Of a stretch of DNA of 64,000 nt, positions 1 through 64,000 are shown one piece after another. This DNA comes from Psilocybe cubensis (Eukaryota). The notes below the pieces were generated by a model. That model was not told where the DNA came from and made no database searches. It saw only the letters and a list, made by a program, of their open reading frames with translations. Made by a program: the position numbers and the translations under genes. The stretch is taken from NCBI GenBank assembly GCA_017499595.2, contig CM039001.1, positions 124,001 through 188,000 of the forward strand. The letters are read 5' to 3'. How positions within the stretch are numbered: position 1 is the first letter of the stretch; the number at the start of each line of letters is the position of its first letter.

Positions 1-98
1 ACGATGGAAGACTAATTGAAAAAAAGTATAAAGAGAACGCAGATATCTTGAGTACGGACAAAGCGTTGCACCTCCTCATCCCTCTTCAAACCATCACA

Positions 99-634
99 AT
101 GTTCTCCTCCAAACACCTCTTGTGAGTTGTTAGTCACCAATCAGGCCCTATACACAAGTCTCACATTGAAATTAGCTCAGCGCTCTTCATGCTCGTCGCA
201 AACCTCAGCATGGTCCTCGGACAATATAGCATTTCCGCACCCACACTCGAAGTCCCTATCGGGCGCAAATTCACAGTCTCATGGACATCAGGCAACGGCG
301 TCAACGACCCACAAAACCTAGACATTTGCCTGAACACCGACACCGAGTTCCTCCATCTCGCTTCCATCGCGAGGAACAACGCGGCTTCTGGGTCTGTTGA
401 CGTCGTTGTGGATGATAGCATCCTCCCAGGGTACGTATCGGCTAGCTATAAGAAACCATTGAGCTTGCACAGATTGATGGGATGAAAATACAGGACATAC
501 ACATTGGGTCTTCGGTTCCCTGGTTGCTCGTACGTCACCAAATCTCTATCTCACTTAATGGGTGCTCGGCTGACATACGTCAAAGGTTCTTGATGGCGCA
601 GCAATTCAACGACTTTGTTGTTACTTCGCCGTAA
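99..634 (+). CDS. Small secreted protein, Kre9/Knh1-like N-terminal domain (3 introns)
   Basis: Spliced by eye: MFSSKHLFSALFMLVANLSMVLG-QYSISAP...FTVSWTSG...LDICL...GSVDVVV...PGTYTLGL...FVVTSP*. Hydrophobic signal peptide and GT-AG introns. The F(T)VSWT...G.Y.L pattern is typical of this fungal family. Confidence 0.65.
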
Positions 635-2557
635 GCATCCACTATTATGATAACAGCAATACTGTACTCACCAGTCCAAAGTTCCTGTGGGGTCACCCCA
701 AGAGCCTTCGCGTCGTAAGAGAACAATTTCCCGTCGTAAAATCTTTCTGACACATTACAGGAGAGTTTCCAGAGAACCAGTCGTCTAAACTGAACGTCGA
801 TCTTCAACCGGCTTTTGATGGCCAACTAATGATGGCGCAATGAATCATAAGAATGAATGACGAGTTGAAATATGAAATTTGTATCTACCGACTGAATTTC
901 CACCATTTTTATAAGTAACGATTATCCCTGCGCATTTTGGAAGTGTTATCCGTGTGGGATCGCCTGCTACGAGACTCCGAGTCGAAGATGGGAATTCGAC
1001 CACAGTTAGAGCGAACAGGAAAATCCACTCACGGCATTCATTGAAACACAGTAGTACCACCATATTCAATGTTTTACTCTCGTCTCCCGCCCATTCTCAC
1101 TCCGCACATCCAGACCTCGTTCCATCGTCAGATATATGCAATATTCAGCGGGTAATTGAAAGGCTGGAAGTAAACAATTCTAGCTGTCAGCTATGATCGT
1201 AGAGTAGGGCTTATGTCACTTACCAACTTTGAATCCAACTTTCGGACATCTTTCCCAACAGCATATACGTGCTTCATTGTACGTGAATCGCCTTCCCCGC
1301 GTCATGTTTTGTCCGTGCCTAGGAGATGAAATGAGAAGCGCGTGTATATGCGATCTCAGTGTCGTGCCCATTGCGCCATTTTGCTTTCAGGAACTTGTGA
1401 GTTGGAACCAGGATTGAATAGCGAGGCTGGCCTAACGTAGACGCGCTCCATACATGGATGACTTCCTCGAGAGTGGCTGGGTCGCTGAGGGGCGTTCGGA
1501 ATTGAGTCTCTGGAGCACTAGGATGGTGAGTGGCTGGCTCAGAGGGTGAAGTTGAGGAATTATAAGCAAGGTCGTGGAACTGGGAGCACATTCTGTGTTA
1601 TGCGGAAGAGTAAACACGAGTCATGACAAAAACACACCTTGCTATGATCTCCCATTCTCCAAAGCGCAAGCGCAAGATGTACACCTGCATGTTTGTTGCC
1701 ACACGGTATAGAAACAGCCATCGGTATCGTAGTCGTGGCATTGCAGCATAGGGGCGAAGGGATGGGTATGTTGGGGGCAAGCATGTTTATGAGGCGAAAG
1801 GCCGACACATTTCGATGATGTCGAAGGACGATTCTGTGACGCGTTGCGGTATGATGTGAATGGAATACATAGCTGCTGACGGTATATGTAAGTGACGAAC
1901 CATCTAGGAAAAAGGATGGTTACCTTGGACTACCTTCGTCAAGCTGCTGCAGGCTGGCGATGAGAATGCTGTCCTAGTCGCGTTGCGCAAAAATGGTTCA
2001 ATGAGGTAGTGATGGCACAATCATGCCCACTGAGGTAGTTTGATCGCTGCATGTCTGAGAGGTAAGGACCATATTCGACGAGATTCGATGTTGAACGAGG
2101 GTAGCAAAATTGCGCTCGGGCGTCGCTCGGCTAAGTCTGCTCGGCTTTATCCGGTCCTTCAATTTCTCACGAGCGACTAGGGGACATGAGAGGGTGGTGT
2201 AGAAAGTGTCGCCGACTAGATGGGCTGGGAGAGGTAGGAATGGCTGAATGGGGGTGGCTAAGTGGAAGGGATGTGGCTCGATAGAGGGGAGGTCACTATT
2301 CAAGGGAATAGAGAGACAGATCAATGATCCGTATTCCAAAGAATCTTGTATTCCAGGCCCCCCGAGACTACGGTTCCGTAAGCTGAGACGCAGTAAATGC
2401 TTTGGTTTCTGGCTGTAATAGTTTTATGCTTCTTTCTAGGCTCTAAGTACTTGCCGTATATTAGTCATCACTTTGATGTCCTGATTTTTTTATTCGGGGA
2501 CTAGCAAATCGCAATTGTGAATATGGCAGAGGAAAGGCGAATCATCACAGAAGCTAG

Positions 2558-2584
2558 AACCAACTAGCACCATTCTCGCTGACA
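2558..2584 (+). promoter_or_regulatory. 27-bp block conserved upstream of all three family A genes
   Basis: AACCAACTAGCACCATTCTCGCTGACA is identical at 2558, 3364 and 4070, each preceded by TTATTCGGG..CTAGCAAA. Confidence 0.55.
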
Positions 2585-2739
2585 CCCAATCAGATACATA
2601 AAGTTTTATCCAGACTATCGTTAAAGTATATTATAATTCAGGCAAACCCACCTACAGCTCCTTGCCATTGCCTGACGGAGGACCAATCCACAAAGTGCAT
2701 CCTCCATACTCATAGAAACTCTTAAATACCCTCGTTATC

Positions 2740-3045
2740 ATGTGGTCTTCGTTAATCTTCACCCTCATCACAATATCTACACTCCTGGTCCAATGTGCGG
2801 CCTTGCCAGTGTCTGAAGACTTAATATCTCGACTCACCGATCCTGCATCTACCAAGCACACTGACGGCCTCGCACTCCATGCTGCGGAGCCTAATCCCGT
2901 ACTCAAGCCCCAATTCGCCTATCCTTCTCAGTCGTCAGGCGTTAGCACTCCTGTATATAGCCAGAACACCCACAGATCAGATGAATCGTATCGGTCGCAC
3001 GTCGGACAGGGAATAATTGGTGGAAGTGTGGGCGGTATACGGTGA
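2740..3045 (+). CDS. Small secreted peptide precursor, family A copy 1
   Basis: Signal peptide ending CAA-LP; AAEPNPVLKP-QF motif; clear paralogue of the 3580 and 4299 genes. Confidence 0.75.
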   Translation: MWSSLIFTLITISTLLVQCAALPVSEDLISRLTDPASTKHTDGLALHAAEPNPVLKPQFAYPSQSSGVSTPVYSQNTHRSDESYRSHVGQGIIGGSVGGIR

Positions 3046-3579
3046 TAGACAGGTGGTAGATACAAATAAGTCAGTTAGTTAGCTTTGTTTTGTGCGGAAG
3101 GAAACGAGGAACAAAGGTGAAGGAGGAAGAAATTATGTCTAATGGATCATGTGAAGCGTGATCTATGCGTCAAATGTGTATATATATTATATAAGGCTTA
3201 GCTCCGGGAGGCTTTCAATTGGCATGAGATACCTTTGTATCAGAGATATGGCCCATAAGTATTGCACGAGGTTTCACGTCGAACGAGGTTGGAGGGAAAG
3301 GGTGACAAGATCTACGCTCGCTCGACTTATTCTTTATTCGGGACTAGCAAAAGAAATATATAAAACCAACTAGCACCATTCTCGCTGACAACATACCCCT
3401 ATCATTCAATGTAATAAACAACAAGTTTATATTGCGTCAAATGATAATATAATCTCCATACGCTCACCTCCAGCTCTTGCAGTCAACTAAATTTCCTGAC
3501 CCAGGTATGTATCTTCAAACCACTAATCCAAATGAACCATCTTCAATACTAACAAACTCACTTCAAGACCTTCATTATC

Positions 3580-3849
3580 ATGTGGTATTTGTCACTCATG
3601 GCCCTTCTCGCAATATCAACACTACTGTCCCACTGTGCAGCCTTGCCAGTGTCCAAAGAACGGCTTGACGACTCCCCCAGTACACTGACATCGAACATCG
3701 TACCCCCGAACCTATCCCCACACCAAATCATCAATCCGCCTATCCACTACAAGCGTCAGGGTGTTCGCATTAGCGTGGGCACACCAGTCATCGTTGCAGG
3801 TACTATATATCAGGGGTCTCCCGGACAGGGAATAGTCGGCACGAAGTAG
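3580..3849 (+). CDS. Small secreted peptide precursor, family A copy 2
   Basis: Signal peptide MWYLSL...HCAA-LP; KR followed by the 30-aa QGVRISVGTPVIVAGTIYQGSPGQGIVGTK. Confidence 0.75.
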   Translation: MWYLSLMALLAISTLLSHCAALPVSKERLDDSPSTLTSNIVPPNLSPHQIINPPIHYKRQGVRISVGTPVIVAGTIYQGSPGQGIVGTK

Positions 3850-4298
3850 CAGTTTTCGTGTTTAGGATGACCTCTAAATTTGAGCAGTATCTCAATTTAA
3901 GATTCGACATCAACTTTTATCCAAATAATCAGCGTCTCTACGTTGTACAAATACCTGCATTCCGCGGAAAAGGCTTATCAGCAACCTGATTCAAAGGATG
4001 TTCTAAAACCATGTCTTATTCGTTATTCGGGAACTAGCAAATGGCAATCCAAATTATCAGAGATGCTAGAACCAACTAGCACCATTCTCGCTGACAACAT
4101 AGCTGTATGATTAACCCAGATAAATGGCATGTTCATTGCATCGTCAAAGGTCAGCATAATCTTGCAAACCCAGCTACAGCTTCAGTCGATTGAATCGCCA
4201 CACAGGTATGTAGCACCCACCTTCAAACCAATGCTCCCCCACCGATCCCATTATTCCATCTTCTATGTTAACGAGCGTGTTTGAAGATCCACATTATC

Positions 4299-4610
4299 AT
4301 GTGGTCGTCGTCGCTCATCACCCTCCTCGCCATATCCACACTGCTGGCCCACTGCGTGGCCTTACCAGTGTCCGAGAACGAATTATCCCGACTCGACAGC
4401 GACAGCAACACCGACTCCGCTATCACACACTCCACGTCCACCAAGCACGCCGACGAGCTCGTACTCCGCGACGCCGAGCCTGATCCCGCACCAAAACCTC
4501 AGTTCAGCTATCCCTACCGACCGTTTGGTGTAAGCATATATGGGAGCTACGGCCCATATTCAAAACAGGGATCCGTGGTGAGCTTAGGGGGGTTAAGCCA
4601 CCATTGGTAG
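4299..4610 (+). CDS. Small secreted peptide precursor, family A copy 3
   Basis: ATG at 4299 aligns with the paralogues; signal peptide; LR-DA-EP-DP-AP-KP-QF. Confidence 0.75.
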   Translation: MWSSSLITLLAISTLLAHCVALPVSENELSRLDSDSNTDSAITHSTSTKHADELVLRDAEPDPAPKPQFSYPYRPFGVSIYGSYGPYSKQGSVVSLGGLSHHW

Positions 4611-5367
4611 CCGAGCGACTTTGCCCAGTTTTTCGATGTATGATGTAAACAATAAACATGGCGCCTACAGCAACTCGCTGACTATATAATACATTGATCA
4701 AAAACCCTTTTCAAATACAAGACAACCTATTTTAATACTTCCAGTGGGCGGGTACCGTTCAATTAAAATGGGCGAACTGGATGATGATATCGTAAAGTAT
4801 CATTGGAAGAATTGGTGTGACCAATAGTGCAGATATATCCCTTTTCTTGTTTTCTTCGACCACAACCAGATTATTGTTATTGGAGCCACAATCAACTCTT
4901 CACCAAACACAACAGGTTCAGAGGTGAAGTTGCCTGAAGTCGCCCAATTGTCCCAATGTGCTCGTACATTTAAACCCTACGCATACGAACAGAAGAAGCA
5001 TATAGCAACATGCTATATTCATTCAATTGTGAAAGGAAAAAGCGGTAATTACTTTTTCTTAGTACCTATCGGATATTTGGATTCAAGCCTTCACCGCCAC
5101 CACCCAATAATGAAGGTCTGCTAACACTGTAGTCACCTTTACTTCCACACCTTCTTCAGCATGGATACTCCCATGCATCTTTCTTCAAAATGTATGAGGA
5201 AAGATAAATACTCCAGGATAACTGACTGGGTTAATAAGGACTGACCAGATCATTGACAGAATCTTACAGTAGTATTCCCAAGCACACCTAAGGAAGAACA
5301 TAATTTCTGTTCGGAATCTCTACTCAATCGGAAGGTCCTTGCATTGGCATCAAAGCGCGCGGTTACA

Positions 5368-5486
5368 AGAAGAAAACTAGCTATAAGAAAATATCATTGC
5401 AGTCAAGCAAAGACGTGTAATGATGGGACAAGTAGTTATGGGAAGTATAGACAATGGTATGTACATGATCAGCAATCTTGTTGCTG
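5368..5486. repeat. ~120-bp dispersed direct repeat, copy 1 (copy 2 at 10553-10670)
   Basis: AGAAGAAAACTAGCTATAAGAAAA...GATCAGCAATCTTGTTGCTG is near-identical at both sites. Confidence 0.85.
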
Positions 5487-6000
5487 CTTAAAATAAAAGA
5501 GATCCTAATTAAATGCTCATCTTTAATCAATGACCTAATTACTTCTCCGCTCCAATTTTGCACGGCAAAAAGAGCCGTGATATTGAAGTCTGTCTACGCA
5601 AGGGACCACTGATTTCCACAAGGTGGTTAATATATGGGCTTATCTACGTGAATCCTCGTGCTTACGCTACTTCATGCAACATTTCCATAGTTCGGTTTCA
5701 GTCATTCCAGTTCGGTTCCAGTATTATATCAATGTGCTTGCACCTCTGAGATCTGCCCGAGTGTGACTGTGGAATACTTAGTAGTATACAACTAAAGTAT
5801 GATGTATTTTGATACTAACCCTGGTTATGACTAGCCCCCTTATATCAAAATAAACTAATTTCTTACTCGAGGCGCAATTTAGTGGACAGTGACTAGAGGA
5901 CCATATACATCCGAGAGAGATCACTCTATTTCTATCCTTGTCCACAGACAATCTGTGTCCTATAAAATGTACCCCAGCACAGACTGGGTAATACTTCTAA

Positions 6001-6693
6001 ATGATGTGGCCACCTACTCCTTCACTCTATTTCCTCGAGCTTTTAATTTTGCTCGCACTCACACTCGGCCAGTGTATCCAGCCAATCTCCGCAACCGCCA
6101 TCCTACACTTTCGCAAATCCAACGGCATCATCAATGTTAACCCAGGACCCTTAGATTCATTAATTCCTCCCGGCCTCCTGGCTAATACGAACAATGCCGA
6201 TGGGACGACGTCTTCAGTTCTTGATCGCGGAAGCACTTTAGAACCACTGATTGGCAACATACGTACAGAGAACCTTGGAGGGGTACTCTCTTCAGCTCTA
6301 GCGCCCGGTGCAGTTTCTCGTACAAACCCACTAATAGAGGTCCACGTCCATGTTGACAAGAACGAGGACGAGGACTCGTCTAGCAACTCCATCGACTCTG
6401 AAGACGTCTATGTCTACGTTAACCTCCATGTTATTGACGATGAGGAAGAAGTCGATAGCGAATAGACTGTCTCCTCCTCCGAGTCCACCACAACAACAAA
6501 GATTGTCCACGTCTATGTCAAAGTTGACGAAGGCGACAACAATAATAACGACGATCGTTTGCCTTCCAAAGACGGCTCCGGAGAGTATGAAGAAACTCAA
6601 GTCAACGTTTATATCCATCTAGATGCTGACGACAATGATGATGACGACCATGACGGCAACGTTATCCAGGTTCACGTACACAAGAACTCCTAA
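6001..6693 (+). pseudogene. Secreted acidic repeat protein, family B copy 1, with in-frame TAG at 6463-6465
   Basis: Family B signal peptide (LALTL...QPISAT). The frame stays open past the TAG with the same V-x-V-H/Y-V plus acidic repeats, up to TAA at 6691-6693. Confidence 0.65.
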
Positions 6694-7244
6694 ACTTTTA
6701 CCTGTACGAGAAGCTATTCTGTTTCTGTTGCTGTTAATTTTTTAGTTTTGTTTTTATAATTTTTTCGCTGGTGGGGGCAGTCCGAAATATACTATTCCCG
6801 CCTTTCTGAGGAACCCTCTGCATCTGCAGAAAAAGAAAAAATTCAGTAGTGCTATGGTTGTATAATAGGCTGGGTAGTCTTGTTGACTGCCCCCCTATTT
6901 TATTGCTCCTGTAGCTTCCTACCAAAAGTCAGTAGATTCTGTAGATTTCTTAGTCATATATGTAGCTTTTGTAGTCTTCTGTAATTTTAATAAATAGTAT
7001 AATATTAATCTATAGGTACTACATTGCTAACTATATATTTTTATGCGCAATTTAATATTGAGTAAAAATCATTAATAGGACAGTTGGTATCATTAATATC
7101 TTTATTAGCCATTCTACTCCGTCCAATTAGCTGACTTTGGATAGTAAGCCTCTATTCAGTCTAACAACATATTATACCTCTATCTAACTCTCTTCAACTT
7201 GTCTACTATCAGAATCTGTTAAGTAAATAACAACAGAAAAGATA

Positions 7245-7315
7245 TGGTTAGGACTAGAATCGAACCAATGACTCCCAAGTATGTTGCCAATACTTTACCA
7301 CTGAGCTATATGACC
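7245..7315 (-). pseudogene. Degenerate tRNA-like sequence inside the TIR element
   Basis: Reverse complement GGTCATA-TAGCTCAGTGGTA...GGTTCGATTC...ACCA has an A box and B box at tRNA spacing; stems are mismatched. Confidence 0.65.
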
Positions 7316-7501
7316 TATAAATAGATTGAGAGTTATATGTCAATATCCACTATTGAATCCATTATTTGGACTCTGTGTTGTGTTTGTTAACATTGACATT
7401 AGTATTGTTGTTATTCCACTTATTCTATTCCATCTAATTCCATATCATAAAATCCCATAACTCAATTGACATTTACGCTATAGTCCATATTGTTTTGTAA
7501 A

Positions 7502-7572
7502 GTCTTATGGTCTACTGGTTAAGGACAGTCTATTTTTGGCTAAGGTTGACGGTTCAATCCTTGAGCAGGCCA
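7502..7572 (+). pseudogene. Second degenerate tRNA-like sequence inside the TIR element
   Basis: TGGTCTACTGGTTAAGGAC (D-arm/A box) and GGTTCAATCC (B box), ending GGCCA. Confidence 0.5.
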
Positions 7573-8740
7573 TTTATTTCGCTCGCAGACTACAAAGTCT
7601 ATAAGTATATTGTAAGTACTACTGTATGTTGCATGGGCCTTGATTATATAGTTTCCATAAATTACTGTATATTGTGAATACAATGTATTAAACCTATGTA
7701 ATGAAAATATATTAGATAATGATGTTATGTAAGGCTACTAAGTGCAAAAAAGGCTACTGGAAAGTGTGGTTACTACGGTGTCTACTATAATATAGGTGTG
7801 TACTACTGAAAAAAACCTTTTCCGCTGATGTGTACTCTCTTCAGTGTGCATTTATTCAAACATTGTACACTATAACCAACTGCCTTTATCTATCAACTTT
7901 CAGTTATCTTTCTTTTAGTCAATTCAATTGTCAGCAACAAGGCTCGAGAATTGCCCTGGACAATGATGAATCTTGTTTCTCTATTCTGTTTGCTCATTGT
8001 TCCCTAGTGGGGTCCGTCATTGACTCTATCGTATCCGAACTCTTCGATACACAAAACAGGGTTTGTGGTCTACCTCTTAGTCTAAAAAACTGCAAAACAA
8101 AAACGGTACTTATTAATGTACAGATTATGCAGCATAAAATTGAGAATCGAACATAAATCTCTCATGCTAAAATATAACTTCCATTGGTGATGTTGTGCAA
8201 ATTAATCATGCTGCATTCATCCTATCATAAAAATGGCAGAAAACCATCCCTAGTCGGTGAGTATGCTAGTTTCCCATTTAAACAATCACTGTTGCTAGAC
8301 TAGGTTATCTTTTACTTTCTAGAACAACGTATTAGCGAACTGAGAGCAATGGGAAGGGGAAGGGGAAGGAACCCTCTCTTCACCATTCCGATCTGAACGA
8401 CAATAGAGTGTTGGGCAACAACACTGTTCCCATCACGGTCCTGATCCAGGTAAATTGACGCCGACTAGATCGTTGACAGAACCTTGCTAATAGTGTGCGG
8501 TTTGACAGTAAGCCATATGAAATTCCCATGCACGTCCAAAACAGAACTTGTTCATATCCAGCGTGTATCTCCAGCAGCTTTACGCCATCAATCTCCCATA
8601 AAATTCGCTTTATATATTAGGTACTTTGCAAAATACAACATACAGCTAGGGACCGCACAACCCATCCCACCATCCCACCTCACGCATAAATCATCAAACA
8701 ACAATTCAGATCGTCTCTCCACCCAATATATATGCTCATT

Positions 8741-9337
8741 ATGCTATCTTCCACCCTATATTTCCACCACATTGTGTGTTTAATTGTATTCGCACTCGCA
8801 CTACTCCACGGCACCCGTCCCGTTTATGCAGCTTTCTTGTTACACCGTCGCACCAAATCCGTGCTTGAAGATGCCAAATCCGAGGCCAATGATAATGACG
8901 ACCCCCCTTTTCCGTGCAAGCCTCCCTGTAGGCCTCCTTTCGCCAATGCTGCTGGTGAGCACGTCATCGAAGACCTTGGGGAGGTGGTGACCCCTATCCT
9001 CGGGAGCGTGTTGACAGATCCCCTGCTAGGAGAACGCTCAAACACAGATGCACTCCCAGACTTATTATTTTCGTCTCGCAACAACAACAGTCAATACACC
9101 GATGTATACTTGGAGAGAGAGGTGAATGACCTGGAGGCGGACGTGCCAGTGGAAAATTTAGATATGGAAGAGCTAACGGATGGCCTGGAGCCGGCGGCTA
9201 ACCTGGAGCCGGAGAAGCCAATGAACGGGCACCAGGAGAAGTGCGTGTCAATGACGAGGTCGCGTAAATGCTATTCTTGCGCACCACACATGAATGGCGT
9301 CCGGTGCATTATTGTTCCTAGGTCTCCAATCGTTTAG
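8741..9337 (+). CDS. Secreted protein, family B copy 2
   Basis: Signal peptide ALALLHGTRPVYA; PCKPPC motif; RSNTDALPD shared with the 13224 gene. Confidence 0.7.
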   Translation: MLSSTLYFHHIVCLIVFALALLHGTRPVYAAFLLHRRTKSVLEDAKSEANDNDDPPFPCKPPCRPPFANAAGEHVIEDLGEVVTPILGSVLTDPLLGERSNTDALPDLLFSSRNNNSQYTDVYLEREVNDLEADVPVENLDMEELTDGLEPAANLEPEKPMNGHQEKCVSMTRSRKCYSCAPHMNGVRCIIVPRSPIV

Positions 9338-9935
9338 CTCGTTTATCGTTTACAAATTGTGTATTCCATTTACCGTTTACCTATCCCTCTTTTTTTAATC
9401 TCACAATACCAGTATACTCAAAACAGGCAACGAACTCACCACTGACACCCTGACCCGCCACGGACCCAAAGTCACAGACGCACCGTAACCCCCTCATGTA
9501 ATTCCACCTCCGGATTCATTTGCCTTCACAGTATGTTACGGGGTACCGAGATGAGATAAACGCCCAACTACTATGTCCCCCAACGCATTCCAGTCGCTTG
9601 ATGGGAGATAATCGTGACACGGGGAGCTTGGGGCGGGAGTCACGATCAGTATCAGCGACGACGTATTGGCATTCTGCAAAGCTCGATTCGATAAAACACG
9701 TGACGAAGCGATCTCCGCTCTAATTCTGCACGGCACAGACCGTTGGCGCCGTGCGCGCTGCTCTTTCTTGGCTTTTGATTTGAAAAATCTCTAGTGAATT
9801 GTCCGTTTTCTTCAATCTGTCTACAGGAAAATTCATGTCGATATTTCCCTATACTCATGGATTTTGCTTCGAATTCATAACTGTCTGGCTCCAACCTATC
9901 AATGTGCTTCCACTTCCGAGAACCGCCACATTGTT

Positions 9936-9983
9936 CATCTGCAGAAAAAGAAAAAATTCAGTAGTGCTATGGTTGTATAATAG
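9936..9983 (+). mobile_element. Solo 48-bp left terminus of the 6821-7830 element
   Basis: Exact match to 6821-6868. Confidence 0.8.
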
Positions 9984-10012
9984 ACCAGTATCATCGCCGA
10001 GTACATAACATT

Positions 10013-10408
10013 ATGTGGCTTTCCTCCACCTCGTTCCCCCATATCGCGGTTTTAATTGCGTTTGCGCTCACACTCTGCCGCAGCACCCACCAAGTCTCCG
10101 CAACCGCACTGCCACACCATCGCCAAACCGCTGCGGACGCGAAAGGCAATTCCAAGGCCAATAGAAATCCAAACATGCCCGCCCCCCCCTGCAAGCCTCC
10201 GTGCATACCTCCCCTTGTTGGCAGCATTCTGGATTCCATCGACAGCCCCATCGTAGCGGTGATATCCAACCCTTCCATAATCAATGTCGAGAAGGGTGTA
10301 GATGGAGTTGGACGTTTAGCCTCTCTAATTCTAAATTCCCGTGCAATAGCTGGTGAAGACAATCACGATGAGAACAATCATAATGTGGACGTTCCCAGAT
10401 GGGTTTGA
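10013..10408 (+). CDS. Secreted protein, family B copy 3
   Basis: Signal peptide LIAFALTLCRSTHQVSATALP; PPCKPPC motif. Confidence 0.7.
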   Translation: MWLSSTSFPHIAVLIAFALTLCRSTHQVSATALPHHRQTAADAKGNSKANRNPNMPAPPCKPPCIPPLVGSILDSIDSPIVAVISNPSIINVEKGVDGVGRLASLILNSRAIAGEDNHDENNHNVDVPRWV

Positions 10409-10552
10409 TGGGTATAATGAGTCATTGACAATAGTTCAATATTGTAATTTTTAACTAGCATTTATTGACAAAGGGTATTAAATGATGTCTTTTAAAAGCG
10501 ATCTCCCACGGTAAGAAATATAGTGACGTTGATTCTACTATCACAAAAAATG

Positions 10553-10670
10553 AGAAGAAAACTAGCTATAAGAAAAATCATTGAAGTCAAGCAAAGACGT
10601 ATCATGATGGTACAGGTAGTTATGGGAAGTATAGGCAGTGGTATGTACATGATCAGCAATCTTGTTGCTG
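10553..10670. repeat. ~120-bp dispersed direct repeat, copy 2
   Basis: Matches 5368-5486. Confidence 0.85.
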
Positions 10671-11345
10671 TTGTTGATGATTGTGTAGGTTTATTAATAG
10701 TGTGGCATTACAACGTTGGTTAAGCGCCCGCGGATTTGCACTTTCATTCATCCAATGTCCTCGCCTGTATCTCCTGTTCTCCTGTTTAGTATTCATTATT
10801 CTTAGTGATTGATTTTGCGTTTTTATTCAGTTGTTTTTGTTTTAGTAGGTTCATATTTTACCTGCAATGCTTGAAAAGTGCCTTCTAAAATAATGAATTT
10901 TGCTTCTCTACACCTCTTGTTTATCAGTTCCAAGACTTGGTGGAGTTGCATTAAAAACTGACCAATTCTGGTATTGGTGAGGGTAATTCTAAATTCAAGC
11001 CTTCATCACCGAAACACAAATATCTCTACCAACACAGTGGCGAGGAGACAACTGAACTCGAGGATCAACCTTTTGAACAGCGCTAACCAAAACCAGAACC
11101 GAGTAAATGAACCTAACAATATAAATGGGTACCTACTAAATAATTGACAGAACCTTGATAACGGTGTTTCTCTTAACGATATGGCATAACATTCCCAAGC
11201 GTATCTGAGAGATAAATTTTGTTCCTATTTGGAAAAAGTACCCCATCGATATCCTATAGCATTCCCTTTATATGAACGGATTATCGATTTATCTCTCAAT
11301 CTTACATTTGATATCATATCATCACCCAATACATCCTCATTAACT

Positions 11346-12167
11346 ATGTTACTTTTTATCCCGTCCTTCAGCCGGCTCGCACTTTCAATTGTACTCGCAC
11401 TTGCACTTTTCCACGGCACCCAACCAGTCTCTGCAACTACCCTGCCAAAACGTCGTGAGATTGACAAGGAGACGGACGCCAACTCCAGTGACAAGTCCAA
11501 GGAGGACCCAGCGCGCGCAGACCCAGCTATTCCCATCAGTCTTGGGGCCTTAGTGACTTCTTCTCCTGCTCTCAGCAACGTAATATCAAATCCCCTGAGT
11601 ACCAACTCGCACACAGATGTAATCCCATGCATACTGTCTCTAGCTGTATCTTCCCGTGCAGTTGCTGATATGGGAGGCAATGGTAAAGATGTGCAGTCCT
11701 GTGGCCCTTCTTCCGACTCCTCCACCGATTCCTCGTCTTCCGCGTCATCATCTTCCTCGTCTTCCTCGTCATCATCTTCCTCGTCTTCGTCCAGCGATCA
11801 AGATTCTTCATCCGCCTCCTCCAGCGACTCTGACTCCTCGTCCTCTTCCTCTTCCTCCAGCGACTCATCGTCTTCGTCATCGTCATCGTCTTCTTCATAC
11901 AGCGACTCTGACTCCTCGTCCTCCAGCGACTCATCGTCTTCGTCTTCGTCCTCGTCCTCGTCTTCCTCATCCAGCGACTCCTCGTCCTCGTCCTCTTCCT
12001 CAAGTGACTCCTCATCCTCATCTGCCTCCAGAAAATCCTCGCTCATATTAAGCAAGCGATTCCAACCCCGACAACGAAGACGTACACTCGTACGACGTAG
12101 AGGGATACCACAAGTTTTCGACGGGAAGATATCTCCTTCAGTTGCCATGAATCTTGTAGGTTCTTAA
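11346..12167 (+). CDS. Secreted Ser/Asp-rich protein, family B copy 4
   Basis: ATG at 11346 aligns with paralogues; LALALFHGTQPVSATTLPKRR; ~100-aa poly-Ser/Asp tract built from TCCAGCGACTC-anchored repeats. Confidence 0.7.
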   Translation: MLLFIPSFSRLALSIVLALALFHGTQPVSATTLPKRREIDKETDANSSDKSKEDPARADPAIPISLGALVTSSPALSNVISNPLSTNSHTDVIPCILSLAVSSRAVADMGGNGKDVQSCGPSSDSSTDSSSSASSSSSSSSSSSSSSSSSDQDSSSASSSDSDSSSSSSSSSDSSSSSSSSSSSYSDSDSSSSSDSSSSSSSSSSSSSSSDSSSSSSSSSDSSSSSASRKSSLILSKRFQPRQRRRTLVRRRGIPQVFDGKISPSVAMNLVGS

Positions 12168-13223
12168 TTACAAGGCATTGAAACATATTTTGTTTGTTCC
12201 CCGGAGCGCGCCTGTTGTGGTTTAGTCAAACGCTTACCTACTATAACCAGCTGGCGTTAGCTATTTATTTTCTGTTCACTTTTTTATTGCTTAGTTAGTT
12301 CAGCTTCGATCTTTATAGGTTAAAAATTCAGCAGAATATCTACAAATCCTGTTCCTTTATGCACTTTTTTAAATTCTGGGTCTCGCTATTAGCCAACAAT
12401 AAGACAGCAAAAATGATTTTGCCATGAAATTAGCAGTGAAATCAGCAGATATGTTCAATGTATTGAATCACTGTCCGATGATTTTACATCCTAGAGTATC
12501 ACTAGTCTTTATTGGCAGACACTATTAATTGATACCTTGCTTATAGATTCGCAGATCTGTAGTATCAAAATGAGGACATGGATATCCCAGGCTAACATAT
12601 AGATTTTACAGGTCATATTGTCCAAATAGCGCTTGCATCATCCCGCTGGCCCACATACGCTTGTCCATCAAGCATTCATTCTATCAAGAAAAGAGAAGAA
12701 TAATTTATTCATAGTAACTCTACTGTGTAATCGGTGAGTATGTTGGCTTTCCATTCATGCCTTCACCGCTGCGGCACTAAAATGTCTGCTAGAATGATGG
12801 TTAGCTTCACCTTCCCACCTCCTCACAGAGTAAATTGAGAGCGGCAGGAATGGAGCCCACCTTTACCTAACCGCGCGAGCCGAAAACTTACCGTCAAGTA
12901 ACAAAACCCTTTTCACAGCACGGAGTAAAAAAAGGTTAATGGTTATTGTCAGAATCTTGCTAATATCGTGCTTATTGACAGTAGGCCGTATAACATTCCC
13001 AAGCACGTCCGAAACAGAGCTTGTTCATATCCGGCTTGTATCTCAAGCAGCTCTGCGCCACCAATGTCCTATAAAACTCACTTCATATACCAGGTACTTT
13101 GCAAAGTACAGCATACATCGAGTGTGCGAGCAGCTCTGCACAGCTCAGCCCACATTTCCACTGCACGCGTAAATCGTCAGACAACAATTCAGCTCATCTT
13201 ACTACCCAAAACACGCGTGCATT

Positions 13224-13778
13224 ATGTTGTATTCCACCTTATCTTTCCACCGCCTCACGCTTTTAATTGCTTTCGCGCTCGCACTATACCACGGCACCCG
13301 CCCCGTCTCTGCAACTGTACTGCCAGAATATCTCACCCACCGTGACGTAGTCGAGGACGCTAAATCAAAGGCCAAGGTGGATTTAGAGCCCGTAGATCCG
13401 AACGAACTTCCCCTTATTGATGCAACTGAAGACCAAGAAATATCCCATTTGATGAACAAAGTCATCGGGTCTGTGTTGATGAATGACCCCTTCGGAAAAC
13501 GCTCGAACACAGATGCACTCCCAGACATCTCATTTCCGTCTCGTGAAAACGATGATACAGACGCCGATGTGTATTTGAAGAGCCTGAGGGAAGTGGACGA
13601 CCTGCATGAGAAGAAGGCAATGAACGACGTGGAAGAGGAGGATCCAATGGAAAATGATGACGGGGATGCAGACATCACCGTGGCTGCTCGCGTGCTTGCA
13701 TTACTGCGTGCGCTATTCTCGGCTCTAGATGTTCAGAAGAGTTCCGGTGGAGAACGAAATCGGAGTCTGATTGTCTGA
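13224..13778 (+). CDS. Secreted acidic protein, family B copy 5
   Basis: Signal peptide LIAFALALYHGTRPVSATVLP; close paralogue of the 8741 gene, including upstream DNA. Confidence 0.72.
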   Translation: MLYSTLSFHRLTLLIAFALALYHGTRPVSATVLPEYLTHRDVVEDAKSKAKVDLEPVDPNELPLIDATEDQEISHLMNKVIGSVLMNDPFGKRSNTDALPDISFPSRENDDTDADVYLKSLREVDDLHEKKAMNDVEEEDPMENDDGDADITVAARVLALLRALFSALDVQKSSGGERNRSLIV

Positions 13779-14625
13779 ACGAAACCGTTGCAAATCACTC
13801 CCTAACATCTGGTGTGCATTTGCATCGGTGCAGGCTAAATCGCCTTCGAAACGAATATAAACATTTTAAAGTTCTTCCACTATGTCACTTTCCGTCCGAA
13901 AAATGCAATATCAACACCAAACAACACTTCAGAATGTATCTTGGAGGTATATCTTGAGACTAAACAGTAAGCGCCCGCGGAGATGCTCCCCCACTGTCCA
14001 TGAAGTCCCTTTATTATTTATGGTTCCTGTTTCGGTAGTTAGTAGGTTATTTCACCACACGTAAACCATTTGAAAGCCTCAAGGATGTTTGGGGGTCAGA
14101 GTGAATCACGCTTCGGAAGTAAATTTTGATCCCAGAAATCAGTCATGAATATTAATCCTGACCTGAATAGTGTCGGAATCGCCTCTGAATCGTCCAAGGT
14201 GGCGGAGTGGTTATAACGATAACGATGACTTTAAACGTTACATTCAACTCCCAACATGTTGGGAATTTTTCTATAAAAAAAGCTAGATTCATACGCTATA
14301 GTAAAGAAGCAAAAAACTACAAATTCAATACACTATCTCAGAAAACCAAGAACAACACAACCAATTCTGATTCATCTCTGCACCCGCCGGGACATTAAAT
14401 CGGTAGGATCATGAAGAAAAAAGAAAAAAAAATTGTCTGTATGTGTATGTACGTATGGATGTATATCATATCATGTCAAGTACAAATCGAATCGAACCCC
14501 AAACCCAATCACAAGGCAAGGTGAGTCGAGAAGCGATGGTTACATGGGGTACAATGACAAGTAACCGTCGGTCAGTCCAGTCAAGGTAACGGCACCAGCG
14601 CCAGCCATGTCAGCCCATCTCCGCT

Positions 14626-16938
14626 CTATGTCTTGGATTTGGGCACGGTCTTGCTGATCAACTTGGCCTTCTCGATAGCAGCCATACCTATAAAATGAAT
14701 CGCGAATCAACATGCAAATCCAGAAGTGATAGACGAGGGAATACGCACTCTGCTTAACAAGGTTCTTCTTGTAATCCACAATACTGATATCAGCCTTTGT
14801 CAGATTCTTGATCGTCTTATCCGCAACCTCCCACAGCTCCTCGGCCACCTGGCTGATGAGACCTACACACACACAACAACATCAGCAACAAAGGCTAAAC
14901 CATCAAAAAAACAATCACTTACGGAAGTCATGCGACACAATAACCACACCACCCTCAAACTCCTTAATAGCCTTCGCAAGCGCATCAATACTCTCCATAT
15001 CCAAATGATTCGTCGGCTCATCCAACAACAAAATATGCGGGTGCTCCATCGCCAACTGCGCAAAAACAACCCGATTCCTCAGCCCATCACTCAACTGCTT
15101 AATCGGCGCCGTCTGATGGCTCCCGCTAAGTCCGAACCTGCCCAGCTGGGCTCTCCACGCCATAACATCCTTCTCCGGGTATTTCTGCGAGAAGAGCGAC
15201 TGGAAGTACTCGATGGGTGATTTGTCGTAGGGCAGTTGGTCGGCGGAGTGTTGGGAGTATTTGGCGAGTTTGAGGGCGGCATGTTTGGAGATTGTGCCGG
15301 CGCAGGGTTGGAGCGCGCCTGTGATGAGGTGGAGAAGTGTGGATTTGCCTGTTCCGTTGGCGCCGAGGATGGCGATGCGTGAGTCCATGCTACAGCGAGC
15401 ATACGCAAATCAGTATGACGTCATATCGTACAACGCAGGATGATTGAACGTACTCGATACCAAAGGACAGATTCTCGTACAAATAATCCTCCTTCTTGCC
15501 TGAGTACGAGAACGCAACGCTGTCGAATGCGATGATGGGAGGAGGGAGCTTGCGGATGTCTTCGAAGTTGAAGCGCAGCGGGCGGCGCTCCTCGATCTTC
15601 TCAATCAGACCAGCAGCCTCCATCTTGTCGATAATCTTCTGCTTCGATTTGGCCTGACGCACCAAGTTGGCGTAGGTACCAGCGGACGCAATGAATCTAA
15701 CAGATAAATGTTAGCAAGGGTAGATGAATAGGAAAAGAAAGAAAGAGATACTTTTTGATGTGAGCGATTTCCTCCTGCTGCTTGTGGTACGCCTTCATCT
15801 GGTTGACCTCGTTCTCCTGCTTTGTCTTGACATACGCGGAGTAGTTACCCTTGTAATACAGAAGTTTCTTCTTATGCGTCAAATCCATGATATCCGTGCA
15901 CACCGAGTCCATGAAATCCTGCGAGTGCGACGTGATTACCAAGATATGGTTATACGTCGACAAGTACGCCTCAAGCCAGACCACAGCACCCAAATCCAAA
16001 TGATTCGTCGGCTCATCCAACAGCAGCAAATGAGGCTTGATAAACAGCGCACGGGCAAGCGCAACACGCATGCGCCAACCACCGGACATATCCTTTGTCG
16101 GCTTCTTCATCATCGTCTGCGAGAACCCAAGACCGTGGAGGATACTTCCGGCCTTGGCCTCAAACGTCGCTGGGTCCATCTCCTCCAGCTCTTCATAGGC
16201 GAGATCAAGCGCAGCGTCGTCGACGTCGTCCGCAACGGACAGCTCCTCGATGTACGCCTCGAGCCGCGCGACTTTGGCTTTGGCCGACGCGACGATGAAG
16301 TCGACTGCATTTACGTCCGACGGCTCCGCTTCACCACGCACGATGTAAATATCAATGTGTGGCGGGATTTCAATGTCGCGCTCAGCGATCGATTGGAGGA
16401 ATGTGGACTGTACTCAGTGTGATTAGCGGGGGGCATGGATGTGATACAGATAAACGACGCACCTTTCCGGAACCGTTCTCGCCTAGAAGACCGTACCGCT
16501 GCCCGTAGTTGAGCGCAATCTCAGCGCCCTCGATGAGGAGACGGCCGTGGAATGAGAGGGTATACTGATCGATTTTGATATCGCGGCCTTTCACATCGGA
16601 CACCAACACACCCGCCGCACTCCTGTAATCCAATCCGATAATCAGCACACCTTACACGACACACCAACCAACGAAAAAAAGACACACCTATCCGTAGCAA
16701 GGTTCAGCCGCGCCATACTCAGCAAATCCTCCTGACTCCCTGATTTGCTGTTCAACCCGGACATGCTCGTCAGCGGCGTGCTCGCGCCGTTCACCGAGCC
16801 CGCAGGGGTGGACGACGGCGAGTCCCCATCAACGAGCGTCGTGCTGCCTGTTGAAGAGCTCGCGCCTCCAGCGACAGCAGCGTTCTTCTTCGCAGCCTTC
16901 TCAGCGAGGCGTTTTTGTTTCGAGGCAGAGGGGGCCAT
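14626..16938 (-). CDS. ARB1: ABC-F family ATPase (ABCF2/Arb1), multi-exon
   Basis: [17 protein letters not shown] start; two NBDs ([56 protein letters not shown]); no TM domains; last exon ends ...[10 protein letters not shown]. Confidence 0.93.
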
Positions 16939-19253
16939 GTTTTACAATTGTCTGGCTGATGTTTTTCTGTATTCTAGTCTGTGTTTTGTCGGTTGCCTGA
17001 TTTCTATAGATCCTTCCTCGCCTAGGGTAGTGGTGGAAAAGAAGAGAGAGGAAGAGGAATGCAGAGAGGACCTGCGAGATCGATGTGATGGCCTCACTCC
17101 AATTGATCCAAAACAAAAATTTCGATAAGATCGGTCGGACTTTGTAATCAGTGGCTGTGCATATTTATAAGTCGAGCCGTCTTTGGCGGCAGCGACTCCG
17201 CAACTTTGCTCTGCTCCACCTCCCTTGTCGCCTCCGTTTTGGTTTCCCCAAGGTTCTGGATAAATACCTTTTGTACAGGATCTGTGAGTTTGTTCTGCTC
17301 AGTTAGCACCTTCTCTTGTTTTTTTTCTACGATCATCGATCTCAATAACGCCGCGATAGATGGATGGATCGACTGATTGATCTACTTGTAACTTCTAGTC
17401 CTAGAGTCTTGTCAAGGTTTCACTGGCATACAACTAACGTTCATCAACCCCCCTAACAACTTGAAACTAAAGTGGTCCCTAATAGACAAGTATGAAAGTC
17501 GCAGTTCCTCATCTTCTCCTTTCTTCCAATCCCTCCTATCCATGATACATTGCAACTCAAAACACAGACTCGACCCACTGCACCAATTTGTCTCTCTCTC
17601 TCGGTCCTGGCTGTTCTGAATACCAATCTGTGCTCGGTTTATTCCATCCCTGGCAACGTATCTGGTGACTCAAGGCTACACGAAACTAGTGCTGCTCCAG
17701 AGTGATCTATCGTCGCCGTGAGCTATCGGCACAAATAAATTCATCTCCTAATCAACGGACACTTGCTCCCGAAAATACGGAATGCAGTGTTTTTGATTCG
17801 TTACATATAATTTAACAACCGATAGTTCACCCACCGACTCGAGCACTCCTCGCTATACTCTCTTTCTTCAATTATCTCCTATGCTGCTTTCGTTTCGCTC
17901 CCATCCGGATCAACAGCTATCAATAGTTCTCTGCCAGTGGTGGTGGATCATGGTAGACTCGGAACAGACTGTTGATATTCCTTGCGATTCAAATGGAGCA
18001 AAGCCACGCCAATCTAACCCAGCGCCAGTCCTCGCCAAGATCCCCAAAACAGAGACGCAGGTTTGATTCCTCCAATCTACTCATTTCGTGTTGCTGTGTC
18101 CTCCATACTACACAGTTATATGACAGACCTTGGAAAATACAACGTTCGCGATCGTTGCGGCACCTCTCCACCTGTGCTTCCTCTCCCTTCTCTTCTCCCT
18201 CATCTCGTCATTCTGTTTCCAGCATCTGGGTCCTGATGGCGCCTAATCATCTCGTAAATCGCTCGACGAAGCCTCTTCCTTTCACCCACGCCTCCTCAGT
18301 GTTGTCGGCTCATGCCAGTGATAACAACGTACCAATTTTTGGGGACCTCGGATTCATTTTCCCTTCTGACCTGAACTTCCCTGTGTCTGAGTGCAGTTCG
18401 ATGCCGTCTCTTACAATTCAAAAACTACAATGTCACTCTTCTCACAAGCAAGAGAGGGGGAATGAAACTAGATACCTTCCATCATTCACATGACCATCGG
18501 GTTGTCGTGCAGTAGCTCTATGAGTATCCTGTACACCCCGGAGCGGCTTTTGTCGCGTTCAGTGTTGATGAAAACGCGGCTAACTTTTGTTCTCCTCTCT
18601 TGTAAAGGTGAATAGTGTATTATATTTCCGCCTGTTCAAAGCACCAGCACCAACTAATATCTACATATATGGTCGTAATCTCAGTCAGGCGATTACCCGA
18701 CCTATTGGTCACTACTTCAATTCGTTGAACATAACATGACTCCAACTGACCGATACCAGTATCGAGCTACATATCAAACTCTCCATCAACGTCAATTTCC
18801 TCTTTTCATCTTGCACACCCAATTAGGAAACACACATTCCAAATCCATCCACTTCCTATTCACAAATCACGCCACACCACCCAATTCGGTAATGACGGTA
18901 ACGCTCTGATGATTTACCATCAATGCCACTGCACTACCAGCGCCTATCACGATCATCACGATCCCGCCGGCTCCAAGTTCCTTCTCAATTCTTTATCTCC
19001 CATCTCCGTTCCCGTCCACATTCTGGTGTGACACAATAAACGTGGCATCGATACGTACCGAAACCGACACGCATTCCGATACCGATATATTCCCCCATCC
19101 CGCGGACATCTATGCAAATGCAGATGTAGATATAGATGCAGATGCAGATGCAGCGGGGGTGTGGGGTAACAAGATGATCGACTTGAATTCGATCATGATC
19201 ACCCAGAACCGCATCTACAGTGTAATATTGGACCACTAGCCTGCTTCGTGTAA

Positions 19254-19304
19254 GTACTCCAGTACTCCAGTACTCCAGTACTCCAACACTCCAACACTCC
19301 AGTA
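19254..19304. repeat. 8-bp tandem repeat (GTACTCCA/ACACTCCA)
   Basis: About six consecutive units are visible. A GCAGAT hexamer run lies just upstream (~19120-19153). Confidence 0.8.
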
Positions 19305-20649
19305 CGCATATGTGTATATATACTCGGATATCTGTTCTAATCCAGGGTATATGCACAAAACTCTCTTCGTAACAGATTGGATTTATACATTGTAGGACAT
19401 CAAAATACAACTTGGAAAACTACATTCCGCCCGGAGAATAGTCCGCGGACTTCAAGACACAAAACAACAAATTTGAGTCTCTATTATTTCAAACAGAACA
19501 TACCGCGTTGTCTGTACAAGTTAACTACAGTACAATATGCGATTTTACCGCGTCGTCAGGCGTAATAGAAACGCGTTCCGACTCAGCCTCGGAGTTAAAG
19601 GTTATATTATCATACATTCCCTCGCATATCACAACATATCTATACTAATATACTCGAAGAACGAAGCGCTCGCATATCACTACATATATATTGGCACAAC
19701 GATCGACGGCTCCGCATAAGTATACCATTAAGCGCGCTTAGCAGCCGCGGCATCGTGATCACCCAAATCCTCAGCTACAATTATATGCAGTATATGGAAG
19801 ACGCAATGCTAGCTTCCAACGATCGTGATCGCTAATCCGCAATGCTTCTCTTTCTACCTTATACCTGGCCCCACATTCCCCTCAGATGATCAACTTTGAT
19901 GATGCCGGCGGGACGGAACCCAATAGGCGCCGGTGTCCAATACATCACATTTCTCCCTCCCGTCATAACCACCTTGCGTATCATTCGTCCCTACTTCACG
20001 TCGTAGGACATCCAGTTAACTGATAAAATTCCAATGGGGAACCAGCGATTTTTTTCTTTTGCCAATTGCACTAACGATCGCTCTAGTTAATTAGCACAAC
20101 ATGTCCGCGGACGCCCCGGAACCACAGCCCAGCCTAATGCCCAAATTCCAATTCGAAATTGTAAATACAAGAGCAGCTGTAGCCTGCAGCCGACGCGTAT
20201 ACCAAGGTACGCGTATCATAATTATATGGTATATACCGCCAATCGCGAAGGTGAGCAAGTCACTTTACCCCTTACTTCTTCCAGTTCGTTCGTTCGTGAA
20301 TTTGATATTCGCTGAGGATGCTGAACTAATTGACATACTTCCTCGCGCGTCAGCCACCTGCTCTGCTCTGGCATTAACGTAGATCCGGATGCGAGCAGGA
20401 GCATGGATCTGCGCTTCGCGCTCGCTTGATATGCGACAAATCATAAGCGCACAAGTATCTAGGTATCTCATGATTGACAAGGTGAATGTCATTAGTATTA
20501 ACTATGATACCCGCGGATACTTCTATCAGTGACAATAATATACATCATATCCTTCGAATGATGAAAACGGATCTACCACTGTCCTTCACGTTGATTTCAA
20601 CTTTCGACACAGTATCCTCGGAGGTCAGCATCACGTTGCCTCCCGCACT

Positions 20650-20878
20650 CACTGCGGGCGATGACTGCTGTAAGTTGAACAAACAGCCATTGTTTTACAT
20701 GTTTTATGTAAGTTCAGCTGTAAGTTCAACATACAGTCTACTTACACTCAAATAATCGCCTTTTATGGAAATTATTTGAGTGTAAGTAATGATGTATGTC
20801 GAACTTACAGCTGAACATACATAAAACATGTAAAACAACAGCTGTTTGTTTAACTTACAGTAGTCGTCGCCGGCAGTG
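20650..20878. mobile_element. Foldback MITE with CACTG termini and 3-bp TSD (CACTA/EnSpm-type)
   Basis: Arms of ~107 bp form a near-perfect inverted repeat around a short spacer. Ends CACTG...CAGTG; ACT at both 20647-20649 and 20879-20881. Confidence 0.88.
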
Positions 20879-23800
20879 ACTGCAGCGCCGCTCGCATATT
20901 AGCGTTAATGCAGACGGAATGGATCGCCCGCTACGCTCCGCCTATGCCATCATTTGCGTGGGGCAGCGCCGCCGCATCGTTCAGCATACCTAGCGAACGC
21001 ATCGCATGCCGATCTACACATATCTTACTTTGTGGATACTCTCCGGACCGAAGGGTTCTTCATTCAACCTCTTCAACCCAATAGTAGCTCACTTTAGTAA
21101 ATTTCAAACAACTCTATTCAATCAAACAACTGCCATACCCAAAGAATTTGTACGGTTCAGCCAATCCATTTGGAATTACATTCTCCAACAATTGCTGAAC
21201 GCCTCATATCGTTTGGAGCTCGACGTACCCTCAGGGTCACCTTGCGAGGGTAGACCGCCCGATGCCAAGCGACACTCCGTCAACTGACTGCCGTCGGATC
21301 ATCTACATCATCAGTGCTATAAGTATCCAGCGACCCTATATTCAACCCTTGGTTGTCCTGCTAAGCTACTCCCCAGAACTCAATGGGACCCGTCAGTGTC
21401 GCGATGACAGAGACAATTCAATAGTCAATACTCATCTACTTACATTCACTTCAATTCAGATTCGGGAGGATATGGCGTTTAACCGAATATACGACTTCTC
21501 TATGTGCCTAGATCGTGTTAATGTATTTCTCTCCCTTTAACTGTCCCTTAATGCCTTCCGTCATGGCTATTTAGTATTAATCTATACGTACGTACTGGTA
21601 GGTCTAGACTCTCCGGGCACTTAGCTCTTCATTCGACTGAATCGCACCGTATCCAGGCACAGGCGCTGGCGCTAGTAACACCCTATTTCAACTGCATAAT
21701 CCACTTGAACAATTCAGAAATTGTAATGGAGACACGCCACCTCCTGCTTTACCACTTATAATATAAGCTGGACGTTAAATTTTTGGAAAGGATTTTGGAG
21801 ATTATATGCACTGTATATTCCCTCACTGAGTCCGCAGGCTTAAACAAGAAGTCACATAATACGCCACCTCCTTCACTGAGGAGATAATCGGCTGACGCTC
21901 CGAGTGCATTATCGCGCTTTCGAACTAACATATGGGCTAACACACAAAATACCATCTTCTTTACTGTTCAGGTCGCTTGTGGTATAGGCTGCTCCGCTTA
22001 CGCACATATGGTAGGCGCTTATCCCGCCACCACCTCCACCATCACTCAACGCAATCAAGCAATATCGCATGCGGAGATGAGGTCAGACGTATTCACTAAG
22101 TTAAACTTTTGCAGCGCAGGGTCGACTGCCTCCGTATCCGTGCGATTAAGACGCCCATGCCATTTCTCCACTGACACTGTTCCACCAATCGGATCGCCAG
22201 AGATTTTATTCGTTCATGAATGAGACCCATGGGGTACTCTTCATGGTCAGCTGCGTGGCCTCGCTATCTATTACTATTATTGTCATCGCTATTAAGTGAA
22301 TATGGATTTCTCCGCTGTTTGAGGACGCACAATTACTTGAACGTTGAGACATTAAATCCTCATTATCGTCGCAGCACCTGGCAAGCCTGGTCACAACTCA
22401 ACCCATGATTACACATTAACGGGGCATTACAGTAATTTATTCTGATTTCTAATGACAACATAGCTAGGTTATGCATTCGAGTTAGAGTGAGGCATTTAAC
22501 ATTATAAGCTGCCACAATCGCTCCACAGATCATTAGCAACCCTGATAATACGCAACAAGCAACGCGATGAAGCCACAAAGTGTTAACCTTTGCATGTGCC
22601 AGCACAGGGTCACGGTCTTTTGGCCCCGTCAGCACGACGACACGACGACAACACGCTGAAACCGTCAATCTGCATCAATTATCAATCGGATTAGCAACCA
22701 CTCGCGGCCCATGGGGTATGTCGCCAGCCAACTGCGTGGTTTTGAGATTATGCGTATAATAATATCCAGTAAAATGAGATACAATAATGTGCTGTTGCAT
22801 GCATGGCTTTTGGTTTGGGTAATTTCTCGTTAAGGGACTGCCCGCTGTTCCAGGATGCGATCCCTCACACGTGAGCGAACATTGAGTTTGAACTTTGTAG
22901 ACGATCACTTAAAGCCTCATTAACTTCGCACTTTCCAGACTAGAACGATAATGAACCCACGAAAGTAAAGGAGAATCAAGTTGTATGGAGCGAATGAAAT
23001 ACCTTCGGACCGAAAAACGACGGTGTTTGACAGGAGAGACAAGCCAATTACTTGATTTTAAGGGACGAGGGAGGCCAATTGACATTGGCAGTGCCGCGAC
23101 GCCTCTTTTACTCGCTGCCTTGTTGGGAAAAAAAAAAAGAAAAACATACTCAGATTTGCATCGCCAGGTTGTCATATCATGGACGATGACATTGATAGAA
23201 CAAAGTCATCCTTGACTGGTGAGTAACTATGATGTAAAGTGAGCAGATAGCGGTGCCTATTGGCAACCTGTCAGCCTAAACCTTCGACCTATCTCATTCT
23301 TCATCTGTCTGTCCGTAAACGACGTTCGATCTTCAAAAGGACTCTCCCGGGGGAGGCGTAGGAATATATTGATGACTATCAAGTGAGTATAGTAACCCTT
23401 TGACAGAGGAGAGCAACAGACCTTTACTCTATGTAATTACTTCAGTAATTAGCCAAATATTTGGGACAGCTAGTACTAATGCTGCGAACCCAATGAGTAA
23501 GATATCACAGAAGCCCAAAGGTTCTGGAATGCGCCCGCGCCACATTAGTTCAAGTTCTTAGTCCACTCATTGGCCCAGTACCCAGTTACGCCAGTCTTTC
23601 GGCGAAGATCTGCCCGCTGATTTTTGTTCCTCACTGCATACTAGGAGATACGTTAATGGTACAAAGTCCTTTTTATCCCCAACTTCCAACTCGGTACCGT
23701 AGGCCAAGCGGACGTAATAGAATTATATTTGAATATGTTGTGGGCATAGTTGGGGCCTGTCAATTTCCAGCGGAGCACCAATTATGTTGCTGCTCATTGT

Positions 23801-25853
23801 TATCATTTTAGAGTCCATTGACAAATCGTCGTAACTCAGCATCTCTTGGAAGATGGAAGAAATAATGTCATACCCCTGAGTCAACCATGCTTCGAATGTC
23901 TGTCTTCTCGACCAGGATAGTTGGAGCGAACGGCGTACTACGGAACCATGGGAAACAGGAAAGTGAAAACAAAAATGTCACCTGAGCGCCGAAAATCAAA
24001 GCGTTATGTACACTTGTCGCTGTTCCGCTGGACAAGTGACACTTCATTTCACGTATTGTCAGTGCCGTGTGGCGGTCAGATAACAGAAATGTGTGCCTCA
24101 GATTGTCAGATGTACATAACGCCCAGCCAACGATGACTATACTGCACACTGACATACTACATTCAACGTGGAAAGGCAACCGGTTGTTGAAGTAGATGAT
24201 CCCTTTCAAATCCTCTCGATCATGGCAGTACCGCAAAGCAGTGTGTAAAAAGGAGAAAAATTACTCTCCGTTTAATTCTATCGGTCGGAGCCTGCCGCAG
24301 CGGCGCATCACGAGGGGAGGGGGTCCGAGTCGTAAAGCTTATGTTATGTTGCTCCCTTGCTGAACACACAGATAGTCAATTCAGATCCGGAAGGAAACAG
24401 GCGGATCTTGTGTTACATACAGTCTAATAGTATCTTGCTTACGTTCAAAAGGGCCACTGAAAAGTCCCTGATAGGAAGTCAATCAAGACGCCGAACGGCA
24501 TCAAGGAAGAGACCGTTACTTATACAACTTTCTGGATGGGAATAGCGTCAATAATGCCTGGGGTTACAGACATAGCGGTAGCGAGCACATAGTAAAGAAG
24601 CATACATTCCAGAACATAGTTTCTTCCAGCGCTGGAGGTAGCTATGCCCATTTTCCGAAGGAGACATTGAGTGGAGATGAAACAAAGGTTCATATGGTTA
24701 TCCAATACATCTGAATATAACCTTTGTATGGAACGCGTCTCAGCACTAGAGCGACATACAAATAAGATCGCACGCGGTGAATAGCCCTCAAACCCGACGA
24801 CGGAATGCATAGAGGCTCAACCGCAAAAACCATATGGTAAGAGTCACTATGCAATCTGATGCTAAGAAGCCAAGGGCAAAGACAACTCGCCTGCTTCGCA
24901 GTTGTTCTTGAAAGTTCGATTGACAACCTGGGGCAACGGATATCGGAGCCTACACGATAAATATAATGACTGAAGAAAGTTTCAAGAGTCACCAGTCATG
25001 CAGAAGGTCTAATTCTAAAAAGCAACTTTGAATTCGCCCTCTCAAAAGCTTCCGCTGCGTGTCTATAAAATTGCGATGTGTTGACACAATTAATTATAGA
25101 GTCAACTACAACCGCTATGACATCGAGGTATCCTCAAGGAAAGTAAAAGAAAGGTTCAAGGGAAGACCGGTCCCTGAATTGGGGCAATGGCTGTCCTTGG
25201 AAGCAGTTCAAAAAGCTAATTTTGTGAAGGGGTCCCTTAAGCTTGGGAAGAAGCGTGATTCCTTGATCTGATCGGATTCATGATCATAGGCTTCGACGCG
25301 ATATGATAAAGATATGTGATATGATATGTACTTATCCACTACGCACTACGCAGATGAAAAGACGAAGCCAGCTAAGTCTTGAATGAAGCGTGGTCTTGTG
25401 TCGAGAAGTCGATTGACACCCAATAGAAAGCATCAGTTAATCAAGACTACACGACATCCTCCGATATTTTGTCGATATGATACAGACTCTGCCCGGGAGA
25501 ACATATCGATGTCCTGAGAGCGAGGTCAAGGGCATTGGCGAAAATAATACATGACCGAAGCTGAGAATGCAGGGAACAAAGGAAGTTTCGTACAAGTTAC
25601 AGCAGCAGCGGAAATGAAGCAAGGGAAGAGGGAAGGACACGGACGGGTGCGATACGATATGACATGACATGGAAACGAAAAGTGAAAAAGTAATACCAGT
25701 ACCACTACGTACTATTGAATGACATCAACCAACAAGAGAACAATGCGGTTCTCGCATTGTTCGTGGAGAAGCAGGGAAGTTGAATGAGGAATATGAAAGA
25801 ACAAAGGAGAACAGGGAGATAAGCCCGAAACCTATCCATCCATCTCATCCACC

Positions 25854-28800
25854 CTATAGAAAGTAATCCGCAGGAGGTCGTTTCGCAGGTATTGATTTGA
25901 CGTCCTAAAAATACCACACGCCACACCACGAAGCGAAGATCCAAAATTAGGGTGGGAACAATTTTTTTTGCGAAAAGGCACGAAACGGCAGCAAGCAAAG
26001 GAAGAATTATGTGCACCGAAAGGATGCAGAATAACAGCGGAAACACGGCGAAAGAGGCGAATAAAAGTCAGTTAAAAATTTCACAGCGGAGGAGAGAAAA
26101 ATACCAAAAAGACGAAAACGTACCACCGGCGCATGGTTAAACACCTTGTATTCCTGTGCCAGATGTTCATCGAGCTCGAGGATGGAGGCTACATTCCCAC
26201 ACCTAAGTATAAAGCATAATCAGAGTTCAGATTACAGCGATAGACACAGCAAGGGAAACGGATAGGGATAAGGGCCTGGAAGAAGGTAGACAGTGAAGCA
26301 CGGCATAACAGTATTTTTAGCATAAAGGGTTTATGAAATCATCCCTTGGGAACGCCTGTGCGCATGACACTGAACGGAAGTACAGTAAGGAAAAAGAGAA
26401 GAGAACACAACGCCACGCCACGCCACGAACTGCGACGAAAGACAGCTAACGGTCCCCGAGTTAACGGTGCGCCGTTGTTCTGCACCCTAGAAAAATTTTG
26501 GACACCACAGCACAAAAGAACACTCAGGCCAGGAGATAGGATAATGTCCAGATGTTGAGAAAACGGCCCACGATCTTATTTGATTGCATGGGTCCTTTTT
26601 CTTTTTGCAAGGTGCGGTACATGCGGCAAGAAAAGAAGCATGCTTTCCGTGGTATAGCATGGATGACGATGAGAAGAAGAACGGCCGTAGACCATAGATA
26701 ACCCGAAGTGAGGGAGAGAAACGAGGTGTGAAGAAACGAGGCAGGGCGAAGACAGTGTGAGGACGTAAAGAAATGACGGTCGGGACAAGTGACATGGTAA
26801 TGGGATCATGTAATGCACAGCAAGACGAGTCAAAAACGAGGCAGACACGCACGCTCAAGAGATTTAGAAATCCAATGACGCCCACCAAAAAAAGATAAGA
26901 AAAAGAAACGCGAGGCAGAAAATGCGACGCCCAGAACAAGGACAAGAAAAAAATAATAATTCAAGGCAATACGCACCGATAACAGTAATTCGGTGCGCTC
27001 CAGACAGTCACGATCGTCTGATCAAACATAAGCTTGAATCCTTCCATTGCAAGTTGATGGGCGCGCGCGATGAGGTCGATCGCATTATTATGTGCGAAAA
27101 TCTTCGTCGTGTCCGCACCGAATAAGAAGCCGGCACCGCGCGGCGAAAGACCCCATCCTTGGATATCTACAACGAAAATTTAGAAAAAAATCAACTTCTC
27201 TGTCCCATTGCGAAGAAGAACTAGAGAAGGAGCGGGAAAAGAGCGCAGGCGAGAGCGAGAAACTCACCATCTGGATCGGACCACAGCAGATCACACATAG
27301 GCCCGTCATGCGGCACCTCCTGTTTTCGGTCTATAGCGCGGATCTACAAAAACGGAAAGGAAAAAGAAAGGTGCGTTATTAAGTATACAAATTTTTAACG
27401 GGGTGCAGATGATCATGAGCCGTGCATGACGAGATGATTAGCGTAAAAAGTGAAGTTCAGACAATGAAGGGCGGGTACGGTACATGAGCCCCGGCCTCGT
27501 TGACCGACGGGCCCGATCATGAATGCAATGGATGATGACGATGCTAATCAGGCAAGCCGACCCCCTGCAACATACCCCAAAATGAAGTGCAAAAAATAAA
27601 ATAAAAAGCAGAATAAAGATATCTCGCTCACCTGATCAATACTATTCAAATTCGGACTCAACCCTCCATGCACACAAAACACCCTACCATCCACAATCGC
27701 GCCCAGAGCAAGGTAATCAAACACCTCACAGCACCACCGCCACACATTGCTGCTACCATACTTCCTCTGACATTCGTCGTAAAAGCCGTACACCTGCGTG
27801 ATCTGCCGCGACTCGTGGTTGCCCCTAATAAGCGTGATGCGCTCCGGGTAGCGCACTTTCAGCGCGAGGAGGAGGAGGAAAGTTTCGACGCTGTAGAAGC
27901 CTCTGTCGACGAAGTCGCCTGTGTTGTTTGGGTGGTTTGATTGATTGATTGAGGGTGTGCGTGGGTGTTCATGGGTGTGTGCGTGGGAAGAATAGAAGCA
28001 GGATGGTTCGGGTGTTGTTGGAGTAGATAGATGGAGGTTAGGAGGAGTCAAGACGGAACATGCGAAGCATTATTCCGGTGATGGGTGAAGACACAATTAT
28101 GACCATGAGCGCGAGACAGCGCGGAGTGGCAGTGAGGGTGAGAGCGGCGGTGTGTATGTCGAAGACGGTTAAGGCGGGTAAATCGAAGCACCGCCGTTGT
28201 GATATTGATAGACGCATACGCAGCGGGTAGATAATCAAAAGTGGGTGTCGCAGAAAGAGAGAAACAAGAATAAGTCAGCATATTTCACGTAACCCAGGCA
28301 CAGTAACAAGGTTGATTAATACTCAAGGGAGAAACGAAAGCAACGAAAATCGACAAGGGGGAGCAACGAAAGCAAGAACGACAGATTGCGCAGTATTAAC
28401 GTACCCATGAACAAATAGTTGGTCTCTGGACAGAACCCGCCGACCTTGAACAGCTCCATAAGGTCGAAAAACTGACCATGGATATCTCCACATATCTACC
28501 CGTCGATGTCGATGCAAGAGAAACCGCAAAAGATAGATAACGGGTGGGGGAAGTTATGATTCGCCGGTCGAGGTGGTAACCAACAAGAAAAGAAACCCAT
28601 TAGAAACCCCCACCCCGCAATCCACGAAAACACCAATGATCATAACATTGGCGTGGAGAAAAGAAGAAGTATAGAGTCCATTCGGGGATCGGTTGAAAAC
28701 ATTCAATTTTGGATCGTCGTATTTTAACATGGGCGTGGGGGTGTGAGTTTGTGTATGATAAATGTATGCGTTCGAGTCGTTGTCGTCGCGGCGGAAAAAG

Positions 28801-29828
28801 TCGAGGAGTTGCATTGAAAACCATTTGACGTGATCATGATGGTTTGTGTACCGTGTGGGATCGATACGACGAAAGAGGTTCACAGATTTCGTCGAGCGCC
28901 GAAAGTTGGGTGGGAACCGCCAATATGTCGAAGCACAATTGCAGAAAAAGGAAGAATCAAAGGGAGGTGATGAAGAAAAAAAAACCAAGTCGTCAGGTAC
29001 AGCGCTTGGTATCGTTGACAGATGAAATAAAACAGGTGGGTAGATGGATAAACGAACAACCCAATCCACGTTCGAATCAGGATGCAGATCTTCTTGTGCT
29101 CCACTTTCGAAACAACAACAATACCGCCAACAAAGGGAACACAAAGTGAAGTGCCAAACCGAAAAAAAAGTTTCAATTCCAAACAAGAAAAAATACGCAC
29201 CGTTACAGGCGAATCCACAACTTGGACGTTTCCCTCTTCAATCAGAATCTCCCGAGCCTTCAAACATAGCCGCTTGACCTGTTCCTCCGAAATAGGCTCG
29301 CACCGCGTCAGCTGCTCTATCTGTCTGCGATCCCAATATCAATCCAGGAGGGTATATCGCGGTAAATCGTTGATCATGCGCATGGTGAAGTATCGGGCGG
29401 TTCGTATATGCGTCGCAGCCATCCCGTCGAGTCATATCCATGACGTAGTGAAGGCCAGATGACAGAACGGGTCGTCGATGGCGTCGAATTGGTTGCGTTT
29501 TGTCGTTGTATGGGGAATATATCGACGTTGTGATTGACGACAGCGACGGGCGAACAATGGAAGCACCAATCCAATCCATGAAAGCCGGGAAACCAAAAAT
29601 GACAAATCCAGTACATTCGTTCATAGCAGAACGCAAAAAAATCGTGACATCGGTGGTTTTGGAAGTGTGATCATCAAACCCAAACCAAATCAAAATATAG
29701 AAAAAAGAGGAGCAAAGAGCGGATGTGTTCAGAAAAATAAGAGTATCATTAGTTAGACATCATCAACGCACAGAGATAGTGAAAAAAAAAGCAAAGTATA
29801 GAACTCACTTATCGAGATCGCTAGGCAT
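25854..29828 (-). CDS. PPH3: Ser/Thr protein phosphatase PP4 catalytic subunit (8 exons)
   Basis: [67 protein letters not shown]. The C-terminus [11 protein letters not shown] is PP4-like. Confidence 0.9.
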
Positions 29829-31086
29829 TAAATGTAAACGTATCACCAATAACCCAAGATATCCTCCAGAATCCCAACCCGCGATGCCTTTAAACGTGCA
29901 CGCGTTTCGCGTCTATCAAGTTCTAAATGAACCAACCAACCAACCAAGGAGAAAGAATACCTCTCTATCACGTCTTATTCCGTCCTTAACCCTATCCCGA
30001 CACTTCCAAGATGAGATACACCGTAAATGGGAGCAGGAGAGTGTGATGATGGTCGGTGTAGGAAGACAAAAGCTAGCCGCTGCACCACACCGCACGGTGC
30101 ACGGTGCACGGTACAAGCGTGACTTTCCCGGATGCAAAATAAATTATCGCATCATCCGGAAAGGGCACAGCCACGGAGCATCATCATCAACTCTATGCTC
30201 CGAATCCTTACCCCAACCCTGTGCGCTAAAGCCTAAAGATCCTACACCACGGCGACTGACCCTTACCCACTTACCAAAAAATCAATCAATCAATCAATCC
30301 AAACGAAAAGCCGACGGTAAAACCGTGCTCCAACGAGTCAACGACCCCGCCAATTTCATTTCAGCGGTACCGTTACCGTACAATACCCCTGAAATTTCAT
30401 TTCATTTCAGCGTAAGTATGCAGTAAGTAGCTAAAAAGTTCATTTCCAAAACCAAAACCAAACGCCTCGGAGAAAGGTCATCAGAGCACAGATTGCATTG
30501 AACTTGAAATCGACCAGTGTTAAATTTTAATTTCGACTACGACCATGGGGGTTTATACAATGTACACTACAGTTAACGACAATCAATATGTAGATGACGT
30601 CGAGTAAAAAGTAAAATTTGAGGTGTTTATCGAAAGCTAGCTAGCAAGGGGCAAAGACAAGGACAAGGACAAAGACATGGACAAGGACAGGACAAAAAAA
30701 AGACGGGTTTTCAGTATGTAAACGGCATGTAAGCATGTAAGTATGTAACAGAGAAAAAAAAACAAACCAAAAAAAGCAAGAAAAGAAATCTGAATCCAAG
30801 AAAGAGAGTGAACATGTACAACGATACAAGCTAAACAACAAGGGAGGGTAGATTGCGTTGTGTTTGTTGGGATAGAAATAAATAGTGTTGATGCTCAGCG
30901 ATGGTAATGGAGACAACACCCCACAAGCACAATAGCGCATAAGCGGGGGTGTAGATAGTACAAAGAGACCCAAATTTCTAGAAGATGTATATGACAAAAT
31001 GGCATAAGCCAAACAAAAAAGAGAAGCACGACACAGACAGAGACAGAGAGAAAAAAAATCAAAAAAGAAAAAAGCAAAAGACGAAC

Positions 31087-33259
31087 TCAAACGAGCGTAG
31101 CACCGACACTCCTCCTCATCCCACTCTCCGTCTTCCACGCACCATGGCTCAACGAATGATGCGCATGAGGATGCGCATGCTGACTCTGATGTCCATACTG
31201 CTGCTGATGATGCCCATACTGCTGTTGCTGCTGCTGTTGCTGATGATGCTGCTGCTGATGGTAATACGAATCACCACCCATCGGCTGGGACTGCGTATGA
31301 TGGATATACGACGACGCCTGCACCTGAGCCGCCTGAGCCTGAGCTTGAGCCGCCTGCGCCTGTGCATGCGCCTGACCAAACGGCAACGGCAGCCTATGCT
31401 GCGCCTGCTGAGGCTGCGGCTGCATAACACCCACATCCGACTCTCTCCTCAAATACCTCTCCGACTGCTGCTGAATAGGCGCCAAAATCGGTGGCGGGCT
31501 CGCGTTGAACCGTGCCCCCGAAACACTGTTCCCAGCGACGACACTTGTGCTCGATGTCGGCGAAACCGATCCCGACGCGGACGTCGCGCCATGCAGACTC
31601 GACGTATACCCCAAAGTCTGCTGATGCGCATGATGGTGCTGCTCAACAGACTGCTGCGGTTGTTGAACCATACTATGGTGATACGAGCTACCTTCCACCT
31701 GCTGCTGCTGCTGCTGATGTTGGAAAACAGAGTAGGACGAGGGCGAGGCAGAACCTGCACTCGACGACTGCGGGTGCTGTGAATACGAAGCCTGCGATTG
31801 CGGATGCGAAATGTGCGAGATAGAGTGCCGCGAGTGCGGGCTGTGCCCCCGGCTCTGGCTCTGCTGCCCCTCCTGCTGGATCGTCGCAATAGGCGGGTAC
31901 CCATCATGCTGCACCGAAGACGACGACGACGACGATGCATACCCTCCAACCGACGACGAGTGCGAATGAGAATGAGAATGCGAATGCGAAGACGAGGACG
32001 AAGCGCCCGGAGAGGCAGACGACGAAGACGAGGACAGGTGCGGCGCAGGGGCTATCGGCGTGGTATGCACGTACGTATACCCCGCACCGTTCCCGCTCTG
32101 GCTCGGCGACTGCTCCTGGTACGTCGTCGTCGCATGCCTATAAGAATAGCCCGAGCTGGAACTCGAGCCGTTGGTGGTGCTATTATTACCGTGGTGACTC
32201 GTGTTCGCGTTGGAGTAACTCTGGCTTTGACTTTGATTCTGATTCTGGGAATGCGAGGACATCGGTGCCATGTGGTGTGTCTGCTGGTGGTGGTGGTGCT
32301 GAGAGTGAGATTGTGAATGCGAATGATGCGGGGAGGAAGACGAGTACGAGGAGAGCTGCGGCGACGCGGCCGATGCGGACAAGGGCGAATGGGATCCCGT
32401 GCGCAGCGGCAGCGGCAGTGTTGCTGTTGCAGGTAAAGTAGCGTGGGCGAGCGGAGGTGGCGAGTCTGGAGGGCTCACGTCGTGGTGTCCGTGGTGGTTT
32501 TGGGTGTGGTGGTGCGAGCCGTGGTGGGCGTACAGACGTGCAGGCTCGAGCGCAGGGGGAGGAGAGAGCGGTGGGGTCACAGGAAGACTGGGTTCCATAG
32601 ACAAGGGTGTAGATGCGGTGGTGTGGTTGTTTGACCCATTTGAAGAGGGTGTAGCAGATGAGGAGGGCGGGGGAGGCAGTGAGCCTTTCTTCAAGATGCG
32701 GCCAGTTGAGCCTGCGCGAGTCGAGCTACGGCGAGATCCTGGAGAAAGGTGGATCCGATAGCTGTGTAGAACAGCAAGTCAGCGCTGTGTCGAAATAGCC
32801 GAATATCCCAAAGACACCATAACCAAAGCTCCAATACAACATCACCACAAGGAAGAAGAAGGGGGAAAATCAGAACGGAAGAAAAGGAAAAGAGACGTAC
32901 TGCTGCTGCAAGTTGTCCTGGCGCGAGCACCGCGTTTCGCAACCGGGGAAGGGGCATTTGTGGTTGCGTTCACCGGTGTGTACGCGAGAGTGCCTGGCGA
33001 GATGGCCGCTGGTGGTGAACGCCCGGTCACATGTACCGCATACGTGCTTCTTCTTGGCGCCCGGGGTTGTACTGGCTGCGCTGCTGCTTGTATTGCTGCT
33101 GTTGCTGTTCGAGTGACTATGGTGGGTCTGGTGGGCGGAGACGGGGGAGAGCGGTGGGGACGCAGAGGATGAGGACGAGTCGTGGAGATATTGGGAGTTG
33201 GAGAACTGTGAGTGGTAGAACTGGGCGGATATGTGTTTGACAGACTCGACGCGAGGCAT
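31087..33259 (-). CDS. Two-finger C2H2 transcription factor, Nrg1-like, with long Ser/His/Gln-rich tail (intron ~32762-32900)
   Basis: [49 protein letters not shown]|YRIH joins in frame to the 535-aa ORF. Confidence 0.88.
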
Positions 33260-36200
33260 GGCTGTTTGTCGAGAGAGGAGAAGTGGAAAAGTGTGCTAAG
33301 GGAAAGGCCAAAAAGCGAAGATGGGCGGTAAATATAAAGAGATCACGACTCGCGCTGTGGATCTGTCAGTGCTGCAAAAGGGGGATTCTTGGCGCATGAG
33401 AATTGAATAAAATAAAAAACATTAATTCCGTTTTAGACACTGTCAATTTGGGAACATATCAAAACGAATAAATAAATTCTTCCATCAATTTCTTCTCTTT
33501 TAGGTTAAAATCCGTGCCCATCGAAGCCCCCAAATCTAAGGCACGTGGCAACCAGCCTGGCTTCCTTCCTCCAGCCTTTTGCGATGCCTGCCTCCTCTGC
33601 CTCACCCCCCAAAACATTTGTTTTGTCTCGTCATAATTATATCGGTCCCATAGCCGCATTCGCATCATCCACTTCCTGGGCCCTTCTTATCTCTTTATGC
33701 CTGCCTCCCAGTTTCCCCACAAACATCCTGCCCTCGTCCTTGTAAAAATAATAATAGCCTTCTTTCTTCTCGTGTTTCACCGTTGACGCATTCTTGCATA
33801 CGCACAAACTAGAACCCATACGCCAGACTCCAAACCAGACCCAAAGGTGCGTTTGTCCTCTCTTTGTCAGGCACCAATTTCCGTCATTCGTACACGTAAA
33901 AATTTGCCACTAGATAATATTCGGTTCGCCAATTAGATCGCCTCTCTCCACCATCCCCTGTCGTCTTTCGTCCAATCATCCAACAAAAAAAGTTACATAA
34001 CCCATCCCAATACATACAAAACATACATACCTCTCTCAACCAGCACAACACAACACTGACGGAATGTTGACTACACATACAGTCACCCTTCCCCATACGT
34101 TTTAGGTCTGGCTATCATATCAATTCATCTATTTATCTGGGTCACGGACATCTTTTATGTATCTATCTATACATCTCTCCAGTCTACAGATCCCGTTTCC
34201 GCATATTCCAGATCCTGGGAAACGAGATGATACTTCTACCTCCGTTAGGGTCTTCCCCCCTAGTCCCTACACAGTCTTGTCCGGCTCACACCCTCCTTAC
34301 TGGCTGCACCCACCCGAATGCGGTGGGCAAGGCATCCACCTACGGCTCGGCTTACTGGGGAAGTCCGATATTTATCGGTCTTCACCGCATCGATTTCGAT
34401 CACTCCAAATTCAATTCAATTCAATACATTGCATTTTGGCATTCCGCCGTTCGTTCCTCTCAGAGTTGATCAGGAGGGATGAGAGGGGGGGGCGGTTAAG
34501 TCAGTGCGTTCGTTCATACACTGTTCATACATACGTACGTTAATTTCCCTGCGTTGCGCTGTTTCGGCTTTTCATTCAAAAGGTGAACTGCACATGAATC
34601 TAGTCTAAAAGAGGGAATCCGGGACCGACACGACCAAAGATGCGAATTATGAATTTGTTGCCACGCCGCCGCCCGCGTTCGCGCTAGCACAACAGCAACA
34701 GCCTCGCTCACCTCACCAGTCTAAAGTCTCCCGCACGCACTCCCCAGCAGTCCGAACGCTGCGACAGCGATACGTACGATAAGTAATATACGCACATTAC
34801 TCATTGAAAAACTCAGAAGTCGCTCTGCACATGCACAACGCTTCTCTGCCTGCATATAGCAAATACCTAATCCATCTGGCATCAACGGCGTGTGTGCGTG
34901 CGCCTGCCTTGTTTTCAAACTTCAACGACAATCTCGCGTTCTTCGCCTTCTCAAATTCTCAAATTCTCGACTTCTCATATTCCCAATCCCCGAAAAGGGC
35001 GGGGGGTCATCCCCGACTCCTGTTACTATCAGATATAATAATATAAGTAGTCAGATACTATCGGAGGCATCGCGGGAGTCTTGTATTACTATTACTATTA
35101 GATGTTATTACTATTACTACATACTAGTCAGGTGAGGTTCTTGTTCTATCGTACCAGGCCAGGATCGGCGATAGACGCCGTGACGTCTGAGACGGCGTCA
35201 GTAAGGCCATCCACTTTACCAAGAGCATCAATGAGAGATAAGTGATTATGTACATACGTGCTTAGATTAAGAAGAACAAGAACAAGAAGTCGGGCCAATA
35301 TTACATAGGAAGAAGTGCATATACGTATACATACAATGGCAGATGCTACCTGTAACCTGAGTGCCATTTTGCAATTCATTCCAACATATAGAGCGTTATG
35401 AAAGTCAGTCAGTCAGATCGTATTATATCCCAATGACTCTGAATGAGTAATGATATACCCCAGAGTAGTATCAATCACCATCATTTTGTATGTACCTCGC
35501 CTTCATCGCCATAATATAAACAATCACAATGACGGATGACTCGTAGTCGTCAATCCAGAGTACAATGATGACTACAATACAATGCAGTGCAAGTAAAGCA
35601 TATACGACAGAGACGCGATACAAATTAATCCCGAAACCAAGTTGCCTCAATCCGTTAACTTAAGGTTTCCAACTTTGTTTATCTCAATCTCCATCCCAGC
35701 GCTAAATCAAAGTCAGTAAAACAATCATGATCTATCAGATCATGGATGTTCCATCCACACCCAACGTTGGCAATTGATAATCGGAATCAACACCGGTATC
35801 TTTAATAAAGGACCCCTCTTTCAATTAAGTGTTCAGTATACAAGACTTATCAGTCCACCCACGACGGACAACTTGAAAAATTGCAATCAATTATCGCTGA
35901 TTACACTCGTACGTGCGGCATCATCACCCAACGGACAAACACACACGTATCCAATGCGCACGGTACCACGCGCACCGTCCCATCGCCAAACCCCTCTCCC
36001 GACCGAACGCTCCGACGCAGAGCAGTCACACCGACCGACAAACGCGATGCATAAGTAGTGACTGTCCAGTTGCTTAAAAATCCAGCAAAAAAACGTCATA
36101 TGTTCACCAGAAGCGTTGCACAACCGTGGGCGGGTGGGGCTTCGTATTTTCCCGTTTTCCCGCTCCACTGACAGACGAAGCGTAGCGCACAGACCACACC

Positions 36201-39200
36201 ACCCACACTCCCAACTCACACTTCACTTCGCAGAAATCTATCCCGCGAGGGCAGGCACGCGGATGAGGTCAGAGATCCAGTCTACAGGCTGATACTCGAT
36301 AGTTGATAACTATCAGTATACCGTCATAACCCACAGCACAACAAAAGAAATCTTGAGTCTTGAGACCTCGACGCTACGCACCCCCTGAGTGTGACCAACG
36401 AACTTATGAAAGCGCATTTGCAGCATCTATCAAGTGATCATATCACACCGCACAGTCGGTTGTGATTCTGCGAATGGAGGTGCGCGTGTGCCATGCACCA
36501 TGTTTGTTTGTTTTTTTTTTTGGCGGCTAGCGGCGACAAGCAGGCCCGGAATGAACATGTCGGTGTTAGATTTAGGATTTAGGAGGCCAGGTGGACATAG
36601 CTCGAGGCACGCAGACCGATCTTGGAATTGGGTTGTCCGGAATGACACCTTTAGTTCAGCCTTTTTTCACACAATCGCGTTGGTTGCAAACTCTAGCAGA
36701 ACTCAAAACTATTAGGGAAATACACTGTATGTTTTTTTCTGAACGGTCACAAGCTCCTGCCGAAGAATACTAAAGCGTGTATATACTTAGAAAAGAAGGT
36801 ATATACACTGTGGGAAAAACTTAAACTGAGGCGCCCATTGAACCTTACAAATCGGTTGAACAAAAGAAGTGCGGTAGACAATATACAATCACCAACGACG
36901 CACAACCACTCGATTACAAAAACAATACAAAGGACTATGTACACGATGTGAACTAAAGACGTTGTTCAATTTGAGAAGAAAACCAACGATCACAAACAAA
37001 GAGTGATTCATACACCAGTAAAACTCAACGAGCGCCTTCGGCATACAAGTAATAAAAGAAAGCAGGTTCATTAAACCTCGGAACTCGGTCAGTGTCCAGA
37101 AAGCTGGGGTGCGCTTGGCTGCTAACGATGATCACAGGAAGTCATCGACGAGCACCGACCGACCAGTGACCGACCTCATGTCCAATAATTACATGCCTCG
37201 AGGACATTTAACAATCAGCGAAGCAGAAAAGTCACCTCGCATTTGAATAAAGCTCCAGTCTTTGCTTGCCGCATGCCCAATGCTCCGCTCCCCAAGTCAT
37301 CATGATGAATGCCTTTGAATATAAACATTTATGTCTAGGTAATCAGAACATCGATGACTCCCCTCTAATATGTAAACATACGAAGAAATGGAACGTGAAG
37401 ATTATTAAAGTTCTGATCTAACCTCATGAGAAGCATACAACCTATAGTATTGACCGCTTTTAATGTGCCCGAGATAATGGAAGACTTTTTGGTAAATCAC
37501 AGAATATCTAATCTAAATACTCACCACCTGCCCACAATTTCATCATTGAATGTTATGTCATGTATATAGAATGCAGAGATAGGTGATCATAATTCTGTTA
37601 TCAGAAAACCGCTGCCTAAATACTTGCCTTCTTACAGGTTTCGAACGGTAGTGCAGGAGGTAGGCCGCCGTGAGTATGTATTGAGTGATCAGGAACGGTT
37701 ATTATGTCCGATATCTTGGTGCGACTACATGATTCTAGTACATACTACACTGAACGTGCGTGCAGAAGCCATGAGCTACTCAGTGGAGTACCCTACGCAG
37801 TACGCACACCACAAAACGATTACACTGAAAGACTCCACCCAGTACCAACGCCTACGGCCTCCAAGGCTCTTCAGCGACACTCAGATATCAACACAAGCCA
37901 TCATAACTGAATATCCCACATCTGAACCCGCCCCTACCGGGACTTGATCCTCGAAATTCCTCGTTTCAGGGTTCAGATTTTCCCAAGGCAGAAAAAGAAT
38001 CAAGGTACATTACCAATGGCCTGATCGAGTCGGTGGCTGTGAAATGACAGGGTCTAGGGTCTGCGCTACGGCTCTTCTAGTCCTGACTTATCTCCTTTTG
38101 CATAGATTCGCCTGGGGCGGGGGCCAGCTGGACGACGTAGTAAAGGGGATACGCATAGTTAAGGTCATTGGCGTGATAAATGGATCTCCTTGGACAGCTG
38201 CAGTGCTTTTTTTCTTGGATGAGCTTGTATGAAAGGCTTGAGAGCAGTGCAACAGTGCGAAAAATAGATATGCTAGGTAGAGTTTAAACATATGTGTGGC
38301 GAGAAAAAAGCCGACGGCACTTCTGATTTGCAGCAACTGCGGCGTGACCTCTGAACGTCGGGCCCCACCCAAATTTACCGTTTACTTTTCAAAGACATGT
38401 TGAGGAGCATTTGGCATACGGTGAGCATTACACTGACCAACTGATGCGTTGTGGTGATTTAGCGATTTGTTGACAACCATATACCCACCGTGACCTGGCT
38501 CCATCACGGCACCGCTGATGATGATGCGTCAAAAAGAAATGAAAAAGGAGTACCTCACTCCGCGCAAATCGCGACCCTGCTCGAAGGCGCTCTCCCCACT
38601 ATGGTATCTACGGGATACTCATCTGTGAATGCGCCAACGACGAGAGCAACGTCCCGAACATCCAGCGCCAGGTATCCAACTTAATCCTCTCCACATTGAT
38701 ATTTTTGCATTAAGAACCTTGATGTCTGCTGCTGCTGCACTGAGTATTGAGCAGCTAGACAATACTTGGTTACATTCGCAGTTAGATTCAGATTCGCCGC
38801 CGACATTTTAAAACCACTAAAAATTCAACCATTCACTCTCGGTGCTGACGTTCCGAATGCACGCCCCAGATCCATACAGCAAAAGAAGGAACCGCATTTT
38901 TAGTACCTCTATCTATCTCGGTTTCCTTTCCTCGATGTATTCCCACGTCACTCCAGTTCACTGTTGGAGAATTCAATAAAACGATCGAGTAGTGCTTGAT
39001 TTGACAGTAAGGTTGCTGGAACTCAGTGATTTTTTTACGAAGGTCATTCGCCTAGTTACGGTCATGATGTCGTTGCGTGGCGCACGCAGGCTGATGCGAA
39101 ACATACAAGCGACCACTAGGCGGGTAGGCTTCTCACTCGCTGTCTCATGTAAACCTGGAGTCCCCAGGGCGTGTCAACGTAAAGCGAGATTGTGTCGGTA

Positions 39201-41773
39201 ATGGGCTGCGAGCATTCAGATTTTAATAACCGTCTGCAAATGCACACATCAATACATGATACGAACGTTCCCAACTTCTAAAGACATTGCGAAGCACAAG
39301 CGATATTGTAATAAAAATGAAACGGTTCTGATTCCAATAGTTGGGGACTATTCTTATTCGTTAGTGAATCGTGAAAAGGGAAAGTGGCTTCCAGCTTTCT
39401 TGTGAAGATGCAGCAACAGAGACCGGTCATGTACGTTATCGGCATGGAGGAAGAAGTATCCAGAGGCCATGGTCGGTGCCGTTCCATGTGGTTTGCCGCT
39501 CTAAACGCGCGAAAAAAAACAAGGCTTCTGGCAGTCGTCAGACATATGTTTCGTCCTTAGCCTTAGTGCCTTCCACTGCTTGAATACGATTATAATGAAA
39601 GACGTCTGCGCGCCTCCAAATGTTGGTGGTTAGAGAATTAATTCTTCGGTTGGCATCAGTTTTGATTAATCGGAGCAGTTCTAGTGGACCAGAAATTCCG
39701 AGTATTGGGAATGCAATCAATCATGAGCACGGTCTTCGGGACGGACGACTGGAGAAATAGGATCGGTAAATGTCGCCTATCAAAAATTAGCGAGATAGTG
39801 TAACGTCGAATGACACATGGTGCACCCTGTGAATCATATCCAGTCGTCTTTGGCAGTAAGTTGGCAGAATGTGCGAAGAGCTCTCCAACACATGTCTAAG
39901 TCGCCTGTACACTGTGGGCTCACTGTGATCCGCAGCACACTGCGTGGACTTTGTGCGTTTAAACGGCGCATTGCAGCGACGGGTGTGCGGGACGACAGTG
40001 AATGGAGATAGCCGACACATCAGCGCCCTATACCGGTCTACGGTCCGAGTGTCTATTGTCGTTGGAGGGGAAAAAGAGCGATATTTACAGCCTGAGCAGG
40101 ATGTCCAGCCCATCGAGCGCACACTCTGTGTATCTGAGCCGTGCCTACGGTCCTAAGTGGCGGATCTTTTGTGGGTCAGTCCTTCTCCATGTCGAACTTC
40201 GGCGGATATCACTCGGTTTCACAGTCCACATTCACATTGTCGATTCTATGAGGTGGAAAACGTCGATGGCGACATGAGAGGCACCGTTCTGACCGGCCTA
40301 GAGAGCGACCAAGCCATGTGTAAGGCCAATAGAATTATCGTCTGTTCAAGTGCGTGATTCAAGATTTGGAAGTCCAAAAGCATTCCTTGAATGCCACCGA
40401 GAGTCCCATGAGATTCCAAATAGAGATTCAGAAATGTGAGGCTTGAGATAAGAAACTGGGGTGCATTGCATCACACTCTATTTGCGAATAGCTGGCGGAC
40501 TTCAGAGTTCAAGAGTTCAAGCCCTATTGAGAAGTTTTTGAAACTAAGAGTTACTTCATTTATACATTTAGCTTCATACTCCAAAAGGCACCCTTAGACA
40601 TTCCAATAGCTTCCAGACCGGCAGAATAATGGCGTGCTAAGGGGTGCAATGTATAACAAAGAAAAGGGTGGGGTCGAAGAAACTCAGGATTAGCTTAAGC
40701 TTTTACGAGGCGTGGGTTGGAGAAACTGGCCTGCGTCACCTACGAACGGTTACTAAATTGAAAAACGATGATCAAAATAGCAACTATAGTGAGTTCTTCT
40801 CGTGGCTAGTGATAAGTAGTGCTATTGCTCACTTCTACCGTCTATTCACCCGCTCAATGTGCAGACAAATCCGAGGATCATGTTGGAAGAAAAAGATAAG
40901 CGAAGTATACCTGGGTCTCCGCATTATCTGACAAGTAGACGAGCAAACGATGTCGCGTGAATATGTCCTGGATAGCCACAGGATGTCTACCGGCGGCTTT
41001 CGCTAAACAGTTGCTTTCATTTACATCCCTGAGCCATCGGTCTATTTTAAACCACATATCGTGACCCAAGGAAGGGTATTTTATCCGTGTGGAAGGTATA
41101 ATGCTCTGCTTGCCGCGGCGACGCTGGTAAGCTTTTGCCGGGTTAATTGTCGATTTGATCAGTCTTTATACACCGTAGGCACAATGTTTCTATAATTTAG
41201 CGCGAGAGAGCCGCAAGTTTCCTCGGTAGTCAGGAGCACTCCTACTGTGTTGAACCACAAATCAAAATCTATGTTCAGAGTTTAATGAAATTGACTGCAG
41301 GCGGTGAAGAAATAAACGACAAAAGAAAATGCAATTATTTCACATTTCTATGCTATATTCACGAGCCTACGAGTATCATTCTCCGAACTAAGATCCTTAT
41401 GCACACAATCAATTCATCTAGTGAATATTATTCAGTAAGTCGTGGGGTTACTCTTTACAGCTTCTTTCCATATGCCGCGTAGTTTCATGGCGGAGTTGAG
41501 CTTGTCTTTCTCCGTTAATACTTGATCATTTATTCTATGTTCCTCAACGAACACGGTAACAAGACTCGGACTTCAACGATGTTCAACGATTTCTTACTCG
41601 TTCCCGACGGGAAACGCCGGCGGTTATTACTCGGCTAGCCGGTCCGCAGAGCAGCCGTGTGAGTGCCGCGGATAATTTGAGTAATGCCGCGGGATGCCGC
41701 CGATCATGATGGGCGTCGTCATTGGCTTGCATTTGCTCAACTCGGTTCTCACGACACTTTACCTGTCTCCACG

Positions 41774-44420
41774 ATGGAGAAATCTCTACCCAAGTACACC
41801 GACTCTACTGAAACGACTGAAGCCAAGAAACAACATGAACCACAACTTTTCCCAAGACCTCCTATCCGGACGGTTGTGATATTTCTACTGTTCTGTGCTG
41901 TCTATTATTACGTCCTATTCTCCGCATACCTTCATGAGGAAGAGATAAGACCTGCTGCATGTCAGCAACCGCATCCTGCGGCGCTTCCATCTAATCTATC
42001 GAGCTTTACGGATGCACCGGGATTCGCAGAGGCAGCGGCGAAGAGATTGGCAGGGGCAGTGATGATCCCCACCATGTTTGCGATATACTTATGGATATTA
42101 CCCGAGTCTGACTGAGACATGTAGGTCGTTCGACGATATGGGCCCCGTAGATGAAGATGAACGCTGGAAGCCCTTCAATGACATGCATGCATATCTAAGG
42201 AAAACCTTTCCACTGACGTCCGTGACCTGTTGTTATTGTTCTACGTTGCCTGACTCGCTTTCGCGCACTCTAGACACTCGACATTAGAACTGGATATAGT
42301 CGGAGGTTACTCATTAGTCTTTACTTGGCGGGGATCTCAATCGACCGAATTGTTCCAACCCCTGATGCTAACCGGTCATATTGATGTAGTACCCAGGTCA
42401 CATCTCGCTCTTCAACCTTTGGTGATCCAAATTCTAATAAGTTAACTATAGCCTTACTTCCCTGGACCGATGGACATATCCTCCTTTTTCTGGAACAGTA
42501 GATGATGAGTGGATCTACGGGAGGGGATCCGGAGACTGTAAAAACAATGTCATTGGTATTCTGACCGCAGTAGAGCACCTCATATCAGTTGGTTGGACTC
42601 CCAAAAGAACGATCAGTCAGTACAATTATACATTTCCCATTGTACTGGCTGAATGGCTCACATGAATATTTATAGTTCTCGCTTTCGGTCAGGATGAGGA
42701 AATTTCTGGACCTCGAGGCGCGGCCAGTATTGGGGCCCACTTGGAGAAGATTTATGGAAAGAACGGTATTTTTATGGTCATCGACGAGGGTGGAATGAAC
42801 CTCGAGACATCTTACGGAGCGGAGTTCGCCCTGCCAGGAATCGCTGAAAAGGGATACCTGGTACTTACTCATATTCCTATCTTAACGGGACATTCGACAC
42901 TAACATCCGATGGTATCAGAACGTAGAAATAGAAGTGGACATGCTGGGAGGCCAGTCAGTGATAATTCCGAAAACCATCATGCGCCTGATCCTCACTGAC
43001 ATCATTCAAACATTCATTTTGTTGTACTCAGTTCTTCAATTCCTCCACCCCATACATCCATTGGTATTTTATCCAAGATTGTGTCAGCAATTGAGTACGT
43101 ATATGCTTGATAATACATTTCTAAAGGATTGGTTGCTGAAGTCGGTTTTGCAGAGATTCCACCGTGTTCCAACCCCACCTTGAGCACGCAAGCCCAATCT
43201 GGGGATACCTGACCTGCGTAGCTGAACATGGAGATACTAATCTCGTGCCTTCATGGATAAAGGGAGGAGTCACATCCAAGCATCCTAACATGGCGGCCAT
43301 TGCCAAACGCTTTGCTGACATGTCTGTGGGGAATCAATACCTAGTCCAGACGTCGAAAGCTGCGACTATATTTAACGCCGGAATAAAGGTAAAAATCCGA
43401 AGTTTAGGATGCTACTGAATTTTGTTTGATCGCCTTTATAGAGCAATGCACTTGCCGAGAGCGCCAGAGTGCTTTTCAACTCCCGCATTGATTTGTTCAG
43501 CTCTCGTGCGTATCTACCGAACACTGGTTCCAAGATTAATCATTCTAATGTTAATTTGAACCTGAAACCCAGCTGCTGAGGTCCAAGAAAAGTATCGGAA
43601 GCTTATTAAACCTATAGCTGAAAAATATTCTCTTCTATTCGAAGGCAATTCTGTTTCACAGCCCCCATACATCGGCAATATCACCGTTGATTGGACGAGC
43701 CCGCATGAACCCAGCCCTATATCTCCTTTTAAGGTCGAGAGTTCCCGTGCGTGGTATATCTTCTCCAGAGCTGTTCAGGCAGCGTTTGGGGAGGGTGTGA
43801 TCACGGCTCCCAGTGCTATGACTGGAAACACAGGTATGATATTGCGAAGCAAAATCCCAGTACTTGAGACAATTAACATCTCCGATCTTGCTGCGTATTA
43901 GATACACGCCATTATGTGAGTCTTTCATGCACTTGTTAAGCTTTGACCAGTGTTGATCGTATAATGACGCCTGGCGCCTGATACCCATGCTACAGTGGAA
44001 TTTGTGAGGCTTCCTCTTTGGATCGCCAAAAATACGGCACCGCTTATACTGTTTTCTCCTTACAGATCGCAGAATATTTATCGCTGGAGCCCTACCAGAG
44101 CAGGCACCAAGTATGTGACCGCCAATTCTTTATCTCACACATGTGAACTCTTTTCTGACTTGTTACTGTTCCTTACTCCCGTATTCCAGACTCAACATTC
44201 ACACCGTCGACGAGAAAATAAGTAAGAACGATATTTTCAAGCAAACAATTTTGGTACATCGTTGACGTTTGGGCGTCCTCACCTTTTTAGAGATCAAGAC
44301 GCATGTCGAAGGAATAAAATTTTACACCGGTTCGTGTACATTCTTCTTCAACGAGAATGTGTCATTTGACCTGCTGAACCGCGTTTAGAATTAATCCTTC
44401 AGGCAGAAGCAGCTATGTAG
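41774..44420 (+). CDS. M20 family Gly-Xaa carboxypeptidase (Cps1-like), many introns
   Basis: N-terminal TM anchor; TGHIDVVP, YGRGSGDCKN, GQDEEISG, VIDEGG, IAEKGY, GGHSS.PPPHT, MTGNTDT, NIHTVDE. Confidence 0.88.
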
Positions 44421-45283
44421 CCAACTCTGGTGATATAGATCCGCCCGTATAAGCCAGTCCTACTACCATCTTCCCACTCTGTCTAAGTTATCTGGAATAA
44501 TTCCTTTTCCATATAAATTTCTGTTTGTATATCAGTGTACAAGATTTCTGATATCAAACACAGATTCATTCATTGTGCTTCCCGAGATAATCCCAAAGAA
44601 ACGTCGCCCTTTTTCTCTAGCTGTTTTAAGACACAAGTATAAGCCTCATGGATCAGGAACATGCTTCGGCTGTACTGTTTCCCAACTCGGGAGGGACAGG
44701 CCCTTGTAAGCCATTAATTTTGACGCCCGATTCTAGTCATTCCACTGTGTTCTTCAGAAACACACCCTAAATGCTAAAAGATCAATGAACCACGACTCTT
44801 ATACCGCCTAATCTATGACCACCTATTTTCTTATTCTCAGATCCAGGGTACAATCTCAGGGATGTACGCGAGCCTGGCGATCCGTGAAGTTTAATCTATT
44901 CATCATGATTGCCTCTGATAGGCTGATTACCTCTTAATTTGACTTTACCGTTTAATAGCTACGCGACTGCCCTGCGCTTATGACCTCCGAGAGCTTCCTA
45001 CTTGAGAGGGGACGCTGATCCGCTTGCAGATGATGAATGCTGCAACATAATTCGCATGACCTTGGCGAATAGCAATGGGCTTGATCTAATCTAAATGTAT
45101 ACATACTCCCCATCCTGGGCATAATCTGATTAATCGCAGTATCATATGGTGACGACAAACATAATTATAAGATAAACACATGGTATGCATAACATGGATA
45201 TCACGACTTCACAAAATAACAGTCGGGGGGTCATACTCAAAACGAGATCAAGAAAAGATCGCAAACGCAGATTCAACGCGACC

Positions 45284-47174
45284 TCATGATTCTTCCTTCG
45301 CCGGTTGCTTCTCGCCTTTGACATCATTAGGGTCCGCCAGTGTAACCTCAGACGTCCCTTCGAGCTCGATTGTCGACGTCGATCCGGGAATTTCAAGTGG
45401 CTCCGCGACGACCCCTCGACCCAGTATCCCTCCCCCATCACCAGTACTGTCACCAGCCTCACCACCCACTGCACGTCTAGCAGCCTCCTTGTTTGTGATC
45501 TTGACAGTCACGTCCCTGTCCCCAAAGACCTCACCCAGCTGCTCGAGGGTCTTCCCTGCCGTCTCCCTATATACGAGCCAAACAAAAATGCCAGAGATCG
45601 CAGAGAAGCCTAGCAACAGGAAATAGTACCCGGCCTTGAGCGTCGCGAAGAGCGGTGGAGTGATGAAAGCCACGACAAAGTTTGATATCCAGTTGACACC
45701 TGTGGATAGAGCCATGCCCTTTGCACGGGCGCGCAGGGGGAATACTTCGGCGCCCAGAAGCCATGGTACAGGACCCCACCTAGAAAAGATGATGAGTATG
45801 ATGAGTCAATAAGGTTAAGAGACAATGAGCGCTACATACGTAGCACCGAATATAAACAAATATATGCAAACACCTATGTTGAGATGAGGAATGATAAATC
45901 TCCAGGGCAAACGATACTGCAATGTGTGGACTCACCGGCAAAAATACCATCTGCAGTGCTTATTCGTGCGTTGCCTAGAGGTAGAGTTTCAACATAGAAC
46001 TGAAGACCACCGATAAGCGCCAAAGATCCGACGAGACCAGCGCTTCCAAACAGCAAGAATGATTTACGACCCCAGGTGTCGACAAAGAACATTGTTGGAA
46101 TAGTGCCAGCACAGTAGACAAGCGCGCACGCGCCAGAATAGAGTAACGACTGTCCGATATCGAAGCCTGCTCGTGTAAGATTTTCAGGAAGGAAATACAG
46201 GATAGCGTTGATCCCATTGAACTGCGCGAACAGCTGGCAGGTGATGCCTACAATTGTTCGTCGGGTGTATTGGGTGAAAAGCTGTCCCCAAGTAGCCTGG
46301 CCCATAGAATCCTCGAGAAGAATAGCTCCTTCAATGGCTGCATAGGATTCTCCTACTAGAGGATCGTACAAGTCGCCATTAGCATGTAGATCGGCAATGG
46401 CGGCGAAGCCTTCCTTTTTGAAGTCATTTTTGATGAGCCAACGCGGGGATTCCGGGAGAAAGAACGTCCAGATTACGAGTATCACTGCCAGGATGGCTTG
46501 TATGATGTATGGGCCCCTCCACGATAGCTCTGAGGGCATGTCAAAAAAGAAACCATAGCCAACCCATGCGGAAAGAGCATAGCCCGAGTTTAGACAAAAA
46601 TATTCAATGGACACGAACAGCCCTCGCCCATGGCCTGGTGCAATTTCACACTGATAGATTGGGACTGTCATTGACAGCATTCCAACCCCAAGACCTTGGA
46701 TGCAACGCCCGACTATTAGAGTGGCAAGATTCGGCATGAATATCTGTATGATGGAAGCAATAAGGTATATGATGCCCCCTATACGAATCGACATGCGTCG
46801 GCCGAGTATGTCACAAATATAGGCTGCTGCAAGCGATGCAACAAGCGCAGTCAAGTTGAGGCATGCAACCACAATGGCTAAAAAAGTTTGATCAAGGTTC
46901 AGCATAAGGAGATGCCCAACGGAAAGGGGTGGCACACACCTTGCACGAACTCATCAACTCCTTCTACTCCGGCTTGAACCTGTTCAAGCGTGACATCCTT
47001 TCCATACATACGCCGAATAAACGATGGCTGCACTTGCGCTGCAGCTATGATGCCTTGACTGTATCCAAACATGGCATCGCCCAAAGAAGCCAGTGCAGAA
47101 GAGGAGTAAAGCAACCTTTTTCCGACCATCCATCTAGGATATCGTACGGTGTATGAGCTCCGCTGTAGTGTCAT
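45284..47174 (-). CDS. MFS sugar porter family transporter
   Basis: MFGYSQG, DILGRR, PIYQCEIAP...RG, LPESPRWL, QFNGINAILY, DTWGRK, ETAGKTLE. Confidence 0.92.
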
Positions 47175-47522
47175 CGTATAGAGCGGTGTGGAGAAGGAAT
47201 AAATCCGCAAAGAATATGGGACTCATGTTATTTGAATGCTGGGTATGTTTCGGTCGTCGTTGGAATGTAAAGGGGGAAGCTCAAGATGTTGCCGGGTATC
47301 ATTGCCATACTTGTTTGTCAGTACCCTCAATACCAAACATAGCATCACGGCCACCTGACTAGATTTAGTTTCGGCACCGCATGATTGCGTGTGCGCCGTG
47401 TCGCTGACTGCTTAACACCGCCTCCTTGGACCCCTGGCAACCCACTATAACCTGCCGGCGCTGTACTCAAAACGCCTTTATAGACCAATATACGGGCATG
47501 AAACTCTCTATCTCCTACCAAC

Positions 47523-49930
47523 ATGCCCTCAGACGAACTCGAGGAAATCAGTGGCATCAAGCCTAAAGTATGGCTACCTGACGGCCAAGAACGCGAAGTT
47601 AGCTCACAGTCCAGGTGGGTTGCGCTTTATTATAAGGAACTTCGCATTCATTAGGAAGAACCCACGTCCTGAGTTCGACACTTCCCGGATTCAAATGAAT
47701 GACGCGTCGCTTGATTTGTTGATTGGACCCATAATGCTGACATGATTTTTACTACGTTTTCAGCAATTCAGTGTACAAGGTCAAACGAACGTTTGACCAC
47801 TACTACTGGTAAGTGTATACATTTTCTATATCACTCGCAAATTGTTATTGACGCCTCTTATCCACAATTTCGGAACTGCGCAGTACATGCCCGGTAAGAC
47901 TTACCCGCCTTATCACATCCGATTCCATTATCGTGACTCACATACTCTGTCAATTCTTCTCTAGGCGTGGCGAAATCAGGTAAGACAAGCCACCTTCTCT
48001 CCGGGTTCTGCCCGTAGCGAGAAGGCGGTTCTCAGAGTGTTTTCATTAAATTCCATCAACAGGGCGGTTCACCAGTAAATGCTCGCACATGCAAGCATCT
48101 CCGAGCCCTACTTGGTGATGACTATGAGCTTGCTCGCGTCAAAATGAAGAATCCAGATGGTCCCCAACCAAAGCACACTACCAAACGTCAAATAAAATCT
48201 ACATCGAAATCTAATCCAACCGCAACCACATCTTCAACGGCCAGCTCTAAGCGCAAGACGCGTGCTGCTGACGACGATGAAGGACTTCAAGCGGACGAGG
48301 AAGATGACAAACCTCCAACAAAACGATCGAAAGTCGCTCCTTCATCATCGAAAGGCAAAGGAAAGAAAACTAATGCAGACGATGACGCCGAAGACGCCGA
48401 GGATCAAGCAGATGATGACGAGAATGAAAATGCGCCGGTTGGGAAGGCTGTCCCAGAGCTTTTGCTCGCAAACAAGTGGGACCTTGAAAAAGGTCTTGAC
48501 CCGACAGGTTGGTGGCTGTCCGAGAAGCTCGACGGTGTTAGGTGCGTCGTACAGATCAGCAATTACATCAATCGAGACACATCATGGCTCACGACATATC
48601 ACAAAGAACGTTTTATGACGGCAATCAACTTATCAGTCGACTTGGTAACCCATTTACTCCACCAAATTGGTTCCTCGACAGTAAGTTATGTCCTCGACAT
48701 TCTTATGCGGCACAACTGATGACAGATCAATAAACGCGCCTTAACAGAGCTCCCCAAGGGCGTTACACTCGATGGCGAACTTTACGGGGGTCGAGGCAAC
48801 TTCCAGTCGACCGTGTCAATCGTAAAGACTGTCAACTCTGTTCATTGGAAAAACATCAGCTTCCAAGTGTGTCACATTAATCTACTTCCTGAAATAATTA
48901 ACGCTACGATTTGTTGTCCCTTCGCTCATTGTCTACATGTTTCATGTCACTTCTTTTTTATTCTCAATCTTGTTACCATGATACTGATTGGTTGTCCAAT
49001 AAATCATCTAGATATTTGATGTACCTTCGCGAGGGCATGAGCCATTCGAAGAGCGGTACAAGTTCTTACAAGAGACATTCGGCGTTGGCGGAGTACATGC
49101 AGCTGACCAGATCTGTGTGGTCGAGCACGAGCTGGCAAAAAGTCGGCAGCACGTCCTTGACAAGCTGAAGGAAGTTGAAGGGTTAGGGGGTGAAGGACTC
49201 ATGCTTCGCAAACCTCAATCGTGAGTACGCGTTCACGGTCGTCAATGCCTTGCGTGTTTCATAGTTCAAACTATAGCGTTTATGAAGGAAAGCGCTCGGG
49301 AAGTCTCCTCAAAATCAAGACTTTCTACGATGCGGAAGCCATAGTCACTGGTCATGCACCTGGAAAAGGTCGTAACAAAGGAATCACCGGAGCACTTATG
49401 TGCAAGATGGAGTCCGGAAAAGTACGTCTATGTTCCCTGTTTCTACCTCCAAGCCCCATCATGATACAGATCATCAATATCACTCCGACTATCCCCTTTG
49501 CTCTTATCTTCCCTTCGTCGCCCCCTTCGGAATTTGCTTTGTCTTGTCCCTTCATTTCGATAATAATAGTATTTACGCTGATTAATACGTCTTATTATGC
49601 TTAGCTCTTCAACGTGGGCTCCGGTCTTACAGATAAAATTCGGAAAGAGCCACCCAAAATCGGTTCAATTATTACCTATCGCTTCCAAGAGTTGACAAGA
49701 GACGGTGTTCCTCGGTATGTACTCTTTCTTAGTCCACTTTCATGACTCTTCATCTATTTTGCGTCTCTACTTTGTCTTTTGTTATTGCACCCGTAAACTC
49801 GCTGCTAACACTGTTCCGATTGCAATATAGCTTCCCGTCTTACATCGGGCTTGCTGTCGACAAAGATAGACCCAAAGATGCTGAAATTCCCGAGCATCGC
49901 AAGGCTGGAGCTGCGGGCGGAAGTGCATGA
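47523..49930 (+). CDS. SWIM zinc finger + minimal ATP-dependent DNA ligase (adenylation + OB domains)
   Basis: Spliced N-terminus ...YKVKRTFDHYYCTCPAWRNQ...RTCKHL; acidic/basic linker; ligase motifs SEKLDGVR, LDGEL, FQIFD, EGLMLR, LLKIK; OB domain FNVGSGLTD...TYRFQELTRDGVPRFP. Confidence 0.87.
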
Positions 49931-51906
49931 GCGCTATCCGCAATGCATGCTCCTTCACACGCGTCCAGGTACCGTCTAACCATAATCAGGTTACTTCCGA
50001 CCCTTGGACCAGAAAATACGAGTAAACTCGTATAAGTGTAGGTATTTTTTCATTCTTCGTGTAGTGTTTCGGTATTTTCCTTGCTTGCTCGGATTTATGG
50101 ACGTGCCCCATGGGACAAGGTTCGAGCATACTACTATACGTATCTAAAGAGGTGTTTTATTACTTTAGTCCTTTTTATGCTGTCAGCTTCCATTCAACTT
50201 AGTAAGAGTCGGTATTCCAGAGTCGGGTCAAGCAAGCAGCGTCGTGTCACTCTGGATATTTCCGATTTCTATTTTCTCTCATTCCCTTGATCTACAATGG
50301 TGCTGTTATAATTGAACATTGTTTCAATGCTTTTTAGGACATTTTTTGGTATTCAATTGCTTCTATCATTTCGTTGTCATAATTTAACGCGAGACATCGG
50401 TCCCCAAAGATAGATGGCAAACCACGGTAAGCATGGGCTATGCAACATCTTTTCCACCCATTGACCTATTTACGACGTCTTTTCAATTCCATGTTTCAAC
50501 ATATCATGGCAATGATATTCAACATACCTCTGCGGGAAATTAAATAGAATTCACGGCGTACCGTTTCCTGATCGAACCCAAGCCTTGCCAGACATCTTAA
50601 CAGACGTCGAGATTCCGTATAACAATGCCATGACACGCAATACGAATTAAATAAGCACCTCAAATGTAATGTACTTTATACTGCTATGTAGATACACTCC
50701 TCTGCAGTACTATTGTAGCGACCGAGATTGTCGATTTTCCTGCACTGTTTGAAGTTTTGGTCCAGTCTGGAATGTTGCACTCACTGGCCAGGTGTTCAAA
50801 GTCGAACCAATATTCGTTCTTCAATAATTGGATTGTTTTTCGTGCAGCGCTTTCACATTTCTGAAGCGCATGATACATCTCGGGGATGTTGTCGTTCCTG
50901 TGTGTGTCATGGCGTCGGTCGGGTTGGAGTGCCCCTATCCGCCACTATAAATCATGGCACGGCAAAGGAATGGCCGGTTACCCGGAAGATATTTGAGCGC
51001 CGCTTCAATCATGAATGGGAGACATCGGACCACAATGCACATCAGCTTCGTTCCTACCACCACCACATCGTTGAAGGCCATGTCTAACTTCCGGCCATTT
51101 CTGTATTCTGCAAAACCTATATATATATCTGGCTGCATATCATTCTACTCAACACGTGCATTGAGGGGTTGCCCTTTGGTCCAACTGTGCTCAGCTTCTT
51201 ATTAAAATTTGGTCAAGATCTGTTCCACGTAACGACACTAGCACTGGCCTACATTTGCACCACCTCTCCGACGACTAGCCTTGGATATCTACGAGTCTTC
51301 TCTTTTCTGCTCTACATCAAACATTGCACTTCTAAGGGCCATGTCGACTCTTGGGCTCTGGCAGTTAGTCGTGTTCAGCTCTACTGTGCAATAAGGTTCG
51401 CACTGTTCAATAGTCACCTCTCAAAGTGGAATTGGTGTCATACCTTCACTTGGATAGACGGAATCCGCAGTTTCTTTGGAGATTTTCTATCTATTGTACT
51501 CCTTGTATTCGACGCTATTGGTGCATCAGCGTTCATACATGTGGCAAACCCTCTTCTGGCCGATTTCTACCGACATCAATTCCGTGAATACGGTTGATGT
51601 GCGCAGTCCTCTCCATAGGACAAATTAATCGCTAACTCTTTGAGTGCTAATGATTTGTCACTTTGTATCTCTTCTCTGCATTCTAAACTTCTAGCAACAT
51701 TACAGGAATGACGAACTTGCAGTTGTCACTTCTCTCGACTCGCATATCTTTGTCATCACTCATATAGTCCCCCAACTCGTCATCGATGCTCGGTTTATGA
51801 TTTTGGTTATGCAGTGGAGTCTTTTGATATATAAGTTTGAGGACTCTTGCCAGATTGTTCACCAAAACGCCCACACTACTGAGAAACTCAAATCATTGCC
51901 CAAATT

Positions 51907-52899
51907 ATGTTGAGCTCCATTATTTTCTCTTCTCTTATCATCGCGCGCTGTAGTGCACTTCCTCAATATGGCAATACAAACTCTGGGAACGCTGCCGACA
52001 ATACAGGGGACTCAGTCGACGATACGGTCAATGGCTATCAAAGCCCACCTATCTGGAACTGGCCTGCCTTATTTGCCGCTGAAACAACCGCGGGAGGCGC
52101 CAATGTCGCCGCAGATACCAGTGGCAGCGCCAATAATCTCGGTTCGGGTCCGAGTGGGGTCATCTATCGTCCCATCTCACAAGCTTCCTCTGACGGCCCA
52201 GTAGCGGCAAATAGTATCCAAGCAGATGCCTCGTCATCCAGTGGATCTCAGTGTCTGTCCAGTCGCGAGCCTCAATTCGGGAATGGCGTCAATGGATTGT
52301 TCGACTGTGCAAACGGAGGCGACAATAGCGGCAACGGCTATGGCGGATCGAGCAACGGCAACGAGAATGAAGGTAGCGGGACCGCGCCCGTTAATCAATC
52401 GTCATCCGACACCACTATCGCTGGCAACGAGCCAGTTGACGACACCAATGCAGCTAGCAGCACTACTACTAGCAGCACAAGCTCCCCAAGCAACATCAGA
52501 AACCCACCGTTTGAGCCAGTAGGCACCGTGAGTGGAGCTGGTGGAAGCACCGATACGAGTAACCCCCCATTTGAGCCAGTAGACACAGAAAATGGTTCTA
52601 GCGGAGTCAGCAGTGATTCCAGCGAAACTGAGAATCCACCTAACGAGAACATCGGAACCAACAACAATTCTACTTCGACTCAAGGCGGTGGTGGTACCCA
52701 GGACTCCACTAACTATAACGATGGCGGGTGTGTCCTTGGTCGAGAACCTCAGATCGGAAATGGTGTTAGTGGCCAAACTGGATGCGGAAATGGCGGCAAT
52801 GATAGCGGCAATGGCAGTGGGGGTTCTGACAGCGGGAATGGAAACAATGCTGGGGATTCCGGAGATTCTGAACAGGATGATGTAGTATCCGTTGAATAA
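51907..52899 (+). CDS. Secreted Gly/Asn/Ser-rich protein with two Cys-bracketed REPQ(F/I)GNG modules
   Basis: Signal peptide ...RCSA-LPQYGN; modules CLSSREPQFGNGVNGLFDC... and CVLGREPQIGNGVSGQTGC...; NPPFEPV repeats. Confidence 0.82.
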   Translation: MLSSIIFSSLIIARCSALPQYGNTNSGNAADNTGDSVDDTVNGYQSPPIWNWPALFAAETTAGGANVAADTSGSANNLGSGPSGVIYRPISQASSDGPVAANSIQADASSSSGSQCLSSREPQFGNGVNGLFDCANGGDNSGNGYGGSSNGNENEGSGTAPVNQSSSDTTIAGNEPVDDTNAASSTTTSSTSSPSNIRNPPFEPVGTVSGAGGSTDTSNPPFEPVDTENGSSGVSSDSSETENPPNENIGTNNNSTSTQGGGGTQDSTNYNDGGCVLGREPQIGNGVSGQTGCGNGGNDSGNGSGGSDSGNGNNAGDSGDSEQDDVVSVE

Positions 52900-53438
52900 G
52901 CGTCAGCGGTCGGGGTTCAGGGATGGGTCTGAATAGTTGATGATATGTTACTGAAGGAAAATAAGAAAACATACAAATGAACAAACTTATAAGTGTGATG
53001 ACCACCAGTAATTCGAGCGTGGCCTGATATTAATCATCATAATACTGGCTCAGAAAAATGAAATCAACGGGTACAAGTCATTTAGTTGTGACCTCGATAA
53101 ATCATCAATATAGGCATCTTTACTGTACTCTCCCCACTTGAGAGTATACTCATATAGATCGCGAATTGTAAGGTACAAATCTAGTTTAGTCCACCGTATC
53201 CACACAAGCTCATTGACAGGTTCTTTTTATTTCTATGAAGTAATTCAATGTTCTTCATGCCAGACCATTTTGATTGAATTTAAGCATACATAATGCTGAA
53301 CACATATTGTTTATCGAATTTTCATATTCTTACCAGGTAAAAGAAACAGAGAGTAGACGAAAAAGCATTTTTTTATATATTTGATAGAACCTCTTGATTA
53401 TCATACAGTTTTCCAACGTTCAATGTTCATTCCCATTA

Positions 53439-54137
53439 TCAGTCGTAGTACCCCCCGTTCCCGTTTCCGTTGTTGGATCCTCCATATCCGTTACCACTGA
53501 AGCTACCTCCATTTCCAGAGTTTGTGTTTCCGTTATTCGCATTTCCAAACTGACGACGATAGTGGTAGCCCCCGTTGTTGTTCCCGTTGTAGGATCCTCC
53601 CGAACCGTTACCGCTGTAGCTGCCTCCATTGCCGGAGTTCGTGTTTCCGTTATTGGCATTGCCAAACTGTGGCTCCGGGGCAGCCTCGCGGCGGTCGTAG
53701 TAGCCCCCATTGTAGTTCCCGTTGTAGGATCCTCCATAACCGTTGCCGCTGCCGCTACCTCCATTACCTGAGTTAGTGTTGCCATTGTTGGCGTTCCCGA
53801 ACTGGGGCTCTGGCTCGCGTCGGTACCAGTATCCTCCGTTGTTGTTGCCATTGTTGCTACCGCCTACGCCATTGCCGCTGTTGCTCCCACCATTTCCTGA
53901 GTTCGTGTTCCCGTTGTTTCCGTTTCCGAACTGGGGTTCAGGTAAAGCTTCGCGTCTGTAATAATAACCACCATTGCTGTTGCCATTGTTTGACCCGCCT
54001 ATGCCGTTGCCGCTGTTGCTGCCTCCATTTCCAGAATTAGTGTTTCCGTTGTTGTTGTTTCCAAATTGCGGGAGGGCAAGCGCCTGTGCAATGAAGGCGG
54101 TGACAAGGAGAGTCTTTAGAGTTGACGAGGGGAACAT
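53439..54137 (-). CDS. KEX2-processed repeat protein (KEP): five 37-aa cores
   Basis: Signal peptide; cores QFGNxNNGNTNSGNGGSxSGNGxGGSxNGNxNGGYx(Y/D) separated by RR plus X-A/X-P dipeptides; probable 5'-UTR intron 54144-54196. Confidence 0.9.
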   Translation of the reverse strand: MFPSSTLKTLLVTAFIAQALALPQFGNNNNGNTNSGNGGSNSGNGIGGSNNGNSNGGYYYRREALPEPQFGNGNNGNTNSGNGGSNSGNGVGGSNNGNNNGGYWYRREPEPQFGNANNGNTNSGNGGSGSGNGYGGSYNGNYNGGYYDRREAAPEPQFGNANNGNTNSGNGGSYSGNGSGGSYNGNNNGGYHYRRQFGNANNGNTNSGNGGSFSGNGYGGSNNGNGNGGYYD

Positions 54138-55373
54138 TTTCGACTAGCATCCAAGATCAAAATTTAGACAGCAAATGAACGATGAAATTTACATACCTAT
54201 TGATTGAATAAAACTTGCAATATCTTCAGGGAGGTCAGCACCGTTGCCTATTTGAAATATAACTTTAGAAAAGCAATTCCTACCAAATTTTGGTCTGGCG
54301 CTTCGGATATACTTTCGAATGACGAAGTGAAAGCAGTATAACCTCCATTATATACACCGAAGATGCGCAGTCAAGAAGCTCATAGTCTCTTGCTGGTGAA
54401 GGTATAGATTCTATTTTTTCACTTAGTACATGAACTAATGACTGACGAAAATTGCATGCTATGAGCAAGAAGAAGGTAATAGTTCAGGTTTCACTTCGTA
54501 GATGCACATTTGTGAATATTTCGATCACAAACCTCCCTAAATCGCACTTTCACAAGTGCCATATCCGCATATGTCATTAGAAAATGTGCTTCCAGAATGT
54601 GTTAGTACCAAACTGTCGAATCATATACGTTTAATGGTACGGAATGGGGCACGGAAAGACCCACAGCACTACGCCGCGAGAACACTTGCGCCGTATTAAT
54701 GTCGCCTTTGTGGAGAATGTTGAACTGTAGTGCTTCTAGACAGTAATACAGAAATACCACCCACATTTATTCTGGAGTAACGGAGAGGACTGTCCCCATT
54801 TTACCAGACTTACCGAAGCTCTGTGTGTTGAAGGTTGATCACGATCGCAGGTGCTGTGAGGACTAGTCTGCAACATGATTGTTATTCGGTTCAATAGACG
54901 CCCAGGGCCATGCCTGCCCAACGCGCTCAATAATCTTTAATTTTAACGGCTTTAAACTCGTACTAACCCCTGACAAGGTTGACTTAATGAGTTCACGAGG
55001 CTTCTGCCGATCATCCGTCATACAATCGGCTTGGAAGTCGAAAAGCCCGAATGTCAACTACAGGGATCTCTGCGTCTATTTGAATCCAGAATTGTGCGTA
55101 GTGCATCTCATTGAACTATGATAGTATACTTCTTTGCTAGCTATCTACCTTTAATGTGGCAAAGATACTAGTATTTACATTGACCTAATCGATACGAGTA
55201 CAGAATTCATACGACTTTGAGCCTGAACTACTTTCTTCCGAGAGCTTCCGAGCTCCCTGTCTCGTATACGCTAACTGCGAGAGGTAAGGCTCCATGTGAA
55301 TGTGATGAGAAATACATTTTGAATCATATCGAATCTCTTCCATATTCAAATTTGCTGGCCGAGCGATCTGTTA

Positions 55374-56654
55374 TCAGACGGAGTAGTCATTTTCACCCAA
55401 GGGTTTATTGATGATTGGAAGTGAATTTGAGTTTGAAATTCGAAGGGTGACACATTCGACGGAGATCATAGTCTTCATTGCCATTTCCAAATCGCTGAAA
55501 AGGATGTTGTATGATTGTAGACTGAAAGAATGCAATTTGCATTTGGATTCGACAATAAACCTGGAAATTTCCTGCCCCGGCGCACATTTAAGATCGTGTG
55601 CTTCTTTCCATGTAATTTCGAGCATTTGGAGTCGTGGAGTTGCGATGTATTTCAAAAATAATGTGGGACATTCCTTGCCGTTCAAAGAGAACTCACGCAG
55701 TTTTGGAAGAACCAAACGGTACCCCACTGGGACCGGCGGACATCGAATGGGCACGGCACTCTTATGAAGCTTCAAGGTACAGACCTCAAGAAATAATGCA
55801 GCTGCGAGAATGTCCAAGTAATCTGACGCCTCAGAGTAAAGACCGTCAAGATCCAAATGCGTGAGACGAAACCAGTCAACGAGAATTCCTCCTGGGTAGC
55901 TGTTGTGGATTCTATCCTCCACATGTATTGTAAGTCGCGTCAAGCTAACCAACGCGCGGATGTCGAGCCCACACAATCGAAGCTCCTCTTGCCCCTGCTT
56001 GGAGCAAATCACAATCTCCTCCAGACTGGAGAGGTCTCTCCGACGTGACTTGTGCATGAGAAGAAAAATAGCAGAAGGTCCGGATGCAAGAGATCTCCAA
56101 TATTGGTGATTTCCCAGCTGGTTCAGAACACGGTTTGATTTGTTGTAGAAAATGCCACCATCAAAGTTATAATCGATGGTAACATCCATTGGAAGTGGCC
56201 TAGCGCGCTCGAAGTGATGTGCCACCAAAGGTAAGTCGTTGATCTGAATACTATCGAGTGAGACGTCATAACATAGGTTAATCTGGATGTCGTTCCAATG
56301 ATGAATGAAGTACGAAGCAACCATATTCCAGTTCCAGCATACAAGCATATAGGTGCACAACTCTTGATGGTTGTAGGCGTTATAGCGAATAATTTTTTCC
56401 AATAGTTTGTCCGAGAGCCTTCTGACCGGGGATATGACGGAGGCATACTTTCGTCGTATTTCCAGTATATGCTCTCTCTCTGTTAAAATCTGGCGTTTCT
56501 CTGCCTGGGTCCTGTACTTTAGCGTGTGATGCAGCTTTGCAAGGTCATCGTCAAGACTTTTAACTGTAGAAAGAATGTGGGGAATGACCGAGGGATGTGG
56601 AGCGATGTTAGATATTAACAGGGTGGGAATGTCCCTTGGATAGAAATTCGGCAT
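55374..56654 (-). CDS. F-box-like / RNI-like LRR protein (intronless)
   Basis: 426-aa ORF; coiled-coil then SPVRRLSDKLLEKI...LVCWNWN (F-box-like) and LTHLDL/LREFSL/LQMLEI repeats. Confidence 0.7.
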   Translation of the reverse strand: MPNFYPRDIPTLLISNIAPHPSVIPHILSTVKSLDDDLAKLHHTLKYRTQAEKRQILTEREHILEIRRKYASVISPVRRLSDKLLEKIIRYNAYNHQELCTYMLVCWNWNMVASYFIHHWNDIQINLCYDVSLDSIQINDLPLVAHHFERARPLPMDVTIDYNFDGGIFYNKSNRVLNQLGNHQYWRSLASGPSAIFLLMHKSRRRDLSSLEEIVICSKQGQEELRLCGLDIRALVSLTRLTIHVEDRIHNSYPGGILVDWFRLTHLDLDGLYSEASDYLDILAAALFLEVCTLKLHKSAVPIRCPPVPVGYRLVLPKLREFSLNGKECPTLFLKYIATPRLQMLEITWKEAHDLKCAPGQEISRFIVESKCKLHSFSLQSYNILFSDLEMAMKTMISVECVTLRISNSNSLPIINKPLGENDYSV

Positions 56655-57105
56655 ATCTGACAGCGTGTTTAGGCAACTTTAAGTACCTGGGCAGGGGTGA
56701 AAGTACATGAGGATGTATGAACTGTGTGTGTGGCTGATGTTATAGATGTTTTGTTTGGTCGTCCATGTCACGCGATTGGCAAGGCCACTACCCAACGTTT
56801 CATTGTTGAACGGATTGGTGATTTGACCCAGAGGCCCGAGTTCCATCAACTTCCAAATGCGTTGAAGAATTTTCTGTGCCACGTAGAGTGAAATGCAGCC
56901 ATCTTTCTTTCTTACTCACGAGAAACGGGACGATCTTTCCTGATCTTTCACTCTACAAAATATCGTGAATTGGATTGAGGCTGAAGCTGAAGCTGAAGTG
57001 GTGCTTTCAAGTCAGTTTCAATGCGACTAACAACACATTTGCATTTCCTCTACATACGAGTTTAGCATTCAGGTTACTATGGGCACTTGGAGGCACGTAC
57101 ACAGT

Positions 57106-57576
57106 TTACTGTCTTTTACCCTTTCCCTTGGGTATACGGTCAAGCCCAACATCTGAGAGGAAGCATATCCTCATTGTAGCGCCAGCGTACACAAATCCTA
57201 CACTTCCCCACATCATAGCATTCCATTCCCAGAATTTCCAAAAGACCGCCATTCCCGCCGGTGCCATTGTTATCAAATGTCCAAAATCAGCTACGAGTAA
57301 CCCTATCAAGAGTTTCTTCCAAGTCACGATGGATGTCGTTGATGAGAGAACAAAGTGTTCGTTTAGAGCAAAAAGCAGGTAGAGGTTGGCCAGCTGGAGG
57401 AGTGCCATGTTCGTTTGTGTGGGAAGTACAGTGTGTGTGAGCTGAGAACTAAAAGTGAGGTCCTTGAGGTAATCATCTTGCCTGAATGCGGCGTAGAAGG
57501 CCCCTGCCAGTGCAGATATGGGCTCAATGTATAGGAAGAAGGCCCTGTAGAGGAAGGGTACTGATGGCGGAGTCAT
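57106..57576 (-). CDS. Small multi-pass membrane protein, conserved fungal type, function unknown
   Basis: 156-aa ORF with about four hydrophobic segments; FFLYIEP, QLANLYLLFALNE, LLVADFGHL. Confidence 0.75.
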   Translation of the reverse strand: MTPPSVPFLYRAFFLYIEPISALAGAFYAAFRQDDYLKDLTFSSQLTHTVLPTQTNMALLQLANLYLLFALNEHFVLSSTTSIVTWKKLLIGLLVADFGHLITMAPAGMAVFWKFWEWNAMMWGSVGFVYAGATMRICFLSDVGLDRIPKGKGKRQ

Positions 57577-57847
57577 GGTAGGATGGAAGTGAGAAAGCTT
57601 CCGCAGTCAAGGTTGTATTCGGTGTTTAAATCCATTATTAGAGCATATCGTTAGGCAAGCCATCGTTGAACCTTTTTCGACTTAGTTGATCGTGAGACAA
57701 CTTTGGAACATAGAAATACAATTCAGTTTAATACGGTGTTAATACATTTCATGATTTGACTCTTATTACTCCTCATTTGGTTTGCATGACTATGTTACAA
57801 TGTTTGCAATCGAATGTCGAGCCTTCAATGATCCTTTGCTACAATCT

Positions 57848-58603
57848 TTAAAATGCGTTACGTTCCCATTCCTTAAAATCTTGCTTTGCTTGTCGATCTG
57901 CAAATCCTCGATCTATACATTGATGTATCAGCACATCACAGCTGCCAGTAATAATGAGTTGGGAAATGGAGAAGAAACGTACCTTGATTTCCAAATGATT
58001 GGCGGGCATCTTGGGCAGCGCCAGTTGATCCTTGATTAAGGCCCATATATCCGGCGCCTCCACCAGTAGCTGCAAGACCTTCTACCATCCCTTCTCCAGC
58101 CGATCCATGTCCTACTCCATGATGGCCTCCAAGGCCGCCAGTGTGGGTCGTATCATAAGGACCCGAACCCGTTCCAGCAGAAGCATGTGTTCCCGGGATG
58201 TTGCTCACGCCAGTGTTCCGATTCTCATACTGGCCCAGGTCGTTTCCAGAGAAGGGTCCTGCACCGCTGCCATGCCCGCGGAAGCCTTCGTTTCCGGTGG
58301 TTCCAAACTGTAAAACCATCCTCGTTAGCCAGAACAACACACATGTTTGTGATGTCACCCATACATTGTTCCCTTGCCCTTTAGTTTCTTTCGCATCTCG
58401 CACTTCGGCATTGCCGAGTTGATGCTCTTCTCGTCCACTCTGCTTCATATTGGCACTCTTAATGGCACCTCCGACTGTCTCTTTAATTGCGCCTTTCATA
58501 GAGTGCATTTGACCAGAGGTCTTGCTGTATAGTTTACATTCAGCGTACTGGTAAGCAAAGAATCATAAATCACGAACCTTGGGGAAGTATTTGAAGATGA
58601 CAT
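57848..58603 (-). CDS. CsbD/Hmp1-like stress protein with Gly-rich tail (3 introns)
   Basis: MSSSNTSP|SKTSGQMHSMKGAIKETVG...SGREEHQLGNAE resembles fungal Hmp1/CsbD-like proteins; last exon ...KEWERNAF*. Confidence 0.7.
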
Positions 58604-59391
58604 GTTGGTTTGTAAGAGTTATTGGTAACGATTGATTTGATAAAAGTTGTAAGTTGTTGGTATAGTTGATTAGCGTTGTTCGCAAAATATCAGGTCAATA
58701 TATACCTTTCATTACGGTGATCACGATTTTTGCGTCATAAGACGATTCCTTGTCATTGCATTCCATACGTCAAATGCAACGTAGGTTGAGGAGTGCCCTG
58801 TGGTGTGGAATAGGGAGCATGAGGTGGGGATAAACCGTATTGGGAAGACGGTAGTGGTGCTTACTCCATTTCTCGGCGCTAATAGGGAAACAACGTCATC
58901 ATGTAGCTTCGCCACTGCACAAGTAGTAGATGAAGCCGAAACTTGCAGATGTATGAGGGCGCTATTCAAGGTTGTCCATGGACTATCCAAGAGTAGGCGT
59001 ACGCATTCATTAATGAGAAAACGAACAGTCGCAGTACGTTAATTAGTGACGCCTGCTTGGCCCGTGCACGCTGATTAAAGCGGAGACTCATATTAGTGAT
59101 CCGTTTGATCAGAATATTGATCGTCAATATGTTGGCAGGCAGGGCTCCCTGAAAGAGGAGGAACACCTGCCAGAGGATTGGAATAGGATGAAGGGAGGTC
59201 TAGTGGGTACTGTACTTTTGTTTTTTCGTGTTTTTCGTCAATTTTTCGTTTAAGACAAATTATCCGGGCTGTCACACAAGTGGCCCAACTGTCCAATGAT
59301 TGTCTTCGTAAACTGTGACACTATGTAACGCTCAAATACTCACAAACCAACTGCCAAATAACTTCCAACCGCCAACCAACTAAAGACAGAC

Positions 59392-60670
59392 ATGACATCG
59401 CTGCCACCGGAAGTCCCTCGCAGACTTCGGCATCTCGCTCACGTCGTAAGCGCATACAATGCGTGTCTGAGACTCGAGGCGTCCATTCAACAAGCCATTA
59501 ACGACAATAGCGAGGATGTTGGGAAGAAAATGATATACGCTCGCATCCTTGGATATCTTATCCATTATGTGCCCACAGATCAAGGACTGAAAACAATTGT
59601 CGACGAGATTGCTTCATGCAAAGACGACACCGCTTGTCTGCAGCTGGGAAGAATGTATTTCGACCATTACATTAGGGCGTGTATGTTTTCCTGACTCTAC
59701 CTATTCTGTCTGTATCTAATGCAACTAGTCAGTTAAAGCGAAAAAAGGTCGCACACCAACACCTTCCAGTCATGCATCTCGGCCCTCCTTCGATACGATA
59801 CAAGACATGATCAAAGACACCTTGGTAGAGGCCCCCCAATCCCATAGGCAAGCTAAGCAACTGGTCGGTGTTGTTCTCCCTTTTCACGCGTTCTTGCTCA
59901 CCCTTATTATCAGGCCCTTATACGTGATGGTTATCGTTGTGTTGTAACAGGCGGATACGATGCCAGCTCAGTCCGCACTATCGCGGAGTTAAAGCGAAGA
60001 GTCACGTCGGACCCTAAGGGGGTGTCAGCGCTGACAGAGTGTGCTCACATATTTGCTGAGTCCACTAATGCTTCCATCGGCCCAGGCTCGGAGAAAGTAT
60101 GCCGCCTTTTATCCATTTTGACACCTAATAACAATATCCTCTAATAGCGCGAGTATGCTGCCAGTATGTGGGCGGTAATGACGCGCTTCGGTTACGAAAA
60201 ACGTCCGGAGGAACTAAATGGCGCCCGGATCCACCGATTAGAAAACATACTGACTTTGGTTCCAAACTTTCATGGGCTTTTTGATCTATTACAGGTTTGG
60301 TTTACCGCAACGGTATGTCCAATGTGCCGTTGGGCCCTTTGATATAAAACTAACATTTTGTTTACACCTTCATCAGGAGATCGAAAATAAATATAAACTC
60401 GAAGCAGTAGATTCCTTGATATTACGACCCTATCCTGAATATGTTACATTTACGTCACCCGATCCCGCCAAATACCCCCTTCCATCGCCGGTGTACCTTG
60501 CAATTCATGCTGCATGCGCCAAGGTTGCTCATCTATCTGGGGCAGCTGCATACATCGATAAATACAATGAAGATTTGGACGACAGTACGACACTCGATCC
60601 GAGCGGTAAATCTGCAGACCTGCTTGAACACGCGCTTTTCAAGGGACTGCAGGCATTGGCCCAAGTTTAG
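59392..60670 (+). CDS. Fungal HNH endonuclease-domain protein, multi-exon
   Basis: ALIRDGYRCVVTG, ECAHIF, RLENILTL...HGLFD, LPSPVYLAIHAACAKVAHLSGAA. Confidence 0.82.
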
Positions 60671-61476
60671 GTAGAATAAGAGCACATTTGTGGTATTGAA
60701 TGCGATTTGGAAACTAGGAACCACAGTATAGTATGCATCGGTTTCCCCACACCAGTTAATCACTGCCGGCGCGTGCATCTTTACTTTTCTTTGCCCTTGT
60801 CTGATATTTCCCACAGCTATATCCACGCAATATGGGTGTTGAACAGGTATTTTCTGATCCAAATGGTGATGTGTCAGCTTAACACCTGCAGAGGATTGGA
60901 CTAGAATGAAGGGGGTTGTAGTGTATACAGGCATAACGACGCGTCCTCGAGGACGAAACCGCTGATCAGCGGGGTTACGCTCAAGTCTCAGACTACCTTG
61001 AATTATGTTGTGCGTAATGCATAATCATTCATTCCTCCGGGTCGGCATTCTCTCTAACCACTCAATCAATCTCAAAATGAGAGCTTATAACCCTCGCATC
61101 TCCTGGCCGGTACTCGAAACTAACGGTCACGCTAGTGATAAATAATAGTTCGACAAATGGGGGATAAGTATGGAAAGCGAGACTGTCAAGTCTTGAAAGC
61201 CGTTGCCAAACATCATCGGGTTGTCAAGCCGTGCACACTTGGCAAAGGCTCGGCAAGCAAAGACTCCGTACACCATAGTGTCACTGACAAAATGCTAGTA
61301 TTTTAAGCTCATCTACAGTGTTATCATATGTAGACAATTTCTCAGGTATGAGACGCACATTTGAAAGATATTCATGCAAAAAGCTAGGCATAGGGTGTTC
61401 CCGCGCAGCTTGTGCGCTGCTTCAACGTTTCAATCCCTGTCGGACAGGTGAATATATCTGCGGCGTGCGCGGTCCG

Positions 61477-63564
61477 CATCAGGAAAAAATTTCAAGTTTA
61501 TGTAGACCTACAAAGTCTACGTAGCTCGTGTAGCCGTGTAGACTACCCCCCATGTAAGTAGCTCCGGTAGAATTTATATGCATCTCCGTAGTTACCATAG
61601 ATGGTAGCCGGCATACATAGGTCTCCAGAGTACCCAGTATTTCTCTTAATACCTACAGGAGTTTCGATAGTTTGCAGGCTACCAAGTGCTACCGACACTA
61701 TGTAAACTACATCTGGGTTCTATAGCGAACTCCCTGTGACTTGGGGACCCGGTCACCGGCTTGGGTCACCGGAAATATTATGTAATTCGTCACGCTCGGG
61801 CCCTTCCGCGCGCCAAAAAATTCAGAATTTTGTGCATTTCAGTGTGCTAAGTTCTCCGAGCATCTCCCGATCACCCGCCTTGTCACTCGCGGTCACCAGA
61901 GTTTGGCGGGTGCATAGACCCTCAGGTCACCAGCTTTTCGATGTCCGACAACTTTTTAAGTAACTTCGCGGCCATCGGCGGCATGGCCATCTTAATTGGG
62001 CTCCGCCGCGTCATGTGACGGTTCCCGCGATCCGTTCACGGTCGCGTTTTGGAGCTTCTGCAAACCGTTTAAATGTTGAACGTGAACAGTGACCCCAGTT
62101 CAATCTCGTTTAATATGGGTTGGATAGTAATGGGTATAATTATATCTTATTGTATGTACCAAACTCAATTTTAAAGCCTCAGACTTTTGCAAAAAAGACT
62201 CATTAGAGCCTTCAAAAATTAATATTTACACCGGTAAGAAAGGTTTACTTCTGCTCTGATAGTACTGTATTCACTATGTACATGCTTTTGTGTGTATGCT
62301 GGAGTGTGAACTGCTAAAGTATACATGCAAAGAGTGCATGCTGCAGTTGGCACATAAGATTGTATGCAATCTCCTCATTTCTTGGAAATAATTCAACTAG
62401 TTATTGTTATGATCACGTTGACCCATGTCAGTACTCATTTAAATGGCTGAAAAGTGAAGTAAAAGTACAATCTACATCCTGAAACACAAATAATTCACAG
62501 ATGAGACTCGGAATTTTGCATTTTCACCTTTAAATAAGTCATTTTATGCTCAAATTTAGGCAAGTTGATGCTTCCACTCCTTGATATTAGGCAAACGAGG
62601 AAGGACAGATTAGTCTGACTATATACAAGAGTATAGTGTACTGATTTAGATGTTCTTGACATTACAATTTTAAAAAAATCTTCCAAATCATTGAAATTGA
62701 TGGGAAGCGGGACTTGCAAGTTTTACTGCGGACCTCAAGTGAAGTCACAGACCTTTGTGACCTAGGGCCTAAATTTGGCGGGCGGTCACAAAAAGCTTGT
62801 GACCGCACCTGTAGGAAGGCCACTGGGGTCTCCCTGTTCTTAAATTATCTGGTACTCACAGATCACACACATTTATTTAAATAAACATTTGATTTCAAGC
62901 CATAATGATGAAACGTAAAAAAAAATGAAGAAAAATGAAGGTTATTGCGGGTCCCCCACAGCATGGGCCTCCCCTGTCATTTCTCCCCTTCGCCAGCGTC
63001 AGGTAGATGGAAGCACGATGATGGTTGTAGAAAACAATTGAACCAAAAGTCGAATGACATTTGACGTGCGTCTAGTCACGTGACTGCTCGCGTTGGCACT
63101 TGCCGTACCATTATTCGTTTCATTGCCGTCGCTGGAACCGCTCGGTATAAAAACTCGTCCTTTTACAAAGGACTCGTAACCTAGACAGTACCATGTATAC
63201 ATTGTTTTTGTGAATCAAAACATTGACTATATTAATTAAATTGTCAATGGGTGATACATATATTGAAAGCCAAGTAGAACTGTCTGTGAATTATTGTGGC
63301 TATATACATGATGAGAAATCTATGTGAGCTACAGAGGTGATACATAACATATTGAGAGAACTACTGGATTTTAAGTAGACCTGAGTGTGAATTATTGTGG
63401 CTACATACATGATGATAAATCTACCTGAGCTACATAAACTACAAAGATGGCCACATAATCTACATAGACGGTGTAGCGCTACAGGCCTACACTAATAGCT
63501 GGGTTTCTACCGAAGCTACATAGCTTGGCAGGGGAACTCTGTAGAAAAATAATTTTTCCTGATG
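61477..63564. mobile_element. Non-autonomous TIR DNA transposon (CATCAGGAAAAA TIR, 2-bp TSD CG)
   Basis: 12-bp perfect TIR at 61477-61488 and 63553-63564; CG on both flanks; dense subterminal GTAG/CTAC motifs; no long ORF. Confidence 0.75.
63250..63433. repeat. Imperfect tandem duplication (~85-100 bp unit) inside the TIR element
   Basis: TGTGAATTATTGTGGCTA...GAGCTAC at 63285 and 63386. Confidence 0.75.
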
Positions 63565-64000
63565 CGGCCGTGGCGCCCATGGGACTTGGTGTAAAACGGC
63601 TACATTTGATTGTGTGCATCGCGTATAACCTTGTAAAAAGCTCAGTATCCTTCACAGAAACATTATATATAGCCATATGACGCTTATAAAAACCCAATAG
63701 ACACTTTAACGTAGTTTTTGTGAAGAGATTATGGCTGAAACTGAGAATATAATGTATAATGAAGATTCTAGAATGATTCTCTTAATATAGATAAGGCGGG
63801 CACAGATGGAGCGTGTTTAAAGAGATGCTTCTAAGGTATAGGATCTGTTCATAGTATATAGAAAAATTGGCTCTCAGATTTCTCACATTGTTAGTAGCGA
63901 AACTTCTTGAATACACAAACTGCTGTTAATAAAGTATACTGACAGTTATATTCCAGTGCTTGTAGGTTTCTTGCGACTTTGAAAATACAAAATATGAGAA

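What the first reader, a model, noticed from the sequence alone, without database searches (positions are those of the whole stretch)
51907..54137. Convergent two-gene system: a releasable-peptide precursor plus a partner carrying the same core bracketed by cysteines
Seen: the + strand protein has two modules that align gap-free with the 37-aa core of the neighbouring KEP (QFGNGVNGLFDCANGGDNSGNGYGGSSNGNENEG vs QFGNGNNGNTNSGNGGSNSGNGVGGSNNGNNNGG). In both modules the dibasic RR is reduced to a single R (SSR-EP-Q, LGR-EP-Q) and core Ser12 is replaced by Cys. A second Cys sits four residues before the R. The Tyr-rich end and downstream RR are lost. These four are the only Cys in the mature protein. 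Inference: a disulfide would keep the core attached to a Ser/Thr-rich, probably glycosylated scaffold even if it is cut. That suggests a subunit plus nucleator/anchor arrangement, by analogy with curli CsgA/CsgB. I know of no described fungal system of this form.
Basis: partly seen in the sequence, partly recalled or inferred. Interest (0 to 1): 0.8.

Follow-up and report, generated by a model that had tools for sequence, protein, structure and literature searches.

The report
Peptide precursor plus disulfide-stapled paralog
A mushroom gene that is probably cut into five small glycine/asparagine-rich secreted peptides faces an old sister gene whose copies of the same peptide carry a conserved cysteine pair across the cutting site, so they probably stay attached after cutting; whether the two products work together is untested.

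Summary
The minus gene (53439-54137) is a KEP-type precursor with five 37-aa Gly/Asn cores. The plus gene (51907-52899) has two cores (23/34 and 20/34 identical) bracketed by Cys116/134 and Cys275/293. Both are intronless and are covered by separate contigs of one spliced RNA run. The Cys pair, 18 residues apart, is kept in 5 of 5 Cys modules from three species (this genome, Psilocybe cyanescens, Galerina marginata).

Three corrections. (1) The upstream Cys replaces the invariant first Tyr of the KEP tail, so the partner is a remodelled KEP paralog. (2) The junction is probably still cut: Galerina keeps RR inside the Cys bracket, 7 of 7 single-Arg junctions have an aliphatic P4, and the Glu/Ala-Pro-Gln trimming signal is kept. 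(3) There is no GPI or membrane anchor.

Linkage recurs only indirectly: an antisense partner-type module inside a P. cyanescens KEP gene model, and accession proximity in Galerina. Best reading: a cut-but-stapled, acidic, multivalent form of the peptide acting as accessory subunit of the same secreted material (0.35). Amyloid, binding and nucleation are not shown. New variant of KEPs.

The parts
51907..52899 (+). Partner gene P0001, 330 aa, single exon; secreted, acidic, Ser/Thr/Gly/Asn-rich paralog of the KEP
   Evidence: unspliced contig 51964-52968 in RNA run X10; ortholog P0003 at 52%
51907..51963 (+). Presumed signal peptide plus Leu-Pro dipeptide before Gln20 (Cys15 lies here)
   Evidence: sequence; [A/P]LP-Q start in 7 of 7 family proteins; no signal predictor run
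51964..52065 (+). Unit-1 head: shortened core start QYGNTNSGN..., conserved 27/36 with P. cyanescens
52252..52272 (+). Junction 1: Cys116 (P5, KEP Tyr position), LSSR (LxxR), Glu-Pro
52273..52374 (+). Core module 1 (Q123-G156) with Cys134 at core position 12 (52306-52308)
   Evidence: 23/34 to KEP core 2; 32/42 to P0003
52375..52728 (+). Acidic Ser/Thr/Pro spacer with NPP(FE) motifs and sequons; poorly conserved (33/119)
52729..52749 (+). Junction 2: Cys275 (P5), VLGR, Glu-Pro
52750..52851 (+). Core module 2 (Q282-A315) with Cys293 at core position 12 (52783-52785)
   Evidence: 20/34 to KEP core 2; 28/40 to P0003
52900..53438 (.). 539-bp gap between the convergent stop codons
53439..54137 (-). 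KEP precursor gene P0002, 232 aa, single exon, five cores, four RR sites followed by EALPEP, EPEP, EAAPEP or nothing
   Evidence: contig 53450-54132 in X10
53958..54068 (-). KEP core 1 (37 aa, ends YYY)
53823..53933 (-). KEP core 2 (ends YWY)
53694..53804 (-). KEP core 3 (ends YYD)
53559..53669 (-). KEP core 4 (ends YHY)
53442..53552 (-). KEP core 5 (ends YYD, then stop)
51828..51833 (+). TATA-like box 79 bases before the partner ATG
   Evidence: consensus match only
54349..54354 (-). TATA-like box 217 bases before the KEP ATG
   Evidence: consensus match only

Best explanation
The two genes are old paralogs with divided roles. The minus gene is cut by Kex2 at RR, trimmed by Kex1 and Ste13, and releases five nearly uncharged 37-aa peptides that start with pyroglutamate, are 62-70% Gly+Asn and end in aromatic residues; these most likely self-associate into an extracellular fibrous or film-like material, as Rep1 peptides do. 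The plus gene is a remodelled three-unit precursor. Its junctions ([L/V]xxR, then Glu-Pro-Gln) are probably still cut and trimmed, exposing the same pyroglutamate-F/I-G-N start, but a disulfide between the P5 Cys and core Cys12 keeps the pieces together. The product is a three-chain, strongly acidic, glycosylated molecule showing two cores and one core head. It acts as a minor accessory subunit (cross-linker, cap or solubiliser) of the peptide material, not as a wall anchor. Shown: anatomy, homology, conservation of Cys and junction, transcription in one run. Inferred: secretion and KEP cutting (about 0.9), disulfide within each module (0.8), cutting of partner junctions (0.6), self-assembly of the peptides (0.5), physical co-assembly (0.35).
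For: Selection on the cores: KEP cores share 29-31 of 34 residues while 33-63% of the shared residues use different codons. Partner identity to P. cyanescens is 32/42 and 28/40 in the modules against 19/59 and 33/119 in the spacers. Cys pair 18 apart in 5 of 5 Cys modules; P0006 lacks both; 0 of 10 KEP-type cores has either. Galerina P0005 has C-V-T-R-R-E-P-Q, a canonical site inside the bracket. All 7 single-Arg junctions have L, V or M at P4, against 1 of 6 RR junctions (read; not independent events, perhaps two or three). LxxR is a described Kex2 motif (PMC8528282; bioRxiv 2020.05.27.120113). Cleavage after single Arg, Ste13 trimming and pyroglutamate were seen for Coprinopsis KEPs in Pichia (PMC9769878). 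Ten of 32 core positions are invariant over all 16 cores, mostly Gly/Asn. Both genes have their own contig in RNA run X10. A partner-type module lies antisense to the KEP ortholog in a P. cyanescens gene model (24/35; 1 of 116275 shuffles). Predicted pieces carry net charges -6, -17, -8; the free peptides 0 or -1.
Against: No experiment shows cleavage, disulfide, fibres or binding. AlphaFold gave no confident fold (pLDDT 49.5 and 40.4). Adjacency of paralogs follows from duplication alone. The second KEP of this genome (P0004) has no partner nearby. The intact P. cyanescens partner has no KEP with a neighbouring accession among the 19 listed for that species, and the linked pair there looks decayed and lacks the P5 Cys. 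Galerina P0006 lost both Cys. The yeast pattern cited wants Lys/Arg at P2 as well as aliphatic P4, so Ser/Gly at P2 may be cut slowly, and a disulfide loop may hinder Kex2. Shared upstream words are not above background (fraction 0.06-0.17). Co-expression rests on one run that was found through this stretch. KEP knockouts in Coprinopsis had no phenotype.
Confidence: 0.35

Rival explanations
1. Independent paralog. An inverted duplication before the Psilocybe-Galerina split made a neighbour that now works alone as a secreted acidic glycoprotein with a disulfide-closed loop; linkage is historical.
For: Partner cores form their own group across species (95/94). P0004 is unpartnered. No KEP accession next to P0003. 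No significant shared promoter words.
Against: The partner keeps the core in exact register, the Glu-Pro-Gln signal and 10 invariant core positions. Linkage recurs in two other species. Both genes appear in the same RNA run.
Confidence: 0.25
2. Signalling. The peptides are pheromone-like ligands for a receptor; the partner is a tethered, long-lived or decoy form that shows the same pyroglutamate N-terminus.
For: Ste13 signatures as in alpha-pheromone precursors, described in basidiomycete KEPs (PMC6339444). The N-terminal half is kept and the C-terminal tail dropped in the partner.
Against: 37-aa low-complexity cores are long for a pheromone (my knowledge). No receptor-like gene was recognised among the flanking ORFs examined (ligase, F-box-like, DUF7704, sugar transporter, CsbD-like).
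Confidence: 0.17
3. First reader's model. The partner stays largely uncut, is held on the wall, and nucleates fibres of the released peptide as CsgB does for CsgA.
For: Single Arg with Ser/Gly at P2 in 4 of 4 Psilocybe partner junctions; adjacent paralogs sharing a repeat; three diagnostic substitutions (positions 6, 9, 12) that could rigidify the core.
Against: No GPI-like or membrane segment. RR kept inside the bracket in Galerina. Aliphatic P4 and Glu-Pro kept. No Pfam or PDB match to curli. Strong negative charge suits a cap or solubiliser better than a seed (inference).
Confidence: 0.1
4. Defence. The Gly-rich peptides act against bacteria, fungi or grazers, and the acidic partner binds them to protect the producer or to store them.
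For: Narrow range (Psilocybe, Galerina) and gene turnover are typical of interaction genes. PMC9769878 proposes roles in biotic interaction. Kex2-cut, disulfide-linked two-chain products exist in fungi (K1 killer toxin, listing).
Against: The peptides have net charge 0 or -1, unlike most antimicrobial peptides (my knowledge). The cores are conserved, not diversified.
Confidence: 0.1
5. The partner is a decaying copy, or the likeness is an artefact of low complexity.
For: Both proteins are Gly/Asn/Ser-rich. A decayed-looking pair exists in P. cyanescens. An AU test does not reject a same-genome origin of the cores (p 0.078).
Against: Shuffles do not reach the match. Open 330-codon frame, transcribed. 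Ortholog at E 3.7e-48 with all four Cys. The module profile hit only 5 of 1.84 billion proteins, all family members.
Confidence: 0.03

Closest known systems
KEX2-processed repeat proteins (KEPs) of agaricomycetes with STE13 signatures (Le Marquer 2019 PMC6339444; Umemura 2020 PMC7329392; Vogt 2022 PMC9769878)
   Same: Signal peptide, repeated cores, RR sites, X-Ala/X-Pro dipeptides, Gln-start cores that can form pyroglutamate; P0002 fits fully.
   Different: Core sequence matches no Pfam family; a linked paralog with a Cys pair across the processing site was not found in the passages read or in searches.
Ustilago maydis Rep1 repellents, with Hum3 and Rsp1 (PMC4617103, passages)
   Same: Basidiomycete Kex2-cut precursor with 34-55-aa repeats; Rep1 peptides form surface amyloid-like fibrils; Hum3 joins such repeats to a hydrophobin domain.
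   Different: Rep1 repeats are described as amphipathic; these cores are polar Gly/Asn with aromatic ends. Hum3 has a separate folded domain, whereas here the Cys lie in and before the core. No sequence comparison with Rep1 was made.
Fungal amyloid signalling pairs, NWD2/HET-S, PP, sigma (PMC5485727, passages)
   Same: Adjacent fungal genes share a short motif; one product templates the other.
   Different: Those are NLR receptors and HeLo-type effectors without secretion or Kex2 processing; neither domain is present here.
Curli CsgA/CsgB and Fap FapC/FapB (PMC10903470, passages)
   Same: Neighbouring genes for a major subunit and a related minor or nucleating subunit.
   Different: Bacterial, dedicated secretion pore, no proteolytic release of repeats; no homology found.
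Convertase-cut, disulfide-held chains: PMEL (PMC5037717, passages) and yeast K1 killer toxin (abstract start)
   Same: A proprotein convertase cuts, and a disulfide keeps the pieces together; PMEL also has an O-glycosylated acidic Pro/Ser/Thr repeat region and forms functional amyloid.
   Different: No homology. Those are single-gene systems with folded domains; here the staple is built from Tyr-to-Cys and Ser-to-Cys changes in a peptide repeat, beside a gene that releases the free peptide.

Membership tests
KEP (P0002) | N-terminal secretion signal | tested here: inconclusive
   Hydrophobic N-terminus ending AQALA-LPQ seen directly; no predictor available
KEP (P0002) | Repeated cores | tested here: met
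   Five 37-aa cores, 29-31 of 34 identical
KEP (P0002) | Dibasic Kex2 sites between cores | tested here: met
   RR at 4 of 4 junctions
KEP (P0002) | STE13 dipeptides (subtype) | tested here: met
   EA-LP-EP, EP-EP, EA-AP-EP at 3 of 4 junctions; LP after the signal
KEP (P0002) | Peptides detected after processing | not testable with these tools
   needs peptidomics
KEP (P0001 partner) | Dibasic sites between repeats | tested here: not met
   LSSR and VLGR; RR only in the Galerina relative. It descends from a KEP but fails the strict definition
KEP (P0001 partner) | Extended Kex2 motif (aliphatic P4, Arg P1) | tested here: met
   L or V at P4 in 6 of 6 partner-clade junctions, 4 of 6 strict LxxR; cleavage itself untested
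Dikaritin RiPP | DUF3328/UstYa gene near the precursor | tested here: not met
   0 of 21 UstYa matches lie on contig C4 or C7 (counts are lower bounds)
Dikaritin RiPP | Tyr-linked cyclisation of the core | not testable with these tools
   Tyr is present in the tails only; needs mass spectrometry
Curli CsgA/CsgB | Curlin repeat homology | tested here: not met
   no Pfam hit for P0001-P0006; best PDB E 0.22, unrelated
Curli CsgA/CsgB | Neighbouring genes sharing the repeat | tested here: met
   539 bp apart, convergent
Curli CsgA/CsgB | Cross-beta fibre and seeding by the minor subunit | not testable with these tools
   AlphaFold models low in confidence
Curli CsgA/CsgB | Surface attachment of the nucleator | tested here: inconclusive
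   no GPI-like or membrane segment; non-covalent wall binding cannot be excluded
Fungal amyloid signalling pair (NWD2/HET-S type) | NLR and HeLo-type effector domains | tested here: not met
   no Pfam domain in either protein
Fungal amyloid signalling pair (NWD2/HET-S type) | Adjacent genes share a short motif | tested here: met
Rep1 repellents | Kex2-released repeats of 34-55 aa | tested here: met
   37 aa against the range in PMC4617103
Rep1 repellents | Sequence homology and amphipathic, surface-active fibrils | not tested
   Rep1 sequence not compared; composition here is polar

The most novel reading that the evidence does not exclude
A secreted, protease-gated two-gene fibre system in mushrooms: one gene releases free Gly/Asn peptides, and its convergent paralog, by two point changes to Cys (tail Tyr and core Ser12), staples successive units across the cut site and so pre-forms the tail-to-core contact that the free peptides make in the fibre, acting as template or cross-linker.
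Probability: 0.2. Interest if true: 0.8.

Novelty: new variant of a known kind. Interest (0 to 1): 0.5.

Why it matters
Most KEP peptides have no known function, and single knockouts in Coprinopsis gave no phenotype (PMC9769878). A paralog that keeps the core but staples it across the cleavage site gives a structural clue (tail Tyr near core position 12) and a cheap test: synthetic 37-mers plus a 45-residue oxidised module. If they co-assemble, KEPs would include two-component extracellular materials, and genome screens that demand dibasic sites would be missing a class of accessory genes. If not, it remains a small, undescribed KEP family of Psilocybe and Galerina with an unusual Cys-bearing offshoot.

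Tried and rejected
No RNA holder was listed on record; X10 and X15 were judged RNA from spliced joints and empty intergenic bins. X15 (same study as X10) shows only a 174-nt partner piece and no KEP contig; a hole in contigs proves nothing, so it is not used. Contig depths (KEP 358.6, partner 77.7, flanking genes 5-6 in X10) cannot rank genes and are not used. X11 and X12 gave short pieces only and no adjacency in other species. Strain differences in X10: 0 of 7 in the partner ORF fall in the modules, too few to count. AlphaFold of one unit and of P0002 was low in confidence; the repeated strand pattern per unit is a hint only, and no fold search was run on these models. ESM Atlas gave no usable hit (best 0.76). 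Pfam, PDB and Rfam were blank. Word-index protein searches returned only P0001 and P0003 (8000 candidates each, limited to 236-2000 aa). Two metagenome scans confirmed 0 of 97 and 0 of 594 pattern matches. Exact P0002 and P0004 are absent from the protein collection, so the lack of multi-core relatives is weak evidence. Promoter word sharing was not significant. Dikaritin reading rejected. Shifted-frame readings of the P0007 tail rejected (4 other frames at shuffle level). The sequence of Galerina KEP KDR79619.1 could not be seen: Umemura Table S2 has no sequences and the Le Marquer peptide table is not held as text; it may bear on both linkage and novelty. PMC10282164 had 0 hits for KEX2, KEPs, amyloid, Psilocybe in the first 300,000 of 653,132 characters. 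Earlier scan notes had nothing by sequence or words.
Full report
1. Observation. Two intronless frames face each other 539 bp apart. The minus gene (54137-53439, P0002, 232 aa) has a hydrophobic N-terminus and five 37-aa cores, separated by RR and by EALPEP, EPEP, EAAPEP or no linker. The plus gene (51907-52899, P0001, 330 aa) has two modules, at Q123 and Q282, that match KEP core 2 without gaps at 23/34 and 20/34. Shuffles of each module reach at most 17 (0 of 20000 reach the observed value). Cys lie at 116, 134, 275, 293 and at 15 in the presumed signal peptide.

2. The genes are real. Run X10 shows spliced joints in flanking genes and no intergenic cover, so I take it as RNA; it has one unspliced contig over 51964-52968 and another over 53450-54132. 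This is one run, found through this stretch, and contigs give neither level nor strand. The KEP cores share 29-31 of 34 residues, yet 33-63% of the shared residues differ in codon, so the peptide sequence is old and selected.

3. Relatives. A profile of the 7 window modules scored against 1.84 billion representatives gave 5 hits: P0001; P0003 (Psilocybe cyanescens PPQ92562.1); P0005 and P0006 (Galerina marginata KDR79629.1 and KDR79621.1, both with a longest contig of 1,801,584 bases); P0007 (P. cyanescens PPQ92488.1). P0003 is the partner ortholog (E 3.7e-48), with 32/42 and 28/40 identity in the modules, 27/36 in the N-terminal head, and 19/59 and 33/119 in the spacers. All four Cys and both R-E-P-Q junctions are kept. 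This genome has one further family gene, a four-core, Cys-free KEP on contig C7 (P0004), between laccase-like and aldehyde-dehydrogenase-like frames (my reading), with no partner. Earlier unchecked AI notes call this genome Psilocybe cubensis; the hits fit a Psilocybe.

4. What the partner is. The Cys pair is 18 residues apart in 5 of 5 Cys modules. P0006 lacks both Cys, and none of 10 KEP-type cores has either. The upstream Cys is at P5 of the junction, where P0002 has Tyr in 4 of 4 junctions: GG-YYY-RR aligns with GG-CVL-GR. So the Tyr tail was not simply lost; tail Tyr and core Ser12 each became Cys. Galerina P0005 shows the simple state: a short first unit ending C-V-T-R-R, then E-P and a core with Cys12. 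All partner-clade proteins start with a shortened core head. In Psilocybe the units grew acidic Ser/Thr/Pro spacers and a third unit was added. Partner cores group apart from KEP cores (95/94, 15 rows, P0007 left out; 95/95 with it), although an AU test does not reject a same-genome origin (p 0.078), as 34 columns carry little signal.

5. Is the junction cut? Probably. RR persists inside the bracket in Galerina. The Cys-free P0004 has single Arg at 2 of 3 junctions, each followed by EPEPEP. All 7 single-Arg junctions have L, V or M at P4, against 1 of 6 RR junctions (read; related sequences, so only two or three independent events). LxxR is described as an extended Kex2 motif (PMC8528282, passages; bioRxiv 2020.05.27.120113, passages), though the yeast study cited there also wants Lys/Arg at P2. 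Vogt et al. saw products ending at single Arg, Ste13 trimming and pyroglutamate for Coprinopsis KEPs in Pichia (PMC9769878, parts 1-2 of 9 and passages). If cut, each core remains joined to its downstream spacer, and the disulfide holds the upstream piece, giving three linked chains of net charge -6, -17 and -8. No partner-clade protein has a hydrophobic tail or membrane segment (highest 15-residue hydropathy 0.39-0.83), so there is no evident anchor.

6. Linkage. No fungal DNA of other species could be fetched, so the evidence is indirect. P0007 begins as the ortholog of P0002 (57% over residues 1-60). Its tail reads, on the opposite strand and in phase, as a family module: 24 of 35 positions compatible, reached by 1 of 116275 shuffles, with four other frames at shuffle level. 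Positions 6 and 9 are of partner type; Cys is allowed at 12 but not proven, and is excluded at P5. I infer a convergent pair there, joined by a faulty gene model or collapsed, with both halves degenerate. In Galerina, a KEP listed by Umemura (KDR79619.1; Table S2 row) is 2 accessions from P0006 and 10 from P0005; its sequence could not be seen, so it may be unrelated. Against: none of the 19 P. cyanescens KEPs in that table is near PPQ92562, and P0004 is alone.

7. Mechanism. Best (0.35): the free peptides (62-70% Gly+Asn, charge 0 or -1, aromatic ends) self-associate outside the cell, and the cut-but-stapled partner joins as a minor acidic, multivalent subunit that cross-links, caps or solubilises. 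Ten of 32 core positions are invariant across all 16 cores, as a shared packing surface would require, but shared descent also explains this. Rivals: independent paralog (0.25), ligand plus tethered or decoy form (0.17), uncut wall-bound nucleator (0.10), defence peptide plus protector (0.10), decay or artefact (0.03).

8. Comparison. P0002 meets the sequence definition of a KEP with STE13 signatures (PMC6339444, passages; PMC7329392, passages). It is not a dikaritin: 0 of 21 UstYa matches are on its contig. P0001 fails the dibasic criterion but descends from a KEP. Functional analogues are Rep1/Hum3 (PMC4617103, passages), NWD2/HET-S (PMC5485727, passages), CsgA/CsgB and FapC/FapB (PMC10903470, passages), PMEL (PMC5037717, passages) and K1 toxin (abstract start only). 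No homology to any was found in Pfam or PDB.

9. Novelty. Searches for the accessions (0 papers), for KEP paralog pairs with cysteine (0), for Kex2 products that remain disulfide-linked with pyroglutamate (0) and for a secreted fungal nucleator (4 papers, none on such a fungal system by title and abstract start) found no description; one search listed 21 of 22 KEP papers, of which I opened four. The library lacks most subscription journals, and the Le Marquer peptide table could not be read. Verdict: new variant of a known kind, interest 0.5. The boldest reading, a protease-gated two-gene fibre system with a disulfide-stapled template, has probability 0.2 and would deserve 0.8.

Noticed in passing
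G000:C7:626729-627436 (L002:1501-2202): Second KEP of the same family (P0004, 233 aa, four cores with longer Tyr/Pro tails, single Arg at 2 of 3 junctions, no Cys), between laccase-like and aldehyde-dehydrogenase-like frames.
   Followed up: partly
P0007 (P. cyanescens CVT25_010433), residues 63-135: The tail is the antisense reading of a partner-type module; the public gene model probably joins two convergent genes.
   Followed up: yes
window 6001-13778 (+): Cluster of secreted-protein paralogs: three frames (8690, 11190, 13173) share a signal ending LALxHGTxPVxA and an SNxxTD motif, a fourth (6001) is weakly alike; 11190-12167 holds a long poly-Ser tract.
   Followed up: no
window 51599-51781: A 183-nt contig in RNA run X10 upstream of the partner start and of its TATA-like box; could be a longer leader or a separate RNA.
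   Followed up: no
window 57936-58562 (-): CsbD-like start (E 0.005, under the cut-off) with a Gly-rich tail, spliced in X10.
   Followed up: partly
window 48018-49930 (+): Intron-rich gene with a KLDG motif, read from recall as an ATP-dependent DNA ligase; run X15 has an 18-nt in-frame insertion after 48233.
   Followed up: no
window 55374-56678 (-), 57106-57606 (-), 45284-46950 (-): F-box-like frame (E 0.007, under the cut-off), DUF7704 protein (E 2.6e-39) and a sugar transporter (E 3.7e-60) flank the pair.
   Followed up: partly
window 53681 in run X10: A strain difference changes a KEP linker Ala to Ser and keeps the X-Pro dipeptide pattern.
   Followed up: yes

Follow-up and report, generated by a model that had tools for sequence, protein, structure and literature searches.

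KEX2-processed repeat proteins (KEPs) are widespread, and almost all of them lack an assigned function. In agaric KEPs, cleavage at RR, removal of X-A/X-P dipeptides, cleavage after a single Arg and formation of pyroglutamate (pyroGlu) have been demonstrated (PMC9769878). Basidiomycete KEPs with a Ste13 signature (PMC9769878 and the available portions of PMC6339444 and PMC7329392) share with the locus described here a signal peptide, repeats, RR sites, X-A/X-P dipeptides and Gln-initial cores expected to become pyroGlu. Longer products occur in Ustilago, where Kex2-released peptides of 34–53 aa form amyloid in the walls (PMC3133707, accessible part). In agarics, the KEP MiSSP8 has been linked with the aggregation of hyphae, although its products are tetrapeptides (10.1101/218131, accessible part).

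Within the window, i.e., the 64,000-nucleotide stretch of Psilocybe cubensis DNA analysed here, a single gene encodes P0001, a KEP with a Ste13 signature and thus a member of a published class (Table 1). Whereas characterised KEP cores are mostly 7–20 aa long and, for example, Trp-ending, those of P0001 are 37-aa low-complexity Gly/Asn/Ser sequences. The N-terminus contains a hydrophobic stretch and an A-x-A site, predicted as a signal peptide from hydropathy and family alignment, and A21-L22-P23-Q24 is unchanged in 5/5 aligned family rows. Splitting the ORF at RR recovered the spacer layout (signal-LP, RR-EALPEP, RR-EPEP, RR-EAAPEP, RR) and the five QFGN-initial cores of the original prediction, with all lengths, starts and C-termini as claimed there. 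Every core is exactly 37 aa long, the five are 81–92% identical, and RR occupies 4/4 junctions. X-A/X-P dipeptides precede four of the five cores, core 5 following straight after RR.

Table 1. Positions of the P0001 gene, its neighbour and their parts within the window
Feature	Position	Strand	Description
KEP gene P0001	53439..54137	(-)	intronless, single 232-aa ORF including stop
Predicted signal peptide	54075..54137	(-)	aa 1-21, ending A-L-A; hydropathy peak 2.4 and family alignment
LP dipeptide	54069-54074	(-)	between signal peptide and core 1
Core 1	53958..54068	(-)	37 aa, C-terminus YYY
Spacer	53934..53957	(-)	RR + EA-LP-EP
Core 2	53823..53933	(-)	37 aa, C-terminus YWY
Spacer	53805..53822	(-)	RR + EP-EP
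Core 3	53694..53804	(-)	37 aa, C-terminus YYD
Spacer	53670..53693	(-)	RR + EA-AP-EP
Core 4	53559..53669	(-)	37 aa, C-terminus YHY, sole N-glycosylation sequon
RR	53553..53558	(-)	no spacer, directly preceding core 5
Core 5	53442..53552	(-)	37 aa, C-terminus YYD at stop
Paralog P0004	51907..52899	(+)	330 aa, tail-to-tail with P0001; signal-LP-QYGN, two module copies, S/T-rich acidic stalk
P0004 unit 1	52252..52368	(+)	Cys(-7)...R-EP-QFGN...Cys(+12)
P0004 unit 2	52729..52845	(+)	Cys(-7)...R-EP-QIGN...Cys(+12)

The cores are strongly biased in composition, with 12–13 Gly, 11–14 Asn+Gln (30–38% N+Q), no Pro and at most one charged residue each (D/E/K/R in cores 1–5: 0, 0, 1, 0, 1). The description of the cores as nearly uncharged therefore stands, while "almost all G/N/S" was slightly overstated, these residues making up 73–81% of each core. 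Aromatic/His residues number 4–6 per core, and the 2–5 Tyr are grouped at the C-terminus. GRAVY values range from -1.38 to -1.49, with 0–1 I/L/V/M per core, and every Pro and nearly all charge of the precursor are located in the removable spacers. The usual prion-domain criterion is 30 N+Q in an 80-residue window; the best such window of P0001 has 28, and the term "prion" is not literally applicable because the protein is secreted. TRF detects the repeat array, and autocorrelation peaks at lags 5, 7 and 9 reflect a pentapeptide rhythm, x-G-N-x-N. Curlin and mycobacterial pentapeptide repeats bear a resemblance to P0001, which matched none of the Pfam repeat models (E up to 1). Sequons occur once against 8.3 expected; avoidance of sequons was dropped as a property, since P = 0.0004 with independent shuffles became 0.08 with column shuffles that keep the relatedness of the units.

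Comparison of the units revealed that 30/37 core positions are invariant, yet the unit DNA is only 70–82% identical. Over the 10 pairs, pS was 0.52–0.94 and pN 0.06–0.15; dN/dS was 0.03–0.10 in the 4/10 correctable pairs, the other six being saturated. Invariant residues despite diverged DNA, with pS far above pN, indicate that the repeats are old and under protein-level selection. The exact length, the invariance and the near-saturated synonymous sites place this selection along the entire core and not on a short motif.

Of five sequencing runs that contain the stretch, none recorded as RNA, four were compared over positions 44500–59500. Run X1 contains CT..AC joints at three places in minus-strand neighbour genes and leaves most intergenic DNA uncovered; because of these spliced joints and the bare intergenic DNA we read it as RNA, though the run record does not label it so. 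A single ungapped X1 contig (53450–54132) covers the P0001 gene and another (51964–52968) the neighbour at 51907–52899, and on this reading both genes are therefore transcribed and free of introns. The contig depth on the P0001 gene is 358.6, a measure that cannot rank genes, and the lack of a contig on the KEP gene in X2, from the same study, is not evidence of regulation. X1 and X5 cover the five-unit array without gaps, and none of the indels listed for X3 falls inside it. A variant at 53681, found in X1 and X3, changes EA-AP-EP to EA-SP-EP and retains the X-A/X-P dipeptide rhythm.

Other parts of the window yielded several observations. A CsbD-like Gly-rich stress protein gene at 57936–58560 (-) is spliced in X1. 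At 6001–13778 (+), a tandem secreted family of five ORFs has similar signal-peptide-like starts, several of them followed by RR/KR and acidic tracts, and one ORF carries a long Ser/Asp run at 11640–12050. A C2H2 zinc-finger ORF at 31087–33295 (-) adjoins a long His/Gln/Ser-rich low-complexity frame.

Given this anatomy and the published agaric data, P0001 is very probably processed to pyroGlu-capped 37-mers. Signal peptidase would take off aa 1–21; in the Golgi, kexin would cleave after each RR and Kex1 would trim the RR. A Ste13-type dipeptidyl peptidase would then strip LP, EA, EP and AP down to Gln, and the exposed Gln would cyclise to pyroGlu, blocking further trimming, so that five neutral 37-mers could be secreted. 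The calculated monoisotopic masses of the five pyroGlu cores are 3581.41, 3560.40, 3608.38, 3611.40 and 3543.36, and each core has 5–6 Asn-Gly pairs at which Asn could deamidate. The genome (46.6 Mb, 21 contigs, with the P0001 gene on contig C4) encodes three P_proprotein (kexin-type) loci, equal to the three kex2 genes reported in agarics, and one DPPIV_N gene. With these enzyme families in the genome and the same processing in agarics (PMC9769878), the originally proposed Kex2/Kex1/Ste13/pyroGlu route is well founded. In the search for a glutaminyl cyclase, the top of 12 M28 matches is not one by inspection. Kex2 is tolerant at P2, according to the accessible part of PMC2515848. On contig C7 at 2,619–2,627 kb (L015, L016, L027), a tandem pair of genes with a kexin-type P domain adjoins a secreted M28 aminopeptidase-like gene.

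The paralog next door, P0004, had been missed in the original prediction. Its module copies each follow R-EP, the stalk that links them is 34% S+T with four sequons, and the protein is 52% identical to its Psilocybe cyanescens ortholog, CVT25_010516. Another paralog, on contig C7 (L002:1501-2202 (+) = C7:626729), has four cores of 40–52 aa, EPEPEP spacers, mostly single-Arg cleavage sites and longer, Tyr/Pro/His-rich tails; it lies upstream of two aldehyde dehydrogenases. A truncated, frameshifted copy with W-Y-R-EP spacers, 30 kb beyond the C7 paralog (L026:2200-2536 (-), C7 ~658.2–658.5 kb), is probably a decaying pseudogene. The genome thus has three intact members of the family and one that is broken.

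To describe the family beyond this genome, an HMM search of all 1.84 billion representatives was used, which returned 4 proteins with E values up to 0.001. Three word-based searches, each scoring 8000 candidates, gave 1, 4 and 5 matches, mostly rows of the query alignment. Relatives outside this genome come from Psilocybe cyanescens (2) and Galerina marginata (3), all annotated as hypothetical; the family range may exceed these genera, because low complexity lowers search sensitivity. Pfam contained 0 families matching P0001 at E up to 1, and a search of the PDB with a profile of the core gave 0 sequences (E up to 10). The C-terminal half of the P. cyanescens protein PPQ92488 (P0005) resembles a G/N-rich gene read in antisense, and its gene model may be wrong; the best match of this half to a family gene had E = 0.09.

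The shared module is a 32-residue G/N scaffold, present as 17 units in 8 proteins. Besides positions fixed by the search pattern, G3, G8 and N32 are invariant in 17/17 units, and positions 5, 6, 17, 18, 23, 27 and 31 are free to vary. Two architectures were distinguished: Tyr-tailed multi-core KEPs (P0001 and the C7 paralog) versus the Cys-pair type of the neighbour. An aromatic/Tyr tail is missing from P0004 and the Galerina members and is hence not a family-wide feature. Cys(-7) and Cys(+12), which flank the cleavage site, are both present in 5/5 complete Cys units and both absent in 11/11 others, a count that omits one unit without a Gln start (P0008) and does not represent 16 independent events because the units are related. 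The proteins carrying this pair have no other cysteines in their mature part. Their co-occurrence suggests a defined loop, in which a Cys(-7)–Cys(+12) disulfide would close 18 residues and tether the module to the stalk after cleavage.

From their composition, the processed P0001 peptides may self-associate into a hydrophilic extracellular gel or fibril matrix, an interpretation that we favour tentatively and with somewhat less than even confidence. The Pro-rich acidic spacers and Arg pairs would keep the precursor soluble, and the freed Pro-free Gly/Asn/Ser cores could be held together by hydrogen-bond ladders of Asn side chains, by turns at Gly and by contacts between aromatics. On the surface of hyphae or in the space between them, the product would form a hydrophilic matrix, either a gel or cross-beta fibrils, that is adhesive or water-holding and not water repellent; P0004 may present its copies of the module on a glycosylated stalk. 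The structural, self-associating role originally proposed is in this respect plausible, and its gel/fibril form is suggested because the core make-up fits polar low-complexity gel or fibril formers, not a surfactant. Fungal Pro-free G/N-rich repeats have been classed as amyloid-type (PMC8786786, accessible part), and Gly-rich low-complexity domains that form hydrogels include cuticle proteins (PMC8551513, accessible part).

Structure prediction was uninformative for the whole of P0001 (AlphaFold2, mean pLDDT 41) and for three units with a 5-row alignment (mean pLDDT 30). A four-copy complex model of core 5 scored 0.03, with unfolded controls, and so bears on assembly in neither direction. The ESM Atlas gave no usable feature match for P0001 (TM at most 0.47) and matches at 0.75–0.76 for P0004, which are leads only. 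Against assembly, one third of the core is Gly, which favours disorder, and Ste13 trimming with a pyroGlu cap would yield exactly defined ends, as is typical for ligands. In Coprinopsis, knocking out six kep genes produced no phenotype in growth or fruiting (PMC9769878). As the searches found it only in Psilocybe and Galerina, the family does not qualify as a structural component common to mushrooms.

The peptides, or shorter fragments of them, could instead be soluble hormone- or pheromone-like ligands for a fungal receptor, acting in development or self-recognition. The original prediction had set a hormone-like role aside; this exclusion was not borne out, and we keep the ligand reading as an unlikely alternative. 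The anatomy is alpha-factor-like, with X-A/X-P spacers before most cores, and the constant QFGN start combined with variable aromatic tails among paralogs could encode specificity. The accessible part of PMC6339444 argues that Ste13-signature basidiomycete KEPs are hormone candidates, but the same text gives an alpha-pheromone range of 9–24 aa, which the 37-aa cores exceed. Whole-length conservation of a low-complexity sequence would also be unusual for a ligand, and no receptor family was detected among the 64 ORFs of window positions 34–64 kb, where short exons could be missed.

A function in defence or biotic interaction, in which the Gly-rich cores would be antimicrobial or bind surfaces, perhaps in aggregated form, appears improbable. 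PMC9769878 concludes that the KEP peptides of agarics probably serve biotic interactions, and a narrow, expanding and decaying family fits fast-turnover interaction genes. The cores, however, lack amphipathicity and have a neutral to slightly acidic character, unlike membrane-active peptides, and other synthetic agaric KEP peptides were without antibacterial activity in the same study.

Oxidative cross-linking of Tyr by a laccase into a covalent matrix, or dikaritin-like DUF3328 cyclisation, is quite improbable as the main fate of the cores. Their Tyr content and its C-terminal clustering would suit it, and the start of the C7 paralog lies ~1.8 kb beyond the last of three multicopper oxidases in tandem; by solved-structure search, the nearest of these is a laccase. 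Nevertheless, a short ORF with a signal-peptide-like start (L022:8548-8800 (+)) intervenes between that oxidase and the paralog, and 10/17 multicopper oxidase loci lie within this 0.8-Mb section of C7, so that for a random gene there the chance of falling within 2 kb of one is ~5%. The proximity, noticed after the fact, thus has a chance of ~5% locally and 0.15% genome-wide, and the laccase link is a lead only. None of 19 multicopper oxidase matches lies on the P0001 contig C4, and P0004 and the Galerina members have no Tyr tails. The cross-linking suggested in the original prediction is hence favoured by the position of the C7 paralog and disfavoured by that of P0001 and by the restricted distribution of the tail. 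No tailoring enzyme was found near P0001, the 64 ORFs of 34–64 kb giving only a sugar transporter, DUF7704 and a CsbD-like protein. A dikaritin precursor was rejected, as 0/21 UstYa matches fall on C4 or C7 and none among these 64 ORFs.

It is very improbable that P0001 works largely uncut, as a beta-solenoid-like or disordered repeat polypeptide or a mere nitrogen store: paralogs retain only single-Arg sites (H-R, Y-R, S-R, G-R) and the x-G-N-x-N rhythm would suit a repeat fold, but all P0001 junctions are RR, spacer lengths change only in dipeptide steps, natural variant included, agaric KEPs are cleaved after single Arg too (PMC9769878), and strict sequence conservation makes storage unlikely.

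Returning to the self-assembly reading, a close precedent for a structural KEP is Rep1 of Ustilago maydis, also a basidiomycete, to which the peptides had been likened. The length of 37 aa lies within the 34–53 aa of the Kex2-released Rep1 peptides, so that length and release agree. Rep1 peptides are amphipathic (PMC3133707, accessible part) and have no Ste13 signature (PMC6339444, accessible part), whereas the P0001 cores are strongly hydrophilic and the precursor has the signature. A Rep1-type repellent was rejected for P0001 at a GRAVY of about -1.45 and 0–1 aliphatic residues per core, and profile and word-based homology searches of the family returned no Ustilago/Rep1 match.

P0001 belongs to a known class, and comparison with published KEP catalogues had a mixed outcome for its family. 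PPQ92562, PPQ92488, KDR79621 and KDR79629 are not rows of Umemura Table S2 (PMC7329392, accessible part), while KDR79619, whose accession lies two numbers away from that of a Galerina relative, appears there as a stand-alone KEP; a family member may therefore already be catalogued, though uncharacterised. The core motif was not found in the accessible parts of the KEP catalogues, a weak result as Table S2 gives accessions only, nor in the accessible text of PMC10282164. The full-text literature, whose coverage leaves out most subscription papers, contained no paper on the family. We regard as new the 32-residue G/N core module and the small, unnamed Psilocybe/Galerina family with its two architectures, for which no Pfam, PDB or literature match was found. 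Should the peptides assemble, fungi would have a second, hydrophilic type of protease-activated structural peptide alongside the repellents, and alpha-factor-style processing would prove able to turn assembly on. If they do not, the family is one more narrow-range orphan KEP family. The peptides are short, neutral and easily synthesised, so their function is cheaply testable.

The compositional idea has precedent in Geosiphon (Glomeromycotina), whose GpRIC1-3 proteins are, like P0001, secreted, G/N-rich and Pro-poor, with KR sites, possible Kex2 release and a predicted amyloid-type character (PMC8786786, accessible part). They belong to another phylum, were not returned by homology search and have no Ste13/pyroGlu design reported in that part of the source, so the likeness is one of analogy only. 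The P0001 cores are also similar to the Gly/Tyr/Ser-rich polar domains with interspersed aromatics (LARKS) of FUS and hnRNPA1/A2, which form hydrogels (PMC8551513, accessible part). Those domains are intracellular and part of large proteins, whereas the P0001 peptides are short, secreted and end-capped, and there is no homology between them. A two-component assembly in Psilocybe and Galerina is conceivable but rather unlikely: the pyroGlu-capped G/N peptides of the KEPs would polymerise, the disulfide-held module of the adjacent, co-expressed P0004 on its glycosylated stalk would act as nucleator or anchor, and the Tyr tails would be available for laccase cross-linking. Curli assembly follows a subunit-plus-nucleator logic, and the proposed pair of KEP and P0004 would be its fungal counterpart in that logic.
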